Origin: Myxococcota bacterium
GTDB lineage: Bacteria; Myxococcota_A; UBA9160; SZUA-336
NCBI GenBank assembly: GCA_035499075.1
Contig: DATJZN010000024.1
Coordinates: 19,549 to 83,548 of the forward strand
Length of the DNA stretch: 64,000 nt
Reading direction: 5' to 3'
In this document: positions 1 to 64,000 of the stretch, piece by piece
How positions within the stretch are numbered: the first letter of the stretch is position 1
How the letters are laid out: every line of letters starts with the position of its first letter
The notes under the pieces: model-generated
What the model was told of the DNA's origin: nothing
What the model saw: the letters and a program-made list of their open reading frames with translations, nothing else
The model's database searches: none
Made by a program: the position numbers and the translations under genes

Positions 1-927
1 GACGAGCGGTCCCATCGTGAACTTGGCGTCGCACTTGTTGCCGTAACCGTCGTGGTCGTCGTCGCGCTGCCCGCCGGTCAAGGTCGCCCACGGGTTGTTG
101 GTGAGGAACGTGGCGGCGTCTGGAGTGACTCGGGGATTCGGGGTGCTCACGCAGTTGTCACAGGCGTCGCCGACGCCGTCGCCGTCGGTGTCGGTCTGCG
201 AGGCGTTGGCGACCGTCGGACAGTCGTCGCTCGCGTCGGCAATGCCGTCGCCGTCGGAGTCGGACAGCAGCACCGCGCTCGGAGTCACCACGTCGACCGC
301 GAAGTTCGCGGTCGGGGTGACGCACGTCGTTGTGCCGTCCGCGGTGATGTTGCAGGTCTGGAACACGCCTCCGGTCAAGTCGCCGAAGTCGTCCTGAATG
401 CGCGAGTTCGGCGGGCCGGGGTTGACCGCGTACGGCGTGTAGCCCGAGTTGGTCAGGACCAACGTGTACGCGCCGGCGGGCAGGCTGCCCAACACCAAGC
501 GGCTGTCGCCCGTGACGACGGACCCGGCTCCGCTCCCGATCGTGACCGTTCCTGCCGCACCGTTCGGCGCGAAGCTCGTCAGGGTCACGGCGCTGGCGGC
601 GGGATTCGCGCCGGAGGGCACGAGCGTGGCGGTGCCCCCGACGCCCGAGAAGAGCGAAATGGTCGACGCGAAGCCGCCCGGCGCGATGACCGTGCCGGCG
701 CTGTTCGTTCCGCCTCCGAAGCCCCAGGTCTGGATCGTGACCTGGGAAGGGGAGGACAGGACGAAGCTCTGCGCGAAGACCGACGTCGGGGTGGCGAGGC
801 TCCCCGTGAAGGAGAGCGAAGTCACCTGGGCGCTGGCCGGTCGGCTCGCGACGAGCGCTGCGAGCAGGACGAAGACGAGCGACGACGCGGTTCCAGCCCT
901 CGCCGCGCTACATGAGGAATCACTCAT
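1..927 (-). CDS. Partial (3'-truncated by window edge) secreted protein with thrombospondin type-3-like calcium-binding repeats
   Basis: The minus-strand frame is open from the ATG at 927 to position 1. The N-terminus MSDSSCSAARAGTASSLVFVLLAALVASRPASA looks like a signal peptide. The C-terminal part has DSDGDGIADASDDCP...DTDGDGVGDACDNC repeats. The gene is not in the ORF track because it runs off the window. Confidence 0.55.
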   Translation of the reverse strand, partial: MSDSSCSAARAGTASSLVFVLLAALVASRPASAQVTSLSFTGSLATPTSVFAQSFVLSSPSQVTIQTWGFGGGTNSAGTVIAPGGFASTISLFSGVGGTATLVPSGANPAASAVTLTSFAPNGAAGTVTIGSGAGSVVTGDSRLVLGSLPAGAYTLVLTNSGYTPYAVNPGPPNSRIQDDFGDLTGGVFQTCNITADGTTTCVTPTANFAVDVVTPSAVLLSDSDGDGIADASDDCPTVANASQTDTDGDGVGDACDNCVSTPNPRVTPDAATFLTNNPWATLTGGQRDDDHDGYGNKCDAKFTMGPLV

Positions 928-1023
928 GTCGTCGCACCCACTCCAGGCAGCCCTACACCATAGTGTGACCTGTCCCGAGTCTCTCCGGGTGAAGAATGAT
1001 CTCGGCGCTCGCGTTTTCCGCGC

Positions 1024-1929
1024 TCACGTCTCGAAATAGTGTCGCAGCGCGAGGTCCGCGAGCAGTCCGGGATGCTCCGGCTGCCAGCGCAGGATCTCGC
1101 GCGTGCGCGCGCTGGACGTGGGGTTGTCGAGCTGTGCGAGCACGGCCAGTGCGCCCAGGGACTTGCCGGCGTCCTCGGGAGAGATGCTCCGGGCCGGCAC
1201 GCCGACGCCGCGGCCGATCGCCTCCGCGATCGCACGGAAGGGCACGCCTTCGTCCGCGGCGCCGTGCAGGCGCGTGCCCGCGGGCGCCGCTTCCACCGCC
1301 AACCGGTACAGGCGCGCTGCGTCCAGCGTGTGCAGCGCCGGCCAGCGGTTCGCGCCGTCGCCCACGTAGGCGGCGAAGCCGTTCCTTCGCGCGAGCTCGA
1401 TCAAGCTCGGCACGAAGCCGCCGCGGTCGAGCGCGCTGTGCACGGTGGGCGCGAGCCGGACCACCGACGACCGAACGCCGTGCGCGGCGAGAGCGGTGGC
1501 GGCGTTCTCGGAGTCGGCGCGCGGGCCGCCCGCGAGCCGGTCGTCTTCGGTGCCGACGCGGCCGGCCGCGGCATGCGCGAGCAGCAGCGTTCCCGAAGTG
1601 ACGACGAGCGGCTTGTTCGAGCCGACGAGCGCCGCGCCGAGCGCTTCGATCGCGCGCAGATCGGCCGCCGCGGCGCCCGCATAGTCGCCGCCGAACGCGA
1701 GATCGTGCTTGTACGCGAGATGGATGACTCCGTCCGCCGCGGCGGCCGCGCTTCTCAGGCTCGCGAAGTCGTCGAGGCTGCCGCGCTGCACTTCGGCGCC
1801 CGCTGCTTTGAGCGCGGCGGCGGAGGCTTCGGAGCGGGCGAGGCCGACGACCTCGTGGCCTGCGGCGAGGAGCTCGGGAACGAGGGCGGACCCGATGTGG
1901 CCGGACGCGCCCGTGACGAATACGCGCAT
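1024..1929 (-). CDS. NAD(P)-binding short-chain dehydrogenase, NmrA-like oxidoreductase
   Basis: N-terminal Rossmann motif MRVFVTGASGHIGSALV. Length of 301 aa fits an atypical SDR. Confidence 0.8.
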   Translation of the reverse strand: MRVFVTGASGHIGSALVPELLAAGHEVVGLARSEASAAALKAAGAEVQRGSLDDFASLRSAAAAADGVIHLAYKHDLAFGGDYAGAAAADLRAIEALGAALVGSNKPLVVTSGTLLLAHAAAGRVGTEDDRLAGGPRADSENAATALAAHGVRSSVVRLAPTVHSALDRGGFVPSLIELARRNGFAAYVGDGANRWPALHTLDAARLYRLAVEAAPAGTRLHGAADEGVPFRAIAEAIGRGVGVPARSISPEDAGKSLGALAVLAQLDNPTSSARTREILRWQPEHPGLLADLALRHYFET

Positions 1930-2009
1930 GGGGGGTTCTCCTGATGTCAGATTATGACATCAGGAATAGCAGGTGATGTCAGTTCCTGCAATCACGCTAG
2001 GATCTGGCG

Positions 2010-2612
2010 ATGGCCCGCTGGAAGCCCAACGCGCGCGAACGCCTCGAGCAGGCCGCGCTCGCGCTCTTCAGCGAGCGCGGCTACGCACGCACCACCGTGG
2101 GCGACATCGCGTCGCGCGCGGGCCTCACCGAGCGCACCTTCTTCCGCTACTTCACCGACAAGCGCGAAGTCCTGTTCTCGGGCTCGCCCGTGCTCGAGAA
2201 GCTCATCGCCGACGGCGTCGCCGATGCGCCCCCAGGCACCGCGCCGCTCGAGGCAGTCACCGCAGCGCTCGGGGCCACCGCTCCGATGTTCGAGGCGCGC
2301 CGCAGCTTCGCGAAGAAGCGCCGGCTCCTGATCGCCGCGCACGCGGAGCTCGGCGAGCGGGAGCTGATCAAGCTCGCCTCGCTCGCAGCCGCGGTCGCGA
2401 AGAGCTTGGAGGGCCGCGGCGTGGCGGGCCCCGCGGCGAGTCTCGTCGCCGAGACGGGCATCGCGATCTTCAAGAGCGCCTTCGAACGCTGGGTCGCAGA
2501 TGACGAGCAGCGTGACCTGGCGCACCACGTCCGGGCTTCGACCCGCGATCTCGAGCGCATCACCGCACGGCGGCGCAGCCCGTGGACGAAATCGAGAAGA
2601 TCCTACGCGTAG
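2010..2612 (+). CDS. TetR family transcriptional regulator
   Basis: N-terminal helix-turn-helix signature RERLEQAALALFSERGYARTTVGDIASRAGLTERTFFRYF. Transcribed divergently from the SDR gene, a typical TetR arrangement. Confidence 0.85.
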   Translation: MARWKPNARERLEQAALALFSERGYARTTVGDIASRAGLTERTFFRYFTDKREVLFSGSPVLEKLIADGVADAPPGTAPLEAVTAALGATAPMFEARRSFAKKRRLLIAAHAELGERELIKLASLAAAVAKSLEGRGVAGPAASLVAETGIAIFKSAFERWVADDEQRDLAHHVRASTRDLERITARRRSPWTKSRRSYA

Positions 2613-2662
2613 CCCGCCCCTCACTCAGTGAGAGGGAGTCGCGTGCGTGATACGATGCGTGT

Positions 2663-5500
2663 GTGCGTGTCGTCGGTCGGCTATTCGTCGCGGTCTGCTT
2701 CCTCATCTCGAGTCATTCGGCTCGCGGCGCGACGACCACGTCCGATGGCACGTCGTATCTCTTCCCGGCGACGTCCGGCGCGGCGGGCAACCCGGGCGGC
2801 CCCGGGGCAGCGGGGGCAGCGGGCGGGGATGGCGTCGCAGACGTGGTCACTCCGGATCTCGTGAACGATGCCGAAGCGAACGGCGGAAACGGCCAGGCTG
2901 GTGGAAACGGTGGCGCCGGATCTCCGGCGGGAGCAAACGGCGGGCCGGCCGGAGCCGGTGGCGCCGGCGGTGCCGCGCACGCCGAAGTCGCGAACTCCGG
3001 CGCCGGCGCGGCGAGAAGCGTCGCGAACGCCACGGGAGGCACCGGCGGCGCTGCAGGATTCCCAGGCCCGGCGACTGCGCCAGGCCTCGTCGGCGCGGGA
3101 GCGCCAGGCGGCCGCGGAGGAGATGCCGTAGCGGTCGGAGCCCTGGACGCGGAGACGCCCGCTCCCGCGCAATATGGAGAGCTCGACTCACTGGTGAATG
3201 CGTTCGGCGGCCTCGGAGGCACCTCGCCGGTATCTGGCGGCGGTGGCAATGCAACCGCCACGTCGCGCACCACGACGACCTCCGATGGGAAGATCGCAGC
3301 GCTCGCCGGCGCGAACGGAGGCGCAGGAGGCTCGGGGTTCGGCGTGAGTCCGGTCCCGGGAGCGGGCGGCAACGCGGACGCTCGCGCGAGCGCCGAGGGC
3401 TTTGGAAGCGGCTCGGTTCGAGCGCTCGCCGGTGCACACGGCGGAGACGCCGGTGACGAGGGGTCCGGAGGCGTGGGAGGCGTCGCTCATGCCGAAGCGT
3501 CGGGGATCTCGCACGGCGGTGGCGATGTCATGGTCGGAGCCTCGCAGTTCGCGGGCGGGTCGGGATTCAACGCAGGGCCGGGCACTGCGCAGGATTCGGT
3601 GATGGTCGACGCCGTCTCGGGCGCGACCTCGGGCCTGCTCACGCTCGAGCAGGATGCCGTCGGCGGTCCGACTCGAGTCGGCAAGGGCGGCAACGCGGTG
3701 TCACTCCTGCATGCGGGCAACCCGTTCGGCGGCAGGATCCAGGCGACGGTGAGCGCGCTCGGCGGCAGCTACTACCATTTGACCGGCGCCAACGGCGGCG
3801 ATGCGCTCGCGGGCGGCACGGTGACGGACGTCGCCGGATCGGACGTGTCGATCGAGGTGGACGCCACCGGCGCCGACTCGGAAGGAGCACAGAGCGTCGG
3901 CGGCTCTGCCTCGCTGCAGCCCGTGTTCGCGACGTCTGCGGGCGGGGCGGCCACTGCGAAGGCGCGCGCACAGGGCGGAGCGGGAGCCACGGGCGCGGAC
4001 GAGTCACTGAGCGAGATCGTCGGAGCCCAGACCAGCGGCGCGATCACGCTCGAACAGGCGGCGGTCGCGGGCGCCGGTAGCGACGGAGCGGGTGGCGCGG
4101 CAACGGGCGGCAAGGCGAGCAGCGTTCTTCACGTGAGCACCAGCTCCGCCTCGATCTCGGCGCTCGTCGATGCGGAGGGTGGCGACGGCTCGCTCGCGAG
4201 CGGGACGGGTGACGCGACGGTCGAGGTCACGAACGCGGGCGGCTCGGCCACCGCGAAGGGCTTCGCGAGAGGCGGCAGCAACGGCGGCTTTCCGAGCGCG
4301 GTGGCGGGCAGCACCGCAAACGCTTCGAGTCAGGCGAGCTCCTTCGGCGACGGCCATGCCGTGGAAGCCGACTCCACGGCGTTCGGGGGCGGCGGCAGCG
4401 GCAACGCGTCGGGCAACTTGGGCGGCGTCGGCGCCGACGCGCACGCGACAAGCGTCGGCGTCGCAAACGGCGATGCACCGGTGACCGTCTCGAGTCAGGC
4501 GGAGGGGGGCACCGGCGGCGCGAGTCAGTCCGGCAATGCGCTCATCCGGGCCGTCGGCGGCAACGCCTACGCCAGCTCGACCGCATCCGGAACCGGCGCC
4601 TCGCCGGTCTCCGCGACCTCGGCTGCCCTCGGCGGCAACGTGGGCCCATACGTCACGGGTGCCGTGGGCCCGAGCAACGCGAGCGCTGTCTCGCAGGCCA
4701 CGGGGGGAGGCTTCGTCTTCGCGTCGTCAGACACCAGTGGGCGCGCCGTCGGCCTCGCCGACAGCCGAGCGCTCGACGCCGGCACGCGCGGGCTCGCAGC
4801 TCACGCGACGATCTCCGGTCAGAGCGACATCGTGGGCCACCACACCGCGGTCGCGGAAATCGCCGGCGACGGCTTTCCCTTCAGCTCGGCGACGCACGCC
4901 ACCGGCGGCGATGCGATGAATCTCGCTTGGGTCGCGCCTCCGAGCTCGGCGCGGATCGACTGGACCGCGGGAGATACCGAGGTCGACGCACGCGTCGCTG
5001 GCGCGCAACAGATCTATGCGGTGGGTGCCGCGGGCGCCGGAGCGACGATCGGGACCTTGGACATGACCGAGGAATTCTCGCTCGCGACCCCGGAAGACAA
5101 GCCAGTCGAGCTGGCCTTCCCGGACTACCAATTCAGATTCACGCCCAGCTCCCACGCGCTCGATCTGCTGCACATCAGCGCCACTGCGGACGGCACGCGC
5201 TTCCTCGACCTCGAGTTCCATGACGCCGCGTCGGCGGACGCATGGTTCGCGGACAACAGCGTCGTGATTCCCCAAGAGCTCATGGCCGACGGCAAGCTCG
5301 ATCTCTCGCTCGCGATCGATCTCGCGGACGGCAACCCTTCGCCGTTCCTGTACTACATCGTCGGTGTAGCGGTCTTCACCGCGCCGGAGCCGGGAGTCAC
5401 TGCGCTCGTTGCGCTGGGCTTCGCGGCGCTCTCGGTGCTCCGCCGGTCTCTCGCGCCAGCACCCGGGCGCTCGCACGCACTTTCCGCTCCCGGTCCATGA
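2663..5500 (+). CDS. Very large Gly/Ala/Ser/Thr-rich secreted repeat protein with a C-terminal PEP-CTERM sorting signal
   Basis: GTG start with a signal-peptide-like N-terminus (RVVGRLFVAVCFLISSHSARGA). About 900 aa of low-complexity GA-rich modules follow, with recurring motifs such as LTLEQDAVGG, LTLEQAAVAG and SATAKGFARGG. The C-terminus is [21 protein letters not shown], a PEP motif followed by a transmembrane segment and basic tail. Confidence 0.7.
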   Translation: MRVVGRLFVAVCFLISSHSARGATTTSDGTSYLFPATSGAAGNPGGPGAAGAAGGDGVADVVTPDLVNDAEANGGNGQAGGNGGAGSPAGANGGPAGAGGAGGAAHAEVANSGAGAARSVANATGGTGGAAGFPGPATAPGLVGAGAPGGRGGDAVAVGALDAETPAPAQYGELDSLVNAFGGLGGTSPVSGGGGNATATSRTTTTSDGKIAALAGANGGAGGSGFGVSPVPGAGGNADARASAEGFGSGSVRALAGAHGGDAGDEGSGGVGGVAHAEASGISHGGGDVMVGASQFAGGSGFNAGPGTAQDSVMVDAVSGATSGLLTLEQDAVGGPTRVGKGGNAVSLLHAGNPFGGRIQATVSALGGSYYHLTGANGGDALAGGTVTDVAGSDVSIEVDATGADSEGAQSVGGSASLQPVFATSAGGAATAKARAQGGAGATGADESLSEIVGAQTSGAITLEQAAVAGAGSDGAGGAATGGKASSVLHVSTSSASISALVDAEGGDGSLASGTGDATVEVTNAGGSATAKGFARGGSNGGFPSAVAGSTANASSQASSFGDGHAVEADSTAFGGGGSGNASGNLGGVGADAHATSVGVANGDAPVTVSSQAEGGTGGASQSGNALIRAVGGNAYASSTASGTGASPVSATSAALGGNVGPYVTGAVGPSNASAVSQATGGGFVFASSDTSGRAVGLADSRALDAGTRGLAAHATISGQSDIVGHHTAVAEIAGDGFPFSSATHATGGDAMNLAWVAPPSSARIDWTAGDTEVDARVAGAQQIYAVGAAGAGATIGTLDMTEEFSLATPEDKPVELAFPDYQFRFTPSSHALDLLHISATADGTRFLDLEFHDAASADAWFADNSVVIPQELMADGKLDLSLAIDLADGNPSPFLYYIVGVAVFTAPEPGVTALVALGFAALSVLRRSLAPAPGRSHALSAPGP

Positions 5501-6629
5501 TGCCGAAGCGCACGTCGTAGCCGTGCAGCCACTCGTAGTTGTCGACGGCGGTCCAGTGGAAGAAGCCGCGCACGTCGATGCCGCGCGCGAGCGCGTCGCG
5601 CGTGATCGCGAGCCCGCGTTCGATGTAGCGCGCCCGCTCCGCATCGTCGTCCGTGCCGATGCCGTACTCCGCGACGAGGAGCGGCACGCCGGGCAGCGCC
5701 GTGTGGAGGTCGTCGAGCACCCGGCCGAGCCCGTCGGCCCAGATGCCGTACCCGAGCGGCGAGACGGGCGCGCCGGGCGGGTGGAGCGCGATCTCGCCGT
5801 GCTTCACCCCGAGCGCGGCATAGTAAGAGAAGCCGTACAGATCGAACGAGCGCGCCAGATCGGGCCGCTCGAGCGGTGCGCGGCCGGGAACGCGCAGCAC
5901 GCCATCGCGGAACAGGCCGATGCCCGGGCTCCATAGTGACTCGCGAAGTCGAGTCACTCGAGAGGCGGTCTCGGCCGAGTCGTCCTGCGCCACGATGGCG
6001 GACAGCGCGAACACCGACGCCACCGGTGCGCCCGTCTGGCGCAGCCGCACCGCGGCCTCGGCCGTCGCGAGGTGGATCGCTTCGGACACGAACGCCGCTT
6101 CCTGGGCATCGCGGTGCCCGGGTGCGAAGCCGCCGCTGCGGTAGGCGATCTGCGCGTAGAGGTTGGTCTCGTTCACCGGCTTCCAGCCGCCGACGAGATC
6201 GCCGAACGTCTCCGCGACGAAGTCGACGTGCCGGCGCCAGTGTTCCGTGCGGTTCGCTTCGACGAGGAAGCCGCCCGCACTCGCGAACCAACGGGGCAGG
6301 GTGAAGTGGTGCAGGCAGACCCACGGCACGACACCGGCGTGGCGCGCCGCCTCGAGGACCGCGCGGTAGTGACTCACCGCCGCCGCATCGTGGCGGCCCG
6401 GCTCGGGCTCGAGCCGCGCCCACTCGAGCGACAGGCGGTGATGGCGCAGGCCCAGCTCCGCGAGCAGGCCGAAGTCCTCGGCGTAGCGGCGCGCGAAGCC
6501 GTTGCCGTCGCCCGAGAGCGGCGCGCGGCCCGCGCGCTCCCAGTCCCACCAATCCGAAGCGGGCGCCGCGCCCTCGCACTGCGTCGAAGACGCGCCCGTG
6601 CCCCACAGAAAGCCCGAGGGCCAGCTCAT
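5397..6629 (-). CDS. Glycoside hydrolase family 1 beta-glucosidase
   Basis: GH1-type N-terminus [20 protein letters not shown]. The protein is 410 aa with an (alpha/beta)8 GH1-like layout, including VNETN and an AEYGIG region. Its 3' end overlaps the convergent PEP-CTERM gene by about 104 bp. Confidence 0.75.
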
Positions 6630-6794
6630 GCGGCTCCCATCCCGCGGATCCTACCTCCAAACGCCACGGTCGGAGCGAGCGGGCGGTCTGATAGAATGGG
6701 CAGCGTTCCTGCCGCAACGCGCGCGTCGTCCGGCGACGTGCGCCCGCTCACCGGCCGCGCGGGCCGGACGAGATCCACTTCGATCGGGGAGGCG

Positions 6795-8024
6795 ATGAAC
6801 CCACTCGGCGTCCATTCGGAAGTCGGAAAGCTGCGGACGGTCCTCGTCTGCCGGCCGGGACTTGCGCACCAGCGCTTGACCCCGGGCAACTGCAAGGACC
6901 TCTTGTTCGACGACGTGCTCTGGGTCCAGGAGGCGCAGAAGGACCACTACGACTTCGTGCTGAAGATGGAGCAGCGCGGCGTCGAGGTGCTCGACCTGCA
7001 CGACCTGCTCGCGCAGACGCTCGAGGCGAAGGACGCGCGCGCGTTCGTGCTCGACCGCCGCGTGACCGCGAACTCCGTCGGCCTGGGCACGGCGCGCCTC
7101 ATGCGCCCGTGGCTCGACGAGATGCCGGCGAAGCAGCTCGCGGAGCACCTGATCGGCGGCGTCGCGATCTCGGACTTGCCGGAGGCGGCGGTCCGCCTGC
7201 ACCTCACCGAGGCGTTCGGCGACGACGAGTTCCTGCTGCCGCCGATCCCGAACACGCTGTTCCAGCGCGATCCGTCGTGCTGGATCTACGGCGGCGTCAC
7301 GTGCAATCCCATGTACTGGCCCGCGCGCGCGCCCGAGACGCTGCTGCAGCGCACCGTGTACAAGTTCCACCCGCGCTTCCGCGACGCGGGCTTCCCCATC
7401 TGGTGGGGCGATTCGGACGAGGACTTCGAGAACGCGTCGTTCGAGGGCGGCGACGTCATGCCGATCGGCAAGGGCGTCGTGCTCGTGGGCATGGGCGAGC
7501 GCACCACGCGGCAGGCGGTCTTCCAGGTGGCGCAGGCGCTCTTCAAGGGCGGCGCGGCTTCGCGCGTGGTCGCGTGCCTCATGCCGCAGAGCCGCGCGGC
7601 GATGCACCTGGACACGGTGTTCACGTTCTGCGATCGCGACGTGGTGACGCTCTTCCGCGAGGTGGTGGACCAGATCCGCTGCTACAGCGCGCGGCCGACG
7701 AACGGCGACGGCGAGTTCGAGGTGCACGCGGAGACGAAGCCGCTGACCGAGGTCGTGACCGAGGCGCTCGAGCTGCCGAAGCTGCGCATCGTCGAGACCG
7801 GGGGCAACGCCTACCAGGCCGAGCGCGAGCAGTGGGACGACGGCAACAACGTGGTGGCGCTCGAGCCCGGCGTCGTCGTCGCCTACGACCGCAACACCTT
7901 CACCAACACGCGCCTGCGCAAGGCCGGCATCGAGGTCATCACCGTCCGCGGCTCCGAGCTGGGCCGCGGCCGCGGCGGCGGCCACTGCATGACCTGTCCG
8001 ATCTCGCGCGATCCCGCCTACTGA
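6795..8024 (+). CDS. arcA: Arginine deiminase
   Basis: Begins [30 protein letters not shown] and ends with the catalytic-Cys region [13 protein letters not shown]. The long ORF in the track (6072..8024) is an upstream extension. The internal ATG was placed by frame arithmetic. Confidence 0.9.
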
Positions 8025-8038
8025 CACGGAGTGACTCC

Positions 8039-9043
8039 ATGAGCTTCAACCTTCGCAACCGCTCCCTTCTGACCGTCCAGGACTACTCGCAGCGCGAGTT
8101 CCGCTACCTGCTCGACCTGGCGCGCGACCTGAAGCGCGCCAAGTACGCCAAGACCGAGCGCAAGGCGCTGGAGGGCAAGGAGATCGTGCTGATCTTCGAG
8201 AAGACCTCGACGCGCACGCGCTGCGCCTTCGAGGTGGCGTGCTACGACCAGGGCGCGCACGTGACGTACCTCGACCCCGCGGGCTCGCAGATCGGTCACA
8301 AGGAGTCGTTCAAGGACACGGCGCGCGTGCTCGGCCGCATGTTCGACGCCATCGAGTACCGCGGCGCCTCGCAGACGGGCGTAGAAGAACTCGCCAAGTG
8401 GGCGGGCGTGCCCGTCTACAACGGGCTCACCGACGAGTACCACCCGACCCAGATGATCGCGGACGTGATGACCATGCGCGAGCACAGCGACAAGCCGCTG
8501 TCCGAGATCCGCTACGCGTTCCTCGGTGACACGCGCTCGAACATGGGTCACTCGCTGATGATCGCCGGTTGTCTCATGGGCATGGACGTGCGGATCTGCG
8601 GACCCAAGCAGCTGTGGCCGGCCGACGATTACCAGAAGATCGCGCGCGAGCTCGAGCAGAGCTACGGCGCGAAGCTCACCATCACGGACGATGCTGCGGC
8701 GGCGGTGAAGGGCGTCGACTTCGTACACACCGACGTGTGGGTGTCGATGGGCGAGCCGAAGGAGGTCTGGAAGGAGCGCATCGGCCTGCTCCTGCCCTAC
8801 CAGGTGAACATGGACATGATGCGCAAGAGCGGGAACCCGGCGGTGAAGTTCATGCACTGCCTGCCCGCGTTCCACGACACGGAGACCACGCTCGGCAAAC
8901 AGATCGCCGAGACGTACGGACTGGCGGACGGGGTCGAAGTCACGAACGAGGTGTTCGAGTCCGAGCTGAACGTCGCGTTCGAGCAGGCCGAGAACCGCCT
9001 GCACACGATCAAGGCGTTGCTCGTCGCGACGCTCGGAGACTAG
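8039..9043 (+). CDS. arcB: Ornithine carbamoyltransferase (catabolic)
   Basis: Carbamoyl-phosphate binding motif STRTRCAFE and ornithine-binding HCLPAFHD. It lies directly downstream of arcA. Confidence 0.9.
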
Positions 9044-9046
9044 GCG

Positions 9047-9985
9047 ATGCGCATCGTGGTCGCGCTCGGCGGCAACGCGCTCCTGCGCCGCGGCGAGCCG
9101 ATGACCTTCGACGCGCAGCGCGCCAACGTGAAGATCGCCGCCGCGGCGCTCGCGCCGCTGGTCGGCGAGCACGAGCTCGTGATCACGCACGGGAACGGCC
9201 CGCAGGTGGGTCAGCTCGCGCAGATCGGCGCGCAGGTGAACCCCAAGGCGCCGCCGTCGCTCGACGTGCTGGGCGCCTTCACGCAGGGCGTGATCGCGTA
9301 CATGATCGAGCAGGAGCTCGGCAACCTGCTGCCGCTCGAGGTGCCGTTCGCGACGATCCTCACCATGGTCGAGGTCGATCCGAACGACCCGGCGTTCCGG
9401 GACCCGACGAAGTTCGTCGGCCCGATCTACGACAAGGCCGACGCCGAGCGCCTCGCGGCCGAGAAGAGTTGGGTCTTCAAGCCCGACGGCGACAAGTGGC
9501 GGCGCGTGGTGCCGTCGCCGCGGCCCAAGCAGATCTTCGAGATCCGCCCGGTGCGCTGGCTGCTCGAGCACAAGGTCGTCGTCATCTGCTCCGGCGGCGG
9601 CGGCATTCCCACCATGTACGAGCCGGGCTCGGATCGGAAGCTCGTGGGCGTCGAGGCCGTGGTCGACAAAGATCTGTGTACCGAGATTCTGGCGCGCGAG
9701 ATCGCCGCCGACCTGTTCATCATGGCGACCGACACCGAAGCGGTGTTTCTCGACTGGGGCAAACCCACGCAGCGTGCGATCCACCGCGTGAACCCGGACG
9801 AGCTGCTGCGCCACTCGTTCCCCGCCGGCTCGATGGGCCCGAAGGTCGAAGCGGCGTGTCACTTCGCCACGGCGACGGGCAAGACGGCGGCGATCGGCGC
9901 GCTGGCGGACATCGGCGCGATCGTGCGCGGCGAGAAGGGCACACTCGTCGACCGCCACTTCACCGGCTTGTCGGAGTACCGATGA
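9047..9985 (+). CDS. arcC: Carbamate kinase
   Basis: Starts [13 protein letters not shown], has the typical carbamate kinase length of 312 aa, and completes the arcABC order. Confidence 0.9.
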
Positions 9986-12327
9986 GCGCGGTTCCGTTCC
10001 AAGAGCTGCTCAAGATCGTGGTTATCGCCGACGGCGAGAACGCTCAGGTGCGCGAGCTCTGCGCGCGCATCTCGGCCGAGGGCTATCAGCTCGAAGTGAC
10101 TGCGTCGTTCCGGCGCGACGTGCCCGAGGACGCCGCCGTGGGGGCGTACATCGCGTGGATCGACGGCGACGAGCGCCGGGCCGCGGCGCGCGCGCTGGGG
10201 CGCGCGGTGCGCGAGGCGGGCTTCCGCACGCCGCTCTGGGCGCTCGCCGACTCGCACAAGATCTCGGACCTGGGCGCGTTCGAGATGATCGGCGAGGTGC
10301 AGGGCTACATCTATCTTGGCCAGCAGACGCCGAGCTACTACGCCAGGCAGGTCGTGGCGAGCCTCGTCGAGTACGGCACGAGCCTCCTGCCGCCGTTCTT
10401 CGGCGCGCTCGTCGCGTACGACCGCGCGGCGAACATCGAGTTCGACTGCCCGGGCCACCAGGGCGGCCAGTTCTACGCGAAGTCGCCCGCCGGCCAGCTC
10501 TTCTTCAAGCACTTCGGCGAGGGCATCTTCCGCAACGACCTGTGCAACGCCGACGTGGCGCTCGGCGACCTGTTGATCCACGAGGGCCCGGCGGTGCGCG
10601 CGCAGCAGCACGCAGCGCGCGTGTTCGGCGCCGACAAGACCTACTTCGTGCTGAACGGCACGAGCACGTCGAACAAGATCGTGACCGGCGCGCTTCTGCG
10701 CCCCGGCGACCTCGTGCTGTTCGACCGCAACAACCACAAGTCGCTGCACCAGGGTGCGCTCGTGCAGGCGGGCGCGACGCCGATCTACTTGCCCACGGCG
10801 CGCAACCCGTTCGGCATGGTCGGCGCCGTCGACTGGAGCGCCTGGGACGAGAAGTATCTGCGCGAGCAGATCCGCGCGAACCCGCGCGTCGCCGACGAGC
10901 GGCGCGCCGACGCGGAGCGCCCGTTCCGGCTCGCGTGCATCCAGCTCGCGACGTACGACGGAACCGTCTACAACGCGAAGAAGGTGCTCGAGAAGATCGG
11001 CCACCTGTGCGACTACGTGCTCTGGGACGAGGCGTGGATCGGCTACAACGCGTTCCACCCGCTGTTCGCGGACCACAGCCCCATGCGCATCGAGAAGCTC
11101 GGGCCGGAGATGCCGGGGCTGTTCTCGACGCAGTCGGTGCACAAGCAGGGCGCCGGCTTCTCGCAGGCGTCGCAGATCCACAAGCGCGACGAGCACGTCC
11201 GCGGCCAGCGCCGCTACGTGGAGCACAAGCGCTTCAACGAGTCGTACCTGATCCACGCCTCGACGTCGCCGTTCTACCCGCTGTTCGCGTCGCTCGACGT
11301 CAACGCGAAGGTGCACGAGGGCAAGACCGGCGAGATGCTCTGGGACCGCTGCATCGAGCTCGGGATCGAGGTGCGCAAGAAGCTGCGCGAGATCAAGCGC
11401 CACCACGAGCAGGTCGGTCTGTCCGCGCGGGAGCAGTGGTTCTTCGACCCGTTCGTGCCCGACGTCGTGACGGTGCGAAGCTCGCCGTTCACGGCCGACG
11501 CGACCGGCGTGCCGTGGGAGGAGCTGCCGACCGAGGTGCTGAAGCGCGAGCAGCAGTGCTGGAACTTCGCGCCCGACGCGCGCTGGCACGGCTACGCGGG
11601 CTACGCCGAAGGCTACGCGATGGTCGACCCGAACAAGCTGACCTTGCTCACGCCCGGCATCGACCGCAGGACCGGCGAGTATCTCGACTTCGGCGTGCCC
11701 GCGACGGTGCTCGCGAACTACCTCCGCGAGCAGCGCATCGTGCCCGAGAAGTGCGACCTGAACAGCATCCTCTTCCTCATGACCCCCGCCGAGGACGAGA
11801 GCAAGCTCAACACGCTCGTGGCGAAGCTCGTGAAGTTCAAGGACCTGTGGGACCGCGACGCCGCGCTGGCGGAGGCGCTGCCCGGCATCTGCGCCGCGAA
11901 CCCCGACCGCTACGCCGGCTACGGGCTGCGCCAGATCTGCAGCGAGATGCACGACTTCTACCGCAAGGCGAACGTGAAGGAGCTGCAGCGGAAGTGCTTC
12001 CGCGCGGCGAGCTTCCCCGAGCAGGCGCTCTCGTCACAAGAGGCGTATCGCGCGCTCGTCGGCAACGAGGTGGACTACCTGCCGCTGGATCAGGTGCGTG
12101 GCCGCATCGCCGCGACGCTCGCGCTGATCTACCCGCCGGGCATCGGCGTCGTCGTGCCGGGCGAGCGCTGGGACGACCGCGCGCAGCCGATGCTCGACTA
12201 CTTCCTCGCGTTCCAGGAGTCGTTCAACCGCTTCCCCGGCTTCAACTACGAAGTGCAGGGCGTGTTCCAGGAGCGCGTCGACGGGCGGATCAAGTTCCAC
12301 ACGTACGTGGTGTCGGAAGCGCGCTAG
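9982..12327 (+). CDS. Orn/Lys/Arg decarboxylase, inducible large type (fold-type I, PLP-dependent), paralog 1
   Basis: The ATG overlaps the arcC stop. Contains the motifs [18 protein letters not shown] and SVHKQ (PLP-Lys region), plus an N-terminal wing domain. Length is 781 aa. The ORF in the track (8569..12327) is an N-terminal over-extension. Confidence 0.85.
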
Positions 12328-14627
12328 CGCAGACACCACACGTGGTACTCGCCGTCCTTGAGCTGCGAGCCCTCGACTTCCTTCTCGAAGCCCGGGAACG
12401 CCTTGCCCCAGTCCTGCAAGGTGCGCAGGTAGCCGAGCCACGGGCCGTCCTCCGCGCCGACGTTCTCGCCGGGCATGACGATGGGAATGCCGGGCGGGTA
12501 GGGGATGACGCCGACGCCGACGGTGCGGTTCGCCATCTTGCGCAGCGGCAACAGCTCCGCGTCGCCGGCCTGCAGCTGGTGGAACGCGCGGCGCGGCGGC
12601 AGGACCGGCTTCGGCAGGTGGCCGAACGCCTGCGCCTGCCAGTGGTCCATCCGGCTCTTCTCCATGTGCGCGAAGATCTCGTCGCCCAGGTCGCGCAGGC
12701 CGAGCCCCGCGTAGCGCTCGGGCGCGAGGGACACGAGCCCGGGCAGCTCTTGCGCGAGCGGCGCGTTGCGGTCGTAGGCGCTCTTGAAGTCGAGCAGCAC
12801 GTTGATGAGCGTGGCCCACTTGCCCTTCGTGATGCCGATCGAGAAGAGCGGCAGGATCATGAAGTCGGTGGTGCGCGACGGCACGATGCCCTTTTCGCCG
12901 AGATACGCGCTCACCACGGCCGCGGGTACGCCGCGCTTCTCGAGCTTGCCGTCGTCCCCCATGCCCGGGCACACGATGCCGGCCTTGATCGGGTCGAGCA
13001 GGCAGTAGCCGTCGGGGATCCCCTCGAAGCCGTGCCACTTCTCGCCGGGGTGGAGCACCCAGCAGCTCGGCTCGTGCGCCAAGAGCTCGTGCGGCGCGTT
13101 CTCGAAGCGGTGCTTCTTCTTCGTCTTCGGGTCGGTGACGGTCGGCGCGTTCCAGGGCCAGAAGAACCACTCGCCCTTGGCGTCGAGCTCGCGGTGGCAG
13201 CGCGCGAGCGCCTGGCGGAAGCGCACCGCTTCGTCGATCACGTCCTGCGTCATGGCCTCGCCCGCGGGGCCGTCCATCATCGCTGCGCCGATCTCGTTCG
13301 ACGCGATGATCGCGTAGAGCGGCGAGGTGGTGGCCTGCATGCAGTACGACTCGTTGAAGCGGTGGTGGTCGATCGGATTGCGCCCGTTGCGCACGTGGAT
13401 GTACGACGACTGCGAGAGCGCAGCGAGCAGCTTGTGAGTCGAGTGAGTCGCGAAGACGGTCGGACCGTCCTTCGGGTGGTCGGCCGGGTCCCCGCGCATG
13501 GCGTAGCGGCCGCGGTACATCGGGTTGAAGCGCGCGTACGCGTACCACGCCTCGTCGAAGTGGATGCGGTCGACGCTGTCGTCGAGCAGCTCCTGCACGC
13601 GTTCCGCGTCGTAGCACATGCCGTCGTACGTGCAGTTCGTCACCACGGCGTACACCGGCTTCGCGTCCACGGCTTGCTTGCGCAGCGCGTGCTCCTGGAT
13701 CTTCTTCTTGATCGCCCGCGTTTCGAACTGTTGCGGCGGAATCGGGCCGATGATGCCGTAGCGGTTGCGCGTGGGCGTGAAGAACACGGGGATGCCGCCC
13801 GACAGGATCAGGCTCTGCTCGATCGACTTGTGGCAGTTGCGGTCGCACAGCGCGATCTGCCCGTCGGAGACGACGGCCCCGAAGATCGTGCGGTTCGACG
13901 CCGACGTGCCCACCAGCACGTGGTAGCTGCGGTGCGCGCCGAAGATGCGCGCCGCGTACTCCTCCGACTTCCCGATCGGGCCCGAATGGTCGAGCAGCGA
14001 GCCGAGCGCGCCGCGCTCGATGCCCGTGTCCGTGCGGAACAGGTTCTCGCCGTAGAAGTCGAACAGGATGCGCCCGACGGGCGACTTCGTGAACGCGACG
14101 CCGCCCTGGTGGCCGGGCGCCGCCCACGAGTACTCGCGCACCTCGTTGTAGCGGCCCAGCGCCTTCATGAACGGCGGCACCAGGTTGTCGAGATAGCGTC
14201 GGATCGCCGCGATCGCGCGGCCCGCGATGAGCGGCGCGGTGTCCTCGAGCATCCACACCGACTCGTCCGCGAGCTGCATGACTTCGACGGTGACGCTGTC
14301 GCGCACCGCCTGCGACGCGAGCAGGAAGATCGGGATCGCGGCGTTGCGCCGGCGGATCGTGCGCAGCAGCTCGAGCGCCTGCTCGTGCGAGTGCGAGTCG
14401 TTCTGGCCGAGGCACCAGTCGACGAAGATGCAGTCGATCGTAGCGTCCGAGACGACGACGGCGTGACCGTCGTCGTACGTCACGGCCTCGACGACCTCCA
14501 CGTCGCGCACGGCGAGCTCGTTCGCGAGCTCGCGGATGGCGCGTCCGCCCGCGGTGTCGGGGCGCGCCAGCTTGTCGTCGACGATCAAGAGCCGGCGCTT
14601 CAGGGCTTTCGAGGTGCGGCCGATCAT
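12324..14627 (-). CDS. Orn/Lys/Arg decarboxylase, inducible large type, paralog 2
   Basis: 767 aa. Contains WAAPGHQGGVAFTKSPVG and STHKLLAALSQSS. Convergent with paralog 1, with overlapping stop codons in GCTAGC. Confidence 0.85.
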   Translation of the reverse strand: MIGRTSKALKRRLLIVDDKLARPDTAGGRAIRELANELAVRDVEVVEAVTYDDGHAVVVSDATIDCIFVDWCLGQNDSHSHEQALELLRTIRRRNAAIPIFLLASQAVRDSVTVEVMQLADESVWMLEDTAPLIAGRAIAAIRRYLDNLVPPFMKALGRYNEVREYSWAAPGHQGGVAFTKSPVGRILFDFYGENLFRTDTGIERGALGSLLDHSGPIGKSEEYAARIFGAHRSYHVLVGTSASNRTIFGAVVSDGQIALCDRNCHKSIEQSLILSGGIPVFFTPTRNRYGIIGPIPPQQFETRAIKKKIQEHALRKQAVDAKPVYAVVTNCTYDGMCYDAERVQELLDDSVDRIHFDEAWYAYARFNPMYRGRYAMRGDPADHPKDGPTVFATHSTHKLLAALSQSSYIHVRNGRNPIDHHRFNESYCMQATTSPLYAIIASNEIGAAMMDGPAGEAMTQDVIDEAVRFRQALARCHRELDAKGEWFFWPWNAPTVTDPKTKKKHRFENAPHELLAHEPSCWVLHPGEKWHGFEGIPDGYCLLDPIKAGIVCPGMGDDGKLEKRGVPAAVVSAYLGEKGIVPSRTTDFMILPLFSIGITKGKWATLINVLLDFKSAYDRNAPLAQELPGLVSLAPERYAGLGLRDLGDEIFAHMEKSRMDHWQAQAFGHLPKPVLPPRRAFHQLQAGDAELLPLRKMANRTVGVGVIPYPPGIPIVMPGENVGAEDGPWLGYLRTLQDWGKAFPGFEKEVEGSQLKDGEYHVWCLR

Positions 14628-15982
14628 GCCTTCTCCTCCGAGTCACCGTGGCTCGTGCGAAGGAACACCCACACGGGCGCGGCGAGCAGCACCAGGATCA
14701 GCGACCACATGCCGGCCTCGGCGCCGGCGCCATAGATCGTGCCGAGCGAGAACACGAACGCGACCAGCGCCACCGGCGTGAACGGCCCCACCCGCAGCGC
14801 GCGCGAGATGGGCTTGCGCTGCACGAACAGCACGGCCTCCACCACCGAACAGAACACGTAGGGGATCATCGCGGCGTCGGTCGAGAGGTTGACCACGAGA
14901 TTGTAGAACGCCACGAACGCCGACGTGCCCGACGCGCTGAACAACACGAGCAAGGTCGACAGCGCCACCGAGACCGCGAGCCCCTGTGCCGCGACGCCGC
15001 GCGAGGACACGCGCGCGAAGATCGGCGGCATGGCGCCGTCTCGGGCCGCGGCCATCGGTACCTGCGAGAGCATGAGCGTCCAGCCGTTCAACGCGCCGAG
15101 CGACGAGACGATCGCCGCGAGCGCGATCACCGTCGCCGCCCACTCGCCCCACATGGCCCGTGCGGCGTCGGCGAACGGCGCCGAGGAGTGGCCCAGGGCT
15201 TCGCGCGGCAGCACGCCCATCACCACGGCCGTGCCCAGGATGTAGATCGCGGCGGAGACGAGCGTGCCGAGCACCGTCGCGCGCGGAATCGTGCGGCGCG
15301 GGTCGATCACGTCGCCCGCGGGGACCGTCGCGGACTCGATGCCGAGGAATGCGAACATGGTGAGCGGCGCCGTGGCCGCCAGCGCGGAGAGGAACGGCTC
15401 GCCCGTCGGGTTCACCGTGTCGAACGTGTGCCAGTCGACCCAGAACAGGCCGAGCGTCGAGATCGCAGCGAACGGCACGATCTTCGTGTAGGTCGTGACC
15501 GCCGCGAAGAGGCCCGCCTGCTTCACGCCGCGCATGTTGAGCAGCGCGACGCCCCACATCGCGCCGAGCGCGATCGCGATGCCGAGCGCGCGGTGGCCGC
15601 GCAGCGCGGGCACGAGCGACGCGAGATAGCCGACGAGCGCCGCCGCCATGGCGGGCAGCGAGGCCCAGATCGAGATCCAGTAGCCCCACGCGATCATGAA
15701 GCCCGCGAAGTGGCCGAAGCCCATGCGCGTGTACGCGTAAGGCCCGCCCGTCGCGGGCGCGATTCGCGCGAGCCGCGCGAACACGAGCCCGAGACACACG
15801 GCGCCCACGGCCATCACGGCCCAGCCGATCAGCGCCGTGGTGCCGTAGCGCGCGAGCGCGGCGGGCGCCACGAAGAAGCCCGAGCCCACCATGTTGCCGA
15901 TGACGAGCGCGGTCGACGTGGCGAGGCCGAGGCTCTGCCCGCCGGTGTCGCTCGTAGCAGCCGTGTCGGAAGCCGTCGCCAT
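14624..15982 (-). CDS. APC-family amino-acid/polyamine antiporter (AdiC/ArcD-like)
   Basis: Motifs IGNMVGSGFFVAPAALA, GGPYAYTRMGFGHFAGF and GWTLMLSQVPMAAARDGAMPPIFARV match AdiC-type arginine:agmatine antiporters. 452 aa with about 12 transmembrane segments. Confidence 0.8.
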   Translation of the reverse strand: MATASDTAATSDTGGQSLGLATSTALVIGNMVGSGFFVAPAALARYGTTALIGWAVMAVGAVCLGLVFARLARIAPATGGPYAYTRMGFGHFAGFMIAWGYWISIWASLPAMAAALVGYLASLVPALRGHRALGIAIALGAMWGVALLNMRGVKQAGLFAAVTTYTKIVPFAAISTLGLFWVDWHTFDTVNPTGEPFLSALAATAPLTMFAFLGIESATVPAGDVIDPRRTIPRATVLGTLVSAAIYILGTAVVMGVLPREALGHSSAPFADAARAMWGEWAATVIALAAIVSSLGALNGWTLMLSQVPMAAARDGAMPPIFARVSSRGVAAQGLAVSVALSTLLVLFSASGTSAFVAFYNLVVNLSTDAAMIPYVFCSVVEAVLFVQRKPISRALRVGPFTPVALVAFVFSLGTIYGAGAEAGMWSLILVLLAAPVWVFLRTSHGDSEEKA

Positions 15983-18229
15983 TCAGTCGGGCAGTGCGGC
16001 GTACTTGAAGAACGCCTGGGTCGCGTCGTCGGGCTCGCCGAAGTACTGCGTGTAGGTGTTGTAGATCTTCCCCGAGCGGTAGAGCTTGGACAGCGTGCGG
16101 TCGACCACGAGCCGGAAGTCGTCGTCGCCGCGCGCCGACACCAGCGCGATCGGCTCGTACGTGTATTGCCGGTCGAGCACGATCAGGTCGCCGGGGTGGT
16201 CGCTGTGCACCGCGGTGTCGAGCAGGATCGCGCGGTCGCCGAAGAACACGTCCGATTTCCTGCTCGTGACTCGCTCTACGCCTTCCTTGTAGGTGGCCAC
16301 GTTCGCGATCTCGGCGTCGACCTCGAACTGCGCGCGCTTCTTCGCGAGCCAGTCCTCGGCGGTCGTGCCGACCTGCGCGGAGAGCACGCGCTTGTCGAGC
16401 ACCTGCGCCAGGTTCGCGCGCCAGCGCGGCGAGTACGGCGGCTCGCGGCCGGACAGCACGGCCTTCAGGCGCTCGGGCGCATCGTGGCGGAGCAGCGCGC
16501 CGATGCCGCCGGGGAAGATGGGGATGGAGAACGCGACCTTCTCGCGGCGCTCGAGCGTCGCGGTCGAGGCGCCGCACAGGAGATCGATCTTGCCGGCGGC
16601 CACGTCGTCGAAGCGGTCGGTCGCGTCGACCGCGACCGTCTCGATCGCCAGGTCGGCGAGGCCGAGCTCGGCCTTCACGGCGTCCCCGATCAGCTTGCAC
16701 AGCGCGACGGAGTAGCCCGCCGGATTCCCCGACGCGTCCTGGTACGAGAACGGCCGCGCGTCGGTGCGGTGGCCGAGCCGCAGCTTGCCCGTCTCCTTGA
16801 TGCGGTCGAGGGTGCCGGCGTGCGCGGTGCCGGGCGCGGCGAGTGCGAGACCGAGCAGCGCGAGCGCGAGCGCCGCTGCTTGCGCCGCGGGCGCGGCCCG
16901 CCCCGCGGCCTTGTTCAGCTCGAACCGCGGCGCGAGGAAGCCGAAGATGACGAAGCCGAGCGCCATCACGATCGTGCCGCCGAGCACCGCGCTCGAGCCC
17001 GAGGCGTAGATCGCATACGTGCTGTAGAGCATCGCGACGACCGCGACGGCGACGTTGCGCCGGTACGCACCCGGCGCGACGCCCGCCTTCTGCATCATCA
17101 CGATCAGCGCCGACAGCGCGATGATGTACGGCACCACGTTCGTCACGACGGCCAGGTTCACGAGCACGCTGAACTGCTCGGAGAGCGACGGCGAGACGGT
17201 CGAGAGCGCCATCAGTGACTGCACCACGCCCATCACGATCATGCCGATGACCGGCGCGTCGCTCTTCGTGACCTGCGAGAAGAAGGACGGGAACATCCGG
17301 TCCTCGGCCGCCGACTTCGCGGTCTGCGCGATCGTGAACTGCCAGCCCAGGAGCGACCCCAGGCACGCCATGATCGCGAGCGCCATGATGATCGAGCCGA
17401 CCGCCGGGCTGAACATCTTCGCGTACACGAGCCCGAACGGGCCCGTCGACTTGGCGAGCTCCTCGTTCGGCACGATGCCCTGGATGACCGTCGTGGAGAG
17501 CACGTAGATCACCGCCGCGCCCAGCGTGCCGAGCATGCACGCGAGCGGCACGTTCCGCTTCGGGTTCTCGACGGCGGACGAGTTCTGCGCGGCCGACTCC
17601 ATGCCGAGGAACGCCCACAAGGTCAGCGCGATGCTCGAGCCGACGCCCGCGAGCGGCGTCATGCCCTTCGGGTTCCACGCCGCGGAGAACGTCGCCCCGC
17701 TGAACCAGAACCAGCCGATGAGCGACAGGCCGGCGACGGGGATGATGACGCCCCAGACGGTGATCGCGCCGAGGCGGCCCGTCACTTTCGGCCCGCCGAA
17801 GTTCGCGATCGTCGTGAGCCAGATGAGCCCGATCACGCTCGCGCACGTGGCCATGGGCGTGGCCGACATGCCGGGGAAGAAGGTGGCGAGATAGCCGACG
17901 GCCGAAATGGCGATCGCCACGTTCCCGATCGCGAGCGAGAAGAAGTACAGGTAGAACACCATGAAGAAGCCGGACTTCCCGTACGCCTCTTCGGCGTAGG
18001 CCGACATGCCGCCCGCGCGCTGGTTCAGCACGCCGGCCTGCGCGAAGCCGTAGGCGATCGCCATGGAGCCGACGGCGGTGACGCCCCACGAGAGCAGCGA
18101 GATCGCGCCCACTTGAGCCATGTTGGTCGGCAGCATGATGATGCCCGAGCCCATCATGTTGACGGCCACGATCACCGTCAGCTGGATGAGGCTCATCTTC
18201 TTCGTCTCAGCCATGGTGTCTCCCCTCAC
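15983..18229 (-). CDS. PotE/CadB-like APC antiporter fused to a C-terminal periplasmic solute-binding (PBP type 2, LAO-like) domain
   Basis: The N-terminal ~440 aa align closely with the E. coli PotE layout: LIQLTVIVAVNMMGSGIIMLPT, GWQFTIAQT and ends PRFELNK. A signal-peptide-like hydrophobic segment AAALALALLGLALAAPGTAHAG follows, then an SBP domain (LRLGHRTDARPFSYQD...). No stop codon lies between the two parts. An alternative start is at MAETKK, around 18214. Confidence 0.7.
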   Translation of the reverse strand: MRGDTMAETKKMSLIQLTVIVAVNMMGSGIIMLPTNMAQVGAISLLSWGVTAVGSMAIAYGFAQAGVLNQRAGGMSAYAEEAYGKSGFFMVFYLYFFSLAIGNVAIAISAVGYLATFFPGMSATPMATCASVIGLIWLTTIANFGGPKVTGRLGAITVWGVIIPVAGLSLIGWFWFSGATFSAAWNPKGMTPLAGVGSSIALTLWAFLGMESAAQNSSAVENPKRNVPLACMLGTLGAAVIYVLSTTVIQGIVPNEELAKSTGPFGLVYAKMFSPAVGSIIMALAIMACLGSLLGWQFTIAQTAKSAAEDRMFPSFFSQVTKSDAPVIGMIVMGVVQSLMALSTVSPSLSEQFSVLVNLAVVTNVVPYIIALSALIVMMQKAGVAPGAYRRNVAVAVVAMLYSTYAIYASGSSAVLGGTIVMALGFVIFGFLAPRFELNKAAGRAAPAAQAAALALALLGLALAAPGTAHAGTLDRIKETGKLRLGHRTDARPFSYQDASGNPAGYSVALCKLIGDAVKAELGLADLAIETVAVDATDRFDDVAAGKIDLLCGASTATLERREKVAFSIPIFPGGIGALLRHDAPERLKAVLSGREPPYSPRWRANLAQVLDKRVLSAQVGTTAEDWLAKKRAQFEVDAEIANVATYKEGVERVTSRKSDVFFGDRAILLDTAVHSDHPGDLIVLDRQYTYEPIALVSARGDDDFRLVVDRTLSKLYRSGKIYNTYTQYFGEPDDATQAFFKYAALPD

Positions 18230-18248
18230 TGACTCGTGAACGAATCAC

Positions 18249-20558
18249 TTACTCGCGGAGGCAATACAGCGCGTAGTACGGACGGCCGTCCTTGTCGGTC
18301 TTCACCTCGACGCCGTGCGTGTCGTGGCCGAAGCCGGGGAACCGCGCGTCGAAGGCCTCGAGCCCGAGCAGGAAGTCTCCCACCGCCCGCGTCGCCGGGC
18401 CGAAGCGCTCGCCCGGCATGAGCAGCGGGATGCCAGGCGGGTAGGGCACCACCTGCACCGCGAGCGTGCGGCCTTCGAGCTTGGCGGCGGGCACCTGCTC
18501 CACCTGGCGGTGCACGAGGCGCGCGAACGTGTCGCGCGGCGACAGCACGGGCTCGGGCAGGTTGCTGAACGCGCCGTCGAGGCTCTCGAGGACCTTGTGC
18601 TCGACGATCGCGGCGTGCTGCTCGGCGGCGAGCTCGCGCAGGCCGAGCTTCCCATAGCGCTCCGGGTAGTCGTCCACGAGCCCGGGCAGCACGCGTGCGA
18701 GCGGCGCGTTCGCGTCGTAGAGCTCCTTGAAGCGCATGAGCGCGGCGACGAGCGAGCCCCATTTGCCGCGCGTGATGCCGACGGAGAACAGCGCCAGGAA
18801 CGAGTACGGCTCGGTCTTCTCGACCACGATGCCTTGCGTGCCGAGGAACGCGGTGACGAGCGAGGCGGGAATGCCTTCCTTCGTCGGCTTGCCGTCGCGC
18901 CCGATGCCCGGCGTGAGCGTGGTGACCTTGATCGGGTCGAGCATGCAGTAGCGCGCGCCCAGGTCGCCGAAGCCGTGCCAGGCCTGGCCGGGCTTCAGGA
19001 TCCAGGCCTCGGGCGACGTCGCGAGGAAGTCGGCGTCGGCCTCGAGGAACGGCTTGCCGCCGGCTTCCTCGGCCTGCCAGCTCGCGAACCACCAGTCGCC
19101 CGACTTGCGGCGGTCGAGGTCCTTGCCGATGCGCAGCATCGCCTTGCGAAAGTCGATCGCCTCGCGGATGCACTCGTCGGTCAGCGCGGGGCCCGCGTCG
19201 GCCATCATCTTCGCGGACACGTCGGTCGACGCGATGATCGAGTACTGCGGCGAGGTCGAGGTGTGCATCATGAACGCCTCGTTGAAGAGCGCCGGCTCGA
19301 CGGGGATGCGGCCCTCGCGGATGTGGATCATCGACGCCTGCGAGAGCGCCGCGAGCAGCTTGTGAGTCGAGTGAGTCACCGTCACGGTCGCGTCTTTGGG
19401 CGAGCGCGCGCCGCGGTGCATGCCGTAGCGGCCCTCGTAGATCGGGTTGAAGCGCGCGTACGCGTACCACGCCTCGTCGTAGTGGATGCGGTCGACGCTC
19501 GCCGAGAATGCGCGGGTGGTGTGCTCCACGTCGTAGCAGAGCCCGTCGTAGGTGGAGTTGGTGAGCACCGCGAGCACGGGCTTGCCCTTGGCGCCGCGCG
19601 CGAGCGGGCTCTCGGCGACCTTGCGGCGCAGCATCTCGGGCTCGATCTCGCTCGAGGGCACGGGACCGATGACGCCGCGCGCGTTGCGCCGCGGGCGCAG
19701 GTAGACCGGGATCGCGCCGCTCATGTTGAGCGCGTAGTTGAGCGACTTGTGGCAATTGCGGTCGACGAACACGATGTCGCCGTCCGCGACGGCCGAGTGC
19801 AGGATGATCTCGTTCGACGCGGAGCTGCCGCCAACGGAGAAGAACGTGTGGTCGGCGCCGAACACGCGCGCGGCGAAGCGCTCCGCGGCGGCGATGGGGC
19901 CGGAGTGGTCGTTCAGCGAGCCGAGCGAGCCCACCGACACCGACAGATCCGAGCGCAGCATCTGCTCGCCGTAGAAGCCCAGGAACGCGCGCCCGACGGC
20001 GGTCTTCATGAACGCCGTGCCGCCGGTGTGACCCGGCGTGTGCCACGAGTACTCGTGCGTGTCGGCGAAGTTCGCGAGCTCGCCGAAGAACGGCGGCAGC
20101 ACCGTGTCGAGATACCGCTTGGCGGCGGCTTCGATTCGCCCCGCGATGAAGCTCGCGCTGTCCTCGGGCACCCAGATGTAGCCCTCGACCTGCTCCACGA
20201 TCTCGAGCGGCACCTGGCGCGTGGCCGCGCGGCTGGCGCCGATCAGCACCGGCAGGTTCGCGGCCTGGCGGCGGATGCGGGCGAGGATGCGCTTCGTCTG
20301 CTCGACGGCGGCGTCGTCCGCGGCCGCCAGGCCCCAGGCCAGCACCACGCACGAGAGCGCAGGGTGCGACTCGATCGCTGCTTCGGCGTCGGCGAGGCTG
20401 TTCGCGGCGAGCACCGGCCGGCCGAGCGCGCGCAGCGCGTCGACGATCTCCGCGGCGCTGCGCGCGACCGCCGAGTCCTCCGGCCCCCGTGCGCCGACGA
20501 CCAGCACGGGGAAGTTCGAGGCGAGTGCAGCCGGCATGGGCGTCGTGGTGTGGGGCAT
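18249..20558 (-). CDS. Orn/Lys/Arg decarboxylase, inducible large type, paralog 3
   Basis: Contains WHTPGHTGGTAFMKTAVG and THSTHKLLAALSQAS. 769 aa from MPHTTTPMPAAL. The ORF in the track extends spuriously upstream to 21533. Confidence 0.85.
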   Translation of the reverse strand: MPHTTTPMPAALASNFPVLVVGARGPEDSAVARSAAEIVDALRALGRPVLAANSLADAEAAIESHPALSCVVLAWGLAAADDAAVEQTKRILARIRRQAANLPVLIGASRAATRQVPLEIVEQVEGYIWVPEDSASFIAGRIEAAAKRYLDTVLPPFFGELANFADTHEYSWHTPGHTGGTAFMKTAVGRAFLGFYGEQMLRSDLSVSVGSLGSLNDHSGPIAAAERFAARVFGADHTFFSVGGSSASNEIILHSAVADGDIVFVDRNCHKSLNYALNMSGAIPVYLRPRRNARGVIGPVPSSEIEPEMLRRKVAESPLARGAKGKPVLAVLTNSTYDGLCYDVEHTTRAFSASVDRIHYDEAWYAYARFNPIYEGRYGMHRGARSPKDATVTVTHSTHKLLAALSQASMIHIREGRIPVEPALFNEAFMMHTSTSPQYSIIASTDVSAKMMADAGPALTDECIREAIDFRKAMLRIGKDLDRRKSGDWWFASWQAEEAGGKPFLEADADFLATSPEAWILKPGQAWHGFGDLGARYCMLDPIKVTTLTPGIGRDGKPTKEGIPASLVTAFLGTQGIVVEKTEPYSFLALFSVGITRGKWGSLVAALMRFKELYDANAPLARVLPGLVDDYPERYGKLGLRELAAEQHAAIVEHKVLESLDGAFSNLPEPVLSPRDTFARLVHRQVEQVPAAKLEGRTLAVQVVPYPPGIPLLMPGERFGPATRAVGDFLLGLEAFDARFPGFGHDTHGVEVKTDKDGRPYYALYCLRE

Positions 20559-20566
20559 GGCGATTC

Positions 20567-22333
20567 CTAGAAGTTGAAGTTCATGTACAGGTACCCGGTG
20601 ATCCAAGTGGCGGAGCCGTTCACCGCTTGCGTGAAGCCCTTGTTGGGGTTGGCCATGCCGACGGTCGCCGTGATCGACCACCAGTTCGTCATGGTGATGT
20701 CGAAGATGAGATCGACTTCGTCGGCCAGCGCGCGGCTGCTCACCGCCGACGGCGTCAACCCGAACGACTGGTTCCGGTTGTCGAGCAGGAAGCGGTAGTA
20801 GATCAAGTTCGTGGTGAGCCAGTCTCTCGGCTTCACCGTGAGACGCACCTGGTGCGATAGGAGATTGCTGTTCGACAGCACGTACTCGCCCAGGACCTCG
20901 CCCTGGAACCACGAGCCCCAGTCCGGAAGCCCAGTGAACAGCCCGTCGAACGCGTGCGTGCCGCCGCCGCTGAAGGACGCGTAGCGGTAGCCGAGCTGCG
21001 GCGTCCACGCGACCTGCGAGAGCTGGTACGCCGCGCCCGCGTACCAGCCGTACGCCGCCGAGAGACCCGACGACTCGGCGTTGCTCTCGCGCACGAAGGA
21101 GGCCTTGTACGAGAAGTCGGGCAGGAACGGGAACGGGTTCGCCTCGGTGTACACGTACGCGCCGTTCATGCCGTCGCGCGTGGCGATCCGCGAGTTGTAG
21201 ATGTGGAAGTACATGAAGCCGAGCTTCAGGTGCTTCATGAAGAAGTCGTCGGTCGCCCACTCCATGCGCTCGCCGAACAGCTCGGTGTTGGTGCTCGGAT
21301 GGTCGTTGTACTTCAGGTGGAAGGCCTCGAGCGTCAGCTCCTTCAACGTGAGCTTCGCGATCGCGGTGGCCTTGAACGCCTTGCGCGCCGACAGCCAGTT
21401 CGCGCCGCGGCCCGAGCAGTCCTGCCCGCCGTCCCAGAACAAGAGGCCATCGAACACCTGGTAGTTCTGGTTGCCGCCCGAGATCTCCAGCGCGTTGTGG
21501 CCGAGCTTGGGAAAGAGGTCGGCCGACTTCCACGCGAGATACGCGCTCTCGAGCGTGTAGTCACTCGTGGTGCCGTGCGCGTTGCAGACGGGGCCGTCGG
21601 GCTGGCTCGCGGTCATCGAGAAGATGCCGGAGACGCGGCCCTGCACCGTGCCGAACGCGTCCTCCGGACCGAGCCCGATGCGCGCGTTCAGGCCGGCCTC
21701 GTTCGAGTGCTCGAACCAGAAGTCGGCCTTGTCCACGGGCCCGAACGACCACTTCCCCCCGAAGCCGGGGTTGCCCTGGCCGGGGATGTACATCTGCAGG
21801 TTCAACGTCGGCTCGAGGTAGAGCGGCCCGAGCCCGATCTCGCCGAAGCCGAGCGTCTGCGGCAGGCGCGCGTGCTCGTCCGCCGGCGGACCGCCGGCCT
21901 CGCCCACGGTGAGCGTGATACCGCGCGGGCCGAAGCCCAGCGAGAAGCCCGAGCTCGTGCCCTTCATCTCGATGCGCACGCCCTTGTCGTTGCGCATCAC
22001 GATCACGCCCGCGCCGCTGCCGACGGTGAGGCCCGTCGACACGCCGGTGAAGTCGCCGTTCAGGTCCTCCGCCTTCGTGAGCCCGGTGACTTCGCCCTCG
22101 GCCTGCATCGACGCGGCGCCCACTGCGCCCAGCACGAAGCCGTCGACGCGCACGGGGTAGGTCTTGCCCTGGAACTCGAGCGTCGAAGCGCCCCAGCTGA
22201 AGCCGACGCCGACCGTCGCGGTCTTGCCGCGGAACGTGATGTGGCCCGCCGAGGCCGCGGGCGCCTGCGCGTGCGCCTGCGCGGCGAACGAGAGCGCGAG
22301 CGCCAAGCTCGCGACGAACGCGCGGCGGCTCAT
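20567..22333 (-). CDS. Outer-membrane beta-barrel protein (porin-like) with an N-terminal periplasmic domain
   Basis: Signal peptide MSRRAFVASLALALSFAAQAHA. Residue-by-residue composition is Gly/aromatic-rich, typical of beta strands. The C-terminus ends ...YLYMNFNF, an aromatic terminal residue. Confidence 0.6.
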   Translation of the reverse strand: MSRRAFVASLALALSFAAQAHAQAPAASAGHITFRGKTATVGVGFSWGASTLEFQGKTYPVRVDGFVLGAVGAASMQAEGEVTGLTKAEDLNGDFTGVSTGLTVGSGAGVIVMRNDKGVRIEMKGTSSGFSLGFGPRGITLTVGEAGGPPADEHARLPQTLGFGEIGLGPLYLEPTLNLQMYIPGQGNPGFGGKWSFGPVDKADFWFEHSNEAGLNARIGLGPEDAFGTVQGRVSGIFSMTASQPDGPVCNAHGTTSDYTLESAYLAWKSADLFPKLGHNALEISGGNQNYQVFDGLLFWDGGQDCSGRGANWLSARKAFKATAIAKLTLKELTLEAFHLKYNDHPSTNTELFGERMEWATDDFFMKHLKLGFMYFHIYNSRIATRDGMNGAYVYTEANPFPFLPDFSYKASFVRESNAESSGLSAAYGWYAGAAYQLSQVAWTPQLGYRYASFSGGGTHAFDGLFTGLPDWGSWFQGEVLGEYVLSNSNLLSHQVRLTVKPRDWLTTNLIYYRFLLDNRNQSFGLTPSAVSSRALADEVDLIFDITMTNWWSITATVGMANPNKGFTQAVNGSATWITGYLYMNFNF

Positions 22334-22746
22334 TGCTCGACGCCGCTGCCGGGGCCGCCGCGCGAGACCTTCGGCTGCATGCCGGCCTGGATCGCGATCT
22401 CGAACCCGTCGGCGCCGAACGCGAGCGGCGGGTCGAACTGGATGCGCACCCCCGACTCGTTCTGCACCACGGCGCCCGTGCCCTTGTACTTGCCTTCGAT
22501 GTCGCGCGGCCGCGCGAGCCCGAACACCGCGCCTCGAGACTCGGCGGTGCTATTGACACCACGCAGTGTCACGAGGACGTCGCGATCGCGGAACGTCAGC
22601 ACGCCCTCCACCAGGTGGCCGAAGCTCGAGCCCGCGGTCGCGGGCGACACGCGGAGGGTCGCAGTGGACGCATCGCCGCCACGCGCCGCGGGGGCGAACG
22701 AGAGCAACAGGAGAGCGCAAGCGGAGACCGAGGCGAGGCGCGACAT
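22330..22746 (-). CDS. Small secreted protein paralogous to the N-terminal domain of the downstream porin
   Basis: Signal peptide MSRLASVSACALLLLSFAPAARG. The sequence GVRIQFDPPLAFGADGFEIAIQAG is similar to GVRIEMKGTSSGFSLGFGPRGITLTVG in the porin N-terminus. The 4-nt ATGA stop/start overlap with the porin gene suggests translational coupling. The ORF in the track starts further upstream at 22875. Confidence 0.45.
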   Translation of the reverse strand: MSRLASVSACALLLLSFAPAARGGDASTATLRVSPATAGSSFGHLVEGVLTFRDRDVLVTLRGVNSTAESRGAVFGLARPRDIEGKYKGTGAVVQNESGVRIQFDPPLAFGADGFEIAIQAGMQPKVSRGGPGSGVEQ

Positions 22747-22825
22747 TCGTCTCTCCGATTCGGTTTCGCTTCGAGCATAACAGGAATCTCGTGCGCGGAG
22801 CGCGCGCGTGACGCTTTGGTGTGTG

Positions 22826-24094
22826 CTAGACGCGCGTGCCGCGCGTCTCGGGCAGGAGCCACACCCACGCCGCACCGAACAACGCGAAGAACGCCGCGAG
22901 GGAGATTCCGCCCGCGAGACCGTAGCGCTGCGCTACGCGCGCGATTGCGAGCGGTGTCACGAACTGTACGCCGCGCGCGAGATTGAACGCCGCGCCCATC
23001 GCCGTGTTCCGCACTTCGGTCGGGAAGAGCTCGGTGAAGATCGGACCGTAGCCGGAGAAGCTCCCCGTGCCCACGCCGACCAGGAACATGAAGCACAGCG
23101 TGAGTCCCGGCCAGCTCGAGATCGCGCCCCAGAACCACGTGACGGCGAGCAGCCCGATCGCCCACACCACCGAGAAGCCCGAGTATGCGACGCGCCGGCC
23201 GAGCCGATCCGCCGCGAAGCCGAAGCCGAGGTAGCCGAGGAAGCCGCCCGCCTGAGTCACGAGCAGCCACTCGCCCGACTTCGCCATCGAGAGTGACAGC
23301 TGGTCGTAGAGATACTTCGGCAGCCAAGTGTACGTGAACCAGTACGCCGACATGCCGCACAGCGCGAGCACGAACCCGAGCGCGAAGCGCCGCCGCAGCA
23401 CCGGCACGGACGCGAGCTCCGCCACGCGCGCGCGCACGCTCGGCGGCGCGGCGCCGCGCTGCGCGAGCCACACGTCGGACTCCGGCATCGAGCCGCGGAT
23501 CACCACGACGAGCAGCGCGGGCAGAGAGGACAGGAAGAAGCAGGCGCGCCAGCCCCAGTCCGGCCCGAGCGAGCTCTCGAGCGCGGGCGCCGCGAAGCCG
23601 CCGACCAACGCCGCGAGCGCGATGCCGAGCGGCGCGCCCGTCTGCATGAGCGCCGCGTAGCGCGCGCGCGTGTGCGGCGCGAACGTCTCGCCGATCAGCG
23701 TCTGGCCGGTCGCCCACTCGCCGCCGACGCCCAGGCCGGAGAGCACGCGGAACGCGAGCAGCGACCACGGGCCCGCGGCCGTGCCGCACAGGAATGCGCC
23801 CAGCGAGTACACGAGGATCGTCCACGACAGCACGCTGCGGCGACCGAAGCGGTCCGCGAGCGCGCCGAAGACGATGCCGCCGAGCGCCGTGGCGGAGAGC
23901 GATGCGCCGAGCAGGAGCGAGAGCGCCGTCTCGTCCAGCCCGAGCGAGCGCTGGATCGGCACGAGCAGGAACGAGAACAGCATCAAGTCGTAGAAGTCGA
24001 ACAGCCAGCCCGCCCAGCACATCGCGAGGATCCACCAGTGCTGGCGCGTCGGGCGCTCGCTCTCGTTCAACAAGCTCGGGGTTCGGGTCGCCAC
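22826..24094 (-). CDS. Major facilitator superfamily transporter
   Basis: 12-transmembrane hydropathy pattern. MFS motif GALADRFGRRSVL in the loop between TM2 and TM3. A GTG start is inferred just upstream of the first transmembrane segment (HWWILAMCWAGW). Confidence 0.7.
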   Translation of the reverse strand: MATRTPSLLNESERPTRQHWWILAMCWAGWLFDFYDLMLFSFLLVPIQRSLGLDETALSLLLGASLSATALGGIVFGALADRFGRRSVLSWTILVYSLGAFLCGTAAGPWSLLAFRVLSGLGVGGEWATGQTLIGETFAPHTRARYAALMQTGAPLGIALAALVGGFAAPALESSLGPDWGWRACFFLSSLPALLVVVIRGSMPESDVWLAQRGAAPPSVRARVAELASVPVLRRRFALGFVLALCGMSAYWFTYTWLPKYLYDQLSLSMAKSGEWLLVTQAGGFLGYLGFGFAADRLGRRVAYSGFSVVWAIGLLAVTWFWGAISSWPGLTLCFMFLVGVGTGSFSGYGPIFTELFPTEVRNTAMGAAFNLARGVQFVTPLAIARVAQRYGLAGGISLAAFFALFGAAWVWLLPETRGTRV

Positions 24095-24139
24095 GGGGAA
24101 TGGATCGTACTTCGCGCGGGCGCGCGGTAGAGTCGTCGC

Positions 24140-25390
24140 GTGCCGGGGTCGGTCGGGGAGACGAGCGCGGAGCTGCGGACCGCGTCGCAGAGCGACGTGG
24201 GCCGCGCGCGCCGGGACAACCAGGATGCGTTCGGCGAATTCACGGGCGCGGGCGGCGAGCGCCTGCTCGTGGTCGCGGACGGCATGGGCGGGCACGTGGG
24301 CGGCGCCACGGCGAGCCGGATCTGCGTCGAGACGCTCGGCGCGGCGCTCGAAGACGCGGAGGGCCGGCCCGAGACGCGGCTCGCGCGCGCTCTCTCGCTC
24401 GCGAACGCGCGCATCCGCGAGGCGGCCGAGCGCCAGCCCGAGCTGGCGGGCATGGGCACGACGGCGGTCGCGCTGCTGTTCACGACGCGCGGCACGGCCT
24501 GGCTCGGCTGGGTCGGCGACAGCCGCGCGTACCGGGCGCGCGACGGCGAGCTCGAGGCGCTTTCGAGCGACCACTCCGTCGTGGCCGAGTGGGTGAAGGT
24601 CGGCATCCTGCAGCCCGACGAGGCCGAGCACCACCCGCGGCGCAACGAGCTCCTGCGCGCGCTGGGCGCGAGCCCGGACGTCGAGCCCGAGCTGCGCGAG
24701 CTGCAGGTGCGCGCGCGCGACCGGTTCCTGTTGTGCACGGACGGGCTCTCGGCGGTCGTCCCGAGCGAGGAGATCCGCGCCGTGCTCGCCTTCGAGACGC
24801 CCGAGCTCGCGGTGAAGAAGCTCGTCGCCATGGCGAACGAGCGCGGCGGTCCCGACAACGTGACGGTCACGATCGCCGAAGCGGCGGAGGCGACCGCGCG
24901 CCCCGCCGCGCTGGCCGCGGCGCCGCGGCGCTCCGCGCGGGCGCTGCGCGCGCTCCTCGCCGTGGCGGCGGCCATCGCGGTCGGGCTGTTCGCCACCATC
25001 CTGTATGCGCTCGCGCACGGCGGCGGCGGGCTGCCCCCGAAGCCGGCGCCGGCCCCCGCTGCCGCGCGGGCGGCCCCGAGCGAGGCCGACCTGCTCCGCT
25101 TCATCGACGACTGGGAGGCCGCTGCCAACGCCCACGACGCGCCGCGGCTGCGCGGGCTCGGCTTCGAGCTCACGCCCGAGTCGCTCGAACGCGACTTCCC
25201 ACGCGACGGCGGGCGACTCGACGTGACGTTGCTCTCGCAGCAGCCGCTGGCCGACGACCTGTGGGGGCTCCGGCTCCGGCTGGCCTACACACATCCGGGT
25301 CGGGCGGGCGTCGAGCGCCACGAGGTCGAGCGGGCGATCCTCGTGCGCGCGAGCGCGGGCGCCCTGCACTACGCGGGCGCTTGGGAGTAG
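24140..25390 (+). CDS. PP2C-family Ser/Thr protein phosphatase with a C-terminal transmembrane segment and extracytoplasmic domain
   Basis: Motifs RRDNQDAF, VADGMGGH and LLCTDGLS. A transmembrane segment LRALLAVAAAIAVGLFATILYALA follows the catalytic domain. Confidence 0.8.
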   Translation: MPGSVGETSAELRTASQSDVGRARRDNQDAFGEFTGAGGERLLVVADGMGGHVGGATASRICVETLGAALEDAEGRPETRLARALSLANARIREAAERQPELAGMGTTAVALLFTTRGTAWLGWVGDSRAYRARDGELEALSSDHSVVAEWVKVGILQPDEAEHHPRRNELLRALGASPDVEPELRELQVRARDRFLLCTDGLSAVVPSEEIRAVLAFETPELAVKKLVAMANERGGPDNVTVTIAEAAEATARPAALAAAPRRSARALRALLAVAAAIAVGLFATILYALAHGGGGLPPKPAPAPAAARAAPSEADLLRFIDDWEAAANAHDAPRLRGLGFELTPESLERDFPRDGGRLDVTLLSQQPLADDLWGLRLRLAYTHPGRAGVERHEVERAILVRASAGALHYAGAWE

Positions 25391-25435
25391 CCGGTCCGCG
25401 CGGGCCTGAGATATCCTCGAAGGGCGGAGGCCGGG

Positions 25436-26038
25436 TTGGATTTCCATCGGATCTTCGATCGATTTCGCAGCGGGCGCTCGCGCAACCGCGGCGTCCGCCG
25501 CGCGTCTCCGCGGCCGCGTGACTCGCGCACCGACACCGAGTTCGTGCACACCGGGCCGCCGAGCTACCCGCCGCTCGCGCCGAGCCACCCGCCCGTGCCG
25601 CCGGTCGCGCCGCCGCCGGTCGCGCCGCCGCTGCCGGAGCCCGTCGTGCCGCGCGCCGCTCCCGCGCAGCCGGCGCAGCCCGCGAGCGACGCGGGGGCCA
25701 CGCGCATCCTGTCTCTGCCGGTGTCCGCCCAGGGCGCCGTCGCCGCCGTGTTGATCTGCATCGAGGGCAAGCTCGAGGGCGAGGTGTACAAGGTGCGCGA
25801 CGGCGAGAACCGGCTCGGCCGCGCGCCGGGCGCCGAGATCCGCCTCGACGACCGCGACGAGACGGTCTCGCGCGAGCACGCGCTCATCATCCACCGCGAC
25901 GGCGCGTTCGGCATCAAGCCGCTCAAGACCGACAACCCCACGTTCGTGAACGGCGAGGAAGTCGAGGGCGGCGCCTCGCTGTCGGACGGCGACCAGATCC
26001 GGGTCGGCCGCAGCACCTTCCGCTTCCGGGTCGCGTAG
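25436..26038 (+). CDS. FHA-domain protein
   Basis: C-terminal FHA fold: RLGRAPGAEIRLDDRDETVSREHALIIHRDGAFGIKPLKTDNPTFVNGEEV...IRVGRSTFRF. The N-terminal half is Pro-rich and low-complexity. Confidence 0.7.
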   Translation: MDFHRIFDRFRSGRSRNRGVRRASPRPRDSRTDTEFVHTGPPSYPPLAPSHPPVPPVAPPPVAPPLPEPVVPRAAPAQPAQPASDAGATRILSLPVSAQGAVAAVLICIEGKLEGEVYKVRDGENRLGRAPGAEIRLDDRDETVSREHALIIHRDGAFGIKPLKTDNPTFVNGEEVEGGASLSDGDQIRVGRSTFRFRVA

Positions 26039-26040
26039 CC

Positions 26041-27369
26041 GTGCGGCGCGCCGCCGCGCCCCGGCTGGTCGCCGCCGCGCTCTTCCTGGCAGCGCTCTCC
26101 GCGCGCGCCGCGGACACGGGCGGCGAGCTCGAGTTCAAGCAGACCGAGCGGCTCTTGCTGGACGACGTGTTCCCCGAGCCGGGCGGCGAGCGCGCGGTCG
26201 AGCTGCACTTCCGCGCGCTGACGCACAATGGTGTACCCGTGAAGGGGCTGCGCCCCGCCGACGTCGGGCTGTGGCAGGACTCCGACCGCATCGACTCGAA
26301 GTCGCTGTCGGTCGAGACGCTCGCGCAGTCGGGTCAGGGCGTGACGTGCGTGCTCGCGATCGACGCGTCGGGCACGATGCGCGGCGACCCGTTCGACCGC
26401 GCGAAGGAGGCCGCGCTCGCCTTTCTCGATCGGCTGCAGCCCGGCGACCGCGTGGCGGTGGTCACGTTCGCAGAAGACGTGAAGGTCGCAGCCAGCTTCG
26501 AGCTGTCGCGGCCGGAGACGCGCCAGGCGATCTCGGGGCTCGCGATCGACCTCGAGCGCAGCCAGCACACGCTCCTGTACGACGGCGCGGTGCAGGCGCT
26601 CGACCTGATCCGCTCCGCGCGCGGCGTCCCGCGCACGGCCTTCGTGCTGCTCTTCAGCGACGGCCGCGACGGCGGCAGCGACAAGACGCGCGACGCCGTG
26701 ATCGCGCGCGCGCGCGGCGAGGGCGCCGAGCCGCACATCCTGATCTTCAGCCTGGGCTACGCGCGCTTCGGCGGCGAAGGGCTCGACGAGATGCGCCGCA
26801 TCGCGGCGGACTCGGGCGGCGAGTTCATGCAGGCGGAGTCGATGGTCCACCTGCGCGACTTCTTCGACGCCATCGCGACGCAGATGCTCGAGAGCTACGT
26901 GGTCCGCTTCCCGGCTTCGCTCGACGGCGCGGAGCACCGCGTGCGCATCGAGGTCGACGAGAAGAGCGCGGAACGCAGCCTCGTGTACCCCTCGTTGGCG
27001 CGGCCGCTCTGGCCGTGGCTCGCGGCGCTCGGCGTGTTGCTCGCGGCGGCCGCGCTCGTGCTCGCGCTGCGCGCGCGCCGGCCTGCGGGCCGCATCGCCG
27101 TGGTGTCGGGCGCGAAGGCGGGTCTCGTGTACGACCTGCCGTCCGGGCGCACGCGCATCGGCGCGCTCGACGACAACGACATCGTGCTGCTCTCGGGCGC
27201 CGTGTCGCGCTACCACGCCGAGATCACCGCGCGCGGCAGGCGCGTGTCGATCGCAGACCTGCGCTCGAAGAACGGCACGCGCGTGAACGGCCAGGTCGTC
27301 TCCGAGAGCCCGCTGCGCCCCGGCGACCGCATCGCGATCGCAGACGTGGAGATGGTCTACGAGCGCTGA
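26041..27369 (+). CDS. Signal-peptide, vWA domain, TM, FHA domain protein
   Basis: The vWA MIDAS motif is VLAIDASGTM...DRVAVVTFAED...LLFSDGRD. A transmembrane segment WPWLAALGVLLAAAALVLAL follows. The C-terminal FHA is RIGALDDNDIVLLSGAVSRYHAEI...NGTRVNG. Confidence 0.75.
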   Translation: MRRAAAPRLVAAALFLAALSARAADTGGELEFKQTERLLLDDVFPEPGGERAVELHFRALTHNGVPVKGLRPADVGLWQDSDRIDSKSLSVETLAQSGQGVTCVLAIDASGTMRGDPFDRAKEAALAFLDRLQPGDRVAVVTFAEDVKVAASFELSRPETRQAISGLAIDLERSQHTLLYDGAVQALDLIRSARGVPRTAFVLLFSDGRDGGSDKTRDAVIARARGEGAEPHILIFSLGYARFGGEGLDEMRRIAADSGGEFMQAESMVHLRDFFDAIATQMLESYVVRFPASLDGAEHRVRIEVDEKSAERSLVYPSLARPLWPWLAALGVLLAAAALVLALRARRPAGRIAVVSGAKAGLVYDLPSGRTRIGALDDNDIVLLSGAVSRYHAEITARGRRVSIADLRSKNGTRVNGQVVSESPLRPGDRIAIADVEMVYER

Positions 27370-27652
27370 GCTGGTTGCGAGTGCCGCGTGCGCGAATCAC
27401 CCGGAGCGCGCGTCCGCCGAGTCTCTGGGCGCGCGCGCGTACTGCGCCGAGTGCCGCGACGCGCTCGCGCAGCTCGCCCCCGCACTGGACACACGCGCGC
27501 GCCCGGCGCGCTGCTTCGCGCGCTGGCTCGGCGGCGCGTGGCGCGCGCTGGACTCGGGCGCGGCCGCACACTGGCTCGCGCACGAGCTCGGCCGGCGCGC
27601 GGCGCCGGGCCGGCCCGCGTGCGCCGCGGGCTTCGCGGTCGACCGCGCCGAC

Positions 27653-27871
27653 GTGGTCGCAGCGCGCAAAGAAGTGAAGGGAGCGCCCCCGCGCGCCGGG
27701 GACCTCTGGCTGGATCTGGACCCCGAGGGCTGTGGAATCGTTGTGATTTCCCGGCCCGACGAGGCCCGCGGATTCGCCATCCTGATCCGCCACCTGCAGG
27801 CCCTGCCTGCGCGAGAGGTGCACTCGGACTTCTACCTCGAGCTGGGCGGCCGCGGGCGCTTCTTTCGCTAG
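27653..27871 (+). CDS. Hypothetical small protein, possibly the 3' part of a longer CDS spanning 27362..27871 that lacks a canonical start
   Basis: This frame is stop-free from 27362. The third-position GC is about 85-90% throughout, which is coding-like for this genome. The translation ...DLWLDLDPEGCGIVVISRPDEARGFAILIRHLQALPAREVHSDFYLELGG has a balanced composition. The only ATG/GTG candidate is the GTG at 27653. Confidence 0.3.
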   Translation: MVAARKEVKGAPPRAGDLWLDLDPEGCGIVVISRPDEARGFAILIRHLQALPAREVHSDFYLELGGRGRFFR

Positions 27872-28026
27872 TCGCGTACGGCCGTAAGTGCTCGTGCAAC
27901 CAAGGGGAGTTCAGTGCGTGCGAGCCGGGATTTCGGCTTGACTCTGCGCGCGCAGCGATGCTCTACTAGCGCCTCCCGCCGGCTGGGTCGCCACAATCCT
28001 GTGTCGCCCCATCCCCTACCAGCGGA

Positions 28027-29139
28027 GTGCGCTCTTTGCCTGAGCTCGAGGCGCTCGTTCTCCCGATCGCGGGTGCGGCGCCCGCCGGACCGAACCTCCG
28101 GCTGGCGCCCGGCGACGTGGTATTCGAGCGCGTGCAGGCCGGCCGCAGCGAGGTGCTGCCCGAGGTCGATCCCGGCGGGGTCGGGCGCGCGGCCGACTGG
28201 CCCGCGGTCGCGCGCGAGTGCGAGGCGGCGCTGCGCGAGAAGACCAAGGACCTCGAGCTCGCGGCCTGGCTCGCCGAGGCGTGGGCGCGCCTGCACAGCT
28301 TCGAGGGACTGCGCGACGGGCTGCGCCTGGTGGGCTCGTTGTGCGATTCGTTCTGGGACGGCCTGCACCCGGGGCTCGACGACGGCGTGCTCGACCTCGC
28401 CGTGCGCGCTCGGCCGCTCTCGTGGCTCGGCAGCTCGCGCAACATGCTGCGCACGGTCAACGCGTGCGCGCTCGTGCCCGTGCCGGGCAAGAACCCGCTC
28501 TCGTTCGAGGACTTGAAGCTCGCGCAGATGTTCGACGAGAAGGCGCTGCTGCCGGACAAGCGCCAGCACCAGGAGCTCGTGGCGCGCGGGCTGTTCGGCA
28601 CCGAGGAGTGGCGCGCGCGCCTGCGCGCCGCGCCCGCCGAGGCGCTCACCGCCGTACACAATTCGGTGTCGGAGTGCCAGGCCGTCCTCGCGGGGCTGCG
28701 CGAGCAGATCGCCAAGCGCTTCCCCGAGGGCGACGCGCCGAACCTGGTGCCGCTCGCGGAGCTGCTGGCCGACGTGGAGGCGCAGCTGGACATGCACGTC
28801 GAGAAGCCCGCCGCGGCCGCGGCGGAAGCCACGTCCGAGGCCGCCGCCGCACCGGCGAGCGCCTCCGCCGCCGCGGCGCCCGCGCCCGCGCGCGGACCCA
28901 TCGCTTCGCGCGACGAGGCGCTGCGCGCGCTCTCGCTCGCCGCGGACTACTTCCGCAAGCACGAGCCCCACAGCCCGATCGCCGCGCTGGTCGCGCGCGC
29001 CGTGCGCTGGGGCAGCCTGCCGTTCGAAGCCGTGCTGCGCGAGGTCGTGCAGGACGAGGGCGCGCTCGCGCGCGTCTGGAACACGTTGGGAATCGAGAAC
29101 CCGGGCGGCGCCGCACCGGACGCCGCCAAGAAGCGCTGA
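28027..29139 (+). CDS. tssA: Type VI secretion protein TssA (ImpA N-terminal domain)
   Basis: ImpA_N-like N-terminus LPELEALVLPIAGAAPAGPNLRLAPGDVVFERVQ. First gene of the tss operon, immediately upstream of tssB. Confidence 0.75.
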   Translation: MRSLPELEALVLPIAGAAPAGPNLRLAPGDVVFERVQAGRSEVLPEVDPGGVGRAADWPAVARECEAALREKTKDLELAAWLAEAWARLHSFEGLRDGLRLVGSLCDSFWDGLHPGLDDGVLDLAVRARPLSWLGSSRNMLRTVNACALVPVPGKNPLSFEDLKLAQMFDEKALLPDKRQHQELVARGLFGTEEWRARLRAAPAEALTAVHNSVSECQAVLAGLREQIAKRFPEGDAPNLVPLAELLADVEAQLDMHVEKPAAAAAEATSEAAAAPASASAAAAPAPARGPIASRDEALRALSLAADYFRKHEPHSPIAALVARAVRWGSLPFEAVLREVVQDEGALARVWNTLGIENPGGAAPDAAKKR

Positions 29140-29151
29140 GGAGAGCCAGTC

Positions 29152-29670
29152 ATGCCGGAGAGCATCTTCGACCGCAAATCGCGCGTGCGCCCCCCGCGCG
29201 TCCACATCACCTACGAAGTGGAGACGGGCGGGGCGATGGTCCTGAAGGAGATCCCCTTCGTGATGGGCGTGCTCGCCGATCTGTCGGGCCAGCCGGCCGA
29301 GGCTCTGCCGAAGCTGAAGGACCGCAAGTTCGTCGAGATCGACCGCGACAACTTCGACGACGTGCTGAAGAGCGCGAAGCCGCGGCTCGCGCTGCGCGTC
29401 GACAACACGCTGAAGGGCGACGGCAGCGAGCTCGCGCTGGAGCTGAACTTCCAGAAGCTCGCCGACTTCCGTCCCGAGAACGTGGTGAAGCAGGTCGCGC
29501 CGCTCGCGAAGCTGCAGGAAGTGCGGAACCAGCTGAAGGACCTGCTCGGGCGGCTCGAGGGCAACGATCGCCTCGAAGAGCTGCTCAACGCGATCAGCGA
29601 CAACGCGTCGGTGCGAGACAAGCTGAAGGGCGTGCTCGTCACCGAAGGCGAGAAGGCCGGGGAGAACTAG
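29152..29670 (+). CDS. tssB: T6SS contractile sheath small subunit TssB (VipA)
   Basis: MPESIFDRKSRVRPPRVHITYEVETGG...IPFVMGVLADLSG is the canonical TssB. Confidence 0.9.
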   Translation: MPESIFDRKSRVRPPRVHITYEVETGGAMVLKEIPFVMGVLADLSGQPAEALPKLKDRKFVEIDRDNFDDVLKSAKPRLALRVDNTLKGDGSELALELNFQKLADFRPENVVKQVAPLAKLQEVRNQLKDLLGRLEGNDRLEELLNAISDNASVRDKLKGVLVTEGEKAGEN

Positions 29671-29671
29671 C

Positions 29672-31165
29672 ATGGCTGCGAAGGAAGGCGTGAAGGCGGT
29701 CAAGGTCCAGGAGCTCGAGTCACTCGAGCCCGGAGACCTGCTCGCGCAGATGATCGACACGGGCGTCAGGCCGCGCGACGACGCAGCGCGCGAGCGCGCC
29801 CAGGACCTGATCAAGAACTACGTCGAGCAGCTACTCGATCCGGGCACGGTCGTCGACAAGAACGTGGTGCGCACGATCAACTCGCGCATCGCCGCGATCG
29901 ACGAGGTGCTGTCGAAGCAGGTCGACGCGATCCTGCACCACCCGGATTTCCAGAAGCTCGAGGCCACCTGGCGCGGCCTGCACAAGCTGGTGATGGACAC
30001 CGAGACGTCGGAGACGCTCAAGATCCGCGTCTTCAACTCCAGCAAGCGCGACCTGCAGAAGGACTTCTCCTCCGCGGCGGAGTTCACCGAGAGCGCGCTC
30101 TGGAAGAAGATCTACGAGTACCAGTTCGGGCTGTACGGCGGCGATCCGTTCGGCGCGCTGGTGGGCGACTACGAGTTCGACAAGGGGCCGCTCGACGTCG
30201 CGCTGCTCACGAGCATCTCAGAGGTCGCGGCCGCGTCGCACGCGCCGTTCATCTCGGCGGGCTCGCCCAAGATGTTCGCGATGGACAGCTTCACGCAGAT
30301 GCCCGACCCGCGCGATCTGGCGAAGATCTTCGACAAGACGAACCCCGAGAACACCAAGTGGCTGTCGTTCCGCGACTCGGAGGACTCGCGCTTCGTCACG
30401 CTGGTGCTGCCGCACGTGCTGCGCCGCCTGCCGTACAGCGCCGAGACGAACCCCGTCGAGGAGTTCCACTACGAGGAGGACGTCTCGGAGAAGCACGAGG
30501 ACTACCTGTGGGGCAACGCCGCGTACGAGCTCGCGGGCCGGCTCACGGCCGCATTCGCGAAGTTCCACTGGTGCGTGGCGATCCGCGGCCCCGAGGGCGG
30601 CGGGCTGGTCGAGGGCCTGCCGATCCACGTGTTCAAGTCGCGCGAAGGCGACATCGGGGCGAAGTGCCCGACCGAGGTGCTGATCCCCGACACGCGCGAG
30701 AAGGAGCTCTCCGACCTCGGCTTCATCGGGCTGCTCCACTGCCAGAACACCGACTACGCGGCGTTCTTCGGCGGGAACTCGGTGCAGCGGCCGAAGAAGT
30801 ACGACACCAAGGAGGCGACCGCGAACGCGAAGCTGTCGAGCCAGACGCCGTACTTGATGGCCACGTCGCGCATCGCGCACTACCTGAAGTCGATCTGCCG
30901 CGACAAGATCGGCTCGTTCATGTCGCGCTCGGAGTGCGAGGCGTTCCTGAACCGCTGGCTCACCCAGTACGTGCTGCTGCAGGACGACGCCACGCAGGCC
31001 GCGAAGGCGCAGCGCCCGCTGCGCGAGGCTCGCGTCGACGTGATCGACGACAAGGCGCGGCCGGGCTGTTACAAGGCGATCGCGTACCTGCGGCCGCACT
31101 TCCAGCTCGACGAGCTGGGCATCAGCCTGCGGCTGGTCGCCGATCTACCCGCGCCGGCCAAGTGA
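29672..31165 (+). CDS. tssC: T6SS contractile sheath large subunit TssC (VipB)
   Basis: 497 aa. Carries the characteristic ...GLLHCQNTDYAAFFGGNSVQRP... region. Directly follows tssB. Confidence 0.9.
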   Translation: MAAKEGVKAVKVQELESLEPGDLLAQMIDTGVRPRDDAARERAQDLIKNYVEQLLDPGTVVDKNVVRTINSRIAAIDEVLSKQVDAILHHPDFQKLEATWRGLHKLVMDTETSETLKIRVFNSSKRDLQKDFSSAAEFTESALWKKIYEYQFGLYGGDPFGALVGDYEFDKGPLDVALLTSISEVAAASHAPFISAGSPKMFAMDSFTQMPDPRDLAKIFDKTNPENTKWLSFRDSEDSRFVTLVLPHVLRRLPYSAETNPVEEFHYEEDVSEKHEDYLWGNAAYELAGRLTAAFAKFHWCVAIRGPEGGGLVEGLPIHVFKSREGDIGAKCPTEVLIPDTREKELSDLGFIGLLHCQNTDYAAFFGGNSVQRPKKYDTKEATANAKLSSQTPYLMATSRIAHYLKSICRDKIGSFMSRSECEAFLNRWLTQYVLLQDDATQAAKAQRPLREARVDVIDDKARPGCYKAIAYLRPHFQLDELGISLRLVADLPAPAK

Positions 31166-31209
31166 CTCACTCGAGACTCATTACTCACACAAACTAGGAG
31201 ACGACTCGA

Positions 31210-31701
31210 ATGCCCGCGGATTTCTATCTGAAGCTCGGCGACGTGCAAGGCGACAGCACCGTCAGCGGCCACGAGAAGCAGATCGAGCTCATGAGCGTGA
31301 GCCTCGGCACCTCGATGCCGGTCGGCTCGCGGTCGAGCGGCGGCTCGGCGACGGTCGGCAAGGTCAACATCAGCGACGTGTCGCTCACCAAGCAGACGGA
31401 CTCGTCCTCGACGGCGCTGTTCCTCGCCTCGTGCCAGGGCACGCACTACGACGAGGCGACGATCTCGATCAACCGGCCGGACGGGCAGGGCAACCTGGTC
31501 GAGTACGCGCTCTGGACGCTCAGCGACGTCGTGGTGTCGAGCTACGCGCACTCGGCGGCGGGCAGCGACATGCCGATGGAGTCGATCTCGCTGAACTTCG
31601 GCGCGATCACACTCACCTACACGCCGACGGACCCGGCCACGGGCGCGGCGCAGGGCTCGTTGACCGCGGGCTGGGACGTCGGGCAGAACAAGCCGGCCTG
31701 A
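31210..31701 (+). CDS. hcp: Hcp (TssD) inner-tube protein
   Basis: MPADFYLKLGDVQGDSTVSGHEKQIELMSVSLG is the canonical Hcp N-terminus. 163 aa. Confidence 0.9.
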   Translation: MPADFYLKLGDVQGDSTVSGHEKQIELMSVSLGTSMPVGSRSSGGSATVGKVNISDVSLTKQTDSSSTALFLASCQGTHYDEATISINRPDGQGNLVEYALWTLSDVVVSSYAHSAAGSDMPMESISLNFGAITLTYTPTDPATGAAQGSLTAGWDVGQNKPA

Positions 31702-31704
31702 GCC

Positions 31705-32511
31705 GTGCGAGAGCTCTTCTCGGCGGGACGGCTCGGCGATGCGCTGGCCGCGCAGACGGCGCTCGTCCGCGCGAAGCCGGGCGACGGCGACGCGCGCTTC
31801 GCGCTCGCCGGTCTGCTCTGCTTCGCGGGCGAGCTCGACCGCGCTTCCGCGCAGCTCGACACGCTCGCGCTACAGAGCCCCGAGCTCGCGGTCGGCACCT
31901 CGCACTACCAGAGCCTGATCCACGCCGAGGCCGAGCGGCGCGCGGTGCACGAGCGCGACGGCGAGCCGCTCCTGCCGCCGGACTCGCCGGCGCACGTCGA
32001 GCGGCGCGTCCTCGCGCTCCGCGCGCTGCGCGCCGGCGACGCCGAGGCCGCAGGCCGCGCGCTCGCCGAAGCCGACCAAGCTGCGCCCGCGCTCGAGGGC
32101 AAGCTCGACGGCGAGAGCTTCGACGCGCTCCGCGACTATGACGACCTGCTCGGCCCCGTGCTCGAGGTGTACGCGGGCGGTCGCTACCTGTGGCTGCCGC
32201 TCGAGCGCGTGCGCACGCTCGAGCTCGCGGCGCCCGAGCGCATGCTCGACCTGTTGTGGCCGAGCGCGCGGCTCGAGGAGACCTCGGGCGCCGAGGCCAA
32301 CGTGCACCTGCCCGCGTTGTACGCGGGCTCGCACGCGGCCGACGACGAGCGGCTGCGGCTCGGCCGCATGACCGACTGGCGCGACGCAGGCGGCGCGGCG
32401 TTCCGCGGCGTCGGCCAGAAGGTGCTGCTCGCGCGGCGCGGCGGCGAGGAGCGCGAGCGCGGCCTGCTCGAGATTCGCACGCTCGAGCTCGGCGGCGCGC
32501 GCCGTGGCTAG
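31705..32511 (+). CDS. ImpE-family TPR protein (T6SS accessory)
   Basis: 268 aa. N-terminal TPR-like stretch LGDALAAQTALVRAKPGDGDARFALAGLLCFAGELDRA. Positioned between hcp and tssE, as impE is in imp-type clusters. Confidence 0.6.
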   Translation: MRELFSAGRLGDALAAQTALVRAKPGDGDARFALAGLLCFAGELDRASAQLDTLALQSPELAVGTSHYQSLIHAEAERRAVHERDGEPLLPPDSPAHVERRVLALRALRAGDAEAAGRALAEADQAAPALEGKLDGESFDALRDYDDLLGPVLEVYAGGRYLWLPLERVRTLELAAPERMLDLLWPSARLEETSGAEANVHLPALYAGSHAADDERLRLGRMTDWRDAGGAAFRGVGQKVLLARRGGEERERGLLEIRTLELGGARRG

Positions 32512-32998
32512 GTCGGCGCGCGGCGACGCACCGCTCCGGCCCGGCGTGCTCGACCGCCTGATGCTGCCCGAGGGCGGCGCCGTGCGCGCGCGCCTGCACG
32601 AGGTCGACGGGCGCGACCTGTGCGCAGCGGTCGCGCGCGACCTCGATTGGCTGCTCAACACCAAGCGGTGGCTCCCCGAGGACCTGGCCGACTTCCCCGA
32701 GGCGAATCAGTCGATCCTCACCTACGGGCTCCCCGACCTGTCGACGTTCTCGTGGCGCAACGCCGGCGACTCGAGCGCGATCGCGCGCCTGCTCGAAGAG
32801 ACGATCCGCCGCTTCGAGCCCCGCCTGCGCGAGCGCAGTGTGAAGGTGACTCCTCTCGAGTCGAACGACGTCGACGACTTCCGCCTGCGGTTCCGCATCG
32901 ACGCCACGCTCGAGGTCGACCCCATCGTGTTGCCGGTGTCGTTCGACACGTCGGTCGACTTCGACGCGAGCCGTATCCAGCTGAAGGGCGAGCTGTGA
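32504..32998 (+). CDS. tssE: T6SS baseplate protein TssE (gp25-like)
   Basis: 164 aa. Contains GPW/gp25-like motifs (LLNTKRW...LPDLSTFSWRN...). It precedes tssF. Confidence 0.8.
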   Translation: MARSARGDAPLRPGVLDRLMLPEGGAVRARLHEVDGRDLCAAVARDLDWLLNTKRWLPEDLADFPEANQSILTYGLPDLSTFSWRNAGDSSAIARLLEETIRRFEPRLRERSVKVTPLESNDVDDFRLRFRIDATLEVDPIVLPVSFDTSVDFDASRIQLKGEL

Positions 32999-34836
32999 TG
33001 CGCGACGAGCTCCTGCACTACTACGAGCGCGAGCTGACGTTCGTGCGGAAGCTCGGTGCGGAGTTCGCGGCGAAGTACCCCGAGATCGCGGGCCGGCTGC
33101 AGCTCGAGCCGAGCGGCAGCCCCGATCCGCACGTCGAGCGGCTCATCGAGGCGTTCGCCATGCTGACGGCGCGGATCCAGATGCGCCTCGACGACGACTT
33201 CTCCGAGATCACCGACGCGCTGCTCGGCATCCTCTACCCGCACTATCTCGCGCCGGTGCCGTCGCTCGCCACGGTGCAGCTCGCGATGGATCCCGACGGC
33301 CCGTGCCCGGCCGAGGGCCTGCGCGTGCCGCGGCACGGCACGCTGTACACGCGCGCCGTCGGCGGCGTGCGCTGTCGCTTCCGCACCGCGTACGACGTGG
33401 AGCTGTGGCCCGTCGCGGTGGAGGCGGCGGAGCTCGTGTCGGCCGCGGCGCTCGGCGTGCCCGTGCCGGCCGACGTGCGCTCCGCGCTGCGCATTCGCCT
33501 GCGCGCGCTGGGCGGCCGCACCTTCGCGGAGCTCGCGATCTCGCGCCTGCGCTTCTTCCTCGACGCGCAGCCCGGCGCGGCGCAGCGCCTGTACGAGCTC
33601 TTGCTGCGCGACCCGCGCGGTCTCTTCGTGCAGCCGCGCGCGGGGAAGCCGGGCACGTTGCTCCCGGCCGACGCCGTGCGGCCCGTCGGCTTCGCGCGCG
33701 ACGAGGGACTCCTCGTCTACCCCGAGGAGTCGTTCGTCGGCTACCGGCTGCTCCAGGAGTACTTCGCGTACCCCGAGAAGTTCCAGTACATCGAGCTCGG
33801 CGAGCTCGGACGAGTCGGTTGCGACCGCGACACGGACTCCCTCGAGCTGTCGGTGCTGTTCGCCGAATCGCCCGCGGAGCTGGACGTGCGCGTGGCCCCC
33901 GACGAGCTCAAGCTCGGCTGCACGCCCGTCGTGAACCTGTTCGAGATGAACGTGGACCCGATCCGCGTCACGCAGACGTCGCTCGAGTATCCCGTGATCC
34001 CGGACGTGCGGAGCGCGACGGCGTACGAGGTGTACTCGATCCAGTCGGCCACGAGCGTCGAGCGCGGCACGGGCCGCACGACGCGCTTCGAGCCCATCTA
34101 CACCGTGCGGCACGGCACGGCCGGCGGGAGCGGTGGCGCGTACTGGCACGCGGCGCGGCGCGGCTCGCTGCGCAAGGACGATTCCGGCAGCGACGTGTAC
34201 ATCTCGCTCGTCGACGAGAAGTGGAACCCGCTCATGCCGCCGAGCGACGTGCTCACGCTCGAGGCGCTGTGCACGAACCGCGACCTGCCGGCGCGGCTCG
34301 CCTTCGGCGATCCGCGCGGCGACTTCGAGATCCAGGGCAACCCGGGCGTCGTGCGCGTGACGTCGCTGCGCAATCCGACCGAGCCGCTGCGCGCGCCGGT
34401 CGGGCGCGGCTCGCGCTGGCGCATCGTCTCGCACCTGGCGCTGAACCACCTGTCGCTCGGCGACCCCGGCGAGACGCGCGCCGACGGCAAGGCGCTCGAC
34501 GCGCTGCGCGAGATCCTGCGGCTGTACGACTTCGCCGACTCGGCCGTGACCCGGCAGCGCATCGCGGGGCTGGTCGGCCTGCGCACGCGGCGGATCGTGC
34601 GGCGCGCGGGCATCGGGCCGCGCGCCGGCTTCGCGCGCGGGACCGAAGTCGAGCTCGTCCTCGATCCCGAGCTCTACACCGGCTCGGGCGTGTTCCTGTT
34701 CGCGTCCGTGCTCGAGGCGTTCCTCGGCCTGTACGCGGCCGCGAACTCGTTCACCCAAACCGTTGCGCGCACGCGGCTGCGCGAAGGAGTGCTCAAGCGA
34801 TGGCCCCCGCGGGCGGGCGAGAAGCGGCTTCTCTGA
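32998..34836 (+). CDS. tssF: T6SS baseplate protein TssF
   Basis: Starts MRDELLHYYERELTFVRKLGAEFAAKYPEIAGRL, the canonical TssF N-terminus. The ATG overlaps the tssE stop. The ORF in the track (32620..34836) is over-extended. Confidence 0.85.
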   Translation: MRDELLHYYERELTFVRKLGAEFAAKYPEIAGRLQLEPSGSPDPHVERLIEAFAMLTARIQMRLDDDFSEITDALLGILYPHYLAPVPSLATVQLAMDPDGPCPAEGLRVPRHGTLYTRAVGGVRCRFRTAYDVELWPVAVEAAELVSAAALGVPVPADVRSALRIRLRALGGRTFAELAISRLRFFLDAQPGAAQRLYELLLRDPRGLFVQPRAGKPGTLLPADAVRPVGFARDEGLLVYPEESFVGYRLLQEYFAYPEKFQYIELGELGRVGCDRDTDSLELSVLFAESPAELDVRVAPDELKLGCTPVVNLFEMNVDPIRVTQTSLEYPVIPDVRSATAYEVYSIQSATSVERGTGRTTRFEPIYTVRHGTAGGSGGAYWHAARRGSLRKDDSGSDVYISLVDEKWNPLMPPSDVLTLEALCTNRDLPARLAFGDPRGDFEIQGNPGVVRVTSLRNPTEPLRAPVGRGSRWRIVSHLALNHLSLGDPGETRADGKALDALREILRLYDFADSAVTRQRIAGLVGLRTRRIVRRAGIGPRAGFARGTEVELVLDPELYTGSGVFLFASVLEAFLGLYAAANSFTQTVARTRLREGVLKRWPPRAGEKRLL

Positions 34837-35852
34837 GAGACCAGCTCTTCGAGGAGACCCAGCGCTTCGACTTCGTGCAGGCCGTGCGCGTGCTCGCGCG
34901 GCTGTATCCCGAGCGCGCGCGCCCGGGTGGCGACGCGGCGCCCGCCGACGAGGTCGTGCGCTTCACTTCCGACCTGTCGGCCGTGTTTCCCCGCAGCGAG
35001 GTGCAGGGCGCCCTGCCGGCCGATGACGACGGCCCGGCGCGCTTGATCGTGAACTTCATGGGCGTGGCCACCCCGTCGAGCTTCGGCGCGCTGCCGCGCC
35101 GCTACGCCGAGGAGATCCGCGCGCTCGTGCGCGACAAGAACCCGGCGCTGCGCGACTTCCTCGACCTGTTCAACCACCGGCTGATCTCGCTGTTCCTGCG
35201 CGCGCGCGAACGACACCATCCGGTGTTGCATCTCGAGCACGGGCCCGACAGCGGGTTCGAGCGCGCGCTCGCCGCGCTGCTGGGAATCGCCATGCCGGCG
35301 CTCCGCGCGCGGCTCGCGCTCGACGACCACGCGCTCTTCGCGCGCGCGGGCCTGCTCGCCATGCGGCCGATGCCCGCGGCGGCGCTCGAGTCGCTGGTCG
35401 AGAGCGTGTTCGGCACGCCGGCTTCGGTCGAGCCGTTCCGGCCCGCGACGTGCCGGATCGAGCCCGACGACGCGAACCGCCTGGGCCGCGCGAACGCACG
35501 GCTGGGCGCCGACCTGTTCGTGGGCGAGGAGGTCGTGCTCGTCGAGTCGCGCTTCCGCCTGCGCGTGGGCCCGCTCGACCTGGCGGGCTACGAAGCGCTG
35601 CTCCCCGACCAGCCCGGCCACGCGAAGCTCGTCGACCTGGTGCGCTTCGCGACGCGCGGCGAGCTCGACTTCGAGATCCAGCTCCTGCTCGTGCGCGAGG
35701 CGGCGCCGGCGCTGCGGCTGGGCGCGGGCGGCGACGCGCGCGGCCGGCTCGGCTGGTCGGCCTGGCTCGCGCCCGACGGCGCGGCGGGTGCGCCGCGCGG
35801 CGACGCGGTGTTCGCGCCCACGGATCCCCATGTGATGGAGGCGGCGGCATGA
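34800..35852 (+). CDS. tssG: T6SS baseplate protein TssG
   Basis: Starts ...LRDQLFEETQRFDFVQAVRVLARL, the TssG N-terminal signature. Overlaps the tssF 3' end. Confidence 0.8.
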   Translation: MAPAGGREAASLRDQLFEETQRFDFVQAVRVLARLYPERARPGGDAAPADEVVRFTSDLSAVFPRSEVQGALPADDDGPARLIVNFMGVATPSSFGALPRRYAEEIRALVRDKNPALRDFLDLFNHRLISLFLRARERHHPVLHLEHGPDSGFERALAALLGIAMPALRARLALDDHALFARAGLLAMRPMPAAALESLVESVFGTPASVEPFRPATCRIEPDDANRLGRANARLGADLFVGEEVVLVESRFRLRVGPLDLAGYEALLPDQPGHAKLVDLVRFATRGELDFEIQLLLVREAAPALRLGAGGDARGRLGWSAWLAPDGAAGAPRGDAVFAPTDPHVMEAAA

Positions 35853-38497
35853 CCCTCGACCTGCGCTCACTCATCGGCCGGCTCGACGCCACGTCGCGCC
35901 GCGCGCTCGAAGGCGCCGCGGGGCTGTGTCTGTCGCGGAGTCACTACGAAGTCGAGCTCGAGCACTGGCTCGTGAAGCTCGTCGAGGACTCGACCTCCGA
36001 CGTGCCGCGCATCCTGCGCCACTTCGGCGTCGAGCCGGAGCGCTTCCTGCGCGACTTGAACCGGGCGCTCGACGTCTTCAAGTCGGGCAACAGCCGCCGG
36101 CCCGATCTCTCGCCCACGATCGAAATGCTGGCGCGCGAAGGCTGGGTGCAGTCGTCGATCAACTACGCGCAGGGGCGCGTGCGCTCGGGCGCGCTGTTCC
36201 TCGCCGCGCTGTCGGATCTGCGCCTGCGCCGGCGGCTCGTCGACGTGCACCCCGAGCTGCGCAACGTGAACGCCGAGGCGCTGGCCAACGAGTTCCTGTC
36301 GATCGTGGCGGGCTCCTCGGAGGACGCCGAGGCGAGCGGCCGCGACGCCGACGCGCCGGCGCGCGAGCTCGGGCCCGCGGGCGGCGGGCTCGCGAGCAAG
36401 ACGCCCGCGCTCGACCAGTACACGGTCGACCTCACGGCCGCCGCGCGTGCCGGGAAGATCGATCCCGTGCTCGGCCGCGACCGCGAGATCCGCCAGATCG
36501 TCGACGTGCTGCTGCGCCGCCGGCAGAACAACCCGATCCTCACGGGCGAGGCGGGCGTCGGCAAGACCGCCGTGGTGGAAGGCTTCGCGCTGCGCATCGC
36601 CGCGAAGGACGTGCCGGAGCCGCTCCTCGGCGTGGCGCTGCGCACGCTCGATCTCGGCCTGCTGCAGGCGGGCGCGGGCGTGAAGGGCGAGTTCGAGAAC
36701 CGGCTGAAGCAGGTGATCGAAGAGGTGCAGGCGTCGCCCGTGCCGATCATCCTGTTCATCGACGAGGCCCATACCCTGATCGGTGCCGGCGGCCAGGAGG
36801 GCCAGAACGACGCCGCGAACCTGCTCAAGCCCGCGCTCGCGCGCGGCAAGCTGCGCACGATCGCCGCGACCACGTGGGCCGAGTACAAGAAGTACTTCGA
36901 GAAGGACGCCGCGCTCACGCGCCGTTTCCAGCCGATCAAGGTCGACGAGCCGGGCGAGGGCGCGGCGATCGAGATGATGCGCGGGCTCGTCGGCATGCTC
37001 GAAGCGCATCACCGCGTGCGGATCCTGGACGAAGCGGTCGTCGATTGCGTGCGCCTGTCGAGCCGCTACATCCCGGCGCGGCAGCTGCCGGACAAGTCGG
37101 TGTCGGTGCTCGACACCGCGTGCGCGAAGGTGGCGGTCGGCCAGCAGGCGATCCCCGCCGAGATCGAGGACCTGCGCCGCCGCCTCGAGGCGCTGGAGCG
37201 CGAGACGCGGATCCTCGGCCGCGAGACCGCGACGGGCGGCGACCACGCGGAGCGGCTGGCGGAGGTCGCCGCCGAGCGCGAGCGCGTCGCGACCGAGCTC
37301 GCGGCGCTGGAAGCGCGCTGGGCCGACGAGAAACGGCTCGTGTCGGAGATCCAGTCACTCCGCACGAAGATCGAAGCCGATGCGACGAGCGACTCGCCGG
37401 CCGACACGACCGCCGCGCGCGCCGAGTACGCCGCGAAACGCGCCGAGCTCGAGAAGCTGCAGGGCGAGCTCGGGCTCGTGCTGCCCGAAGTGGGCGGCCA
37501 GGCCGTCGCCGAGGTCATCTCCGCGTGGACCGGCATTCCCGTCGGCAAGATGGTCGCCGACGAGATCCACACGCTCCTGCATCTCGAGAAGCGGCTCGGC
37601 GAGCGCGTGATCGGCCAGGACCACGCGCTCGAAGCGATCGCGCGGCGCATCCGCACCGCGCGCGCGGGGCTCGACAACCCGTCGCGCCCCGTCGGCGTGT
37701 TCCTGCTCGCGGGTCCGAGCGGCGTCGGCAAGACCGAGACCGCGCTCACGCTCGCCGACGCGCTGTACGGCGGCGAGCGCAACTCCGTCATCATCAACAT
37801 GTCGGAGTACCAGGAGTCGCACACCGTCTCGAGCCTGAAGGGCTCGCCGCCGGGCTACGTCGGCTACGGCGAGGGCGGCGTGCTGACGGAGGCCGTGCGC
37901 CGGCGGCCGTACTCGGTCGTGCTGCTCGACGAGGTCGAGAAGGCGCACCCCGACGTGATGGAGCTGTTCTTCCAGGTGTTCGACAAGGGCGTGCTCGAGG
38001 ACGGCGAGGGCCGCGAGGTCGACTTCAAGAACACGGTGATCCTGTTGACCTCGAACGTCGGCTCGGACCTGATCGCGAGCCTGTGCGCCGACCCCGAGAC
38101 GGCGCCCACCGCCGAAGCGCTCGCCGAGTCGATCCGCCCCGAGCTGCGCAAGCACTTCCCGGCGGCGCTGCTCGGCCGGCTGGTCGTGGTGCCGTACTAC
38201 CCGATCTCGACCGAGATGATGCGCGAGATCACGCGGCTCCAGCTCTCGCGCATCCAGGCGCGGGTGCGCGCGAACCACGCCGCGGAGCTCCACTGCGCCG
38301 ACGCGGTGGTCGAAGCCGTGATCGCGCGCTGCCGCGAGGCCGAGAGCGGCGCGCGCGCGGTCGACCGCATCCTGACGCACGCGCTCCTGCCGCAGATCTC
38401 GAACGAGATCCTCGCGCGCATGGCGAACGGCGAGAGCTTCTCGCGCGTCGACGTCGAGCTCGACGCGGCCGGCGAGTTCAGCTTCCGGGTATCCTAG
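35849..38497 (+). CDS. clpV: ClpV (TssH) AAA+ ATPase
   Basis: Starts MTLDLRSLIGRLD with a Clp-N domain. Two Walker A boxes, GEAGVGKTAVVEG and GPSGVGKTETALTLA. 882 aa. Confidence 0.9.
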   Translation: MTLDLRSLIGRLDATSRRALEGAAGLCLSRSHYEVELEHWLVKLVEDSTSDVPRILRHFGVEPERFLRDLNRALDVFKSGNSRRPDLSPTIEMLAREGWVQSSINYAQGRVRSGALFLAALSDLRLRRRLVDVHPELRNVNAEALANEFLSIVAGSSEDAEASGRDADAPARELGPAGGGLASKTPALDQYTVDLTAAARAGKIDPVLGRDREIRQIVDVLLRRRQNNPILTGEAGVGKTAVVEGFALRIAAKDVPEPLLGVALRTLDLGLLQAGAGVKGEFENRLKQVIEEVQASPVPIILFIDEAHTLIGAGGQEGQNDAANLLKPALARGKLRTIAATTWAEYKKYFEKDAALTRRFQPIKVDEPGEGAAIEMMRGLVGMLEAHHRVRILDEAVVDCVRLSSRYIPARQLPDKSVSVLDTACAKVAVGQQAIPAEIEDLRRRLEALERETRILGRETATGGDHAERLAEVAAERERVATELAALEARWADEKRLVSEIQSLRTKIEADATSDSPADTTAARAEYAAKRAELEKLQGELGLVLPEVGGQAVAEVISAWTGIPVGKMVADEIHTLLHLEKRLGERVIGQDHALEAIARRIRTARAGLDNPSRPVGVFLLAGPSGVGKTETALTLADALYGGERNSVIINMSEYQESHTVSSLKGSPPGYVGYGEGGVLTEAVRRRPYSVVLLDEVEKAHPDVMELFFQVFDKGVLEDGEGREVDFKNTVILLTSNVGSDLIASLCADPETAPTAEALAESIRPELRKHFPAALLGRLVVVPYYPISTEMMREITRLQLSRIQARVRANHAAELHCADAVVEAVIARCREAESGARAVDRILTHALLPQISNEILARMANGESFSRVDVELDAAGEFSFRVS

Positions 38498-38513
38498 GCG
38501 CGCGGAGAGGGCG

Positions 38514-40796
38514 ATGGCGTACACGCAGAAGGACCGGATGTGCCGCATGACGTCGCCGCTGGGCGCCGACGCGCTGCTCGTCCGCCGCATGCGCGTCTCC
38601 GAGGCCGTGTCGAGCCTCTTCACGGTCGAGCTCGAGCTGCTCTCCGAGAGCGACGACCTGTCGTTCGACGCGATCGTCGGGAAGCCGGTCTCGATCTCGG
38701 TCGAGCTGAACAACAAGAAGCCGCGCTGGTTCCACGGCCTGGTGTCGCGCTTCGCGCACGGCGGCGCGAAGGGCCGCTTCGTGGCGTACCGCGCCGAGGT
38801 CGTGCCCACGCTGTGGAAGCTGACGCGGCGCTCGGGCTGCCGGATCTACCAGCACGTGTCGGTGCCCGACATCGCGAAGAAGCTCTTCACCGAGCTGGGT
38901 GTCACCGAGGTGCGCCAGGACTTCGCGAAGTCGTACCCGGCGCTCGAGTACTGCGTGCAGTACCGCGAGAGCGACTTCAACTTCGTGTCGCGCTTGTTCG
39001 AGGACGTGGGCATCTCGTACTTCTTCGAGCACGGCGAGAAGGCCGACACGCTGGTGCTGTTCGACTCGCCGCACGGCAACGCGCCGTGCCCGGGACAGGC
39101 GACCGCGATCTACGCCACCGCGTCGGACGCGGGCGGCACGTCGGGCGAGGTCAGCGAGTTCCACGTCGAGCGGCTGTTGCGCGCGGGCAAGTACTCGCAC
39201 ACGGACTTCAACTTCGAGCAGCCGAGCCTGTCGCTGCACACCACGACGCCGAGCTCCATGGGCATCGGCGGCAACGAGCAGTTCGAGATCTACGAGCACC
39301 CGGGCACGTTCACGCTGCCGCCGCAGGGCGAGTCGCGCGCCAAGACCCGCATGGAGGCGGAAGAGAGCGCGTCGCTCGAAGCGCGCGGCACGAGCCGCTG
39401 TGCCGCGTTCACGCCCGGCTATCGCTTCGACCTGCGCGGCCACCACCGCAAGGACACGAACGACGCTTGGGTGCTCACGGAAGTCGTGCACGAAGTGGTC
39501 GACAGCGTCGACCCCGAAGACCAGGGGAGCTACGAGAACACCTTCGTGTGTCGGCCGCACAGCGTGCCGCTGCGGCCGCTGTGTCGGACGCCCAAGCCGA
39601 TCATCTACGGCGTGCAGACGGCCACGGTCGTCGGCGCGGCGGGACAGGAGATCGACGTCGACCCGCACGCGCGCGTGGTCGTGCAGTTCCACTGGGACCG
39701 CGAAGGCAAGCGCGACCAGAACAGCTCGTGCCGCGTGCGCGTAGCGCAGAACTGGGCGGGCAAGGGCTGGGGACTCATCGCGCACCCGCGCATCGGCCAG
39801 GAGGTGATCGTCGAGTTCGTCGAGGGCGACCCCGACCGGCCGATCGTGACGGGCCGCGTGTACAACGGCGAGCAGACCGCGCCGTACGGGCTGCCCGCGA
39901 ACTCGACGCAGACGGGCATCAAGACGCGCAGCTCGCCGGGCGGCGGCGGCTTCAACGAGCTGCGCTTCGAGGACAAGGCGGGCAGCGAGCTCTTGTACGT
40001 TCAGGCGCAGAAGGACCGCTCGACGCTCACGAAGAACGACGACTCGCAGGAGGTCGGCCACGACCGCACGCGCAAGGTGGTGAACGACGAGAAGGTCGCG
40101 ATCGGCGCCAACCAGAACATCGACGTCACGTCGAACCGCACGCGCACCGTCGGCGCGGACGAGTCCGTGACCATCGGCTCGAACCGCACGAAGAACGTCG
40201 GCGCGGACGAGAGCTCCACGATCGGCGCGAACTACACGCAGTCGGTCGGCGGGAGCCGCACGCGCAGCGTCATGGGCGCCGAGACCGTCACCGTCGCGCT
40301 CGCGCGCACGCACACGGTCGGCGTGAACGAAGCCATCAGCGTCGGCGCCGCGCAGGAAGTCACGGTGGGCGCGGCGCGGACCGTCACCGTGGCGGGTTCG
40401 CAGACCACGAGCGTCGGCTCGTCGCACACCGTGACGGTCGGCGGGAAGCAGGACGTGAACGTCGGCGCGGACCGCGGCCTCACGATCGCCGGAAAGCACG
40501 GCGTGAAGGTCGGCGCCGACGAGTCGGTGAACATCGGCGGGAAGCACCTGGTCGAGGTCGCTTCGGACCGCGGGCTGAAGGTCGGGGGCGATCTCACCGA
40601 CGACGTCGGCGGCAACTACATCGCGAAGTCGGGCAAGGCGATCACGATCGGTGCTTCGGACGAGATCGTGCTCGAGGCGGGCAGCGCGAAGATCACGCTC
40701 TCGAGCAACGGCGACATCACGCTCGAGGGCAAGCAGATCAACGTGAAGGGCTCAGGGAACATCGTGCTGAAGGGCCAGAAGATCCTCGGGAATTGA
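38514..40796 (+). CDS. vgrG: VgrG (TssI) spike protein
   Basis: gp27/gp5-like N-terminus (RFHGLVSRFAHGG...YRAEVVP), an OB-fold, and a C-terminal beta-helical repeat region (VGADES.TIGSNRT... repeats). Confidence 0.9.
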   Translation: MAYTQKDRMCRMTSPLGADALLVRRMRVSEAVSSLFTVELELLSESDDLSFDAIVGKPVSISVELNNKKPRWFHGLVSRFAHGGAKGRFVAYRAEVVPTLWKLTRRSGCRIYQHVSVPDIAKKLFTELGVTEVRQDFAKSYPALEYCVQYRESDFNFVSRLFEDVGISYFFEHGEKADTLVLFDSPHGNAPCPGQATAIYATASDAGGTSGEVSEFHVERLLRAGKYSHTDFNFEQPSLSLHTTTPSSMGIGGNEQFEIYEHPGTFTLPPQGESRAKTRMEAEESASLEARGTSRCAAFTPGYRFDLRGHHRKDTNDAWVLTEVVHEVVDSVDPEDQGSYENTFVCRPHSVPLRPLCRTPKPIIYGVQTATVVGAAGQEIDVDPHARVVVQFHWDREGKRDQNSSCRVRVAQNWAGKGWGLIAHPRIGQEVIVEFVEGDPDRPIVTGRVYNGEQTAPYGLPANSTQTGIKTRSSPGGGGFNELRFEDKAGSELLYVQAQKDRSTLTKNDDSQEVGHDRTRKVVNDEKVAIGANQNIDVTSNRTRTVGADESVTIGSNRTKNVGADESSTIGANYTQSVGGSRTRSVMGAETVTVALARTHTVGVNEAISVGAAQEVTVGAARTVTVAGSQTTSVGSSHTVTVGGKQDVNVGADRGLTIAGKHGVKVGADESVNIGGKHLVEVASDRGLKVGGDLTDDVGGNYIAKSGKAITIGASDEIVLEAGSAKITLSSNGDITLEGKQINVKGSGNIVLKGQKILGN

Positions 40797-40803
40797 GGGG
40801 AAC

Positions 40804-41322
40804 ATGGGCGAAGAGACGGATCTCCCAGCGCAGATCGAAATCGTGCTCGGCGACTTGGCCGGCGGGCTCGAGACGGCCGCGGAGCCGCTGCCGAAGGCGG
40901 ACGGCGTGGTGCTCGGCCGCCTCGTCGCGTTCCGCGAGGACGGCGCGCCCCTGGTGCACTTCGAGGGCTGCGCCGATGGTGCGCCGGTGGCGGCGCTCGT
41001 CGTCGGCTCGCTCTCCGACGATGACGTCGGTGCCGACGTCGCGCTCGCGCTCGCTGCCGGCGACGCCCGCCGGCCCGTGGTGCTCGGCCGCACGCGCGCC
41101 GCGATTCCGGCGGCCGAACGCGCACGCGCCGCGTCGCCGCTCGAGACCAGCGCAGACGGCCAGACCGTGGCGCTCACTGCGGGGCGGCAGCTCGTGCTGC
41201 GCGTGGGGCGCGCGACCATCACGCTCACACAGGACGGCAGGATCGTGATCCGCGGCGGTCAGCTGGTGAGCCGCGCCTCGGGCGTGAACCGCATCCAGGG
41301 CGGCTCGGTCCAGATCAACTAG
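40804..41322 (+). CDS. Hypothetical VgrG-associated protein
   Basis: 172 aa, sitting immediately 3' of vgrG. The C-terminus TITLTQDGRIVIRGGQLVSRASGVNRIQGGSVQIN resembles spike beta-helix repeats. No known catalytic motif was found. Confidence 0.4.
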   Translation: MGEETDLPAQIEIVLGDLAGGLETAAEPLPKADGVVLGRLVAFREDGAPLVHFEGCADGAPVAALVVGSLSDDDVGADVALALAAGDARRPVVLGRTRAAIPAAERARAASPLETSADGQTVALTAGRQLVLRVGRATITLTQDGRIVIRGGQLVSRASGVNRIQGGSVQIN

Positions 41323-41333
41323 TCGGCTCGCCC

Positions 41334-42386
41334 GTGAACCTGCAGAACTTCACCCCCTTTCCGGCGGAGATCACGCTGGCCACCGACAAGGACGGCCGCG
41401 ACTCGTATCTCGTCGTCGTGAAGGGGACGTTCGAGATCGGCGACGGCGAGCCGCGTCCCGCCGCGGAGCAGGTGCCGTTCTTCTACGGCGACCAGCACTA
41501 CGGCGACCCCGAGACCACGAGCATCAAGTACGAGAGCGAGTTCGCGCCGGTGAAGTCGCGTGCCGACGTGGTGGTGGTCGGCGACGCCCACGCGCGCGGC
41601 CGCGGCGTGCGCAGGCTCTCGGTCGAGGTTCGCGTCGGACGCATGCGCAAGAAACTCATCGTACGCGGCGACCGGCGCTGGCGCTTCGGACTCGGGATTC
41701 TGTCGCGAGTCAGTTGGGCGCGGCGCTTCGAGTCACTCCCGATCGTGTACGAGCGGGCCTTCGGCGGCGCCGACACCTCGCACGACAACCCGAAGCGGCA
41801 CCGCTTCGAACGGCGCAACCCGGTCGGCACCGGCCTCGTGCGCCGCCTGCGCGCGAAGGGCGCGCTGCCGAACTTCTACTATCCGGGCGAGTCGTTGCGC
41901 CGCCCGGGCAAACGCATCCGGCCCGCGGGCCTCGGCTTCGTCGGACGCGGCTGGGAGCCGAGAGCGAGTCACGCGGGAACGTACGACGGGGCGTGGAAGA
42001 AGGAGCGCTTTCCGCTGTTGCCGGAGGACTTCGACGACGAGTACCACCAGGGCGCACCGCCGGACCAGCGCTGCGAGCTGCTGCGCGGCGGCGAGCCCGT
42101 CGAGCTGCGCAACTTGACGCCCGACGGTCGCCTGTCGTTCCGGCTGCCGCCGCTGGCGCTGGCGATCCGCTTCCGCTTCGCGAGCCGCACCGAAGAGAGC
42201 GTGATGTACGGCGACACGCTCATCCTCGAGCCCGGCCTCGGCCGCTTCCAGGTCGTGTGGCGTGCGTCTCGGCCCGTCGACGGGAAGCTGCTCGCGCTCG
42301 GCGAGGTGTGGATCGGCACGCCCAGCCGCGGGCGCCTGCTCGCCGTAGAGACGCGCAAGCAATACATCGACCGGAGCGCGCGGTGA
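41334..42386 (+). CDS. DUF2169-family T6SS effector adaptor
   Basis: The N-terminus MNLQNFTPFPAEI...VVVKGTFEI is typical of DUF2169 proteins. Position downstream of vgrG and upstream of a PAAR-like effector matches the known adaptor context. Confidence 0.6.
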   Translation: MNLQNFTPFPAEITLATDKDGRDSYLVVVKGTFEIGDGEPRPAAEQVPFFYGDQHYGDPETTSIKYESEFAPVKSRADVVVVGDAHARGRGVRRLSVEVRVGRMRKKLIVRGDRRWRFGLGILSRVSWARRFESLPIVYERAFGGADTSHDNPKRHRFERRNPVGTGLVRRLRAKGALPNFYYPGESLRRPGKRIRPAGLGFVGRGWEPRASHAGTYDGAWKKERFPLLPEDFDDEYHQGAPPDQRCELLRGGEPVELRNLTPDGRLSFRLPPLALAIRFRFASRTEESVMYGDTLILEPGLGRFQVVWRASRPVDGKLLALGEVWIGTPSRGRLLAVETRKQYIDRSAR

Positions 42387-43417
42387 GCGCGGTCGAAGTC
42401 CAGGCCGCGGGGCTCGTGACCGCCGTGGGACTCACCGCGGCCGCGTCCGCCGCCGCGCTGCGCGCGCGGATCATGCGCTTCCGCGAGACGCCGTTCCTCG
42501 ACGCCGGCGGCTCTCCCGTGATCGGCGCGCCGATCCGCGGCATGGCCGACGGCGAGCTGGGCACGCAGCGCCTCGCGACGCTCTTGTGCGCCGCGCTCGA
42601 CGACGCCGCGCGACAGCTCGGCGAGCCGATTCCCGACGGCACGCCGCTCGTCCTGGGCCTCGCCGAACGCGAACGCGCGGGCCGGCCGCCGGGGCTCGAG
42701 TCGCAGCTCGCCGACGCGATCGTCCGCGACGCGGGCTGGCGCTTCGACGAGGCGACCTCGTCCGTCGTCGCAACAGGAAACACGAGCGGCGCGCGCGCTT
42801 TCGAGCTGGCGCGGCGCGTGCTCGAGCGCGGCGCGCCACGCGTGGTCGTGGCGTGCGTCGATTCGTTCTTGAACGCGCCGGCGCTCGCGCAGCTCCAGGC
42901 CGCGGAGCGGCTGAAGAGCGAAGACGACCCCGACGGTGTGATTCCGGGCGAAGCGGCGGGCGCCCTGGTGCTCGGCGCTGCGCTCGACGGCGCGCGGAGC
43001 CGCGCGCGCCTCGCGGTCGCGGGCGCCGGCTTCGCGCGCGAGAGCGCTGCCGCGGACCGCGCGCGACCGAACACGGGCGTTGGCCTCGCGGCCGCGATCC
43101 GCGCGTGTCTCTCGGACGCGCGCGCGGGCACGCGGAACACCGACTTCCGGCTGAGCGACGTGAGCGGCGAGCGGCGCGCGTTCGTCGAGACCCAGTACGC
43201 GATGAGCCGCACCCTGGCCGAGTCGCACGCGGACTATCCGCTGTGGCTGCCGGCCGAGTCGTTCGGCGAGATCGGTGCCGCGAGCGTGCCCGCGCAGCTC
43301 GCGGTCGCCGCGGCGTCGTTTGCGAAGGGCTACGCGCCCGGCCGGGCAGCGCTGTGTCAGAGCGGCTCCGCGGACGGCGACCGCGCCGTCCTCTTTGCGG
43401 TGGCGCTGGCGGGCTGA
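42383..43417 (+). CDS. Thiolase-fold, beta-ketoacyl-synthase-like protein (possibly catalytically degenerate)
   Basis: The GTG start overlaps the DUF2169 stop. A KS-like Cys context VVACVDSF is present. The KS His motif appears replaced, with SFGEIGAASV where KS enzymes have GHxxGAAG. 344 aa. Confidence 0.45.
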   Translation: MSAVEVQAAGLVTAVGLTAAASAAALRARIMRFRETPFLDAGGSPVIGAPIRGMADGELGTQRLATLLCAALDDAARQLGEPIPDGTPLVLGLAERERAGRPPGLESQLADAIVRDAGWRFDEATSSVVATGNTSGARAFELARRVLERGAPRVVVACVDSFLNAPALAQLQAAERLKSEDDPDGVIPGEAAGALVLGAALDGARSRARLAVAGAGFARESAAADRARPNTGVGLAAAIRACLSDARAGTRNTDFRLSDVSGERRAFVETQYAMSRTLAESHADYPLWLPAESFGEIGAASVPAQLAVAAASFAKGYAPGRAALCQSGSADGDRAVLFAVALAG

Positions 43418-44415
43418 TGGGCAACGACGTCTACGCGAACAACATGAACGTCGCCTGCAAGGCGGGCGACGGAAAGGTGATCTGCGCGTTCCCCGACGTG
43501 TGTCTATCGCCGCCCACGCCGCCTGCGGGTCCGATCCCGATTCCCTACCCAGTCACTTCCATGTCGAGTGATACGACCGACGGATCGGGCACCGTCACCG
43601 TGAACAACAAGGAGGTCATGCTCAAGGACAAGTCGTGCTACTCGAAGTGCACGGGCGACGAGGCGGCGACGAAGACGCTGGGCATGGGCGTCGCCAACGC
43701 GTCGCTCTCCGGAAAGGTGTACTTCAAGATGTGGTCGATGGACGTGCAGATGGAGGGCGAGAACGTCGTGCGCGCCTTCGACATCACCACGTCGAACCAC
43801 ATGAGCGAGGTCGGCAACGCGGCGGTGCCCATGATCAACTCGGAGCGCATGGGCTTCACGCAGCTCGGCGAGTGCAAGGGCGTGAACAAGAAATTCGAGC
43901 TCGTGCCCTACGAGAGCACCAACCCGAGCACCGGCGACAAGGACCTGACGTGCGGGCGCAAGGGGATGACCGGCCACCATCTGATTCCCGGCCGCTGCAT
44001 GAAGACGAGAACCACCGCAGGCGGGAACGCCGCGTATCCGAAGGGCTGCTCTCACGACAAGGCGCCCTGCGTGTGCGTCGACAACGAGAACCAATACGAC
44101 GGCACGCACAAGGAGTGCCACGCCATCTTCGACCCCATCGAGCAGCAAGAGGCCAAGAAGCCGCCCAAGGACCAGATGACGTACAAGAAGGCGCGCGACA
44201 CGGCCGCGGAGTCGGCCGCGGGGATCAACGGCGGGAAGGACCTCACCGATAAGCAGCTCGAGTGCGTGAAGGCGCAGCTCGACAACTACTACAAGAAGTG
44301 CCTCGCGAACCAGGACGGCTCGATCGCGTTGAACTCGCCGCTCAACGCTCAGGCGGACAATTCCGGCCTCGTGTTGCCGAGCACGAGCTCGGTCGGCGGT
44401 CTCGGCAGCCCGTGA
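43417..44415 (+). CDS. PAAR-like (DUF4150) protein with C-terminal Tox-GHH HNH/EndoVII-type nuclease toxin domain
   Basis: The ATG overlaps the upstream stop in CTGATGG. N-terminal DUF4150 signature KVICAFPDVCLSPPTPPAGPIPIPYP. C-terminal GHH motif MTGHHLIPGRCMK plus Cys/His-rich CSHDKAPCVCVDNENQYDGTHKECH. Local GC is lower and the sequence is Lys-rich. Confidence 0.65.
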   Translation: MGNDVYANNMNVACKAGDGKVICAFPDVCLSPPTPPAGPIPIPYPVTSMSSDTTDGSGTVTVNNKEVMLKDKSCYSKCTGDEAATKTLGMGVANASLSGKVYFKMWSMDVQMEGENVVRAFDITTSNHMSEVGNAAVPMINSERMGFTQLGECKGVNKKFELVPYESTNPSTGDKDLTCGRKGMTGHHLIPGRCMKTRTTAGGNAAYPKGCSHDKAPCVCVDNENQYDGTHKECHAIFDPIEQQEAKKPPKDQMTYKKARDTAAESAAGINGGKDLTDKQLECVKAQLDNYYKKCLANQDGSIALNSPLNAQADNSGLVLPSTSSVGGLGSP

Positions 44416-44431
44416 GCTTCAGGGGGGAAAC

Positions 44432-45352
44432 ATGGCGAAGAAGCGGAAGCGCGGCGCGCTGTACTTCACGAGCATCGCGCGCGCGGGCGACGACTCCGTC
44501 GCGCTCTCGGGCAACTACTACATCTACGAGGACGGCGACGAGAAGCGCACCGCGCTGATCTCCCTGAAGCAAGGCCACTGGGGCGCGCTCGACGTGTCGG
44601 GCATCGTCCACGCCGCGCGCATCATCGGTACGTTCCCGAGCGGGAAGTGGACCATGCTCGGGCTCACGCAGAGCGGCGGCGTGTATCGGGCGTCGCCGTC
44701 GGGCGTGAAGTTCGCGATGATCGACGAGGAGCGGCCCGGCTCGCTCATGGACCTGCGCCAGATCGGGGGCAAGTGGTACGCGGTCGGCGGGCATCTGCGC
44801 ATCCATCGCGAGGACCGCGCCGGACACTGGACGGCGATCGACGACGACGTCTACCTCGAGGACGAAAAGGGCAACACGAAGCTCCTCTTGAGCATCGACG
44901 GCACCTCGGGCTCGGACCTGTGGACGGTGGGCTACAACGGCACCGTCCTGCATTACGACGGCTCGAGCTGGTCGTCGGTCGAGTCGCCGACCGACTACGG
45001 CCTGCAGCGCGTGCTCTGCCCGAAGAAGGGCGTCGTGTACGTGTGCGGTTACGGGAACTCGCTGTTCCGCCGCAACGCGAAGGGCGGCTGGGATGCGCTC
45101 ACGGAGCCCGACGAAGACATCGTGTTCTGGGACATGGCGTGGTTCCAGGACGAGCTCTACGTGTGCACGAAGAAGGACCTCTTCGTGCTGCGCGACGGCG
45201 AGCTCGAGAAGGTGAAGCCCAAGGTCGACGGGCCGCTCGGCTTCTACCGCATGGACGCCGACGACGGCGAGCTCTGGACGTGCGGCAACGAGTGCGTGCT
45301 CCGCTTCGACGGCAAGAAGTGGAAGCAGTTCGTCTGGCCCGACAACGAGTGA
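44432..45352 (+). CDS. Candidate immunity protein (beta-propeller-like repeat protein)
   Basis: 306 aa with no signal peptide. Repeated blade-like motifs are GHWGALDVSG, GKWTMLGLTQSGGVY, GGKWYAVGGHLRIH, GSDLWTVGYNGTVLHYDGSSW and GELWTCGNECVLRFDGKKW. It lies directly 3' of the toxin. Confidence 0.5.
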   Translation: MAKKRKRGALYFTSIARAGDDSVALSGNYYIYEDGDEKRTALISLKQGHWGALDVSGIVHAARIIGTFPSGKWTMLGLTQSGGVYRASPSGVKFAMIDEERPGSLMDLRQIGGKWYAVGGHLRIHREDRAGHWTAIDDDVYLEDEKGNTKLLLSIDGTSGSDLWTVGYNGTVLHYDGSSWSSVESPTDYGLQRVLCPKKGVVYVCGYGNSLFRRNAKGGWDALTEPDEDIVFWDMAWFQDELYVCTKKDLFVLRDGELEKVKPKVDGPLGFYRMDADDGELWTCGNECVLRFDGKKWKQFVWPDNE

Positions 45353-45353
45353 G

Positions 45354-46592
45354 TCAGGCGCGGCGGTCGCGCGCGAAACACTCGAGCTCGACGTCCGGCG
45401 CGTCGGTGCCCAGCTCGAGACACCGGCGCAGGCAGGCGTCGCGACCGCCCTCCAGGTCGAGCTCCGCGAGCACCTCGCCGAGCGACAGCGCGTCGACGTC
45501 GCGTCCGCGCCGCCAGCGCCGGCGCGGATCGAAGTCACCGCCGCGCTTGCGCCACAGCGCGCGGGCCTCGTCGGCGTCGAACATGGTCGCGTCGACGTCC
45601 TGCACCCGCGCGCGCCCGAGCGCCTCGCCGACGATCGCCTCGAAAGCCTCGGCCGCGGCGGCGGAGAGGTCGGGCACCTCGAGCATTTCCAGGAGCTTCG
45701 GCAGCGCCTGCGGGTCGCCGAGCGCGCCGAGTCCCTGCAGCGCCGCGGGCGCCAGCTCGGGCGAGGCGAGCGCGGCCTCGAGGGCCGGCCGGTCGCTCGT
45801 GGCACCGAGTGCGCCGAGCCAACGCAGCTCGACCGCACGGGCGCGGTCGGGCTGGCGCGCGGAGGCGCGCAGCAGCTCCAGCACCTCGGGCTGGCCCCAG
45901 CGCGCGCCCGCGCAGAGCGCCGCGATCCGGACCTCGGGCGCGGGATCGGCATGGCTCGCGACGAGCTCGCGGCGGTCGGGCGCGGGCCCCACGCGCAGAC
46001 GTACGGCCCAGTGGATCGCGCGCAGCGCCGCCGCTCCGCTCGCGCCGAATGCGGCGACGAGCCCGTGCGGTACCTCACGCCGGTGGAACGCGAGCGCGTC
46101 GGCCCAGACCGCGCGCTCCAGGTCCGCGGGCCCGTCCAGCCGCTCGCGCGCTTCGGCTTCCCAAGTCGACACCGAACAGTGTCGCAGTCCGTGACGCGCG
46201 CCCGCCGCGGCGGGCAGGGCAGCCCCGCGCAGCGCTTGGGCCACGGCACCCGGGTCGGGAGTCGGCCGTCTCAACAGCGTCCAGGCGCCCGCGGCGACGA
46301 GGCTCCAGGCGTCGGACCCGAGCGCCGCGCGAGCCAGCGCCGCGCCCGTCACGCCGCCTTCGAGCAGGCCGTCCAGGTGCGCCTCCATGCGGTCCTCGTG
46401 CCGGCGCAAATGCAAGGGGCGGAAGCCCGCGCGGAAGATCGACGTCTCGCGCAGCTCCCACAGGAAGTCGAGCTCCGCAAGGTGCTCCTCGAGCACGTCG
46501 GCCAGGACGGGCGGCTCGGACGAGGGCACGCCGTCAGCGCACCGCGGCCTCGATCCGCTGGCGCAGCGGATCCGCCAGCCGCGGCAGCGCAT
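45354..46592 (-). CDS. HEAT-like (PBS-lyase type) repeat protein
   Basis: Repeats of the type LRWLGALGATSDRPALEAALASPELAPAALQGLGALGDPQALPKLLEML. The exact start is uncertain; a GTG near 46526 would avoid overlap with the upstream gene. Confidence 0.5.
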   Translation of the reverse strand: MRCRGWRIRCASGSRPRCADGVPSSEPPVLADVLEEHLAELDFLWELRETSIFRAGFRPLHLRRHEDRMEAHLDGLLEGGVTGAALARAALGSDAWSLVAAGAWTLLRRPTPDPGAVAQALRGAALPAAAGARHGLRHCSVSTWEAEARERLDGPADLERAVWADALAFHRREVPHGLVAAFGASGAAALRAIHWAVRLRVGPAPDRRELVASHADPAPEVRIAALCAGARWGQPEVLELLRASARQPDRARAVELRWLGALGATSDRPALEAALASPELAPAALQGLGALGDPQALPKLLEMLEVPDLSAAAAEAFEAIVGEALGRARVQDVDATMFDADEARALWRKRGGDFDPRRRWRRGRDVDALSLGEVLAELDLEGGRDACLRRCLELGTDAPDVELECFARDRRA

Positions 46593-47289
46593 CGAGGTCG
46601 ACGAGCTCGATGAACGCGGGCACGCCCGAGAAGCGCGTCGCTTGCGCGATGAGCTCGTCGCTGGGTCGGAAGGCCGGTACCGCCGAGCGCAAGGTGACGA
46701 GCGGCAGCTCGCCGAGCGACTCGCGCTTCTCGATCACCACGTCGTAGCGCAGCTCTCGGAACAGCTCGCCGATCTCGGGCAGCCCGACGAGGAGCTGTTC
46801 GAGCACCAGCGCCGACAGCACGAACTGCCGCGCGTCGCTCGGGCGCAGCGAGGCGCGGTTCGCGAGCGCAGCTTCGAGCTGCGCGAGCGTGTAGCCCGAG
46901 CGGAACGCGATCGCCCAGCGCGCGGGATCGGTGATCGCGATCGTGCGGCCGTCGCTTTCGAGTGTATGGGCGTACTCGAACGGGAACACGTCGAGGATCG
47001 GCTCGACCGAGAGCGGCTCGTCGTCGAGCTCCTTGGGCAGGTTGAACGGGCGCCCGCAGGCAGCGAGCCAGCGCTCCTTCAGCCGGGCCAGCGCGCGGTC
47101 GGCGCCGGGCACCTCGTCGCGGCCGCCGCCCCGCACGTGCCGGCCCAGCAGCCGGCGGGGGGAAAGCACCGGCCGCAGCGCCTCCAGCTGGGCGGCCAGG
47201 CGCTCGCGCAGGAGCTTCGCCACCGTTTCGGTCTTCGCGCGCATGCGGGCCAGCTCGTCGATCGTGAGCGGGCGTCCGGGGTCGCTCAT
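46534..47289 (-). CDS. Hypothetical protein
   Basis: A 250-278 aa ORF in the track (46534..47370). The start is either at MSDPGRPLTIDELARMRAK (47289) or at 47370. No recognisable domain. Confidence 0.4.
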   Translation of the reverse strand: MSDPGRPLTIDELARMRAKTETVAKLLRERLAAQLEALRPVLSPRRLLGRHVRGGGRDEVPGADRALARLKERWLAACGRPFNLPKELDDEPLSVEPILDVFPFEYAHTLESDGRTIAITDPARWAIAFRSGYTLAQLEAALANRASLRPSDARQFVLSALVLEQLLVGLPEIGELFRELRYDVVIEKRESLGELPLVTLRSAVPAFRPSDELIAQATRFSGVPAFIELVDLDALPRLADPLRQRIEAAVR

Positions 47290-47391
47290 GGGGAGTTCAC
47301 TCCGCGGCCACGCTATCGCTGCGGGCTTGCGCGGGTCAAGGCTTCTTTCGATTGACCCCGGCGGAGGCATTCATCCATACTTCGCGCGGAG

Positions 47392-47859
47392 TTGGCTCGC
47401 TTTGGGGTCGCCCGTTTCGCGTCGTTGTTGGCGCCCGCGACGCGGTTGCTCGCGAGCGGGGTCGCCGTCGCGCTCGCGTGCGCCAGCGGTCCGGCGCCGT
47501 CGTCGATGTGCCTCGGCGTGACGGCGAGCCCGAAGCTGAACCTCTACGAAGGCGAGCCGCACGTGGTGGTGCTGAAGTTCTACCCGCTGCAGAACGTGGC
47601 GGCCTTCCAAGCGGCCGACGCGCAGGACTTGGTGAAGGGAAAGAAGCCCGCGGGTCTGACCGGCGATCCGTGGGAGGCGAGCGTCCTGCCTGGCCAGGCG
47701 CTCGACTTCTCCGAGCAGCTGCCGCGCGACACCTCGAACGTGGGCATCGTGGCGGACTTCTTCAACGGCGCGAGCCGCGCCGTCGTCCCCGCGAAGTGCG
47801 GCATGTTCGGCAAGCCGAAGATCGTGTTGTCGGCGAGCGACCTCCAGGTCGCGAACTAG
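47392..47859 (+). CDS. tssJ: T6SS outer-membrane lipoprotein TssJ
   Basis: TTG start. Lipobox VAVALAC. The SciN/TssJ-family pattern LNLYEGEPHVVVLKFYPLQNVAAFQAADAQDL...VLPGQ...VGIVADFFN is present. Confidence 0.7.
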   Translation: MARFGVARFASLLAPATRLLASGVAVALACASGPAPSSMCLGVTASPKLNLYEGEPHVVVLKFYPLQNVAAFQAADAQDLVKGKKPAGLTGDPWEASVLPGQALDFSEQLPRDTSNVGIVADFFNGASRAVVPAKCGMFGKPKIVLSASDLQVAN

Positions 47860-47861
47860 CC

Positions 47862-49199
47862 ATGGCCACGAAGGCGTGGGGAGCGCATCCGGTCGCGTGG
47901 CTCGAGGGCATGTTCCTGCGCCCGCAGCACCTGCAGCAGCGCGACCTCTTCGACGACGCACGGCTGGCGGCGGCGGTGCGCTCGCTCGACCCGTTCCACT
48001 GGGGCGTGCGCGCGCTCGAGGTGAACGAGGCCGCGCTCTCCGACCACCGCTTCGAGGTGCTGCGCCTCGACGCCGTGCTGCCCGGCGGGCTCGCGCTGCG
48101 CTACCCGGGCAACTGCACGCTCGAGACGCGCGAGTTCGATCCCGCGGCCGCGTCGACCGACGTGTTTCTCGCGGTGCGCCGGCTCGCGACCGGCGAAGCG
48201 CAAAGCGCGTCCGCCGACGCCGGCGCGCGCGACGTGCGCTACCGGGTGCGCGCCGAAGAGGTGCCCGACCTGTCGCGCGGCGCGAACGAGGCCGAGGTCG
48301 ACTTCCTGGTGCCGAACGCGCGGCTCTTCCTCGGCGGCGAGAAGCTCGAGATCGAGCAGCACGACGCGTTCCGGCTGGCGCGCATCGCGGCGACCGGCGA
48401 GCTGAAACGGCCGTTCGCGCTCGCGAAGGACTTCGCGCCACCGCTCCTCGCGGTGCAGGCGTCGCCGCTCCTCGACGACGAGCTCGCCCGGCTGCTCGGC
48501 CAGCTCGCTGCGCGCATGCGCGTGGTCGCGGGCCGCACCGCGACGATCGCGATCGCCGACCTGCCGCGCATGTGGATGCGCTACACGCTCGCGCGCATGA
48601 CGCCGCTCCTGCGGCACCTGTTGTCGACGGGCGCGACGCGGCCGTTCGAGCTGTACTCCGCGCTCGTCGAGACGGCAGGCGCACTCGCCGCGTTCTCGCT
48701 GCAGGAGCCGGTGGAGCTGCCGCGCTACGACCACGACGACCTGTACCGCTGCTTCCACGAGGTGATCGCCTTCATCGAGCGCGAGCTCGAGAAGGCGCTG
48801 CCCGACCGCTTCACCGAGCTCGAGATGCGCCACGACCGCACGGCGTACACCACGAAGGAGCTCACGCGCGAGCTCGTCGAGGCGCGCAACCACTTCTTCA
48901 TCGCGATCAAGGCGGCGGTCGACGCGCAGGAGCTCGTGGCGCTCGTGCGCGAATTCGGCAAGTGCGCGGCGCGCGACGAGCTGCCGTCGATCGAGATGCT
49001 GAAGCTCGCGGGGCTGCGCCTCGAGCCGCTGCCCGCCGCACCGACGGAGATCGCCGCGCGCGTCGGCTTCTCGTACTGGAAGCTCGAGCCGCACGGCAAG
49101 CTCTGGAACCGCGTGCGCGACGACTGCACCCTGGCGCTGTCGCTCGGCAAGCTCGAGGGCGCGGACGTCCGACTCTACGTGGTGTCGGCGGAGGCCTAG
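47862..49199 (+). CDS. tssK: T6SS baseplate protein TssK
   Basis: Starts MATKAWGAHPVAWLEGMFLRPQHLQQ, the canonical TssK N-terminus. 445 aa. The ORF in the track (47352..49199) is over-extended. Confidence 0.85.
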   Translation: MATKAWGAHPVAWLEGMFLRPQHLQQRDLFDDARLAAAVRSLDPFHWGVRALEVNEAALSDHRFEVLRLDAVLPGGLALRYPGNCTLETREFDPAAASTDVFLAVRRLATGEAQSASADAGARDVRYRVRAEEVPDLSRGANEAEVDFLVPNARLFLGGEKLEIEQHDAFRLARIAATGELKRPFALAKDFAPPLLAVQASPLLDDELARLLGQLAARMRVVAGRTATIAIADLPRMWMRYTLARMTPLLRHLLSTGATRPFELYSALVETAGALAAFSLQEPVELPRYDHDDLYRCFHEVIAFIERELEKALPDRFTELEMRHDRTAYTTKELTRELVEARNHFFIAIKAAVDAQELVALVREFGKCAARDELPSIEMLKLAGLRLEPLPAAPTEIAARVGFSYWKLEPHGKLWNRVRDDCTLALSLGKLEGADVRLYVVSAEA

Positions 49200-49202
49200 C
49201 CC

Positions 49203-49868
49203 GTGGGGCAGGGCAGACTGACTCGCCTGGCCGGCGCCTACGTGGCGCACGTGCAGTCGCTGCGCGCGGGCGACGGGCGCGCGTTCCCCGACGCGCCGGC
49301 GCTGCGCGCGCAATTGCTCGCGCTGCTCGCGCCGTTCCACGCCGCCGCGACCGCACAGGGCATCCCCGGAGAAGAAGTCGAAGAGGCGCGCTTCGCGCTC
49401 GTCGCGTGGACCGACGAAGTGCTCTCGAAGGCGAGCTGGGCGGGCCGCGACGAATGGCTGCGCGAGCCGCTGCAGACGCAGCTCTACCGCACCAACCGCG
49501 CGGGCAACGAGTTCTACGCGCACCTCGCGAAGCTGCGGCCCGATCAGGCCGCGGCGCGCGAGGTGTACTTCCTGGCGCTCGCGCTCGGCTTCGAGGGCCA
49601 GTACCAGGGCCAGGAGGCCGAGCGGCGCGCGCTGATCGCCCGCGAGTACGAGGCGCTGCGCGCGGCGGGCCGGCTCGCCGAGACGTCGCGCGAGTCGCAG
49701 CTCTCGCCCGGTGCGTACGCGCTCGACATCGAGCTGCCGCGCCGCGCGTCGAGCGGGCTGCTGCTCGGGCTGGGCGCGCTCGCGCTCGGCATGGCGGCGG
49801 TGTACGGGCTGCTCTGGGTCGTGCTGCACGCGACCAGCGGCAACGTGCCCGTGCCGAGGCTCGGCTAG
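49203..49868 (+). CDS. tssL: T6SS membrane-complex protein TssL (DotU)
   Basis: DotU-like sequence ...EARFALVAWTDEVLSK...EFYAHL..., with a single C-terminal transmembrane segment LLLGLGALALGMAAVYGLLWVVL. Confidence 0.8.
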   Translation: MGQGRLTRLAGAYVAHVQSLRAGDGRAFPDAPALRAQLLALLAPFHAAATAQGIPGEEVEEARFALVAWTDEVLSKASWAGRDEWLREPLQTQLYRTNRAGNEFYAHLAKLRPDQAAAREVYFLALALGFEGQYQGQEAERRALIAREYEALRAAGRLAETSRESQLSPGAYALDIELPRRASSGLLLGLGALALGMAAVYGLLWVVLHATSGNVPVPRLG

Positions 49869-49870
49869 CC

Positions 49871-52800
49871 GTGCGCGAGTGGCTCGCGGACGCGCGCGTC
49901 CGGATGGCAGCGCTGGCCGCGGGCGGCGTCGCGCTCGTGTCGCTGTTGCTCGGCGCGCTCACGCGCAACTGGCTCGTCGCGCTGCTCATCGCGCTGACGG
50001 CCCTGCTCGCGGTGCTCGTGGGTCTGCTGGTGCGCGTGTTGATCCAGCGCGAGCGCGAGGACCAGCTGCACCTCGGCGTCGGCGACGCGCGCGGCCGCGG
50101 CGGGCGTGCGCTCGGCGGCGCCGCGCCGGCCGGCGGCGCCGTGCTGTCGCCCGAAGAGCGCTTCGCGGGCGAGCTCGGCGAGGCGCGGGCGCAGCTCGCG
50201 CGGCGCGGCGGCATGTACGAGGTGCCGTGGCTGCTCCTGTTGGGCGAGAGCGGCGGCGGGAAGAGCGCGGTCGTCGCCAGCTCGGGGCTCGACCTGGTCG
50301 CGCAGTCGGCGCGGCGCGGCTTCGAGCCGACGCGCTTCGCGGAGCTGGTGCTCGCGAACGACGCGATCGCGCTCGACACTGCGGGCCGCTTCTTCCGCGG
50401 CGCCGAGCGCGACCACGAGGACTGGCTGCGCTTCCTCGGCCACGTGCGCAGCGCGCGGCCCGACTGTCCGGTCGACGCGGTCGTCGCCGTCGTGCCGGCC
50501 GCGTCGCTCTTGCGGCCGAAGAGCGGCGACCTGGACGACGACGCGCGCGAGCTGCGCCGGCGCCTGAACGAGATCCGCGTGAATCTCGCCGTCGATCCGC
50601 CCGTGTACCTGGTCGTGGCGAAGGCGGACCAGCTCGAGGGCTTCGCCGAGACGCTGCGCGCGCTGCCCGCGAGCTGGCGCGAGCAGGCGTTCGGCTGGAC
50701 GAACGACCAGCGCCGGCTCGCCGATCCCGAGGCGCGCGTGGTCGAAGCGCTCGGCGCGCTGTCGGCGCGGCTCGACGCGTTCCTGCCCGAGCTGCTGCTG
50801 CGGGAGCCCGACCCGGCGCGCCAGCGACGCATCTTCGTGTTTCCCGACCAGCTCACAGCGCTCGCGCGCACGGCGGCGCGCTTCGCCGGCGTGGCCTTCA
50901 AGCGCGATGCCTACAGCGAGGCGGCGCCGTTCCTGCGCGGCGTGTACCTGGCGAGCGCCCGCGCGCAGGAGGCCGGCGGCGAGAGCGCGTTCCTCCGCGA
51001 GCTGTTCGTCGACGTGATCCGCGGCGACGACGGGCTCGCGCTCCCCGAGAGCCGCATCGGCCCGCTCGGGCGCCGCGCCATCTTCGGCGCCGGGCTCATC
51101 GCGTCGGCGTGGCTGCTCGCCGTGTGGGGCGGCTCGTTCGCGCGGAACTACGAAGGCACGCACGAGCTCGCGAAGCGCGCCGAAGTCGCGCTGTCCGCGG
51201 ACCCGTCGCTGCGCGACCTGGGCGACCTGTGGACCGCGCTCGCCGACAGCGCCCAGGAGGCGCGCAGCGCCATCCACTGGATCGGCTTCGACGAGCTGTC
51301 GCGCGCGGTCGAGCGCGGCAAGGCGACGTACACGTTTGCGTTCGAGCGCAGCTTCGACCGCCTCACCAAACGCAACCTCGAGAGCGCGCTCGCGGGGCAG
51401 GACGAGCGCGGCGTGCGCGCGGCGATCTCGCTCGCGACCGACCTGGATTGGCTCGTCTCGGGCGCGGCCGACCTCGACCAGGTGCCGGAGCTCGCGGACT
51501 ACGTGCCGCAGACCGCCGCGCACGACGTCGCCTCGTACTCGGCCGCGTACGCGGCGTACGTGCGCTGGCTGCCCGAGCGCGAGCGCGACGACGCGCTGAA
51601 GCGCGAGCAGACCATGCTCGCGGGCGCGGCCGGCCGGCTGCTGCGCCTGCCGGTGCTCGAGGACATCACGAGCCAGCCGACCGGCGCGTTCCCGGCGGTG
51701 CGCTACGAGGACTTCGGCCTGCGCTCGCCCGGCGATCCGGCGGCGAGCGCGGTGCCCGGGATCTACACAAAAAAAGGTAACGACAAGCTCGTGGGCCGCT
51801 TGCTCGGCGCGATCGAGCGCACGGATTCGGTGCCGCCGGCGCAGGTCGCGGCGTTCAAGTCGCAGTACACCGACCGCTATCTCGCGAGCTGGCACCGTTT
51901 CTTCACCGGGGCGCCGATCACGCCGCGCGCCGCCGCGGACGCGAAGGGCTCGCCGTACCTGAAGCTCCTGCCGGAGATCGACAAGAACGCGGCCGTCGAG
52001 CTGCCCGGCAAGACGGACGCGCCGGCATGGCTCAGCGGCCTGCACGACGTGCTGGCGACGAGCGCCGGCGTGGGCGCGTTCCTGCCCGGCGGCGACCCGA
52101 CGCTGAAGGAGCTCGGCCCGCCGTGGACGGCCTACCAGAAGGCGCTCGACGCCGTGGCGCTCGACGTCGAGAGCGCGAGCGCGAAGGGCGAGCGCGCGCT
52201 CGGGCTCGCGCGCGACGTGGGCGAGGCCAAGCCGACCTCGTTCTCGGCGGCGCTCGACCTGGTCGGCAAGATCACGCGCTCGAGCGGCGACCCCGCCGGC
52301 AGCGAGAAGCTGCGCGACCTGCTCGACGCGCCCGTGCTCGACGCGTTCTCGGCGCTGCTGCTGTCCGCCCGCGACGAGCTCGACCGGCGCTGGACGGAGC
52401 GCATCGCGAGCAAGTTCGCGGGCGAGCTCACGCCGCAGGCGCTCGGCGAGCTCTATGCCACCGACGGCGCGCTGCCGAAGTTCCTCGCCGAAGAGCTCGC
52501 GCCGTTCTACAAGGACGGCGCGCCGCGGCAGATCCTGGGCGACCGCGCGCTGCCGTTCGGCAGGGGCGCGCTCGACTGGCTCGCGCACGCGCACGACATG
52601 AGCGCGCATCTCGGCGGCGCGGGCGGCGCGTCGGGCGTGCAGGTCGTGCGCCTGCGTGGCGTGCCGTCGACCATCGAGGGTGGCGACGGCCAGCGCGTGC
52701 TCCGCCGCGACTTGAAGCTCGCGTGCCCCGACGGCGAGCAGACGTTCCTGTACCGCGAGGGCAGCGGAGAGCAGGCGTTCAACTGGCGCGCGAGCTGCGA

Positions 52801-53050
52801 CGAGGTCGATCTGCGCGTGGTGCTGGCGTCCGCCGCGAACCCGAGCGGCGTGGAGGTGGCGCGCACGTGGCGCGGACCGCTCGCGCTGCCGCGTTTCCTG
52901 CAGGACGGCCACCGCGGCTCGGACGAGGTCTACGACTGGACGCTCGAGTCGCCCGACGGCGTGCGCGTGCGAGTCCGCTACCAGCTCGAAGCGGGCAGCG
53001 ACGTGCTCCGCCTCGCGCACGACGCGCCGCCCGCGTCGCTCGGGAGCTGA
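49871..53050 (+). CDS. tssM: T6SS membrane-complex protein TssM (IcmF)
   Basis: GTG start, with an alternative ATG at 49904. N-terminal transmembrane helices. Walker A LLLGESGGGKSAVV. About 1060 aa with an IcmF-related C-terminus. The ORF in the track (47876..53050) is an over-extension. Confidence 0.9.
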   Translation: MREWLADARVRMAALAAGGVALVSLLLGALTRNWLVALLIALTALLAVLVGLLVRVLIQREREDQLHLGVGDARGRGGRALGGAAPAGGAVLSPEERFAGELGEARAQLARRGGMYEVPWLLLLGESGGGKSAVVASSGLDLVAQSARRGFEPTRFAELVLANDAIALDTAGRFFRGAERDHEDWLRFLGHVRSARPDCPVDAVVAVVPAASLLRPKSGDLDDDARELRRRLNEIRVNLAVDPPVYLVVAKADQLEGFAETLRALPASWREQAFGWTNDQRRLADPEARVVEALGALSARLDAFLPELLLREPDPARQRRIFVFPDQLTALARTAARFAGVAFKRDAYSEAAPFLRGVYLASARAQEAGGESAFLRELFVDVIRGDDGLALPESRIGPLGRRAIFGAGLIASAWLLAVWGGSFARNYEGTHELAKRAEVALSADPSLRDLGDLWTALADSAQEARSAIHWIGFDELSRAVERGKATYTFAFERSFDRLTKRNLESALAGQDERGVRAAISLATDLDWLVSGAADLDQVPELADYVPQTAAHDVASYSAAYAAYVRWLPERERDDALKREQTMLAGAAGRLLRLPVLEDITSQPTGAFPAVRYEDFGLRSPGDPAASAVPGIYTKKGNDKLVGRLLGAIERTDSVPPAQVAAFKSQYTDRYLASWHRFFTGAPITPRAAADAKGSPYLKLLPEIDKNAAVELPGKTDAPAWLSGLHDVLATSAGVGAFLPGGDPTLKELGPPWTAYQKALDAVALDVESASAKGERALGLARDVGEAKPTSFSAALDLVGKITRSSGDPAGSEKLRDLLDAPVLDAFSALLLSARDELDRRWTERIASKFAGELTPQALGELYATDGALPKFLAEELAPFYKDGAPRQILGDRALPFGRGALDWLAHAHDMSAHLGGAGGASGVQVVRLRGVPSTIEGGDGQRVLRRDLKLACPDGEQTFLYREGSGEQAFNWRASCDEVDLRVVLASAANPSGVEVARTWRGPLALPRFLQDGHRGSDEVYDWTLESPDGVRVRVRYQLEAGSDVLRLAHDAPPASLGS

Positions 53051-53051
53051 G

Positions 53052-53792
53052 GTGAGGCCGCTGCGCGCGCTCGGCTGCCTGCTCGCCGCGGCTCTGGCGG
53101 GCGCGTGCGCGAAGCCGCCGCCCGACCTCGACGCCGAGCCCGCCGGCGCGATCGCGCTCCCGCTCGGCCAGGTGCACGCCGACACCCTCGACTGCGACAA
53201 GGGCGACTGCGCCGACTGGTACAAGATCGCCGTGCCGGGCGAGGGCAAGCTGTTCGTCGACGCCGACCCCGCGGTCGCCAACGCGGGTTTCGCGGTGCAG
53301 CTCGTCGACGCGGGCGGAGCGCCGCTCGCAGCGGGCGACAGCGCGGGCGGGAAGGCGGCCGTGCGCCTGCACACTCCGGTGTCGGAAGGAGCGGTGCTCG
53401 TGAAGGTCGTGCCCACGGATGCGAAGGCGAACGTCGCGTACGCCGTCACGGCGCGCTTCAAGCCTGCACCGCCGCCTCCGGTCGTGAAGGCGCCCGAGCC
53501 GCGCTTCGAGACGAAGAGCGCCGCGGTGCTCGAGGTCGAAGGCGACCGCACGGCGCATCCGGCGGTGCTGATCGACGCGGGCCAGGCGGCGAAGCTCGCT
53601 CCCGGCATGCGCGGCCGCCTGGTCGACAAGGGCCATACGATCGGCCAGATCGTGGTGCAGGACGTCTATCCCGACGGGAGCCGCGCGCGCGTCGACGGCC
53701 CGCTGTCGGGGCAGATCGGCCCGCACACGACCGCAGAGATCGACGTGCCGATCGCCGCTCCGGCGGGCCCGGAGAGCCCGCCCGAGAAGTAG
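53052..53792 (+). CDS. Lipoprotein of unknown function (T6SS-adjacent)
   Basis: Signal peptide with lipobox LAGAC. Cys-containing motif DCDKGDCADWYKIAV. 246 aa. Confidence 0.5.
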   Translation: MRPLRALGCLLAAALAGACAKPPPDLDAEPAGAIALPLGQVHADTLDCDKGDCADWYKIAVPGEGKLFVDADPAVANAGFAVQLVDAGGAPLAAGDSAGGKAAVRLHTPVSEGAVLVKVVPTDAKANVAYAVTARFKPAPPPPVVKAPEPRFETKSAAVLEVEGDRTAHPAVLIDAGQAAKLAPGMRGRLVDKGHTIGQIVVQDVYPDGSRARVDGPLSGQIGPHTTAEIDVPIAAPAGPESPPEK

Positions 53793-53796
53793 CGGC

Positions 53797-55161
53797 GTGG
53801 CCGCGCGCCTGGTCGAGCTCCGCGGCGGCCGCATCGCGTCGGAGCGCCGGCTCGGCCGCCGCGAGGTCGTGCTCGGCCGCGCTCCGTCGTGCGACGTCGT
53901 GCTCGACGACCCGCGCGTGTCGCGCGAGCACGCGCGCATCGACGCGAGCGAGGGCGAACACCTGCTCGTGGACCTGGGCAGCCGCAACGGCACGCGCGTG
54001 AACGGCCAGCCGGTCACGCGCGCGGTCGCGCTGCGCGACGGCGACCTCGTGCAACTCGGCGACGCGGTGTTCCGCTACGAGCTCGAAGCGGGGGCGCGGC
54101 CGCGCACCGCGCTGTGGCTCGGCGTAGCGGCGGCCGGAGTGATCGCGCTGGCGGCAGGCTTGTTCTTCGCGCTGCGCAGCGACCCGGTGCTGCGTCAGGC
54201 CGCGGAGACGGCGCGCGCCGCCGTCGAGGCCTCGCAGAAGGGCGACGCCGCGCGCGGGCGCGACTTGCTGCAGGACGCGGTCGCGCAGCTCTACCGCGCG
54301 GGGCGGCTCGACGACGTGCCGCGCCTGCACGCGCGCGAAGAGGGCCTGCAGCGGCTCGGCCAGGCGCTGGGCGGCGGCGTCGACCTCGTCGCCCTCTACC
54401 GCGCGGACGTCGAGCGCGGGCGCGCGCGCCAGGTGTCGGCTGCGCCGCCGCCGGGCCGCGGTCCGTGCCGGCTCGACGAGATCGCCGCCGCCGACCTCGA
54501 CGTGTGCGTGCGCGAGCGCGCCGAGGCGATCCTCGTGGGGCTGTGGCAGGACCCCGCGAAGGTGCCCGACTCGTTCTACCGGCAGGTCGAGGACCAGCTC
54601 TTGTTCCTGCTGCGGACGAATCGGCCGTGGGTCGCGTCGTCGCTCGCGCGCGGCGAGAAGCTCGAGCCCCTGCTCGTGCGCGAGCTCACCGCCGCGAAGG
54701 TACCGCCGCAGCTCCGCTACCTGGCCATGATCGAGAGCGGCTACAACCCGAACGCCGCCAGCGGGGCCGGCGCGCGCGGTCTGTGGCAGTTCATCCCGTC
54801 GACGGCGCAGCGCTACGGGCTCGTGGTGTCGGGCTCGGTCGACGAGCGCCTCGACCCCGCGAAGTCTACGCGCGCGGCGGCGCGCTACCTGTGCGACCTG
54901 GCGTTCGAGTTCGGCGACGAGGCGCTGCTGCTCGCCGTCGCGTCGTACAACAAGGGCGAGGGCGGCATCCGCTCCGCGCTCCACAAGCTCGACGACCCGC
55001 GCACGGAGCGCTCGTACTGGGTGCTCGCGCAGCGCGGGCTCCTGCCGGCCGAGACGCGCGACTACGTGCCGCGGCTCATCGCTGCCGCGGTGCTGGGCGA
55101 GGCGGGCGTGCCTTCGGAGGCCGCGCTCGCGGAGCGGCAGACCGCCTCGGCGCATGAGTGA
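53797..55161 (+). CDS. FHA domain, TM, lytic transglycosylase (SLT domain) fusion protein
   Basis: N-terminal FHA: VVLGRAPSCDVVLDDPRVSREHARI...NGTRVNGQPV. Transmembrane segment LWLGVAAAGVIALAAGLFFAL. C-terminal SLT motifs LAMIESGYNPNAASGAGARGLWQFIPSTA and ...SYNKGEG. Confidence 0.7.
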   Translation: MAARLVELRGGRIASERRLGRREVVLGRAPSCDVVLDDPRVSREHARIDASEGEHLLVDLGSRNGTRVNGQPVTRAVALRDGDLVQLGDAVFRYELEAGARPRTALWLGVAAAGVIALAAGLFFALRSDPVLRQAAETARAAVEASQKGDAARGRDLLQDAVAQLYRAGRLDDVPRLHAREEGLQRLGQALGGGVDLVALYRADVERGRARQVSAAPPPGRGPCRLDEIAAADLDVCVRERAEAILVGLWQDPAKVPDSFYRQVEDQLLFLLRTNRPWVASSLARGEKLEPLLVRELTAAKVPPQLRYLAMIESGYNPNAASGAGARGLWQFIPSTAQRYGLVVSGSVDERLDPAKSTRAAARYLCDLAFEFGDEALLLAVASYNKGEGGIRSALHKLDDPRTERSYWVLAQRGLLPAETRDYVPRLIAAAVLGEAGVPSEAALAERQTASAHE

Positions 55162-57022
55162 GCCGGGGCGCCGGCTCGCGCGGCTCGCCTGCGCGCTCGC
55201 GCTCCTCGCCGCGGCCCCCTCGCGCGCGGGCGACGCGTCGTGGCGCGGGCTGGACGAACGGTCCGACCAACACAATTCGGTGTACACTCGGAAGTCGTTC
55301 TACGTGGAGATGCGCGACGGCACGCCGATCGCCGTGGACCTGTGGCTGCCCGAGGGCGCCGGCGAGTCCGCGAAGCTGCCGGCCATCCTGCGCCAGACGC
55401 GGTACTGGCGCTCGGCGCAGCTCCGGCTGTTCGTGCGCCCGTTCCGCGGCGGACCGGAAGAGCTCGCGAAGCGCTTCCTGGCGCGCGGCTACGCGTGGCT
55501 CGACGTCGACGTGCGCGGCTCCGGCGCTTCGGGCGGCGTGCAGCGCTCGCTGTGGGCCGACGACGAGGTCGAGGACGGCGGCCAGCTCGTCGACTGGATC
55601 GTGCGCCAGCCGTGGTCGAACGGGCGCGTGGGCGCGCTGGGCGATTCGTACGACGGCACGGCGGCGGAGCTGTTGCTCGCTGCGGGTCGGCCGGCGGTGC
55701 GCGCCGTGGCGCCGCGCTTCTCGCTCTTCGACGCGTACACCGACATCGCATTCCCCGGCGGCGTGCGGCTGGTCTGGTTCACCGACACCTGGGGCCGCCT
55801 CGATGCCGCGCTCGACCGCGGCGAGCTGCGCCGCGCGTTCCCATGGTGGGTGCCGCTCTTCGTCATCGGCCCGCGCCCGGTCGACGGCCCCGGCGCGGCC
55901 GACGCGCTCGCCGCCGCGCAGCGCGCGCACGCCGACAACTTCGACGTGGCGCACGCCGCGCGCGAGGTCGAGTACCGCGACGACGTCGCGCCCGAGCTCG
56001 GCGGCTCGACGAAGGACTTCAGCCCGTGCTGCGGCCGTCGTGCGCGCATCGAGGCCTCGGGCGCGGCCGTGTTCGGCACGAGCGGCTGGTGGGACGGTGC
56101 GTATCCGCGCGCGGCGGCGCGGCGCTTCCGCAGCCTGGCGAACCCCGGCGGCCGGCTATTGCTCGGCCCGTGGAACCACGGCGGCGACCAGGCGCTCGAT
56201 CCGCTCCAAGCGACTCGCGCGAGCGAGTTCGACCACGCCGCCGAGCTGTTGCGCTTCTTCGACTTCCACCTGAAAGGCGTCGCCAACGGCTGGGAGCGCG
56301 AGCCACCCGTGCACTACTTCACCACGGGCGAATCGCGCTGGAAGAGCGCCGCGAGCTGGCCGCCGCCCGCGCACGTGCAGCCGCTCTGGCTCGCCGAAGG
56401 GCACGCGCTCGCGAGCCGGGCGCCGGCCGAGGCCGCCGCCGCGGACGAATGGCGCGCCGATCCCGAGAGCCGGACCGGCACGTCGAGCCGCTGGCGCGGC
56501 CTGACCGTGCCGACGTGGACCGAGTACGGCGACCGCGCGGACGCGGACCAACACAATCTAGTGTACGACTCGGCGGCGCTCGAGGCCGACCTGGAAGTGA
56601 CGGGCCATCCCGTCCTGCACCTGTGGCTGCGCGCCGACGGCCCGGACGCCGCGGTGTTCGCCTACCTGGAGGACGTCGACCCGAAGGGCCGGGTCGGCTA
56701 CGCGACCGAGGGCTGGCTGCGCGCGCGCGACCGCAAGCTGGGCCCCGACGCCGAAGCTCCGTACGCCCTGCTCGCTCCCTATCATTCTTTCGCGCGCGCC
56801 GACGCCGCGCCCCTCGCCGCGGGCGAGCGCACCGAGCTCGTCTTCGACCTGCTGCCCCTCTCGCACCTGTTCCGGCGCGGCCACCGGATCCGCCTGTCGC
56901 TGGCCACCTCCGACCGCGACCAGTTCGACGCCGTGGCCGGCGCCGCCTCGACCCTGTGGCTGGAACGCAGCGCGGGCGCGGCGTCGCGGCTCGAGCTGCC
57001 GGTGGCCGACCGCAGCCCGTAG
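55154..57022 (+). CDS. CocE/NonD-family (S15 X-Pro dipeptidyl-peptidase-like) alpha/beta hydrolase, secreted
   Basis: Signal peptide LARLACALALLAAAPSRAG. Nucleophile-elbow-like GDSYDG. About 620 aa, with the beta-sandwich C-terminus typical of this family. Confidence 0.7.
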   Translation: MSEPGRRLARLACALALLAAAPSRAGDASWRGLDERSDQHNSVYTRKSFYVEMRDGTPIAVDLWLPEGAGESAKLPAILRQTRYWRSAQLRLFVRPFRGGPEELAKRFLARGYAWLDVDVRGSGASGGVQRSLWADDEVEDGGQLVDWIVRQPWSNGRVGALGDSYDGTAAELLLAAGRPAVRAVAPRFSLFDAYTDIAFPGGVRLVWFTDTWGRLDAALDRGELRRAFPWWVPLFVIGPRPVDGPGAADALAAAQRAHADNFDVAHAAREVEYRDDVAPELGGSTKDFSPCCGRRARIEASGAAVFGTSGWWDGAYPRAAARRFRSLANPGGRLLLGPWNHGGDQALDPLQATRASEFDHAAELLRFFDFHLKGVANGWEREPPVHYFTTGESRWKSAASWPPPAHVQPLWLAEGHALASRAPAEAAAADEWRADPESRTGTSSRWRGLTVPTWTEYGDRADADQHNLVYDSAALEADLEVTGHPVLHLWLRADGPDAAVFAYLEDVDPKGRVGYATEGWLRARDRKLGPDAEAPYALLAPYHSFARADAAPLAAGERTELVFDLLPLSHLFRRGHRIRLSLATSDRDQFDAVAGAASTLWLERSAGAASRLELPVADRSP

Positions 57023-57141
57023 CCTGCAGGTGAGGCCCTGCAGTGCCGGCCGGGCTCTGCACTCCAGCCCGCGCGGAGCCCGCCAAGCCCGCCCCGCTGC
57101 ACGAGAATTGCGGCATGCCGCTTGCTCGAGGGGGGAGCCGG

Positions 57142-58383
57142 ATGAAGCGCCGAACTACAATTCCAGGTGCCGCCATCGGGGTCTCGACCGGACTCCTGCT
57201 CGGCGCGCTGAGCTCGTGCGGGGTGGAGCGCATGCCTCACGACTGGGACGAGTGGAAGAAGTGGAAGGGACGGCACCGCTACGGCCGGCCCGATTGGAGC
57301 CGTTCCGGCCGCGGCGACTGGAGCCGCCCGGGCCGCATGCGCTCGGAGCGCGACGACGAGCGCGAGCTCGAGCGCGCGTCGCGGCGCGAGCGCCGCCGCC
57401 GCCCGCCGCTCACGCCCGAAGAAGAGGCCTACCGCGAGGCGCGCCGCGCCGCCGAGCGCAAGCTCGCGTTCTTTCGCCACCTCGTCCCGTACGTGTCCGT
57501 GGTGCTGTTCCTCACGGTCGTCGTCGGCCGCTTCGTCGGCGCCGTGGTCGCGCTGTCTTGGGGCATCGGGCTCGCGTCGCACTACTTCCAGGCGTTCGTC
57601 GCGCCGGGCCTGCGCCAGAAGTGGGTGCGCGCCGAGGTCGAGCGCCAGGTCGCGCGCACCGTGTCGCGCCAGCGCGTGGTGCTGGAAGACGAGAAGCTGC
57701 GCTCGCTCGAGGAGCTGTCGGCCTCGATCGCCCACGAGATCCGCAACCCGATCACCGCCGCGAAGAGCCTCGTGCAGCAGCTCGGCGAGGACCCGAGCTC
57801 CACCGAGAACGTCGAGTACGCGAACATCGCGCTGCAGGAGCTCGACCGCGTGGAGAAGTCCATCTCGCACCTCCTGCGCTACGCGCGCGAAGAGGAGATG
57901 CACCCGACGCAGATGAAGCTCGTGGACGCGATCGAGAGCGCGCTCGAGACGCTGCGCGAGCGCGTGCAGGCGGCGAACGTGAAGATCCGCCGCGACTTCG
58001 ACGTGCCGGGCGAGCTCATCGGCGACCGCGAGCAGCTGCGCCGCGTGTTCATCAACGTGATCGGCAACGCGCTCGACGCGTTCGCGGACGCGAAGACGCC
58101 GAGCCCGACGCTCGCGATCGGTGTGGGCGAGAACCTGGGCGGCAGCGAGATCTGGGCGCGCGTGAAGGACAACGGCCCCGGCATGGACGCCGATACCCAG
58201 ACGCGCATCTTCAAGCCCTTCTTCACCTCGAAGGCGAACGGCACGGGCCTCGGGCTCGCGATCACCCGCAAGCTCGTCGACGCGCACGGCGGCGCCATCG
58301 AGGTCAGCTCGACTCCCGGTCAGGGCACCGAGTTCACGCTGCACTTCCCGAAGCAGGCGCAGCAGCCGGAGGCGCGGTCGTGA
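57142..58383 (+). CDS. Sensor histidine kinase
   Basis: Start placed at MKRRTT, after a gggggag ribosome-binding site. Two transmembrane segments. H-box SASIAHEIRNPITAAKS. HATPase N/G boxes NVIGNALDA, DNGPGMD and GTGLGLAI. Confidence 0.8.
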   Translation: MKRRTTIPGAAIGVSTGLLLGALSSCGVERMPHDWDEWKKWKGRHRYGRPDWSRSGRGDWSRPGRMRSERDDERELERASRRERRRRPPLTPEEEAYREARRAAERKLAFFRHLVPYVSVVLFLTVVVGRFVGAVVALSWGIGLASHYFQAFVAPGLRQKWVRAEVERQVARTVSRQRVVLEDEKLRSLEELSASIAHEIRNPITAAKSLVQQLGEDPSSTENVEYANIALQELDRVEKSISHLLRYAREEEMHPTQMKLVDAIESALETLRERVQAANVKIRRDFDVPGELIGDREQLRRVFINVIGNALDAFADAKTPSPTLAIGVGENLGGSEIWARVKDNGPGMDADTQTRIFKPFFTSKANGTGLGLAITRKLVDAHGGAIEVSSTPGQGTEFTLHFPKQAQQPEARS

Positions 58384-59777
58384 GCGCACGCATCCTCATC
58401 GTGGAAGACGAGAAGGCGATCCAGCTGGCGCTGCGCGGGCTGTTGCGCCGCGATGGCTACGACGTCGACCTGGCCGACACGGGCGAGGACGCCGTGCGGA
58501 AGCTCGGCGAGGCCGTCTACGACCTGGTGATCACCGACCTCGCGCTCGGCCGCGGCCTGTCGGGCATGGACGTGCTGCGCGCGACGAAGGACGCCCGCGC
58601 CGAGACGGCGGTCGTCATGATCACCGCGCACGGCAGCGAGAAGGTCGCGGTCGAGGCGATGAAGCAGGGCGCCGAAGACTACCTGCCCAAGCCGTTCGAC
58701 AACGAAGAGCTGCGCGTCGTAGTGCGCCACGCGCTCGAGAAGACGCAGCTGCAGCGCGAGAACCGCATGCTGCTCGAGCGGGTGGAGCGCGAGTTCAGCT
58801 TCGAGAACCTGATCGGCCAGGGCCGGGCGATGCGGCAGATCTTCGAGACGATCCAGAAGGTCGCCGAGACCGACCTGTCGGTGCTGGTGCGCGGCGAGAG
58901 CGGCACGGGCAAGGAGCTCGTGGCGCAGGCGCTGCACCAGCGCAGCGCCCGGCGCGCGAAGCCGTTCATCGCGGTGAACTGCGCCGCGATCAGCCGCGAG
59001 CTGGTCGAGAGCGAGCTGTTCGGCCACGAGAAGGGCGCCTTCACGGGCGCCGACGCGCGGCGCATCGGCAAGTTCGAAGCCGCGAACGGCGGCACGATCT
59101 TCCTCGACGAGATCGGCGACATGGCGCCCGAGACGCAGGCCAAGGTGCTGCGCGTGCTGCAGGAGCGGAGCTTCGAGCCGGTCGGCGGGAACCGCGCGGT
59201 GACGGTCGACGTGCGCGTCGTGGCCGCGACGCACCGCGACCTCGAAGCCGAGGTCAAAGCGGGCCGCTTCCGCGAGGATCTCTACTACCGCTTGAAGGTC
59301 GTGGAGATGACCTTGCCGCCGCTGCGCGAGCGGCTCGAGGACGTGCCGCTCCTCGCCCAGCGCTTCCTCGACCAGGTCGCGGAACGACTCGGCCGCGCGC
59401 GCAAGCCGATCTCTGCCGAGGCGCTCGCCCGGCTCGTCACGTGCTCGTGGCGCGGCAACGTGCGCGAGCTGCGGAACGCGATCGAGCGCGCAGCCGTGCT
59501 GGCGTCGGGCGACGAGATCCAGGCCGGCGACCTCGCGCTCGACGGCGAGCCCGCGGTGACGAGCGCCGACCCGCTCGTGCTGCCCGGCGTGCCGTTCCGC
59601 GATGCGAAGCGCCACACGGTGGAGAGCTTCGAGCGCGCCTACCTGATCAAGGCGCTGCGCGAGCACGGCGGCAACGTGTCGCGCACGGCCGAGGCCATCG
59701 GCATGGTGCGCCAGAGCCTGCAGCAGAAGATTCGCGAGCTGGAGCTCCGCTCCGAGGATTGGAGCGAGGACTCCTAG
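58380..59777 (+). CDS. Sigma-54-dependent NtrC-family response regulator
   Basis: The GTG overlaps the kinase stop. Receiver domain LIVEDE...DLVITDL. AAA+ module GESGTGKE with the sigma-54 contact motif GAFTGA. C-terminal helix-turn-helix. Confidence 0.9.
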   Translation: MSARILIVEDEKAIQLALRGLLRRDGYDVDLADTGEDAVRKLGEAVYDLVITDLALGRGLSGMDVLRATKDARAETAVVMITAHGSEKVAVEAMKQGAEDYLPKPFDNEELRVVVRHALEKTQLQRENRMLLERVEREFSFENLIGQGRAMRQIFETIQKVAETDLSVLVRGESGTGKELVAQALHQRSARRAKPFIAVNCAAISRELVESELFGHEKGAFTGADARRIGKFEAANGGTIFLDEIGDMAPETQAKVLRVLQERSFEPVGGNRAVTVDVRVVAATHRDLEAEVKAGRFREDLYYRLKVVEMTLPPLRERLEDVPLLAQRFLDQVAERLGRARKPISAEALARLVTCSWRGNVRELRNAIERAAVLASGDEIQAGDLALDGEPAVTSADPLVLPGVPFRDAKRHTVESFERAYLIKALREHGGNVSRTAEAIGMVRQSLQQKIRELELRSEDWSEDS

Positions 59778-59785
59778 GAGACGAC

Positions 59786-60547
59786 ATGACCCATCCGTAC
59801 GCACAGCGGGGCTTCTTCGCGCGACTGCGCGACCTGTGGAGCGGCATGTTCTCGGCGTGGATCCGCGACCGCGAGGCGTCGAGCCCCGACGCCGTGTACG
59901 AGCGCGTGATCGGCGAGCGCGTGCGCCAGTACGCGGAGCTGAAGCGCGCCGTCGCCGGGATCCTCTACATGCGCAACAAGATCGCGGGCGAGATCCGCGA
60001 CCGCCGCGCCGAGCTCGCGCGCCTGCACGCCGACATCGCGCGCGCCGTCGACAAGAACGACGACGAAGTCGCGGTCGTGCTGATCACGCAGAAGGACGGC
60101 CTGCTCCAGGACCTGGAGCGCTCCGAGAAGGAGCTCGACGAGGTCTCGGCGGAGTGCGAGTCCGCGAAGACGAACCTGGTGAAGTTCCGCGCCGAGATCC
60201 GCAATCTCGAACGCGAGAAGCTGCGCATGCTGGCCGCGCTGGCGAACGCGCGCGCGCGGAAGCGCATCCAGGAAGCCTTCGAAGGTCTCTCGACCGAAGG
60301 CGAGATGCGCGCGCTCGAGAGCGTGCGCGGCGAGATCGAGCGCATGAAGGCCGAGAGCCGGATCGACGTCGACATGGACTCGGGCCTCGAGAAACGCGTG
60401 CGCGCCATCCGCGACGAAGCGAAGCTCGACGCCGCGCGCCGCGAGCTGGAGGAGCTGAAGCGGCGCCTGCGCCCCGCGGGCCAGCTTGCGCCGGCACCGC
60501 GCGAGGTGGTGATCGAGGCGCCTCCGGTCGCTGCAGCCGGGCGCTAG
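59786..60547 (+). CDS. pspA: PspA/IM30-family protein (phage shock protein A)
   Basis: 253 aa with coiled-coil heptads. The N-terminus ...LWSGMFSAWIRDREASSPDAVYERVIGERVRQYAELKRAVAGILYMRNKIAGEI matches the PspA/Vipp1 family. Confidence 0.8.
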   Translation: MTHPYAQRGFFARLRDLWSGMFSAWIRDREASSPDAVYERVIGERVRQYAELKRAVAGILYMRNKIAGEIRDRRAELARLHADIARAVDKNDDEVAVVLITQKDGLLQDLERSEKELDEVSAECESAKTNLVKFRAEIRNLEREKLRMLAALANARARKRIQEAFEGLSTEGEMRALESVRGEIERMKAESRIDVDMDSGLEKRVRAIRDEAKLDAARRELEELKRRLRPAGQLAPAPREVVIEAPPVAAAGR

Positions 60548-60590
60548 TAAGTCAGTGACTCGCATTCCCTAGGTCGAGTAGACTTCGGGG

Positions 60591-63500
60591 ATGCCGTGTC
60601 CCCGGCGCCAGAGACCGAAGGTCGCCTTCTGGCTGGTCACGTTCGTCGGACTCGCACTCGCGAATCAGGGTTTCGCAGTCAGCATCACGGTGTACGCGCA
60701 AGGGGACGGCACCGACGCCGTAGCGAACGTCGATACGACCGATCCCACCAACGACGCGACCGCCTTCGGAGCGCGCGCTGGCCTAGGAGAGACCGCGGTG
60801 CACGGCGGCGCAGGCATCGCGACCGCCCGAACCAGGGGCACGACTGGACCGGCCACCGCAACGGCCATTGCGGGCGGGGGTCAGGGCGGAGGCCCCGCAG
60901 GAGGCGCCACTGCGTCTGCCGACGCGCGAGCGACGGGCAGCAATCCTGCAACCGCGACGGCGCTGGCAATCGGCGGTGTCGGCGGAGTCCTCCCCGGCGG
61001 TGGGAATGGCTCCGGGGCCGGGGGTACCAGCCTCCAAGCCACGGCGTATGCGCAATCGGGCTCGGGGAACGCCGACGCGACGGCGCAGGTCACCGGTGGC
61101 GCGGGCAATTTCATGCTCCCGAATTCGTCCGGCTCGGGCGGGTCCGCCGACATCGCGAACGCGGTCTCCGGCATGACGGCGGGCACGCTCACTCTCCAGC
61201 AAACGGCCGTGGGCGGAGCCGCGGGCGGGACTGCAGGGGACACCGGCGGCGGAGACGGGGGCCATGCCACCAACACGCTCGACTTCTCCACGACCGCGTC
61301 GGCGCTGAACGCGACGCTCCATGCCCACGGGGGACTCGGCGGCACCGTGACGTCGGGAACTGCTGCTGGCCGCGGTGGAGACGCCAGTGGCACCGCGGAC
61401 GTCACCAACTCGAGCGGCTCACTCACTCTGGACGTCAAGGCATCGGGTGGGGGCGGCGGGGGATCCGGCCTCGGCTCGGGTGCGCAGGGCGGGGCTGCCG
61501 GAAATGCGTCCGTCCAGGCGCGAGGCACCGTCGGGGGCGATGGTCACGTCTTGGTGGTCGGCAACTTCGATCCCCGCGTGGGTCTCGAAATACCGAGCGA
61601 GCAGGACTTCGGTGCGTTTGGCGGAAACTCGGGCGGGACCCTCGGAAACGACTCGCCCGGCGCAGGCAACGCGCAGAGCCGCTCGATGGGCGTCGCGCTG
61701 GGCGACAGCCAGGTCACGGTCAACGACCTCGCGGTGGGCGGGAGCGGCGGTGAGCCGGACCTGCTGTTCGGCGGAAGCGATGGAGGCGGCGGAAACGGCG
61801 GCACCGCGTCCTCGCGCGCGGAAGGGAGCAACGCGGGTTCGAGCTCGGCGGTCACCGTCAGCTCGACGGCGATCGGAGGCGCTGGCGGTGGCGCGACCGG
61901 AGTGGGCCGATCCTCCGGTTCGGGTGGCCAAGCGACGGCGAGCGCCGCCGGAAGCTCGACTCAGTGCGACGTGAGCGTGACTGCCACCCAGATCGGCGGT
62001 TCGGGCGGTGCGGCCTTGAACGGAGCCGCAGCCGGCAGTGGAGCCGGCTCCGTCCTCGTCGACGCCGTGAGCGGCAGCACCAACGGTGCGCTCACGCTGG
62101 CTCAATCGGCGATCGGCGGCAACGCCGGAGCTTCTACGGATCCGGCGAACGTGGGAGGCGCAGGCAACGCCAGCTCCGACCTCACGTTCGACGACGGCGG
62201 GACCGGGAGCCTGTCCATCCGCTCCAGTGCCACCGGTGGCTCTGCGGGAGGCTCGGGCGGAACGGCCGGGACGGCCTCAGCTTCGGCGCATGGCACCGGC
62301 TCTGGACCCGCCGTCTCCGTCACGGCGACTGCCCAGGGAGGCGCGGGCTTCTTCACGTCGTCGGGGCAGGTGGGAACCGGCGCGGATGGCGCAACGGCGA
62401 CGGTGGGCGCCGTCACCGCGTTGGCAACCGGATCTGGAAGCGCGAGTGCTGCTGCGACCGTGACCGGCGGTGCGGGCGCGACGTCCGTTCAAGGTGCGGG
62501 TGGAAACGGTGCCGTTGCCGCGCTCGTCGACGTCGTCTCAGCACAGGTCAATCCGCTGACTTCGGGCTCGCTCAGTCTCACTCAGTCCGCGTTCGGCGGA
62601 GCAGGAGGCGGGGGCGCTCTAGGTGGCGTGGGCGGTGCAGGTGGCAATGCTTCGAACTCACTGACTCGCACGGTGCAAGCCGCCGGCGGAGTCCGGGAGT
62701 TTCTCCAGGCCAAGGGTGGGGACGGCGGGGGCCAGACCCAGGCGAGCTTCGTCGGGTCGGCTCCCACGGGTGGACGCGGAGGAGACTCGCTCGTCACGAG
62801 CGAGCTCACCTCGCTCAGCGGTTCGATCCGCTTCGACGTCGAGGTCGGGGGCGGCAACGGCGGGTCGGGTCCCCAGGGAGGTGACGGAGGTCGAGCCGAG
62901 GTGGACGCACACGACGATGCGATGCGCGCGGGTGATTCCGTCACTCTCGGTTCGGAGTCGTTCGGCCCGGTGGTCGGCGGCAACGGCGGCTCGGGTTCGG
63001 CAGGAGCGGGTCGAGGTGGAGACGCCAGCGTTGCGCTGTACGGAGCCAACCTCGCGCCGGCCGGAGGCGGGAGCTTCTATGCGCCGGTCACGGTGACGAG
63101 CTCGGCGACCGGGGGGTTCGGCGGATACTCGCGGACGCCCGGCGAGGTGGGGGGAGCGGGCGGTAACGCGAGCGCAACAGCCGTGGGCTCGAGCTTCGGG
63201 ACGTCGACCGTGACCGTCGAGGCGACGGCGAAAGCCGGGCAAGGTGGAGGAGGGTCGGAGCCGTCGGATCCGTACTCGCTCGGCACGTACCCCGATGTCA
63301 CCGGCCATGCCGGGTCGGCCCTCGCACAGGCGAATGGCAGCGGCCTCGGCGCGGTGAGCGTCTACGCGAGCGCGGACGGCGGCAAGAGCTTGGGAGCCGC
63401 GCTGGCGCGGGCCAGCGGGCTGGGCTCGAGCGGATCGGTGGGCTCGGAGGCTTCGAGCGGACTTCCTTATTCGAGTTCTGCGTATCTCGACGCGACCGCT

Positions 63501-64000
63501 TGGGCGCCGTCTTCGACCGCGCCGTCCACGCAGGCTCAGGTCGCGTTTGCGCAGCCCTTCGTCGCTCCTCGCAGCAGCGTGACGGAAGCGATCGCGGTCG
63601 GGAAGCCGTTCGAGAGCGACGTCGCTGCTGCGCTCGCGGGGTCGCCGAGCCTGGCGCACGCAGTCGAGTCGCCCTTGATGCTCGGGGGGGTATCGCTCGT
63701 GCGCGGCACGGGGGGTGTTGGAGACGCCGAGGAAGACGTCGAGCTCTCGGAAGATTTTTCGCAGATCACCTCGGGGGCTCACCTCGCGCTCGGGCTGTTC
63801 GACGGCGAGCTCGCGAACATCGGGTTCGACTCGCTGCGCTTCACCGTCCACACGAACCAGGGCCTCGTGATCGACGAGACGTTCACGACGCCCGACGCCG
63901 CGGTTGCGTACTTCACCGACCATCTGCTCGTCCTGCCGACGCTGTCGGGCGCCCCGAGCTTCTTCGACGTGTCGTTCGCGCTCGTGTCGGCCGCGGCGGG
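60591..64000 (+). CDS. Partial (3'-truncated) very large Gly/Ala/Ser/Thr-rich secreted repeat protein, paralog of the gene at 2663..5500
   Basis: The frame is open from the ATG at 60591 to the window end; I translated it manually and it is absent from the ORF track because it has no stop. Signal-peptide-like N-terminus KVAFWLVTFVGLALANQ. Recurring motifs LTLQQTAVGG, LTLAQSAIGG and LSLTQSAFGG mirror LTLEQ.AVGG in the first paralog. The Arg-rich ORF in the track at 60596..61753 is the wrong frame. Confidence 0.65.
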   Translation, partial: MPCPRRQRPKVAFWLVTFVGLALANQGFAVSITVYAQGDGTDAVANVDTTDPTNDATAFGARAGLGETAVHGGAGIATARTRGTTGPATATAIAGGGQGGGPAGGATASADARATGSNPATATALAIGGVGGVLPGGGNGSGAGGTSLQATAYAQSGSGNADATAQVTGGAGNFMLPNSSGSGGSADIANAVSGMTAGTLTLQQTAVGGAAGGTAGDTGGGDGGHATNTLDFSTTASALNATLHAHGGLGGTVTSGTAAGRGGDASGTADVTNSSGSLTLDVKASGGGGGGSGLGSGAQGGAAGNASVQARGTVGGDGHVLVVGNFDPRVGLEIPSEQDFGAFGGNSGGTLGNDSPGAGNAQSRSMGVALGDSQVTVNDLAVGGSGGEPDLLFGGSDGGGGNGGTASSRAEGSNAGSSSAVTVSSTAIGGAGGGATGVGRSSGSGGQATASAAGSSTQCDVSVTATQIGGSGGAALNGAAAGSGAGSVLVDAVSGSTNGALTLAQSAIGGNAGASTDPANVGGAGNASSDLTFDDGGTGSLSIRSSATGGSAGGSGGTAGTASASAHGTGSGPAVSVTATAQGGAGFFTSSGQVGTGADGATATVGAVTALATGSGSASAAATVTGGAGATSVQGAGGNGAVAALVDVVSAQVNPLTSGSLSLTQSAFGGAGGGGALGGVGGAGGNASNSLTRTVQAAGGVREFLQAKGGDGGGQTQASFVGSAPTGGRGGDSLVTSELTSLSGSIRFDVEVGGGNGGSGPQGGDGGRAEVDAHDDAMRAGDSVTLGSESFGPVVGGNGGSGSAGAGRGGDASVALYGANLAPAGGGSFYAPVTVTSSATGGFGGYSRTPGEVGGAGGNASATAVGSSFGTSTVTVEATAKAGQGGGGSEPSDPYSLGTYPDVTGHAGSALAQANGSGLGAVSVYASADGGKSLGAALARASGLGSSGSVGSEASSGLPYSSSAYLDATAWAPSSTAPSTQAQVAFAQPFVAPRSSVTEAIAVGKPFESDVAAALAGSPSLAHAVESPLMLGGVSLVRGTGGVGDAEEDVELSEDFSQITSGAHLALGLFDGELANIGFDSLRFTVHTNQGLVIDETFTTPDAAVAYFTDHLLVLPTLSGAPSFFDVSFALVSAAA

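Follow-up and report, generated by a model that had tools for sequence, protein, structure and literature searches.

Does a PotE-type membrane antiporter really share one polypeptide with a periplasmic amino-acid-binding protein, and if so, what might such a protein do? The question was raised by a sequence-only reading of the window, a 64,000-nt stretch of contig DATJZN010000024.1 from a Myxococcota bacterium. This reading proposed that a PotE-like APC antiporter continues without a stop codon through a signal-peptide-like segment into a binding domain of the LAO/His-binding kind. It further proposed that a 13th transmembrane segment would tether this domain in the periplasm, that such tethering is rare for APC secondary transporters, and that the embedded signal-peptide relic might allow proteolytic release.

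A single reading frame carries both domains

The window contains one ORF spanning both domains (15983..18229, 748 aa from a GTG). However, the real start is almost certainly the ATG at 18214, which lies just after a ribosome-binding site (GAGGGGAGA) and gives a protein of 743 aa, identical to a database protein (P0001). A Pfam search found AA_permease_2 at residues 13-410 (158 bits) and SBP_bac_3 at residues 483-732 (78.1 bits, cutoff 26.4). In NCBIfam, residues 7-441 scored above the curated equivalog cutoffs for the PotE putrescine-ornithine antiporter (NF007938, 677.8 bits against a cutoff of 409; TIGR04299, 565.5 against 560). The junction reads ...PRFELNKAAGRAAPAAQAAALALALLGLALAAPGTAHAGTLDRIKETGKLRLGHRTDARPFSYQD..., exactly as first reported, and contains neither a stop codon nor, between residues 425 and 492, an in-frame ATG, GTG or TTG. 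The observation therefore holds. Two corrections are required, in that the gene lies on the minus strand and the closest solved relative of the binding domain is the Glu/Asp-binding protein DEBP/GltI (2ia4/2vha) rather than LAO/HisJ. The features of the locus are given in Table 1.

Table 1. Features of the fusion gene and its neighbourhood, in window coordinates.
Position	Strand	Feature	Basis
15983..18214	-	potE::SBP fusion CDS, 743 aa; ATG 18214-18212, stop TGA 15985-15983	ORF, start and RBS; 100% identity to P0001; Pfam and NCBIfam domains
18219..18227	-	Ribosome-binding site GAGGGGAGA, 4-5 nt upstream of the ATG	Read directly from the sequence
16922..18214	-	PotE-type APC (LeuT-fold) antiporter core, residues 1-431, 12 TM helices, ending in ...APRF	NCBIfam scores (see text); AF2 model matches AdiC 5j4i with TM-score 0.82; 70% identical over its whole length to a stand-alone 442-aa PotE
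16880..16921	-	Cytoplasmic tail / n-region of the internal signal sequence, residues 432-445, ELNKAAGRAAPAAQ; K435, R439	Sequence; corresponds to the PotE C-terminal tail in split relatives
16835..16879	-	Hydrophobic h-region / putative TM13, residues 446-460, AAALALALLGLALAA, 15 aa	Sequence; AF2 predicts a helix of only 14 residues (444-457) with pLDDT 52-64
16817..16834	-	c-region with a signal-peptidase-I-type motif, residues 461-466, P-G-T-A-H-A; predicted cleavage between A466 and G467	Split orthologue L086 has ...AAVPSHA before GTLDRIK at the same place; AF2 model disordered at 458-465
15986..16816	-	Mature SBP_bac_3 domain, residues 467-743, starts GTLDRIKETGKL...	PF00497; pLDDT about 95; Foldseek match to DEBP 2ia4 with TMt 0.85, rmsd 2.5; 75-76% identical to stand-alone SBPs P0397 and P0424
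16697..16699	-	Cys506, first of an invariant cysteine pair (inferred periplasmic disulfide)	Cys in 100% of fused and 99% of stand-alone proteins
16574..16576	-	Cys547, second cysteine of the pair	Aligns with DEBP C88
16397..16483	-	Subfamily-specific insert in the SBP, residues 578-606, DAPERLKAVLSGREPPYSPRWRANLAQVL, with invariant W598-R599	Absent from DEBP in the pairwise alignment; W in 100% of fused and 91% of stand-alone proteins, R in 100% and 94%; low pLDDT; role as a docking surface or lid only inferred
18249..20558	-	Upstream Orn/Lys/Arg-family PLP decarboxylase (DC1), same operon; start 8 nt after the porin stop	Pfam OKR_DC_1_N, OKR_DC_1 and OKR_DC_1_C; below all NCBIfam equivalog cutoffs, which leaves it without a substrate assignment
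20567..22333	-	Outer-membrane porin-like gene (Alginate_exp family), first gene of the operon	PF13372, 39.8 bits; the same gene type flanks the module in many relatives
14624..15982	-	Second APC antiporter (APC2), AdiC-like but below cutoff	ATG directly follows the TGA of the fusion (TGAATG)
12324..14627	-	AdiA-like decarboxylase (DC2), third gene type of the module; overlaps the APC2 stop by 4 nt	NF011603, 1055 bits against a cutoff of 1167; Pfam
9982..12327	+	Ornithine decarboxylase (ODC; SpeC/SpeF subfamily), last gene of the convergent arcABC-ODC operon	NF010092, 929 bits (cutoff 794); start ATG overlaps the arcC stop; orthologue (74-79% identity) immediately upstream of potE(-SBP) in most related loci
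6897..9985	+	arcA (arginine deiminase), arcB (ornithine carbamoyltransferase), arcC (carbamate kinase); arcA and arcB starts approximate	Pfam ADI, OTCace_N/OTCace and AA_kinase; recurrently linked to the potE-SBP module

The possibility that the fusion is a sequencing or assembly artefact, created by a lost stop codon or an indel between two genes, was considered. The closest SBP relatives and several close genomes (Dyella, loci L076-L080; locus L086) are indeed split, and long-read MAGs in this family do carry frameshifts. However, the SBP part has no in-frame start codon of its own, the identical 743-aa protein is on record from 2 contigs, and the linker is a well-formed n-h-c segment rather than translated intergenic DNA. 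Moreover, at least 120 full-length protein clusters at 60-78% identity share the architecture, and isolate genomes such as Paraburkholderia sp. A1BS-2L (chromosome 4) are fused. An artefact is therefore only a remote possibility and was rejected, and that the fusion is real is close to certain.

Fused and split forms in other bacteria

A search for related loci was made with an alignment of the full-length protein. Of 80 species-level genome loci, 25 were fused and 54 were split with gaps of 3-48 nt. In all, at least 126 fused clusters were found, so that the architecture, which the sequence-only reading took to be rare, is better described as unreported. The fused to split ratio from this search is biased, as tblastn HSPs run through in-frame stops and such loci rank higher, whilst a profile search built mainly from stand-alone SBPs finds mostly stand-alone forms. 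The same bias likely explains an apparent excess of split loci with potE and the SBP in the same reading frame (47 of 52). This was first read as evidence for stop-codon toggling or readthrough, but was rejected as a likely ranking artefact, since only 1 of 5 was in frame in an independent sample of contigs encoding the proteins.

Many relatives (Pseudomonas fluorescens group, Rhizobium, Dyella and metagenomes) have potE followed 3-59 nt later by a separate SBP gene of the same subfamily with its own signal peptide. The synteny is the same, with porin, PLP decarboxylase, potE and SBP, and often arcABC. One split relative repeats the operon of the window gene for gene: L086-L088 carry porin, decarboxylase, potE, SBP, APC and decarboxylase, with a 13-nt gap and an RBS between potE and the SBP, whose product is 75% identical to the SBP domain of the window. 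The stand-alone PotE is 70% identical to the fused core over residues 1-442. Fused and split states are interleaved on the SBP tree, with at least 41 changes, and the nearest SBP relatives of the window are stand-alone. The fusion is a Rosetta stone.

All 10 stand-alone SBP relatives sampled have a PotE-length APC gene just upstream, or APC gene fragments in the case of two error-prone long-read contigs. These are flanked by decarboxylase, porin or arcABC genes. No ABC transporter genes were found in any of these 10 neighbourhoods, and no LSGGQ-type signature motif occurs anywhere in the 64-kb window. These data bear on the possibility that the SBP does not feed PotE but serves an ABC importer, a chemoreceptor or a sensor kinase encoded elsewhere, with adjacency or fusion merely securing co-expression with the decarboxylase island and the polyprotein being cleaved. 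Public annotations do call the stand-alone proteins 'amino acid ABC transporter substrate-binding protein', the pocket resembles that of DEBP/GltI, an ABC-type Glu/Asp binder, and if the SBP is cleaved then the fusion does not by itself require physical interaction. However, every sampled member of this subfamily lies next to an APC gene or APC gene fragments, across Proteobacteria, Acidobacteriota and Gemmatimonadota, the subfamily has its own conserved insert, and the two genes have fused independently many times. This alternative is thus considered improbable.

The linker resembles a signal peptide

The segment following the cytoplasmic C-terminus of PotE has the N-in/C-out orientation needed to export the SBP domain and is demonstrably the former signal peptide of a separate SBP gene. 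It comprises K435/R439, a 15-residue hydrophobic core, the helix breaker P461/G462 and A464-H-A466, directly before the mature start GTLDRIK, and it cannot be told apart from the real signal peptides of stand-alone orthologues. The linkers of fused proteins keep the n-h-c organisation and the small residues at -1 and -3 as strictly as the genuine signal peptides of stand-alone orthologues do. Alanine is found at -1 in 75% of fused and 74% of stand-alone proteins and at -3 in 62% and 45%, respectively. The c-region is 5 residues in both, whilst the median h-region is 15 residues in fused proteins and 13 in stand-alone orthologues. However, the (A/V/S)-x-A motif is only modestly above a composition-shuffled expectation in these Ala-rich linkers (40 of 47 clades against 33.2 +/- 2.7). 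The evidence for a cleavage site is therefore comparative rather than statistical proof, and release by signal peptidase I is plausible but unproven.

A competing possibility is that the segment is an uncleaved signal anchor, giving a 13-TM antiporter with a permanently tethered binding domain and a very high local SBP concentration at the transporter mouth, as in the SBD-fused ABC importers OpuA and GlnPQ. Tethered SBDs are an established solution in ABC importers (van der Heide and Poolman 2002). The single ORF without an internal start and the predicted helix at residues 444-457 are consistent with this, and the slightly longer h-regions of fused proteins (p = 0.03) could reflect a drift towards a membrane anchor. 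However, the h-region is only about 15 residues, with a Pro/Gly breaker and A-x-A directly at the domain boundary, as in cleaved signal peptides of orthologues. Only 0-4 residues usually separate the motif from the folded domain, so the tether would be very short, and frequent switching between fused and split states is easier to understand if both give the same mature products. A permanent tether is possible but the less likely option, although sequence alone does not settle the choice.

The membrane and binding domains

The AF2 model of the full protein has 12 long helices before residue 435 but does not fix the relative position of the two domains (pTM 0.63). In the SBP domain, R556/R557 (84-96%), T617/T618 (82-92%) and D660 (D/E 96-97%) align with R97, T140 and D182 of DEBP, which hold the alpha-carboxylate and alpha-ammonium of an amino acid; the LAO equivalents are taken to be R77, T121 and D161. 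Pocket residues, the Cys pair and the W-R insert are equally conserved in fused and stand-alone forms. The pocket also retains equivalents of R24 and R75 of DEBP, so that the three arginines that bind glutamate in DEBP are all kept (R483, R534, R556/557). This fits poorly with a purely cationic ligand such as ornithine, so ornithine/arginine binding is not assured, and an attempt to assign the ligand from pocket residues gave no clear answer. Hits to AncCDT also prompted the idea that the SBP is a CDT-like enzyme, but the best matches are binding proteins and the ligand-binding triad is intact.

The domain might alternatively be a periplasmic sensor that allosterically gates the antiporter, opening it only when ligand or low pH is present, much like the ligand-binding domains of ionotropic glutamate receptors or BvgS-type kinases. 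SBP_bac_3 folds act as sensor domains in channels and kinases, antiporters of acid-resistance systems such as AdiC and GadC are pH-gated, and the conserved W-R insert could be a contact element. However, the split forms encode a freely diffusing SBP, which is unusual for an allosteric domain, the residues that bind the alpha-amino-acid moiety are conserved as in transport SBPs, and the module includes a porin, which suggests a flux pathway. This is very unlikely.

Discussion

Taken together, these data point to a genuine gene fusion of a PotE-type antiporter with its own dedicated binding protein. The interpretation offered by the sequence-only reading is supported, including its hedged suggestion of proteolytic release, which is backed by comparison, but with the qualifications on rarity, on the kind of SBP and on tethering given above. 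In the explanation we favour, the fusion arose when the stop codon, intergenic spacer and start codon between two adjacent, co-operating genes were lost. The former signal peptide became an internal signal sequence that follows TM12 and would export the C-terminal domain through Sec/YidC. Because this segment keeps a short h-region, a proline breaker and A-H-A directly before the conserved mature N-terminus, signal peptidase I most likely cuts it. Cleavage would leave PotE with a 13th-helix stub and release one SBP per antiporter, the same end products as in the split form. The porin would admit the amino acid, and the SBP would bind it through its alpha-carboxylate and alpha-ammonium groups and present it to outward-facing PotE. 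PotE would exchange it for the amine made by the neighbouring PLP decarboxylase, which consumes a proton. What the analysis establishes is the fusion, its conservation, the split orthologues, the synteny, the signal-peptide homology and the equal conservation of the pocket in both forms. Export, cleavage, the identity of the ligand, putrescine/ornithine exchange, a requirement of transport for the SBP and hand-over to PotE are inferred, and no experiment supports any step. That the SBP works with PotE, whether cleaved or tethered, is likely, but the complete chain including cleavage is held only tentatively.

Equally tentative is a broader reading, that PotE and its neighbouring or fused SBP form the first binding-protein-dependent transporter of the APC/LeuT-fold class and the first SBP-assisted precursor/product antiporter, widespread in soil Proteobacteria, Acidobacteriota and Gemmatimonadota. 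The fused versions would be natural polyproteins cut at an internal signal peptide, and the fused and split states would interconvert freely. No publication describing APC/PotE-SBP fusions or partnerships was found in literature searches, which did not extend to TCDB or InterPro. SBP-dependent secondary transport is currently known only for TRAP, TTT and, since 2025, TAXI-GltS, all of them elevator-type carriers. The 2025 paper asks whether the elevator mechanism is a prerequisite and calls for further classes to test this (PMC12344293). A PotE-SBP partnership would be that test case, because the carrier is a LeuT-fold rocking-bundle antiporter, and would contradict the recent proposal that SBPs can only work with elevator-type secondary carriers. 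It also raises a mechanistic puzzle, namely how a binding protein can deliver substrate to a carrier that must release its counter-substrate through the same outward-facing state. The system is easy to study, as split pairs exist in tractable Pseudomonas fluorescens-group and Rhizobium strains and fused forms in Paraburkholderia. A Rhizobium potE of this kind was reported as one of the genes most strongly induced under aluminium/acid stress (PMC8909678), so a physiological read-out may be available. Moreover, hundreds of 'amino acid ABC transporter substrate-binding proteins' next to potE are probably mis-assigned.

Comparison with known systems

The system shares the logic of E. coli SpeF-PotE (TC 2.A.3.2, APA family), in which an inducible ornithine decarboxylase is paired with a precursor/product antiporter. 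In most related loci an ODC gene sits immediately upstream, as in speF-potE. In the window, however, the decarboxylase directly upstream is not ODC-type, and the ODC lies about 3.7 kb away on the other strand. E. coli PotE is a protein of about 439 aa with 12 TM helices and is not known to have a binding protein, whereas here a dedicated SBP is fused or encoded next door and a porin is part of the operon. The closest solved structure to the membrane part is the arginine/agmatine antiporter AdiC (5j4i, 3l1l, 3ob6; 35% identity, LeuT fold), which has no extracytoplasmic domain or partner. Neither a PotE structure nor an APC+SBP chain was found in the PDB copy searched. The SBP domain has the bilobal fold of DEBP/GltI and other SBP_bac_3 proteins (LAO/HisJ, ArgBP, AncCDT-1), but at only 23-24% identity, with a 25-30-residue insert and the invariant Cys pair, and it is found next to or fused with an APC antiporter rather than next to ABC genes in the neighbourhoods sampled.

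The arrangement of a polytopic membrane protein followed in one ORF by a periplasmic protein, with an internal signal-peptide-like sequence between them, recalls the Bradyrhizobium FbcH cytochrome b-c1 polyprotein, although a literature search for this precedent returned nothing relevant. The proteins and function differ, and cleavage is reportedly demonstrated for FbcH (Thony-Meyer et al. 1991) but only inferred here. In the ABC importers GlnPQ and OpuA, an SBP_bac_3-type domain is likewise covalently linked to a membrane transporter through a hydrophobic segment. Those systems are ATP-driven and their SBDs stay attached, whereas here there is no NBD or ABC permease and the linker looks cleavable. 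Finally, in TRAP (DctPQM/SiaPQM), TTT (TctABC) and TAXI-GltS a soluble or fused SBP is genetically coupled to a secondary carrier and, as with TAXI-GltS, the case made here rests on translational coupling plus natural fusions. PMC12344293 states that only TRAP and TTT were previously known to use SBPs and suggests that the elevator mechanism may be required. Those carriers are of the elevator-type families DctM, TctA and GltS, with SBPs of the DctP, TAXI or Bug families, whereas here the carrier is a LeuT-fold rocking-bundle antiporter and the SBP belongs to the ABC-type SBP_bac_3 family.

A single open reading frame encodes both domains

The antiporter and binding domains lie within one minus-strand open reading frame (see table of features below). 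The sequence upstream reads TAA (the stop codon of the preceding gene), 21 nt, GAGGGGAGA, cacc, ATG. The real start is therefore the ATG at 18214, and the product is a protein of 743 aa, identical to a protein already in the database. Screening against Pfam found AA_permease_2 at residues 13-410 and SBP_bac_3 at residues 483-732, whilst NCBIfam places the N-terminal part above both curated PotE equivalog cutoffs (NF007938, 677.8 bits against 409; TIGR04299, 565.5 bits against 560). The junction reads ...GFLAPRFELNKAAGRAAPAAQAAALALALLGLALAAPGTAHAGTLDRIKETGKLRLGH... and contains no stop codon, nor is there an in-frame ATG, GTG or TTG between residues 425 and 492. The sequence-only reading had described a PotE-like antiporter continuing without a stop codon into a periplasmic binding domain, and this observation is confirmed. 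Its interpretation, that a 13th transmembrane segment would place the binding domain in the periplasm, tethered to the antiporter, with an embedded signal-peptide relic raising the possibility of proteolytic release, was supported, although export and cleavage are inferred.

To test whether the fusion could be an artefact, databases were searched with the whole protein. At least 120 clusters (90% identity level) were returned at 60-78% identity, all of 692-775 aa and all carrying both Pfam domains. In alignments the antiporter part is highly conserved and the SBP part moderately conserved, whereas the linker is hypervariable in sequence and length but always hydrophobic. Fused genes occur in isolate genomes, for example in many Paraburkholderia species including a closed chromosome, as well as in an Ottowia MAG. 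The fusion is therefore not an artefact. However, four long-read MAG contigs among the related loci carry multiple frameshifts in the decarboxylase, potE and SBP genes, and fused or split calls from such assemblies are unreliable.

Stand-alone relatives are found next to potE

An exhaustive search with the SBP domain alone found many stand-alone proteins of 300-330 aa at 40-51% identity over the full domain, and a word-indexed profile search found stand-alone proteins up to 76% identical. These share the hallmarks of the subfamily, namely an invariant Cys pair (C506 and C547 in the window protein), the FSIPIF motif, a 25-30-residue insert with invariant W598-R599, and the C-terminal motif FGEPD...FF...LPE. 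The insert (residues 578-606) is present in both fused and stand-alone forms and is modelled with low confidence; it could be a docking surface or a lid.

The genomic context of ten such proteins was examined. In eight, the SBP gene sits 13-59 nt downstream of a PotE-length APC gene of 442-449 aa. The other two come from error-prone long-read contigs in which the APC gene was not called or only a fragment was. Orn/Lys/Arg-family decarboxylases flank the module in nine of the ten, and an Alginate_exp-type porin and/or arcA-arcB-arcC accompany it in several, whilst none of the ten has ABC transporter genes. The stand-alone PotE of one related locus (L081) is 70% identical to the antiporter core of the window over residues 1-442. 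A closer inspection of related loci L086-L088 reveals that they reproduce the window's operon gene for gene: a 584-aa porin-like protein, decarboxylase, potE, SBP, second APC and decarboxylase. The only difference is that potE ends ...PRFALGTVAASQPAAARAA followed by a stop codon, after which come thirteen nucleotides containing GAGGAGG and then MRLTRLSVALAAGFALCAAVPSHA-GTLDRIKQ.... The window reads ...PRFELNKAAGRAAPAAQ-AAALALALLGLALAA-PGTAHA-GTLDRIKE.... So the linker is the PotE tail joined to the h- and c-regions of the signal peptide of the SBP, and the fusion acts as a Rosetta stone for the pairing of the two genes. Some fused homologues (nine were recorded) keep a Met at the position of the old SBP start codon (for example ...GARAMVAVALL...), and internal initiation could therefore still produce a separate SBP precursor in those genes. 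The window's gene has no such codon.

Fused and split states are interleaved

The 80 best species-level genome loci were re-examined for a stop codon between the two parts. Of these, 25 were fused, with examples in Paraburkholderia, Ottowia, and Acidobacteriota, Gemmatimonadales and Burkholderiales MAGs, and 54 were split, with examples in the Pseudomonas fluorescens/brassicacearum/frederiksbergensis group, Rhizobium leguminosarum/pisi/metallidurans, Variovorax, Ferrimonas and Dyella. This sample is biased by the way hits were ranked, so the ratio should not be trusted. The same applies to an apparent excess of split loci with potE and the SBP gene in the same reading frame (47 of 52 split loci, within loci L001-L070), which is probably an artefact of the ranking of tblastn hits, because an independent sample shows 1 of 5. 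If real, it would point to toggling by gain and loss of stop codons. On a neighbour-joining tree of 294 SBP domains the two states are interleaved, requiring at least 41 changes against about 88 for shuffled labels, and the nearest SBP relatives of the window protein are stand-alone proteins. Fusion and fission have therefore happened many times.

The linker resembles a genuine signal peptide

With this in mind, sequences were aligned on the conserved mature start (T of TLD), and 120 fused proteins were compared with 162 stand-alone orthologues, which have genuine signal peptides.

Signal-peptide features of the linker in fused proteins and of the N-terminus in stand-alone orthologues
Feature	Fused	Stand-alone
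Ala at signal-peptidase position -1	75%	74%
Ala at position -3	62%	45%
Ala at position -2	20%	50%
c-region length (median)	5 residues	5 residues
h-region length (median)	15	13
(A/V/S)-x-A site present	89%	92%

In the fused set, position -2 is otherwise variable or polar, and Pro is common at -4 to -6. The AF2 model contains only a 14-residue helix (444-457) at low confidence, followed by a disordered stretch at 458-465. PotE and AdiC have cytoplasmic C-termini, as seen for the latter in its structures, so the segment has the right N-in/C-out orientation. These features favour cleavage after A466. However, a shuffle control shows that the motif is only modestly enriched over composition (40 of 47 independent clades against 33.2 +/- 2.7), and the h-region is slightly longer in fused proteins (p = 0.03). 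Given the partnership, cleavage appears somewhat more likely than not, with a permanent tether being the main alternative.

The predicted ligand is an amino acid

The C-terminal domain of the model (pLDDT about 95) superposes on DEBP/GltI (TMt 0.85) and on Arg/Lys-binding relatives. The residues that hold the alpha-carboxylate and alpha-ammonium (R556/R557, T617/T618 and D660) are conserved equally in fused and split forms. The ligand is therefore inferred to be an alpha-amino acid, not the amine product. Context points to ornithine, as the orthologue of the window's ornithine decarboxylase (ODC; NF010092, 929 bits, above the cutoff of 794) lies directly upstream of potE(-SBP) in most loci. 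However, the pocket also keeps the equivalents of R24 and R75 of DEBP (R483 at 79-87% and R534 at 90-92%), together with D485, Y642 and E687, and side-chain specificity is therefore left unresolved by these residues.

Genomic context and proposed mechanism

Two convergent operons, whose stop regions overlap, form a dense arginine/ornithine-to-amine island in the window. On the plus strand are arcA, arcB, arcC and the ODC, and on the minus strand are a porin, a decarboxylase (DC1), potE::SBP, a second APC antiporter and an AdiA-like decarboxylase, making three OKR-family decarboxylases within 10.5 kb. Gene junctions are tightly coupled (TGAATG, ATGA overlaps, 8-nt gaps), and the ATG of the second antiporter abuts the TGA of the fusion. 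The second antiporter (best match AdiC, 305 bits against a cutoff of 574) and DC1 (best match AdiA, 780 bits against a cutoff of 1167) fall below every curated equivalog cutoff. The porin-like gene, of the Alginate_exp (AlgE-type) family, recurs as part of the decarboxylase/antiporter/SBP module across phyla (related loci L001, L004, L008, L009, L044, L067, L076, L079, L090 and L092), suggesting a dedicated outer-membrane channel for the substrate or product.

Coordinates of features in the window
Feature	Coordinates	Strand	Remarks
GH1 glycosidase	5397-6629	-	
Arginine/ornithine-to-amine island	6897-22333		
arcA, arcB, arcC		+	
ODC	9982-12327	+	
Meeting point of the convergent operons	12324-12327		Stop regions overlap
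AdiA-like decarboxylase		-	
Second APC antiporter	14624-15982	-	
potE::SBP open reading frame	15983-18229	-	
SBP subfamily-specific insert	16397-16483	-	Residues 578-606
DC1	18249-20558	-	
Porin	20567-22333	-	
Genes next to the island	22826-27369		MFS, PP2C-type and VWA+FHA genes
MFS transporter	within 22826-25894	-	Lies within this open reading frame
PP2C-type phosphatase	24140-25390	+	
VWA+FHA domain protein	26041-27369	+	

The most economical reading is an envelope-spanning route. In this view, the porin would admit the amino acid, the SBP would capture it and present it to outward-facing PotE, and PotE would exchange it for the amine produced by a decarboxylase, which consumes a cytoplasmic proton. 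Whilst the data establish the components, their linkage and their conservation, the export of the SBP, the identity of its ligand, the hand-over to PotE and the cleavage of the linker remain inferences.

Comparison with known systems

The finding is more general than could be seen from the sequence alone, in that the fusion is one manifestation of a widespread, undescribed potE-SBP module. Full-text literature searches found no description of an APC/PotE-SBP partnership, although the architecture may be catalogued without comment in InterPro or TCDB. A Rhizobium study reports strong induction of such a potE under aluminium/acid stress without mentioning the SBP. Public annotation calls the fused proteins simply 'putrescine-ornithine antiporter' and the split SBPs 'ABC transporter substrate-binding protein'.

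By HMM and fold, the membrane part is a member of the PotE/APA family, but it departs from the expectation of a single-domain protein without an accessory protein. The soluble part is a member of SBP_bac_3 but lacks the ABC linkage. Functionally, the closest analogues are the SBP-dependent secondary transporters, and the proposed mechanism, which is testable, has a clear bearing on an open question concerning them. Before TAXI-GltS, only TRAP and TTT carriers were known to use SBPs; all are elevator-type, and it has been suggested that some feature of the elevator mechanism may be required (PMC12344293, 2025). The present carrier is LeuT-fold.

Follow-up and report, generated by a model that had tools for sequence, protein, structure and literature searches.

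A Probable VgrG1b-Type Spike-Loading Module with a Pseudo-Ketosynthase in a Myxococcota T6SS Cluster

Organization of the Locus

The locus lies in a window of 64,000 nucleotides from a Myxococcota bacterium and begins with a VgrG gene, followed by genes for a DUF6484 protein, a DUF2169 protein, a ketosynthase (KS)-fold protein, a DUF4150/Tox-GHH2 toxin, and a candidate immunity protein, all tightly packed on the plus strand. The island sits inside a complete T6SS cluster, with clpV on one side and tssJKLM on the other. Its features, in window coordinates, are as follows.

38514..40796, plus strand: VgrG spike protein, 760 aa (Pfam Phage_GPD 5e-90, Gp5_trimer_C, Phage_base_V; NCBIfam TIGR03361 5e-182)
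40804..41322, plus strand: DUF6484 protein, 172 aa (Pfam DUF6484 1e-16)
41334..42386, plus strand: single-domain DUF2169 protein, 350 aa, TvpA-like PAAR chaperone (Pfam DUF2169 2.4e-87)
42383..43417, plus strand: PRK06147/thiolase-like pseudo-ketosynthase, 344 aa, TvpD-like, GTG start (NCBIfam NF004798 1.2e-85)
43417..44415, plus strand: PAAR-like (DUF4150) toxin with C-terminal Tox-GHH2, 332 aa, Tse7/PefD-like (Pfam)
44432..45352, plus strand: candidate immunity protein, 306 aa (position)
45354..46592, minus strand: HEAT-repeat/TIGR02270-family protein, 412 aa, PA0101-like (HEAT_2 4e-7, TIGR02270 7.5e-21)
46534-47370, minus strand: orf278, 278 aa, beside the HEAT gene (no family match)

A first-pass annotation of this DNA had described three genes between vgrG and the PAAR-like toxin, linked by overlapping or nearly overlapping stop and start codons, and both points hold. 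The three plus-strand genes occupy 40804-41322, 41334-42386, and 42383-43417. The first begins 7 nt past the vgrG stop (40796), and the boundaries that follow are an 11-nt gap, a 4-nt GTGA overlap, and a 1-nt TGATG overlap. An independent gene caller run on the identical ENA contig, which comes from a metagenome assembly, returned identical boundaries. Together the three genes are a new example of a published set, DUF6484 "TvpC", DUF2169 "TvpA", and PRK06147 "TvpD".

Pfam assigns the toxin a Tox-PAAR-like domain (8.8e-29) and a C-terminal Tox-GHH2 domain of the HNH/EndoVII nuclease type (4.8e-7), and the GHH motif is present as MTGHHLIPG. The 306-aa protein has no significant family match in Pfam or NCBIfam. 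Its homologues lie directly 3' of GHH2-type PAAR toxins in six other loci (L001, L010, L017, L041, L056, and L063), and this position makes it a candidate immunity protein for the toxin. The first-pass annotation overlooked a fourth conserved accessory gene, the HEAT/TIGR02270 gene at 45354-46592 on the minus strand. For the neighboring orf278, Pfam and NCBIfam give no match, and homologues occur in only 2 loci.

DUF2169 and DUF6484 Proteins

The gene at 41334-42386, annotated earlier as a DUF2169 adaptor, encodes exactly that. Its Pfam match covers profile positions 2-294 of 294 and protein residues 21-310, and Pfam finds neither a pentapeptide-repeat extension nor a second domain. Experiments in other species show that DUF2169 binds DUF4150 and is needed for delivery.

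The C-terminus of the 172-aa DUF6484 protein had been described as mimicking the spike, and it does resemble the VgrG tip. An end-anchored alignment of 36 aa contains 12 identities, is the best of all VgrG offsets, and has a score reached by 2 of 100,000 shuffles. BLASTP detects only the OB-fold motif, which matches VgrG 427-448 (E 0.005); the tail similarity required the end-anchored test. A single-sequence AF2 model of this protein was unusable (pLDDT 35.5), so a profile search against PDB sequences was used instead. In that search, the DUF6484 family profile matches solved VgrGs twice, once at the OB-fold and once at the C-terminal prism, with E values of 2e-8 to 1e-6. The TvpC of this locus is of the short DUF6484 type (172 aa, with an OB-fold and a short beta-prism), not DUF3540. 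The DUF6484 family tail is conserved as '...SRSSGVNRIKGGSVQIN', and inspection by eye suggests that the DUF6484 and VgrG families each have their own conserved tail. VgrG-tip mimicry looks generic rather than locus-specific.

Fold and Catalytic Positions of the KS-Like Protein

By sequence, the 344-aa protein clearly belongs to the broad PRK06147 family, which comprises 3139 clusters at 50% identity (E<=1e-30). It matches NF004798 (PRK06147) over its full length, at profile positions 3-340 of 349, with 287.8 bits against a curated equivalog cut-off of 342. Against the same model, the six T6SS-linked homologues tested reach 275-289 bits; they come from Pseudomonas, Myxococcus, a planctomycete MAG, and an unclassified MAG. 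Since all six also fall under 342, the cut-off delimits a narrower subgroup.

The KS-like fold proposed by the first-pass annotation is borne out by the AF2 model (pLDDT 93.9). Foldseek reveals a thiolase-like alpha-beta-alpha-beta-alpha fold, with FabF and KS/CLF (CLF, chain-length factor) as best matches at a TM of about 0.8 (TMq 0.80-0.83) and E of about 1e-19, while sequence identity to FabF is 15-21%. Pfam ketoacyl-synt PF00109 scores 19.4 bits, below its gathering threshold of 20.8, and covers residues 125-197 only; Ketoacyl-synt_C PF02801 has no match. Among PDB sequences, the best match to the single KS-like sequence is CLF (E 4e-4).

The catalytic positions tell a different story from the fold. 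The nucleophile position is N133, within TG-N-TSG at the N-terminus of helix 132-148, and it aligns with the FabF Cys and the CLF Gln. Across 149 family members this residue is H in 58, R in 27, N in 23, A in 12, S in 10, and Q in 8, and Cys occurs in none of the 149. Of the His-His (or His-Asn) pair that serves decarboxylation and oxyanion stabilization in active KS enzymes, the first His is replaced by D259, an Asp in 148/149 members; the second falls on E296 (D or E in 142/149) or, with the register moved by 1 residue, on the invariant G295. The first-pass annotation was right that the GHxxGAAG His is lost, but the KS-type Cys it believed retained in VVACVDSF is not the nucleophile. That residue, C158, aligns to the KS GG(T/S)E motif, where 85 of the 149 family members carry G, 53 carry A, and 8 carry C. 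Invariant residues at or near the old active site are D160, E190, D259, G295, D/E296, and G298, of which D160 and E190 belong to the structural motifs GGxE and GEG, also conserved in true KS enzymes.

As judged from these residues, the KS-like protein is a catalytically dead pseudoenzyme. A residual ligand-binding or other chemical role may persist, given the invariant acidic residues D259 and D/E296 at former active-site positions. That TvpD/PRK06147 proteins across the family have lost all three KS catalytic residues is among the things this locus adds.

A structural parallel is the CLF of type II PKS systems (KS-beta, such as actinorhodin 1tqy_B), which, with FabF, shares the thiolase/KS fold at a TM of about 0.8. 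Like CLF, the KS-like protein has no Cys nucleophile and places Asp where the first His would be. Compared with CLF and FabF it is shorter by about 60-70 residues, and its nucleophile position has Asn rather than the CLF Gln. Neither a KS-alpha partner nor an ACP lies near its gene, whose setting is T6SS cargo as opposed to polyketide or fatty-acid synthesis.

Conservation across Genomes

A search for related loci with a 12-sequence KS-like alignment as the query yielded 72 genome loci with 75 units, from Myxococcota, Planctomycetota, Pseudomonas, Rhodobacterales, and others. In 64/75 units the gene directly upstream of the KS-like gene is DUF2169, and in 71/75 the one directly downstream is PAAR-like. 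Both flanks are present in 61/75, with many of the exceptions at contig ends. The DUF2169/KS-like/PAAR synteny is near-obligate.

Comparison with Known Systems

The locus most resembles the Pseudomonas aeruginosa VgrG1b island PA0095-PA0101, which encodes VgrG1b, PA0096 (DUF6484/OB-fold), PA0097 (DUF2169), PA0098 (PRK06147, TvpD), PA0099 (Tse7, DUF4150 + Tox-GHH2), PA0100 (Tsi7), and PA0101 (HEAT repeat) (PMC7970981, PMC4067218). With the PAO1 side taken from published descriptions, seven gene families are common to the two, the first six in the same order, and both share the Tox-GHH2 toxin class and a single-domain DUF2169 protein. The KS-like protein matches the same NF004798 model, with a score similar to those of T6SS-linked homologues, and its identity to Pseudomonas homologues is about 35-37%. 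Several features set the two apart: the present island lies within the main T6SS cluster (clpV / tssJKLM), whereas VgrG1b forms a satellite island; the HEAT gene is inverted here, with the extra 278-aa gene alongside; and the host is uncultured, with roughly 71% GC. The gene traits of Class II Tvp, or synteny type A, are all present, namely vgrG, DUF6484, DUF2169, PRK06147, DUF4150 with an effector, and HEAT.

The Proteus mirabilis pef operon, hcp-vgrG-pefABC-pefD[PAAR+Tox-GHH2]-pefE[immunity]-pefFG, likewise places three accessory genes after vgrG and ahead of a PAAR-GHH2 toxin, with an immunity gene and further required genes behind it (PMC5714391, PMC11883445). It differs in being enterobacterial and in starting with hcp, and the PefA-C families are taken from a secondary description in PMC11883445. 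There the toxin-immunity pair pefDE alone is insufficient for T6SS killing, whereas the whole operon is sufficient (PMC5714391, PMC11883445).

The Class III Tvp system of Serratia marcescens consists of TvpC (DUF3540), TvpAB (DUF2169 with pentapeptide repeats), TvpB, and Paar1. Common to it and the present locus are the DUF2169 chaperone, the DUF4150 PAAR protein, and an OB-fold/beta-prism protein that mimics VgrG, and the two-step pre-complex model, which has experimental support, comes from this Serratia system (PMC13373197). In contrast to the locus described here, the Class III system lacks a KS-like protein, uses pentapeptide-repeat proteins in a 'seat-belt' role, has a longer DUF3540-type TvpC, and carries a PAAR protein without a toxin domain.

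TsmK, a pseudo-ketoacyl synthase known from the Acinetobacter T6SS and typified by A1S_1301, offers a further likeness: it too is a KS-fold protein that lacks the catalytic set and has been taken up as a T6SS assembly factor with a non-enzymatic role (PMC10564176). According to its published description, TsmK acts in TssM/TssL membrane-complex assembly, is essentially Acinetobacter-specific, and belongs to the core cluster (PMC10564176). Unlike the KS-like gene, the TsmK gene does not lie between DUF2169 and PAAR genes.

Place in the Published Literature

The view in the first-pass annotation that KS-like proteins are unrecognised in T6SS modules is contradicted by four reports of PRK06147 proteins in DUF2169/DUF4150 modules (PMC7714669, PMC7970981, PMC11883445, PMC13373197). 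PRK06147 was proposed as a fourth T6SS adaptor class, with 74.4% of its members adjacent to DUF2169 (Liu et al. 2020, PMC7714669), and PA0098 is listed as a 'thiolase-like' gene of the VgrG1b island (PMC7970981). Sachar et al. 2025 defined 'synteny type A' as DUF6484 + DUF2169 + thiolase-like + armadillo-like repeat + DUF4150 (PMC11883445). Monlezun et al. 2026 gave PA0098 the name TvpD and predicted it to be a co-chaperone for PAAR in 'Class II Tvp' systems (PMC13373197). Their AF2 pre-complex model for Class II includes TvpD at lower confidence (ipTM 0.753), and the groove formed by PA0097/PA0098 around the PAAR domain of Tse7 comes from an AlphaFold model only. That a TvpC pre-complex forms before the VgrG complex is experimental only for Class III, in Serratia (PMC13373197). 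The words ketoacyl, thiolase, and synthase are absent from that paper.

The papers on these modules consulted here report no direct experiment on a PRK06147/TvpD protein, and the predicted co-chaperone role of TvpD draws on synteny and AlphaFold models. A chaperone or adaptor with a degenerate condensing fold, as the first-pass annotation envisaged, agrees with the data and with the published model; its novelty does not stand. Both the architecture and the idea of an adaptor or co-chaperone role for the thiolase-like protein were published between 2014 and 2026, leaving little that is new in kind. Because the gene set is already published, the locus is real but ordinary, though it adds a distant, high-GC member of the Class II Tvp islands, one that lies within a core T6SS cluster. 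As these papers contain no direct experiment on TvpD, the PRK06147 family is a reasonable target, though not on account of this window.

Proposed Mechanism and Alternative Explanations

The locus is probably a spike-loading module of the Class II Tvp (synteny type A, VgrG1b-island) kind, in which the KS-like protein serves as a scaffold or co-chaperone rather than an enzyme. By analogy, the published chaperone mechanism would hold here too. In such a mechanism, the DUF6484 C-terminal tip would imitate the VgrG tip, and the PAAR-like (DUF4150) domain of the GHH2 toxin would dock first on this surrogate. The TvpA-like DUF2169 protein and the TvpD-like dead KS-fold protein would then clamp and shield the PAAR domain, and the capped toxin would pass to the real VgrG trimer for firing. 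The product of the 306-aa downstream gene would protect the producer cell.

It is improbable that the KS-like protein is an active enzyme, for instance an acyltransferase, decarboxylase, or condensing enzyme, whose target during loading would be the PAAR toxin, VgrG, or a lipid. The complete thiolase/KS fold with high model confidence, the set of invariant residues at or near the old active site, and the presence of KS/CLF pairs among the closest PDB sequence relatives would all fit such an activity. Yet the nucleophile position varies across the family and is never Cys, both catalytic His residues are replaced, and D160 and E190 are explained by structural motifs. The Pfam ketoacyl-synt score is sub-threshold, the examined parts of the window show no ACP gene, no malonyl-transferase gene, and nothing else of the fab/pks type, and the substitutions mirror the non-condensing CLF (Gln at Cys, Asp at His). 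The effector-modifying acyltransferase suggested by the first-pass annotation is disfavored because all three catalytic positions are lost family-wide. A housekeeping FabF/FabH paralogue placed beside T6SS cargo by chance was considered and rejected as next to impossible. Public pipelines do label homologues '3-oxoacyl-ACP synthase', but the catalytic triad is lost, identity to FabF is low, loci from different phyla keep the gene between DUF2169 and PAAR-like genes, and its start and stop codons overlap those of the neighbors. The canonical FabH/FabF without T6SS synteny that the first-pass annotation had named as its refuting case did not appear.

The main partner of the KS-like protein could conceivably be the HEAT/TIGR02270 protein, instead of or besides DUF2169, with the sub-complex docking the spike to the baseplate or handling the toxin domain; this is possible but rather doubtful. 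Among the domains found fused to PRK06147, TIGR02270 is the most frequent, at 3.8% (Liu et al., PMC7714669). Natural PRK06147::TIGR02270 fusions occur in P0225 and P0235, both above the TIGR02270 cut-off with a full-length PRK06147 match (NCBIfam), and P0216 carries the same homologous C-terminal extension by phmmer homology only. The KS-like gene has a TIGR02270-like homologue no more than 6 kb away in 52/72 loci and in 38/43 full-length loci, and P. mirabilis needs pefF and pefG, located downstream of its immunity gene (PMC5714391). Against this, the gene is missing from 5/43 full-length loci, and its position and orientation vary: after the immunity gene, upstream of DUF2169 (Myxococcus), or inverted, as here. 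The copy in the window also matches TIGR02270 weakly, with 74.6 bits against a cut-off of 206.8. The fusions and the co-occurrence in full-length loci lead to the tentative suggestion that the published Class II model is incomplete, with TvpD and HEAT/TIGR02270 perhaps acting as one unit. The old KS pocket, now lined by the invariant D259 and D/E296, may have been reused to bind a partner peptide or a small ligand instead of being simply dead. If the HEAT protein is indeed the partner, Class II assembly would have one component more than the published model, and the locus draws new attention to the HEAT/TIGR02270 gene, whose product is a likely additional partner.

Gene block and its T6SS setting

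The + strand carries six genes in head-to-tail order at 38514-45352, in a window of about 71% GC, with domains assigned from Pfam and NCBIfam.

38514-40796, +, VgrG (NCBIfam TIGR03361, 5e-182)
40804-41322, +, 172-aa protein (DUF6484, 1e-16)
41334-42386, +, 350-aa protein (DUF2169, 2.4e-87)
42383-43417, +, 344-aa ketosynthase (KS)-like protein, GTG start (NCBIfam NF004798, 1.2e-85)
43417-44415, +, 332-aa toxin (Tox-PAAR-like, 8.8e-29; Tox-GHH2, 4.8e-7)
44432-45352, +, 306-aa protein, candidate immunity gene

From VgrG through the toxin, gaps of 7 nt and then 11 nt are followed by junctions that overlap at GTGA and at TGATG. The 344-aa protein recurs unchanged on an ENA metagenome contig, where independent gene calls are the same. 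A complete T6SS cluster surrounds the block, with TssC, TssF, TssG and ClpV upstream and TssJ, TssK, TssL and TssM downstream. The block reported by the first-pass annotation is real, with one motif misassigned.

A ketosynthase fold without its catalytic triad

NF004798 (PRK06147) covers the KS-like protein end to end at 287.8 bits (curated cut-off 342), and Pfam ketoacyl-synt reaches 19.4 bits, under its threshold of 20.8. The same model gives 275-289 bits to T6SS-linked homologues from Pseudomonas, Myxococcus, a planctomycete MAG and an unclassified MAG, so the window protein is an equally good PRK06147 member. This large family comprises, at E<=1e-30, 3139 clusters of 50% identity; one 556-aa member, P0234, carries a low-complexity insertion of about 200 residues that leaves its KS-like fold in three matched stretches. 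A confident AF2 model built with 38 homologues (pLDDT 93.9, pTM 0.93) retrieves FabF and type II PKS KS/chain-length-factor (CLF) chains from the PDB by Foldseek (E ~1e-19, TMq 0.80-0.83, 15-21% identity). The catalytic positions were located by aligning the protein, as a single sequence and as a profile, with FabF and CLF chains of solved structure.

Cys nucleophile: N133 (TG-N-TSG), at the N-terminal end of helix 132-148, aligned with Gln in CLF
First His: D259 (LS-D-VSGE)
Second His: E296 (SFG-E-IGAAS), or G295 if the register shifts by one residue

None of 149 family sequences has Cys at position 133, which is mainly H (58), R (27), N (23), A (12), S (10) or Q (8). D259 occurs in 148 of them and G295 in all 149, while position 296 is D (90) or E (52). 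Such replacement across the family marks it as a pseudo-ketosynthase family. The profile search and structure prediction proposed in the first-pass annotation return a PRK06147 match, a confident KS fold and a lost triad. Its view that the His motif had gone holds; the KS-type Cys that it saw as kept in VVACVDSF does not, since C158 aligns with the KS GG(T/S)E motif, where 138 of the 149 sequences have G or A.

A VgrG-like 172-aa protein

The spike likeness suspected at the C-terminus of the 172-aa protein is borne out. An end-to-end alignment of its final 36 residues with VgrG's own last 36 shows 12 identities and scores 47, which only 2 of 100,000 shuffles reach and which is the best among all VgrG offsets. 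DUF6484 tails are strongly conserved ('...SRSSGVNRIKGGSVQIN'), and the VgrG tail reads '...KGQKILQN'. BLASTP finds an OB-fold end motif common to the protein and VgrG residues 427-448. Against solved VgrG structures, the DUF6484 profile matches the OB-fold and, as a second stretch, the C-terminal prism (9mlp_A, 2e-8; P. aeruginosa VgrG1, 1e-6). The protein is a mini-VgrG.

Conserved synteny and published counterparts

Scanning one genome per species yielded 72 loci in Myxococcota, Planctomycetota, Pseudomonas, Rhodobacterales and others, whose six-frame ORFs went through iterative HMM searches that started from the window proteins. DUF2169 lies directly upstream on the same strand in 64 of 75 KS-like units and a PAAR-like gene directly downstream in 71. 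The co-occurrence suggested for checking is confirmed by the 61 units with both neighbours, and many of the units without full synteny sit at contig ends. In some two dozen loci the unit comes after VgrG and DUF6484. GHH2 toxins are again accompanied by 306-aa protein homologues in six loci, which supports an immunity role for the 306-aa candidate. Two Gemmataceae MAG contigs carry consecutive DUF2169/KS-like/PAAR-toxin units (L017, 1290-4280 and 4859-8219; L026, 814-3942 and 5016-8026), so the three-gene cassette is duplicated in tandem with different toxins.

The first-pass annotation took KS-like proteins not to be a recognised part of T6SS adaptor or effector modules, and the literature overturns this. 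A published counterpart is the P. aeruginosa VgrG1b island (PA0095-PA0101), in which PA0098 is the thiolase-like gene (PMC7970981). PRK06147 was put forward as a fourth adaptor class, with DUF2169 adjoining 74.4% of 407 homologues (Liu et al. 2020, PMC7714669). The arrangement is DUF2169 "synteny type A", covering 28% of DUF2169 genes (Sachar et al. 2025, PMC11883445), and "Class II Tvp", in which PA0098 is named TvpD (Monlezun et al. 2026, PMC13373197). The locus is a further example of this described arrangement. PA0099 (Tse7) combines DUF4150 with Tox-GHH2 (PMC4067218). In the published model, the Tse7 PAAR domain sits atop a PA0096 trimer, in a groove formed by PA0097 and PA0098, and experiments on the Class III Serratia system place a TvpC pre-complex before the VgrG complex (PMC13373197). 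The earlier guess of a chaperone agrees with this model. In P. mirabilis the whole pef operon is needed, the toxin-immunity pair by itself being insufficient (PMC5714391). TsmK is a separate pseudo-KS serving the Acinetobacter T6SS (PMC10564176).

From these systems we infer how the window proteins would interact. Most likely, the DUF6484 protein would act as a surrogate tip on which the GHH2 toxin docks by its PAAR-like domain; that domain would be shielded by DUF2169 together with the catalytically dead KS scaffold; and the cap would then pass to VgrG. A HEAT protein may join through TvpD.

The HEAT-repeat gene and other genes in the window

A PA0101-like island member overlooked by the first-pass annotation converges on the candidate immunity gene.

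45354-46592, -, 412-aa HEAT-repeat/TIGR02270-family protein (TIGR02270, 7.5e-21, below cut-off)
46534-47370, -, 278-aa ORF, immediate upstream neighbour of the HEAT gene, divergent from tssJ

Of the 72 loci, 52 have a HEAT homologue no more than 6 kb from the KS-like gene; among full-length loci the count is 38 of 43. TIGR02270 is the commonest domain fused to PRK06147 (Liu et al. 2020, PMC7714669). Fusions make up three of the best 150 KS-like family matches: NCBIfam identifies P0225 and P0235 as full-length PRK06147::TIGR02270 proteins, and P0216 has the same homologous extension by phmmer. The HEAT/TIGR02270 protein is not part of published Tvp complex models. Seven loci of myxobacterial type, mostly from Myxococcus, Corallococcus and Pyxidicoccus (L023, L028, L031, L035, L040, L042, L045), have the order DUF6484, HEAT/TIGR02270, DUF2169, KS-like, PAAR-like, with the HEAT gene upstream of DUF2169 and VgrG absent from the 6-kb flank. 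The 278-aa ORF has no Pfam or NCBIfam match, and homologues were found only in L022 (9048-9740, -) and L024 (11916-12677, -).

Further genes flank the T6SS cluster.

6072-8024, +, arginine deiminase, upstream
18249-21533, -, Orn/Lys/Arg decarboxylase, upstream
22826-25894, -, MFS transporter, upstream
53797-55161, +, N-terminal FHA and C-terminal SLT lytic transglycosylase fusion, just downstream of tssM
55154-57022, S15 X-Pro dipeptidyl-peptidase, downstream of TssM
57030-59777, +, sigma-54 activator with receiver domain and Fis-type HTH, downstream

The three upstream ORFs are longer than their domain-bearing parts, so their true starts lie further in. The FHA-SLT protein may link T6SS post-translational regulation with peptidoglycan remodelling, and the sigma-54 activator is a possible VasH/Sfa-like regulator.

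Follow-up and report, generated by a model that had tools for sequence, protein, structure and literature searches.

The window, a 64-kb stretch of DNA from a Myxococcota MAG, carries a T6SS cluster in which the genes for TssA, TssB, TssC, Hcp, TagJ, ClpV, TssJ, TssK, TssL, and TssM are encoded around a spike module. The first gene of the module (38514 to 40796, plus strand) encodes a VgrG spike protein of 760 residues, which is 38-41% identical to the VgrGs (Pfam Phage_GPD/Phage_base_V) that head the homologous modules in the comparison loci L002, L003, L005, L006 (the position of Pseudomonas aeruginosa VgrG1b), and L007. It is followed on the same strand by the gene for a conserved accessory protein of 172 residues with a DUF6484 domain (40804 to 41322; PF20093, E 1e-16), which occupies this place in every related locus, and by the gene for a DUF2169 protein of 350 residues (41334 to 42386; PF09937, E 2.4e-87), a chaperone/adaptor for PIPY (DUF4150) spike tips. 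The role of DUF2169 proteins is that of chaperones of VgrG-PIPY spike complexes (PMC11883445). The next gene (42383 to 43417, plus strand) starts with a GTG at 42383 that overlaps the DUF2169 stop codon (GTGA), and the resulting length of 344 residues fits that of the homologues (338-348 residues). Its thiolase-like product matches NCBIfam PRK06147 with an E value of 6.9e-75, under the equivalog cut-off, and is a proposed adaptor, as has been suggested for PRK06147 proteins (PMC7714669). In the same survey, Tox-GHH2 is the commonest toxin beside both PRK06147 (54.5%) and DUF2169 (38.1%).

The last conserved gene of the module is inverted (45354 to 46592, minus strand) and encodes a HEAT/armadillo-repeat protein of 412 residues (HEAT_2, E 4.2e-7; TIGR02270, E 7.5e-21), homologous to the product of the HEAT gene that follows tsi7 in the P. 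aeruginosa locus (L006) and to those of other loci. It converges with the candidate immunity gene discussed below, a single nucleotide separating their stop codons, and it also lies on the opposite strand in L008, L009, L010, L036, L052, L073, and L087. Together with the DUF4150 effector, all six families that define "synteny type A" [Sachar et al. 2025, PMC11883445] are present: VgrG, DUF6484, DUF2169, thiolase-like, DUF4150 effector, and armadillo/HEAT.

The effector gene and its two domains

The effector gene (43417 to 44415, plus strand) encodes a Tse7-like protein with an N-terminal PIPY/DUF4150 spike-tip domain and a C-terminal Tox-GHH2 nuclease domain, as identified with Pfam. The sequence-only reading had described the gene correctly but gave its product 333 residues; the protein has 332, as the 333 codons include the stop. 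The two motifs quoted in that reading, AFPDVCLSPPTPPAGPIPIPYP and MTGHHLIPGRCMK, are both found in the protein, and so is the coupling of its start to the upstream gene, where the TGA at 43415-43417 has one base in common with the ATG at 43417-43419. A protein search with the toxin returned 3416 homologues, and its identity to P. aeruginosa Tse7 is 46% (E 8e-75).

The PAAR-like DUF4150 domain covers residues 21-132 (43477 to 43812), and the match to Tox-PAAR-like/DUF4150 (PF13665; E 8.8e-29, 100.2 bits relative to a cut-off of 31) bears out the earlier assignment. The domain carries the PIPIPYP motif, and the PIPY motif has been defined as replacing the PAAR motifs (PMC11883445). GPIPIPYP occupies residues 38-45, in which P39, P41, P43, Y44, and P45 are invariant in the alignment (A2), and the domain is linked to the DUF2169 and VgrG genes on the same strand.

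The Tox-GHH2 HNH/EndoVII nuclease domain spans residues 185-291 (43969 to 44289) and matches positions 2-121 of the 122 in PF15635 (E 4.8e-7); the score exceeds the curated Pfam cut-off modestly (30.6 vs 25 bits). Tox-GHH (PF15636) gave no match to the toxin at E <= 0.1. Hence, an HNH/EndoVII-type nuclease toxin had been recognized correctly from the letters, while the Pfam family is Tox-GHH2 and not Tox-GHH. The GHH signature is T185-G186-H187-H188, with G186-H187-H188 at 43972-43980 (an S(A/G/P)HH signature is described in PMC4067218), and C153, H187, H188, C220, H231, H235, and E242 show no variation in a set of 17 homologues that includes Tse7. In the AlphaFold2 model of the toxin, residues 147-321 have pLDDT values of 85-95 and the order of elements is strand (184-188), strand (217-222), and helix (229-247).

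Structure comparison of the nuclease domain with solved HNH nucleases gave no match. This result, as well as a Pfam score near the cut-off, would be expected if the C-terminal domain had decayed to a remnant without catalytic activity, leaving the protein to serve only as a spike tip. We regard such decay as very improbable, because every invariant His, Cys, and Glu position of the family is retained and the domain is modeled with confidence. Moreover, the domain is 57-66% identical to its homologues in other phyla (Desulfosarcina, Nitrococcus, Falsiroseomonas, and a Nitrospirae MAG), which is above the conservation of the scaffold, and an intact, co-varying immunity gene is retained alongside it.

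The downstream propeller and its pairing with the toxin

The gene for the candidate immunity protein (44432 to 45352, plus strand) begins 17 nt past the toxin stop codon, with a Shine-Dalgarno-like run, GGGGGGA, positioned 5-6 nt 5′ of its ATG. AlphaFold2 predicts that the 306-residue product folds into 28 strands, i.e., seven blades of four, with high confidence (pLDDT 93.7, pTM 0.91), and a Foldseek search of the PDB with this model identified seven-bladed propellers such as RACK1, Ycf48, and virginiamycin B lyase (TM 0.65-0.69). The prediction agrees with the seven or so blade-like repeats that had been seen in the sequence. Likewise, the view that the protein stands outside the SUKH and Imm families is upheld, as no Pfam or NCBIfam model matched above its cut-off; P. 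aeruginosa Tsi7 also has no match in Pfam. Matches to FAM234A/B and Rax2 (Pfam) and to the F510_1955 glycosylhydrolase (NCBIfam) were far under the cut-offs and were set aside as generic propeller noise. The N-terminus is devoid of a hydrophobic stretch and residues 10-17 are modeled as a strand, so the protein is most likely cytoplasmic.

BLASTP aligns residues 1-305 of the 306 with residues 1-304 of the 304 in the product of the gene directly 3′ of P. aeruginosa tse7, with 32% identity (E 9e-42). That gene is taken to be PA0100 on the basis of synteny and the literature (PMC9846239; PMC10281587), which names Tse7 (PA0099) and Tsi7 (PA0100) as a Tox-GHH2 nuclease and its immunity protein. When the propeller alignment was used as a profile in an exhaustive search, 25,215 proteins were returned at E <= 0.001, a number that does not give a clean size of the Tsi7 family because giant multi-repeat proteins with the same blade motif (profile positions ~145-225) swamp the search. 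Tsi7-like proteins are a coherent family of seven-bladed propellers. PDB sequence searches found no solved structure for the toxin, the propeller, or any Tse7/Tsi7 relative; with neither a Pfam model nor a solved structure, the Tsi7-like family could reasonably be chosen for a formal definition and for solving the structure of the toxin-immunity complex.

How strictly the two genes are paired was examined in 80 genome loci from approximately ten phyla, chosen as those that match the full-length toxin with the best scores. A Tsi7-like ORF lies directly downstream and on the same strand in 78 of the 79 loci that have the toxin's C-terminal domain, a near-universal pairing that is biased toward the Tse7-type toxin family by the choice of loci on full-length score. 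Within the 64-kb window, no orphan second copy of the toxin or immunity gene was found. The constancy of the pairing across the loci is unusual for an immunity gene and could indicate that the propeller serves mainly as an accessory in the structure or loading of the type A module, in the way of DUF2169 or the thiolase-like protein, with protection coming from elsewhere. The propeller also equals or exceeds the scaffold genes in conservation (49-59% vs 34-41%), all genes of a Proteus mirabilis type A cluster are needed for killing (PMC11883445), and a possible moonlighting of Tsi7-like proteins has been raised in work on Sinorhizobium fredii (PMC11872809). However, the propeller is gone exactly where the toxin's C-terminal domain differs: L058, L066, and L087 have neither the domain nor the propeller, and other genes take its place while the scaffold genes remain. 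Its divergence follows that of the C-terminal domain (Spearman rho 0.65 between the scores of the two, higher than any other off-diagonal value for the eight genes of the module) and not that of the scaffold genes (rho -0.10 to 0.42). In keeping with this, the clusters of P. aeruginosa and P. fluorescens differ in the toxin domain and the immunity gene only (PMC11872809; PMC9846239), and Tsi7 of P. aeruginosa is regarded as a cognate immunity protein. A mainly accessory role is, thus, improbable in our judgment. Homology to Tsi7, the position directly downstream, and co-variation with the toxin C-terminal domain all support the earlier proposal of the propeller as the putative immunity protein.

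Base composition and exchange of the nuclease-immunity cassette

The sequence-only reading took the pair for probable horizontally acquired cargo on account of its low GC and richness in Lys; the pair would then be a compositional island, recently imported into the T6SS cluster. The raw GC contents of the toxin and propeller genes (0.635 and 0.664) are indeed under those of the immediate neighbors (0.70-0.77), and K/(K+R) in the region is highest for the toxin (0.82). The pair does not stand apart from the T6SS core as a whole, as GC is equally low in the genes for TssB (0.659), TssC (0.666), and Hcp (0.679), and the Lys contents of the toxin and the propeller (8.4% and 6.9%) are similar to those of TssB and TssC (8.7% and 6.6%). 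Moreover, GC3 is 0.92 for the toxin gene and 0.96 for the propeller gene, the same as in core genes, and AAG accounts for 27/28 and 21/21 of their Lys codons. Given amino acid content and host codon usage, the observed GC is close to that expected for both the toxin (0.636 vs 0.645) and the propeller (0.666 vs 0.659); the deviations, -0.009 and +0.006, are inside the range of the other 23 genes. The low GC of the pair is, therefore, a consequence of amino acid content, and composition does not serve as a sign of horizontal acquisition. Recent horizontal transfer of the pair was rejected on GC3 and the expected-GC test.

The proposal of a swapped-in cassette fares better on other grounds. Between the toxin and its nearest relatives, identity is 87-93% over residues 1-135 and drops to 53% in the catalytic core. 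In loci from distant phyla the pattern is reversed, with ~80% identity in the catalytic core, and the identity pattern of the immunity protein goes with the toxin's C-terminal domain. This mosaic shows that the cassette has a history unlike that of the N-terminal domain and that the junction between the PIPY and nuclease domains acts as a point of recombination, at which the nuclease-plus-immunity cassette has been exchanged among alleles of one family in the course of evolution. The mosaic could also be read as a trace of recent import, which we consider hardly probable: in addition to the host-like composition, the related Myxococcota loci L008 and L009 have the same toxin family, the same propeller family, and the same inverted HEAT gene. 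Since codon usage is fully host-like, the data point to an old exchange between alleles of one family and not to a recent import.

Relation to Tse7-Tsi7 and proposed mode of action

Both the pair and its context of seven genes have been described before, as the P. aeruginosa Tse7-Tsi7/vgrG1b cluster (PA0095-PA0101), and are not a new combination. The first reading of the sequence missed this precedent for the pair and the module. The two clusters have the same seven families in the same order except for the HEAT gene, which is inverted here: VgrG, DUF6484, DUF2169, thiolase-like, a DUF4150 + Tox-GHH2 toxin, a protein of ~305 residues, and HEAT. The motif TGHHLIPGRCM is identical in the myxobacterial toxin and Tse7. 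The clusters differ in their hosts (a Myxococcota MAG compared to a gammaproteobacterium) and in position, as the module is bordered by clpV and tssJ in the main T6SS cluster in the present case and lies in a satellite vgrG island in P. aeruginosa. In the latter (L006), the module is flanked by PAAR-Ntox46 and DcrB genes on one side, which we take to be those of Tse6 and EagT6, and by carbonic anhydrase and sulfate transporter genes on the other. Furthermore, the nuclease and immunity genes represent an allele of another sub-group, as the C-terminal domain is only ~40% identical to that of Tse7. With respect to function, PA0099 is a VgrG1b-dependent antibacterial effector with DUF4150 and Tox-GHH2 (PMC4067218), and strains with tse7-tsi7 deleted are killed by their parent (PMC11883445). 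Deletion of the DUF2169 gene removed the killing advantage of the parent over the tse7-tsi7 mutants, though this effect was not complementable (PMC11883445).

Collectively, these data make it very probable that this Myxococcota MAG encodes, in its main T6SS cluster, a T6SS effector and immunity protein of the Tse7-Tsi7 kind as part of a canonical synteny type A spike module. From homology at 32-46% identity, we infer nuclease activity and toxicity of the effector and protection by its partner. In the model that we propose, based on homology and published work, the PIPY domain would cap the VgrG trimer encoded five genes upstream, assisted by the DUF2169 chaperone and probably also by the thiolase-like, DUF6484, and HEAT proteins. 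Contraction of the sheath would then carry the spike and the attached toxin into a neighboring bacterium. There, by analogy with Tse7, the Tox-GHH2 domain is expected to act as a beta-beta-alpha-metal (HNH/EndoVII) nuclease that degrades DNA. The conserved residues H187 and H188 are suggested to be the catalytic histidines, and H231 and H235 on the next helix to be metal ligands. In the producer and its kin, the cytoplasmic propeller would bind and block the nuclease domain, a role suggested by homology to Tsi7, by the strict adjacency of the two genes, and by the way in which the propeller co-varies with the toxin domain.

Modules built on similar principles differ in the cargo. Agrobacterium tumefaciens Tde2 likewise combines DUF4150 with a DNase domain at the C-terminus and needs a DUF2169 adaptor and its cognate VgrG; its toxin domain is Ntox15 (toxin_43) and not Tox-GHH2, Tdi2 is not known to be related to the propeller, and the synteny is simpler in that thiolase-like and HEAT genes are absent. 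The type A DUF2169/PIPY modules that include the pef operon of P. mirabilis (PefE) have the same scaffold families (PMC11883445), while in PefE and other type A members both the toxin domain and the immunity gene are different, such that the scaffold alone is in common. In S. fredii USDA257, Tsre1-Tsrx is encoded in a type A-like cluster, as here, and the PAAR-like effector is followed by a protein that is structurally homologous to Tsi7 and has glycoside-hydrolase/propeller-like matches (PMC11872809). The likeness of the rhizobial proteins to Tse7/Tsi7 is one of structure, with no sequence similarity among them (PMC11872809), whereas in the present case it is readily detected at the level of sequence.

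The finding is correct but ordinary, and has little import beyond annotation. There is a small chance that the Tsi7-type propeller is more than an antidote. Its near-constancy in GHH2/SHH-type type A modules of approximately ten phyla, together with a conservation better than that of the scaffold, raises the thought of an obligate toxin partner, which might, for example, keep the nuclease loadable until firing. A new structural mode of HNH inhibition is likewise conceivable, as no Tse7/Tsi7 relative has a solved structure. As to annotation, genes of the Myxococcota MAG that are labeled "hypothetical" and "PAAR-like domain-containing" can now be named as those of a Tsi7-like immunity protein and a Tse7-like nuclease effector. 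The Tse7-Tsi7 module extends far past the Proteobacteria, to the Myxococcota, Desulfobacterota, Nitrospirota, Planctomycetota, Verrucomicrobiota, Acidobacteriota, and Calditrichota.

A Tse7-Tsi7-type pair within a T6SS cluster

The toxin gene (43417-44415, plus strand) has 333 codons, the length given in the sequence-only reading, but only when the stop is counted; the protein is 332 aa long. Its ATG overlaps the TGA of the upstream gene by one base (gggcTGATGg) and, as had been proposed, the two genes are translationally coupled. Searching Pfam placed the expected DUF4150 domain (PF13665, Tox-PAAR-like/DUF4150) at residues 21-132 (E 8.8e-29) and PF15635 (Tox-GHH2) at residues 185-291 (E 4.8e-7; 30.6 bits versus a gathering score of 25). 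Tox-GHH, the family originally named, gave no match in this search, and its sister family Tox-GHH2 was matched instead; the assignment of a nuclease-type GHH domain stands, while the family name does not. The downstream gene (44432-45352, plus strand) starts seventeen bases past the toxin gene, is preceded by a ribosome-binding-like run (GGGGGGA), and encodes a protein of 306 aa. A public Myxococcota MAG encodes both proteins at 100% identity, annotated as "PAAR-like domain-containing protein" and "hypothetical protein VMR31_07910", respectively.

The pair sits within a complete T6SS cluster. Genes for TssA, TssB, TssC, Hcp, TagJ/ImpE, and ClpV lie upstream of a module composed of VgrG (38514-40796), DUF6484 (40804-41322), DUF2169 (41334-42386), a thiolase-like PRK06147 protein (42383-43417, whose GTG start overlaps the DUF2169 stop), the pair itself, and a HEAT/TIGR02270 protein (45354-46592, minus strand), with TssJ, TssK, TssL, and TssM downstream. 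In Desulfosarcina cetonica, Nitrococcus mobilis, and an ENA assembly, the propeller homologues whose genomic context was looked up lie in a common seven-gene order: VgrG, DUF6484, DUF2169, thiolase-like, PAAR-like/GHH2, propeller, and HEAT. A search with the toxin protein returned 3416 homologues, among them a Pseudomonas aeruginosa protein. Its locus (L006) has the same gene order, bordered by PAAR-Ntox46 and DcrB proteins at one end and by carbonic anhydrase plus a sulfate transporter at the other. This locus is the vgrG1b island PA0093-PA0103.

In this island, PA0099 (Tse7), the antibacterial effector that depends on VgrG1b, combines DUF4150 and Tox-GHH2 domains (PMC4067218), and the immunity protein listed for it is PA0100 (Tsi7) (PMC9846239; PMC10281587; bioRxiv 10.1101/733030). 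Tse7 and the window toxin share 46% identity (E 8e-75), and the motif TGHHLIPGRCM is the same in both. The 306-aa protein matches the 304-aa gene product encoded after tse7 from end to end (32% identity, E 9e-42), and the equivalent Defluviicoccus gene product at 30% identity; the end-to-end match identifies the earlier propeller immunity candidate as a Tsi7 homologue. Sachar et al. 2025 named the arrangement "synteny type A", renamed DUF4150 the PIPY domain, and presented evidence that DUF2169 is a PIPY-domain chaperone; deleting pa0097 in P. aeruginosa abolished the Tse7-dependent advantage, but complementation did not succeed, and it was the experiments in Vibrio parahaemolyticus that were conclusive (PMC11883445). 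Tox-GHH2 was found to be the commonest toxin beside PRK06147 (54.5%) and DUF2169 (38.1%) [Liu et al. 2020; PMC7714669]. The window pair is a Myxococcota MAG member of an effector-immunity family that is already known and has been characterised by experiment, and it lies in the genomic setting where that family is most often found; a Tse7-Tsi7-type pair at this place would not surprise a specialist.

The Tse7 copy at the P. aeruginosa locus (L006 6001-7068, from GCA_053172975.1; protein P0160) is 355 aa long versus 315 aa for the canonical protein (P0121). It departs from the latter after about residue 270, and its ORF runs about 100 nt into tsi7, features that suggest either a frameshift in this allele or an error in sequencing.

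Predicted structure and activity

An alignment of the toxin with 17 homologues (43-79% identical, Tse7 among them) has the invariant residues C153, H187, H188, L189, A216, P217, C220, H231, H235, and E242. The N-terminal half of the AlphaFold2 model is poor because the alignment is shallow; residues 147-321 are confidently modeled (pLDDT 85-95). In this region one strand ends in H187/H188, a second strand spans 217-222, and a long helix (229-247) carries H231 and H235.

The 306-aa protein matches no Pfam or NCBIfam family above cut-off, nor any catalogued Imm or SUKH family, as the sequence-only reading had stated, and P. aeruginosa Tsi7 is likewise without a Pfam family. Its AlphaFold2 model, with 22 homologues as input (pLDDT 93.7, pTM 0.91), has 28 strands arranged as seven blades of four strands each, which bears out the predicted beta-propeller. 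In the PDB, Foldseek matched seven-bladed propellers, for example RACK1, Ycf48, and virginiamycin B lyase (TM 0.65-0.69), none of them a specific relative, and sequence searches of the PDB found no solved structure of any Tse7 or Tsi7 relative. Taken together, the AlphaFold2, Foldseek, and Pfam results confirm the descriptive part of the earlier reading.

By homology, the PIPY domain would cap its cognate VgrG with the help of DUF2169, and probably of other accessory proteins. The spike would then deliver the putative HNH nuclease into neighbouring cells, where it is predicted to degrade DNA, and the propeller, most likely cytoplasmic, would bind the toxin and protect the producer and its kin. 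The analysis itself establishes the domain assignments, the conservation of the putative catalytic residues, the synteny, the Tse7 and Tsi7 homology, and the co-occurrence, co-variation, and mosaicism described below, while activity, binding, and delivery are inferred.

An exhaustive profile search is dominated by very large proteins (1000-6700 aa, from metagenomes; P0167-P0173 and similar hits) in which the Tsi7-like blade motif GxxDIYAVGxxGxIxHYDGxxW (about profile positions 145-225) is repeated 10-46 times.

Co-occurrence, mosaicism, and composition

All ORFs in the best 80 of at least 533 confirmed toxin loci, a sample biased toward this toxin family, were profiled for the propeller and for the N- and C-terminal toxin domains. 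The loci derive from Alpha-, Beta-, and Gammaproteobacteria, Myxococcota, Desulfobacterota, Nitrospirota, Planctomycetota, Verrucomicrobiota, Acidobacteriota, Calditrichota, and Eisenbacteria. Within this sample, 78 of the 79 loci with the window toxin's C-terminal domain have a Tsi7-like ORF as the next downstream gene, in the same orientation; at L081 the contig edge falls right after the toxin gene. The propeller is absent from all four loci that lack this domain. One of these is truncated (L074), one carries a different toxin C-terminal domain and, after it, an acidic ORF of 129 aa (L087), one has an Rhs protein at that point (L066), and one has a different toxin remnant and a 223-aa ORF, interrupted by a putative IS transposase ORF (L058). 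Across loci, the C-terminal-domain and propeller scores co-vary (rho 0.65), the strongest pairing among eight module genes. This pattern is as would be expected of an effector-immunity pair and not of a scaffold component. The Tsi7-like propellers are a coherent family spanning about ten phyla without a Pfam model.

In L058 (Thauera phenylacetica), the 466-aa IS-transposase-like ORF (5639-7039) is inserted right after the effector PIPY domain and parts it from the toxin remnant and the 223-aa candidate immunity gene. The locus may capture a cassette in the course of being disrupted or exchanged where the two domains join.

The identity to the window is mosaic. In the nearest relatives, the related Myxococcota loci L008 and L009, toxin residues 1-135 are 87-93% and the catalytic core (181-225) 53% identical (toxin figures from protein P0049), with 43-47% for immunity and, in L009, 60% for DUF2169, 52% for the thiolase-like protein, and 39% for VgrG. 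In Falsiroseomonas, a Nitrospirae MAG, and Nitrococcus, residues 1-135 are 44-67% and the core 78-82% identical; with Desulfosarcina included, immunity is at 49-59%, DUF2169/thiolase-like at 34-39%, and VgrG at 38-41%. Tse7 has 51-53% over residues 1-135 and 49% over the core. For P. aeruginosa and Defluviicoccus, the whole N-terminal domain is at 52% and 67% (tblastn), respectively, the whole C-terminal domain at 39-40%, immunity at 30-32%, DUF2169/thiolase-like at 38-42%, and VgrG at 40%. It follows from the mosaic that the nuclease-plus-immunity unit has either been exchanged or gone its own way in divergence, with the break at the junction of the two domains; within P. aeruginosa, the PA0099 locus is described as behaving likewise (PMC11751169).

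The swapped-in cassette of the sequence-only reading thus finds support in mosaic identity, and not in the low GC and high Lys content on which its case for horizontal acquisition was built. GC3 is 0.92 for the toxin and 0.96 for immunity, as in the core genes, and TssB, TssC, and Hcp are equally low in total GC (0.66-0.68). Expected GC, calculated from the amino acids of each gene product and from codon usage in 23 other window genes, is 0.645 for the toxin (observed 0.636) and 0.659 for immunity (observed 0.666), and both deviations fall inside the range seen for the other genes. Many of the Lys positions recur among the aligned homologues. Both traits, low GC and abundant Lys, belong to the proteins themselves. 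Recent import of the pair was rejected, since GC3 is that of the core genes and amino-acid content accounts for GC; the mosaic signal points to an old event between alleles of one family.

Neighbouring genes

The HEAT/TIGR02270 gene is inverted in the window, with 1 nt between its stop and that of the converging immunity gene; in P. aeruginosa, Nitrococcus, and Desulfosarcina it follows tsi7 on the same strand. The inversion recurs in related Myxococcota and several Alphaproteobacteria (L008, L009, L010, L036, L052, L073, and L087), and in the latter vgrG and DUF6484 are on the opposite strand too. Between the HEAT gene and tssJ, a 278-aa ORF (46534-47370, minus strand) without a Pfam or NCBIfam family has coding-like GC3 (0.90), and its 3′ end overlaps the HEAT gene start (46534-46592); it is an uncharacterised T6SS-cluster gene. 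A 246-aa ORF directly 3′ of tssM (53052-53792, plus strand; GC3 0.93) has no Pfam family.

The T6SS core is flanked at 24140-27369 and 53797-55161 (both plus strand) by genes for a PP2C phosphatase, a small FHA protein, a VWA-FHA protein, and an FHA-SLT (lytic transglycosylase) fusion, which suggests threonine-phosphorylation control of firing. The FHA-SLT fusion also adjoins the module in Desulfosarcina (L002). At 12324-18229 (minus strand) lies an acid-resistance-like decarboxylase/antiporter set with no relation to the T6SS cluster; it comprises an Orn/Lys/Arg decarboxylase, an amino-acid permease, and a permease fused to a solute-binding domain.
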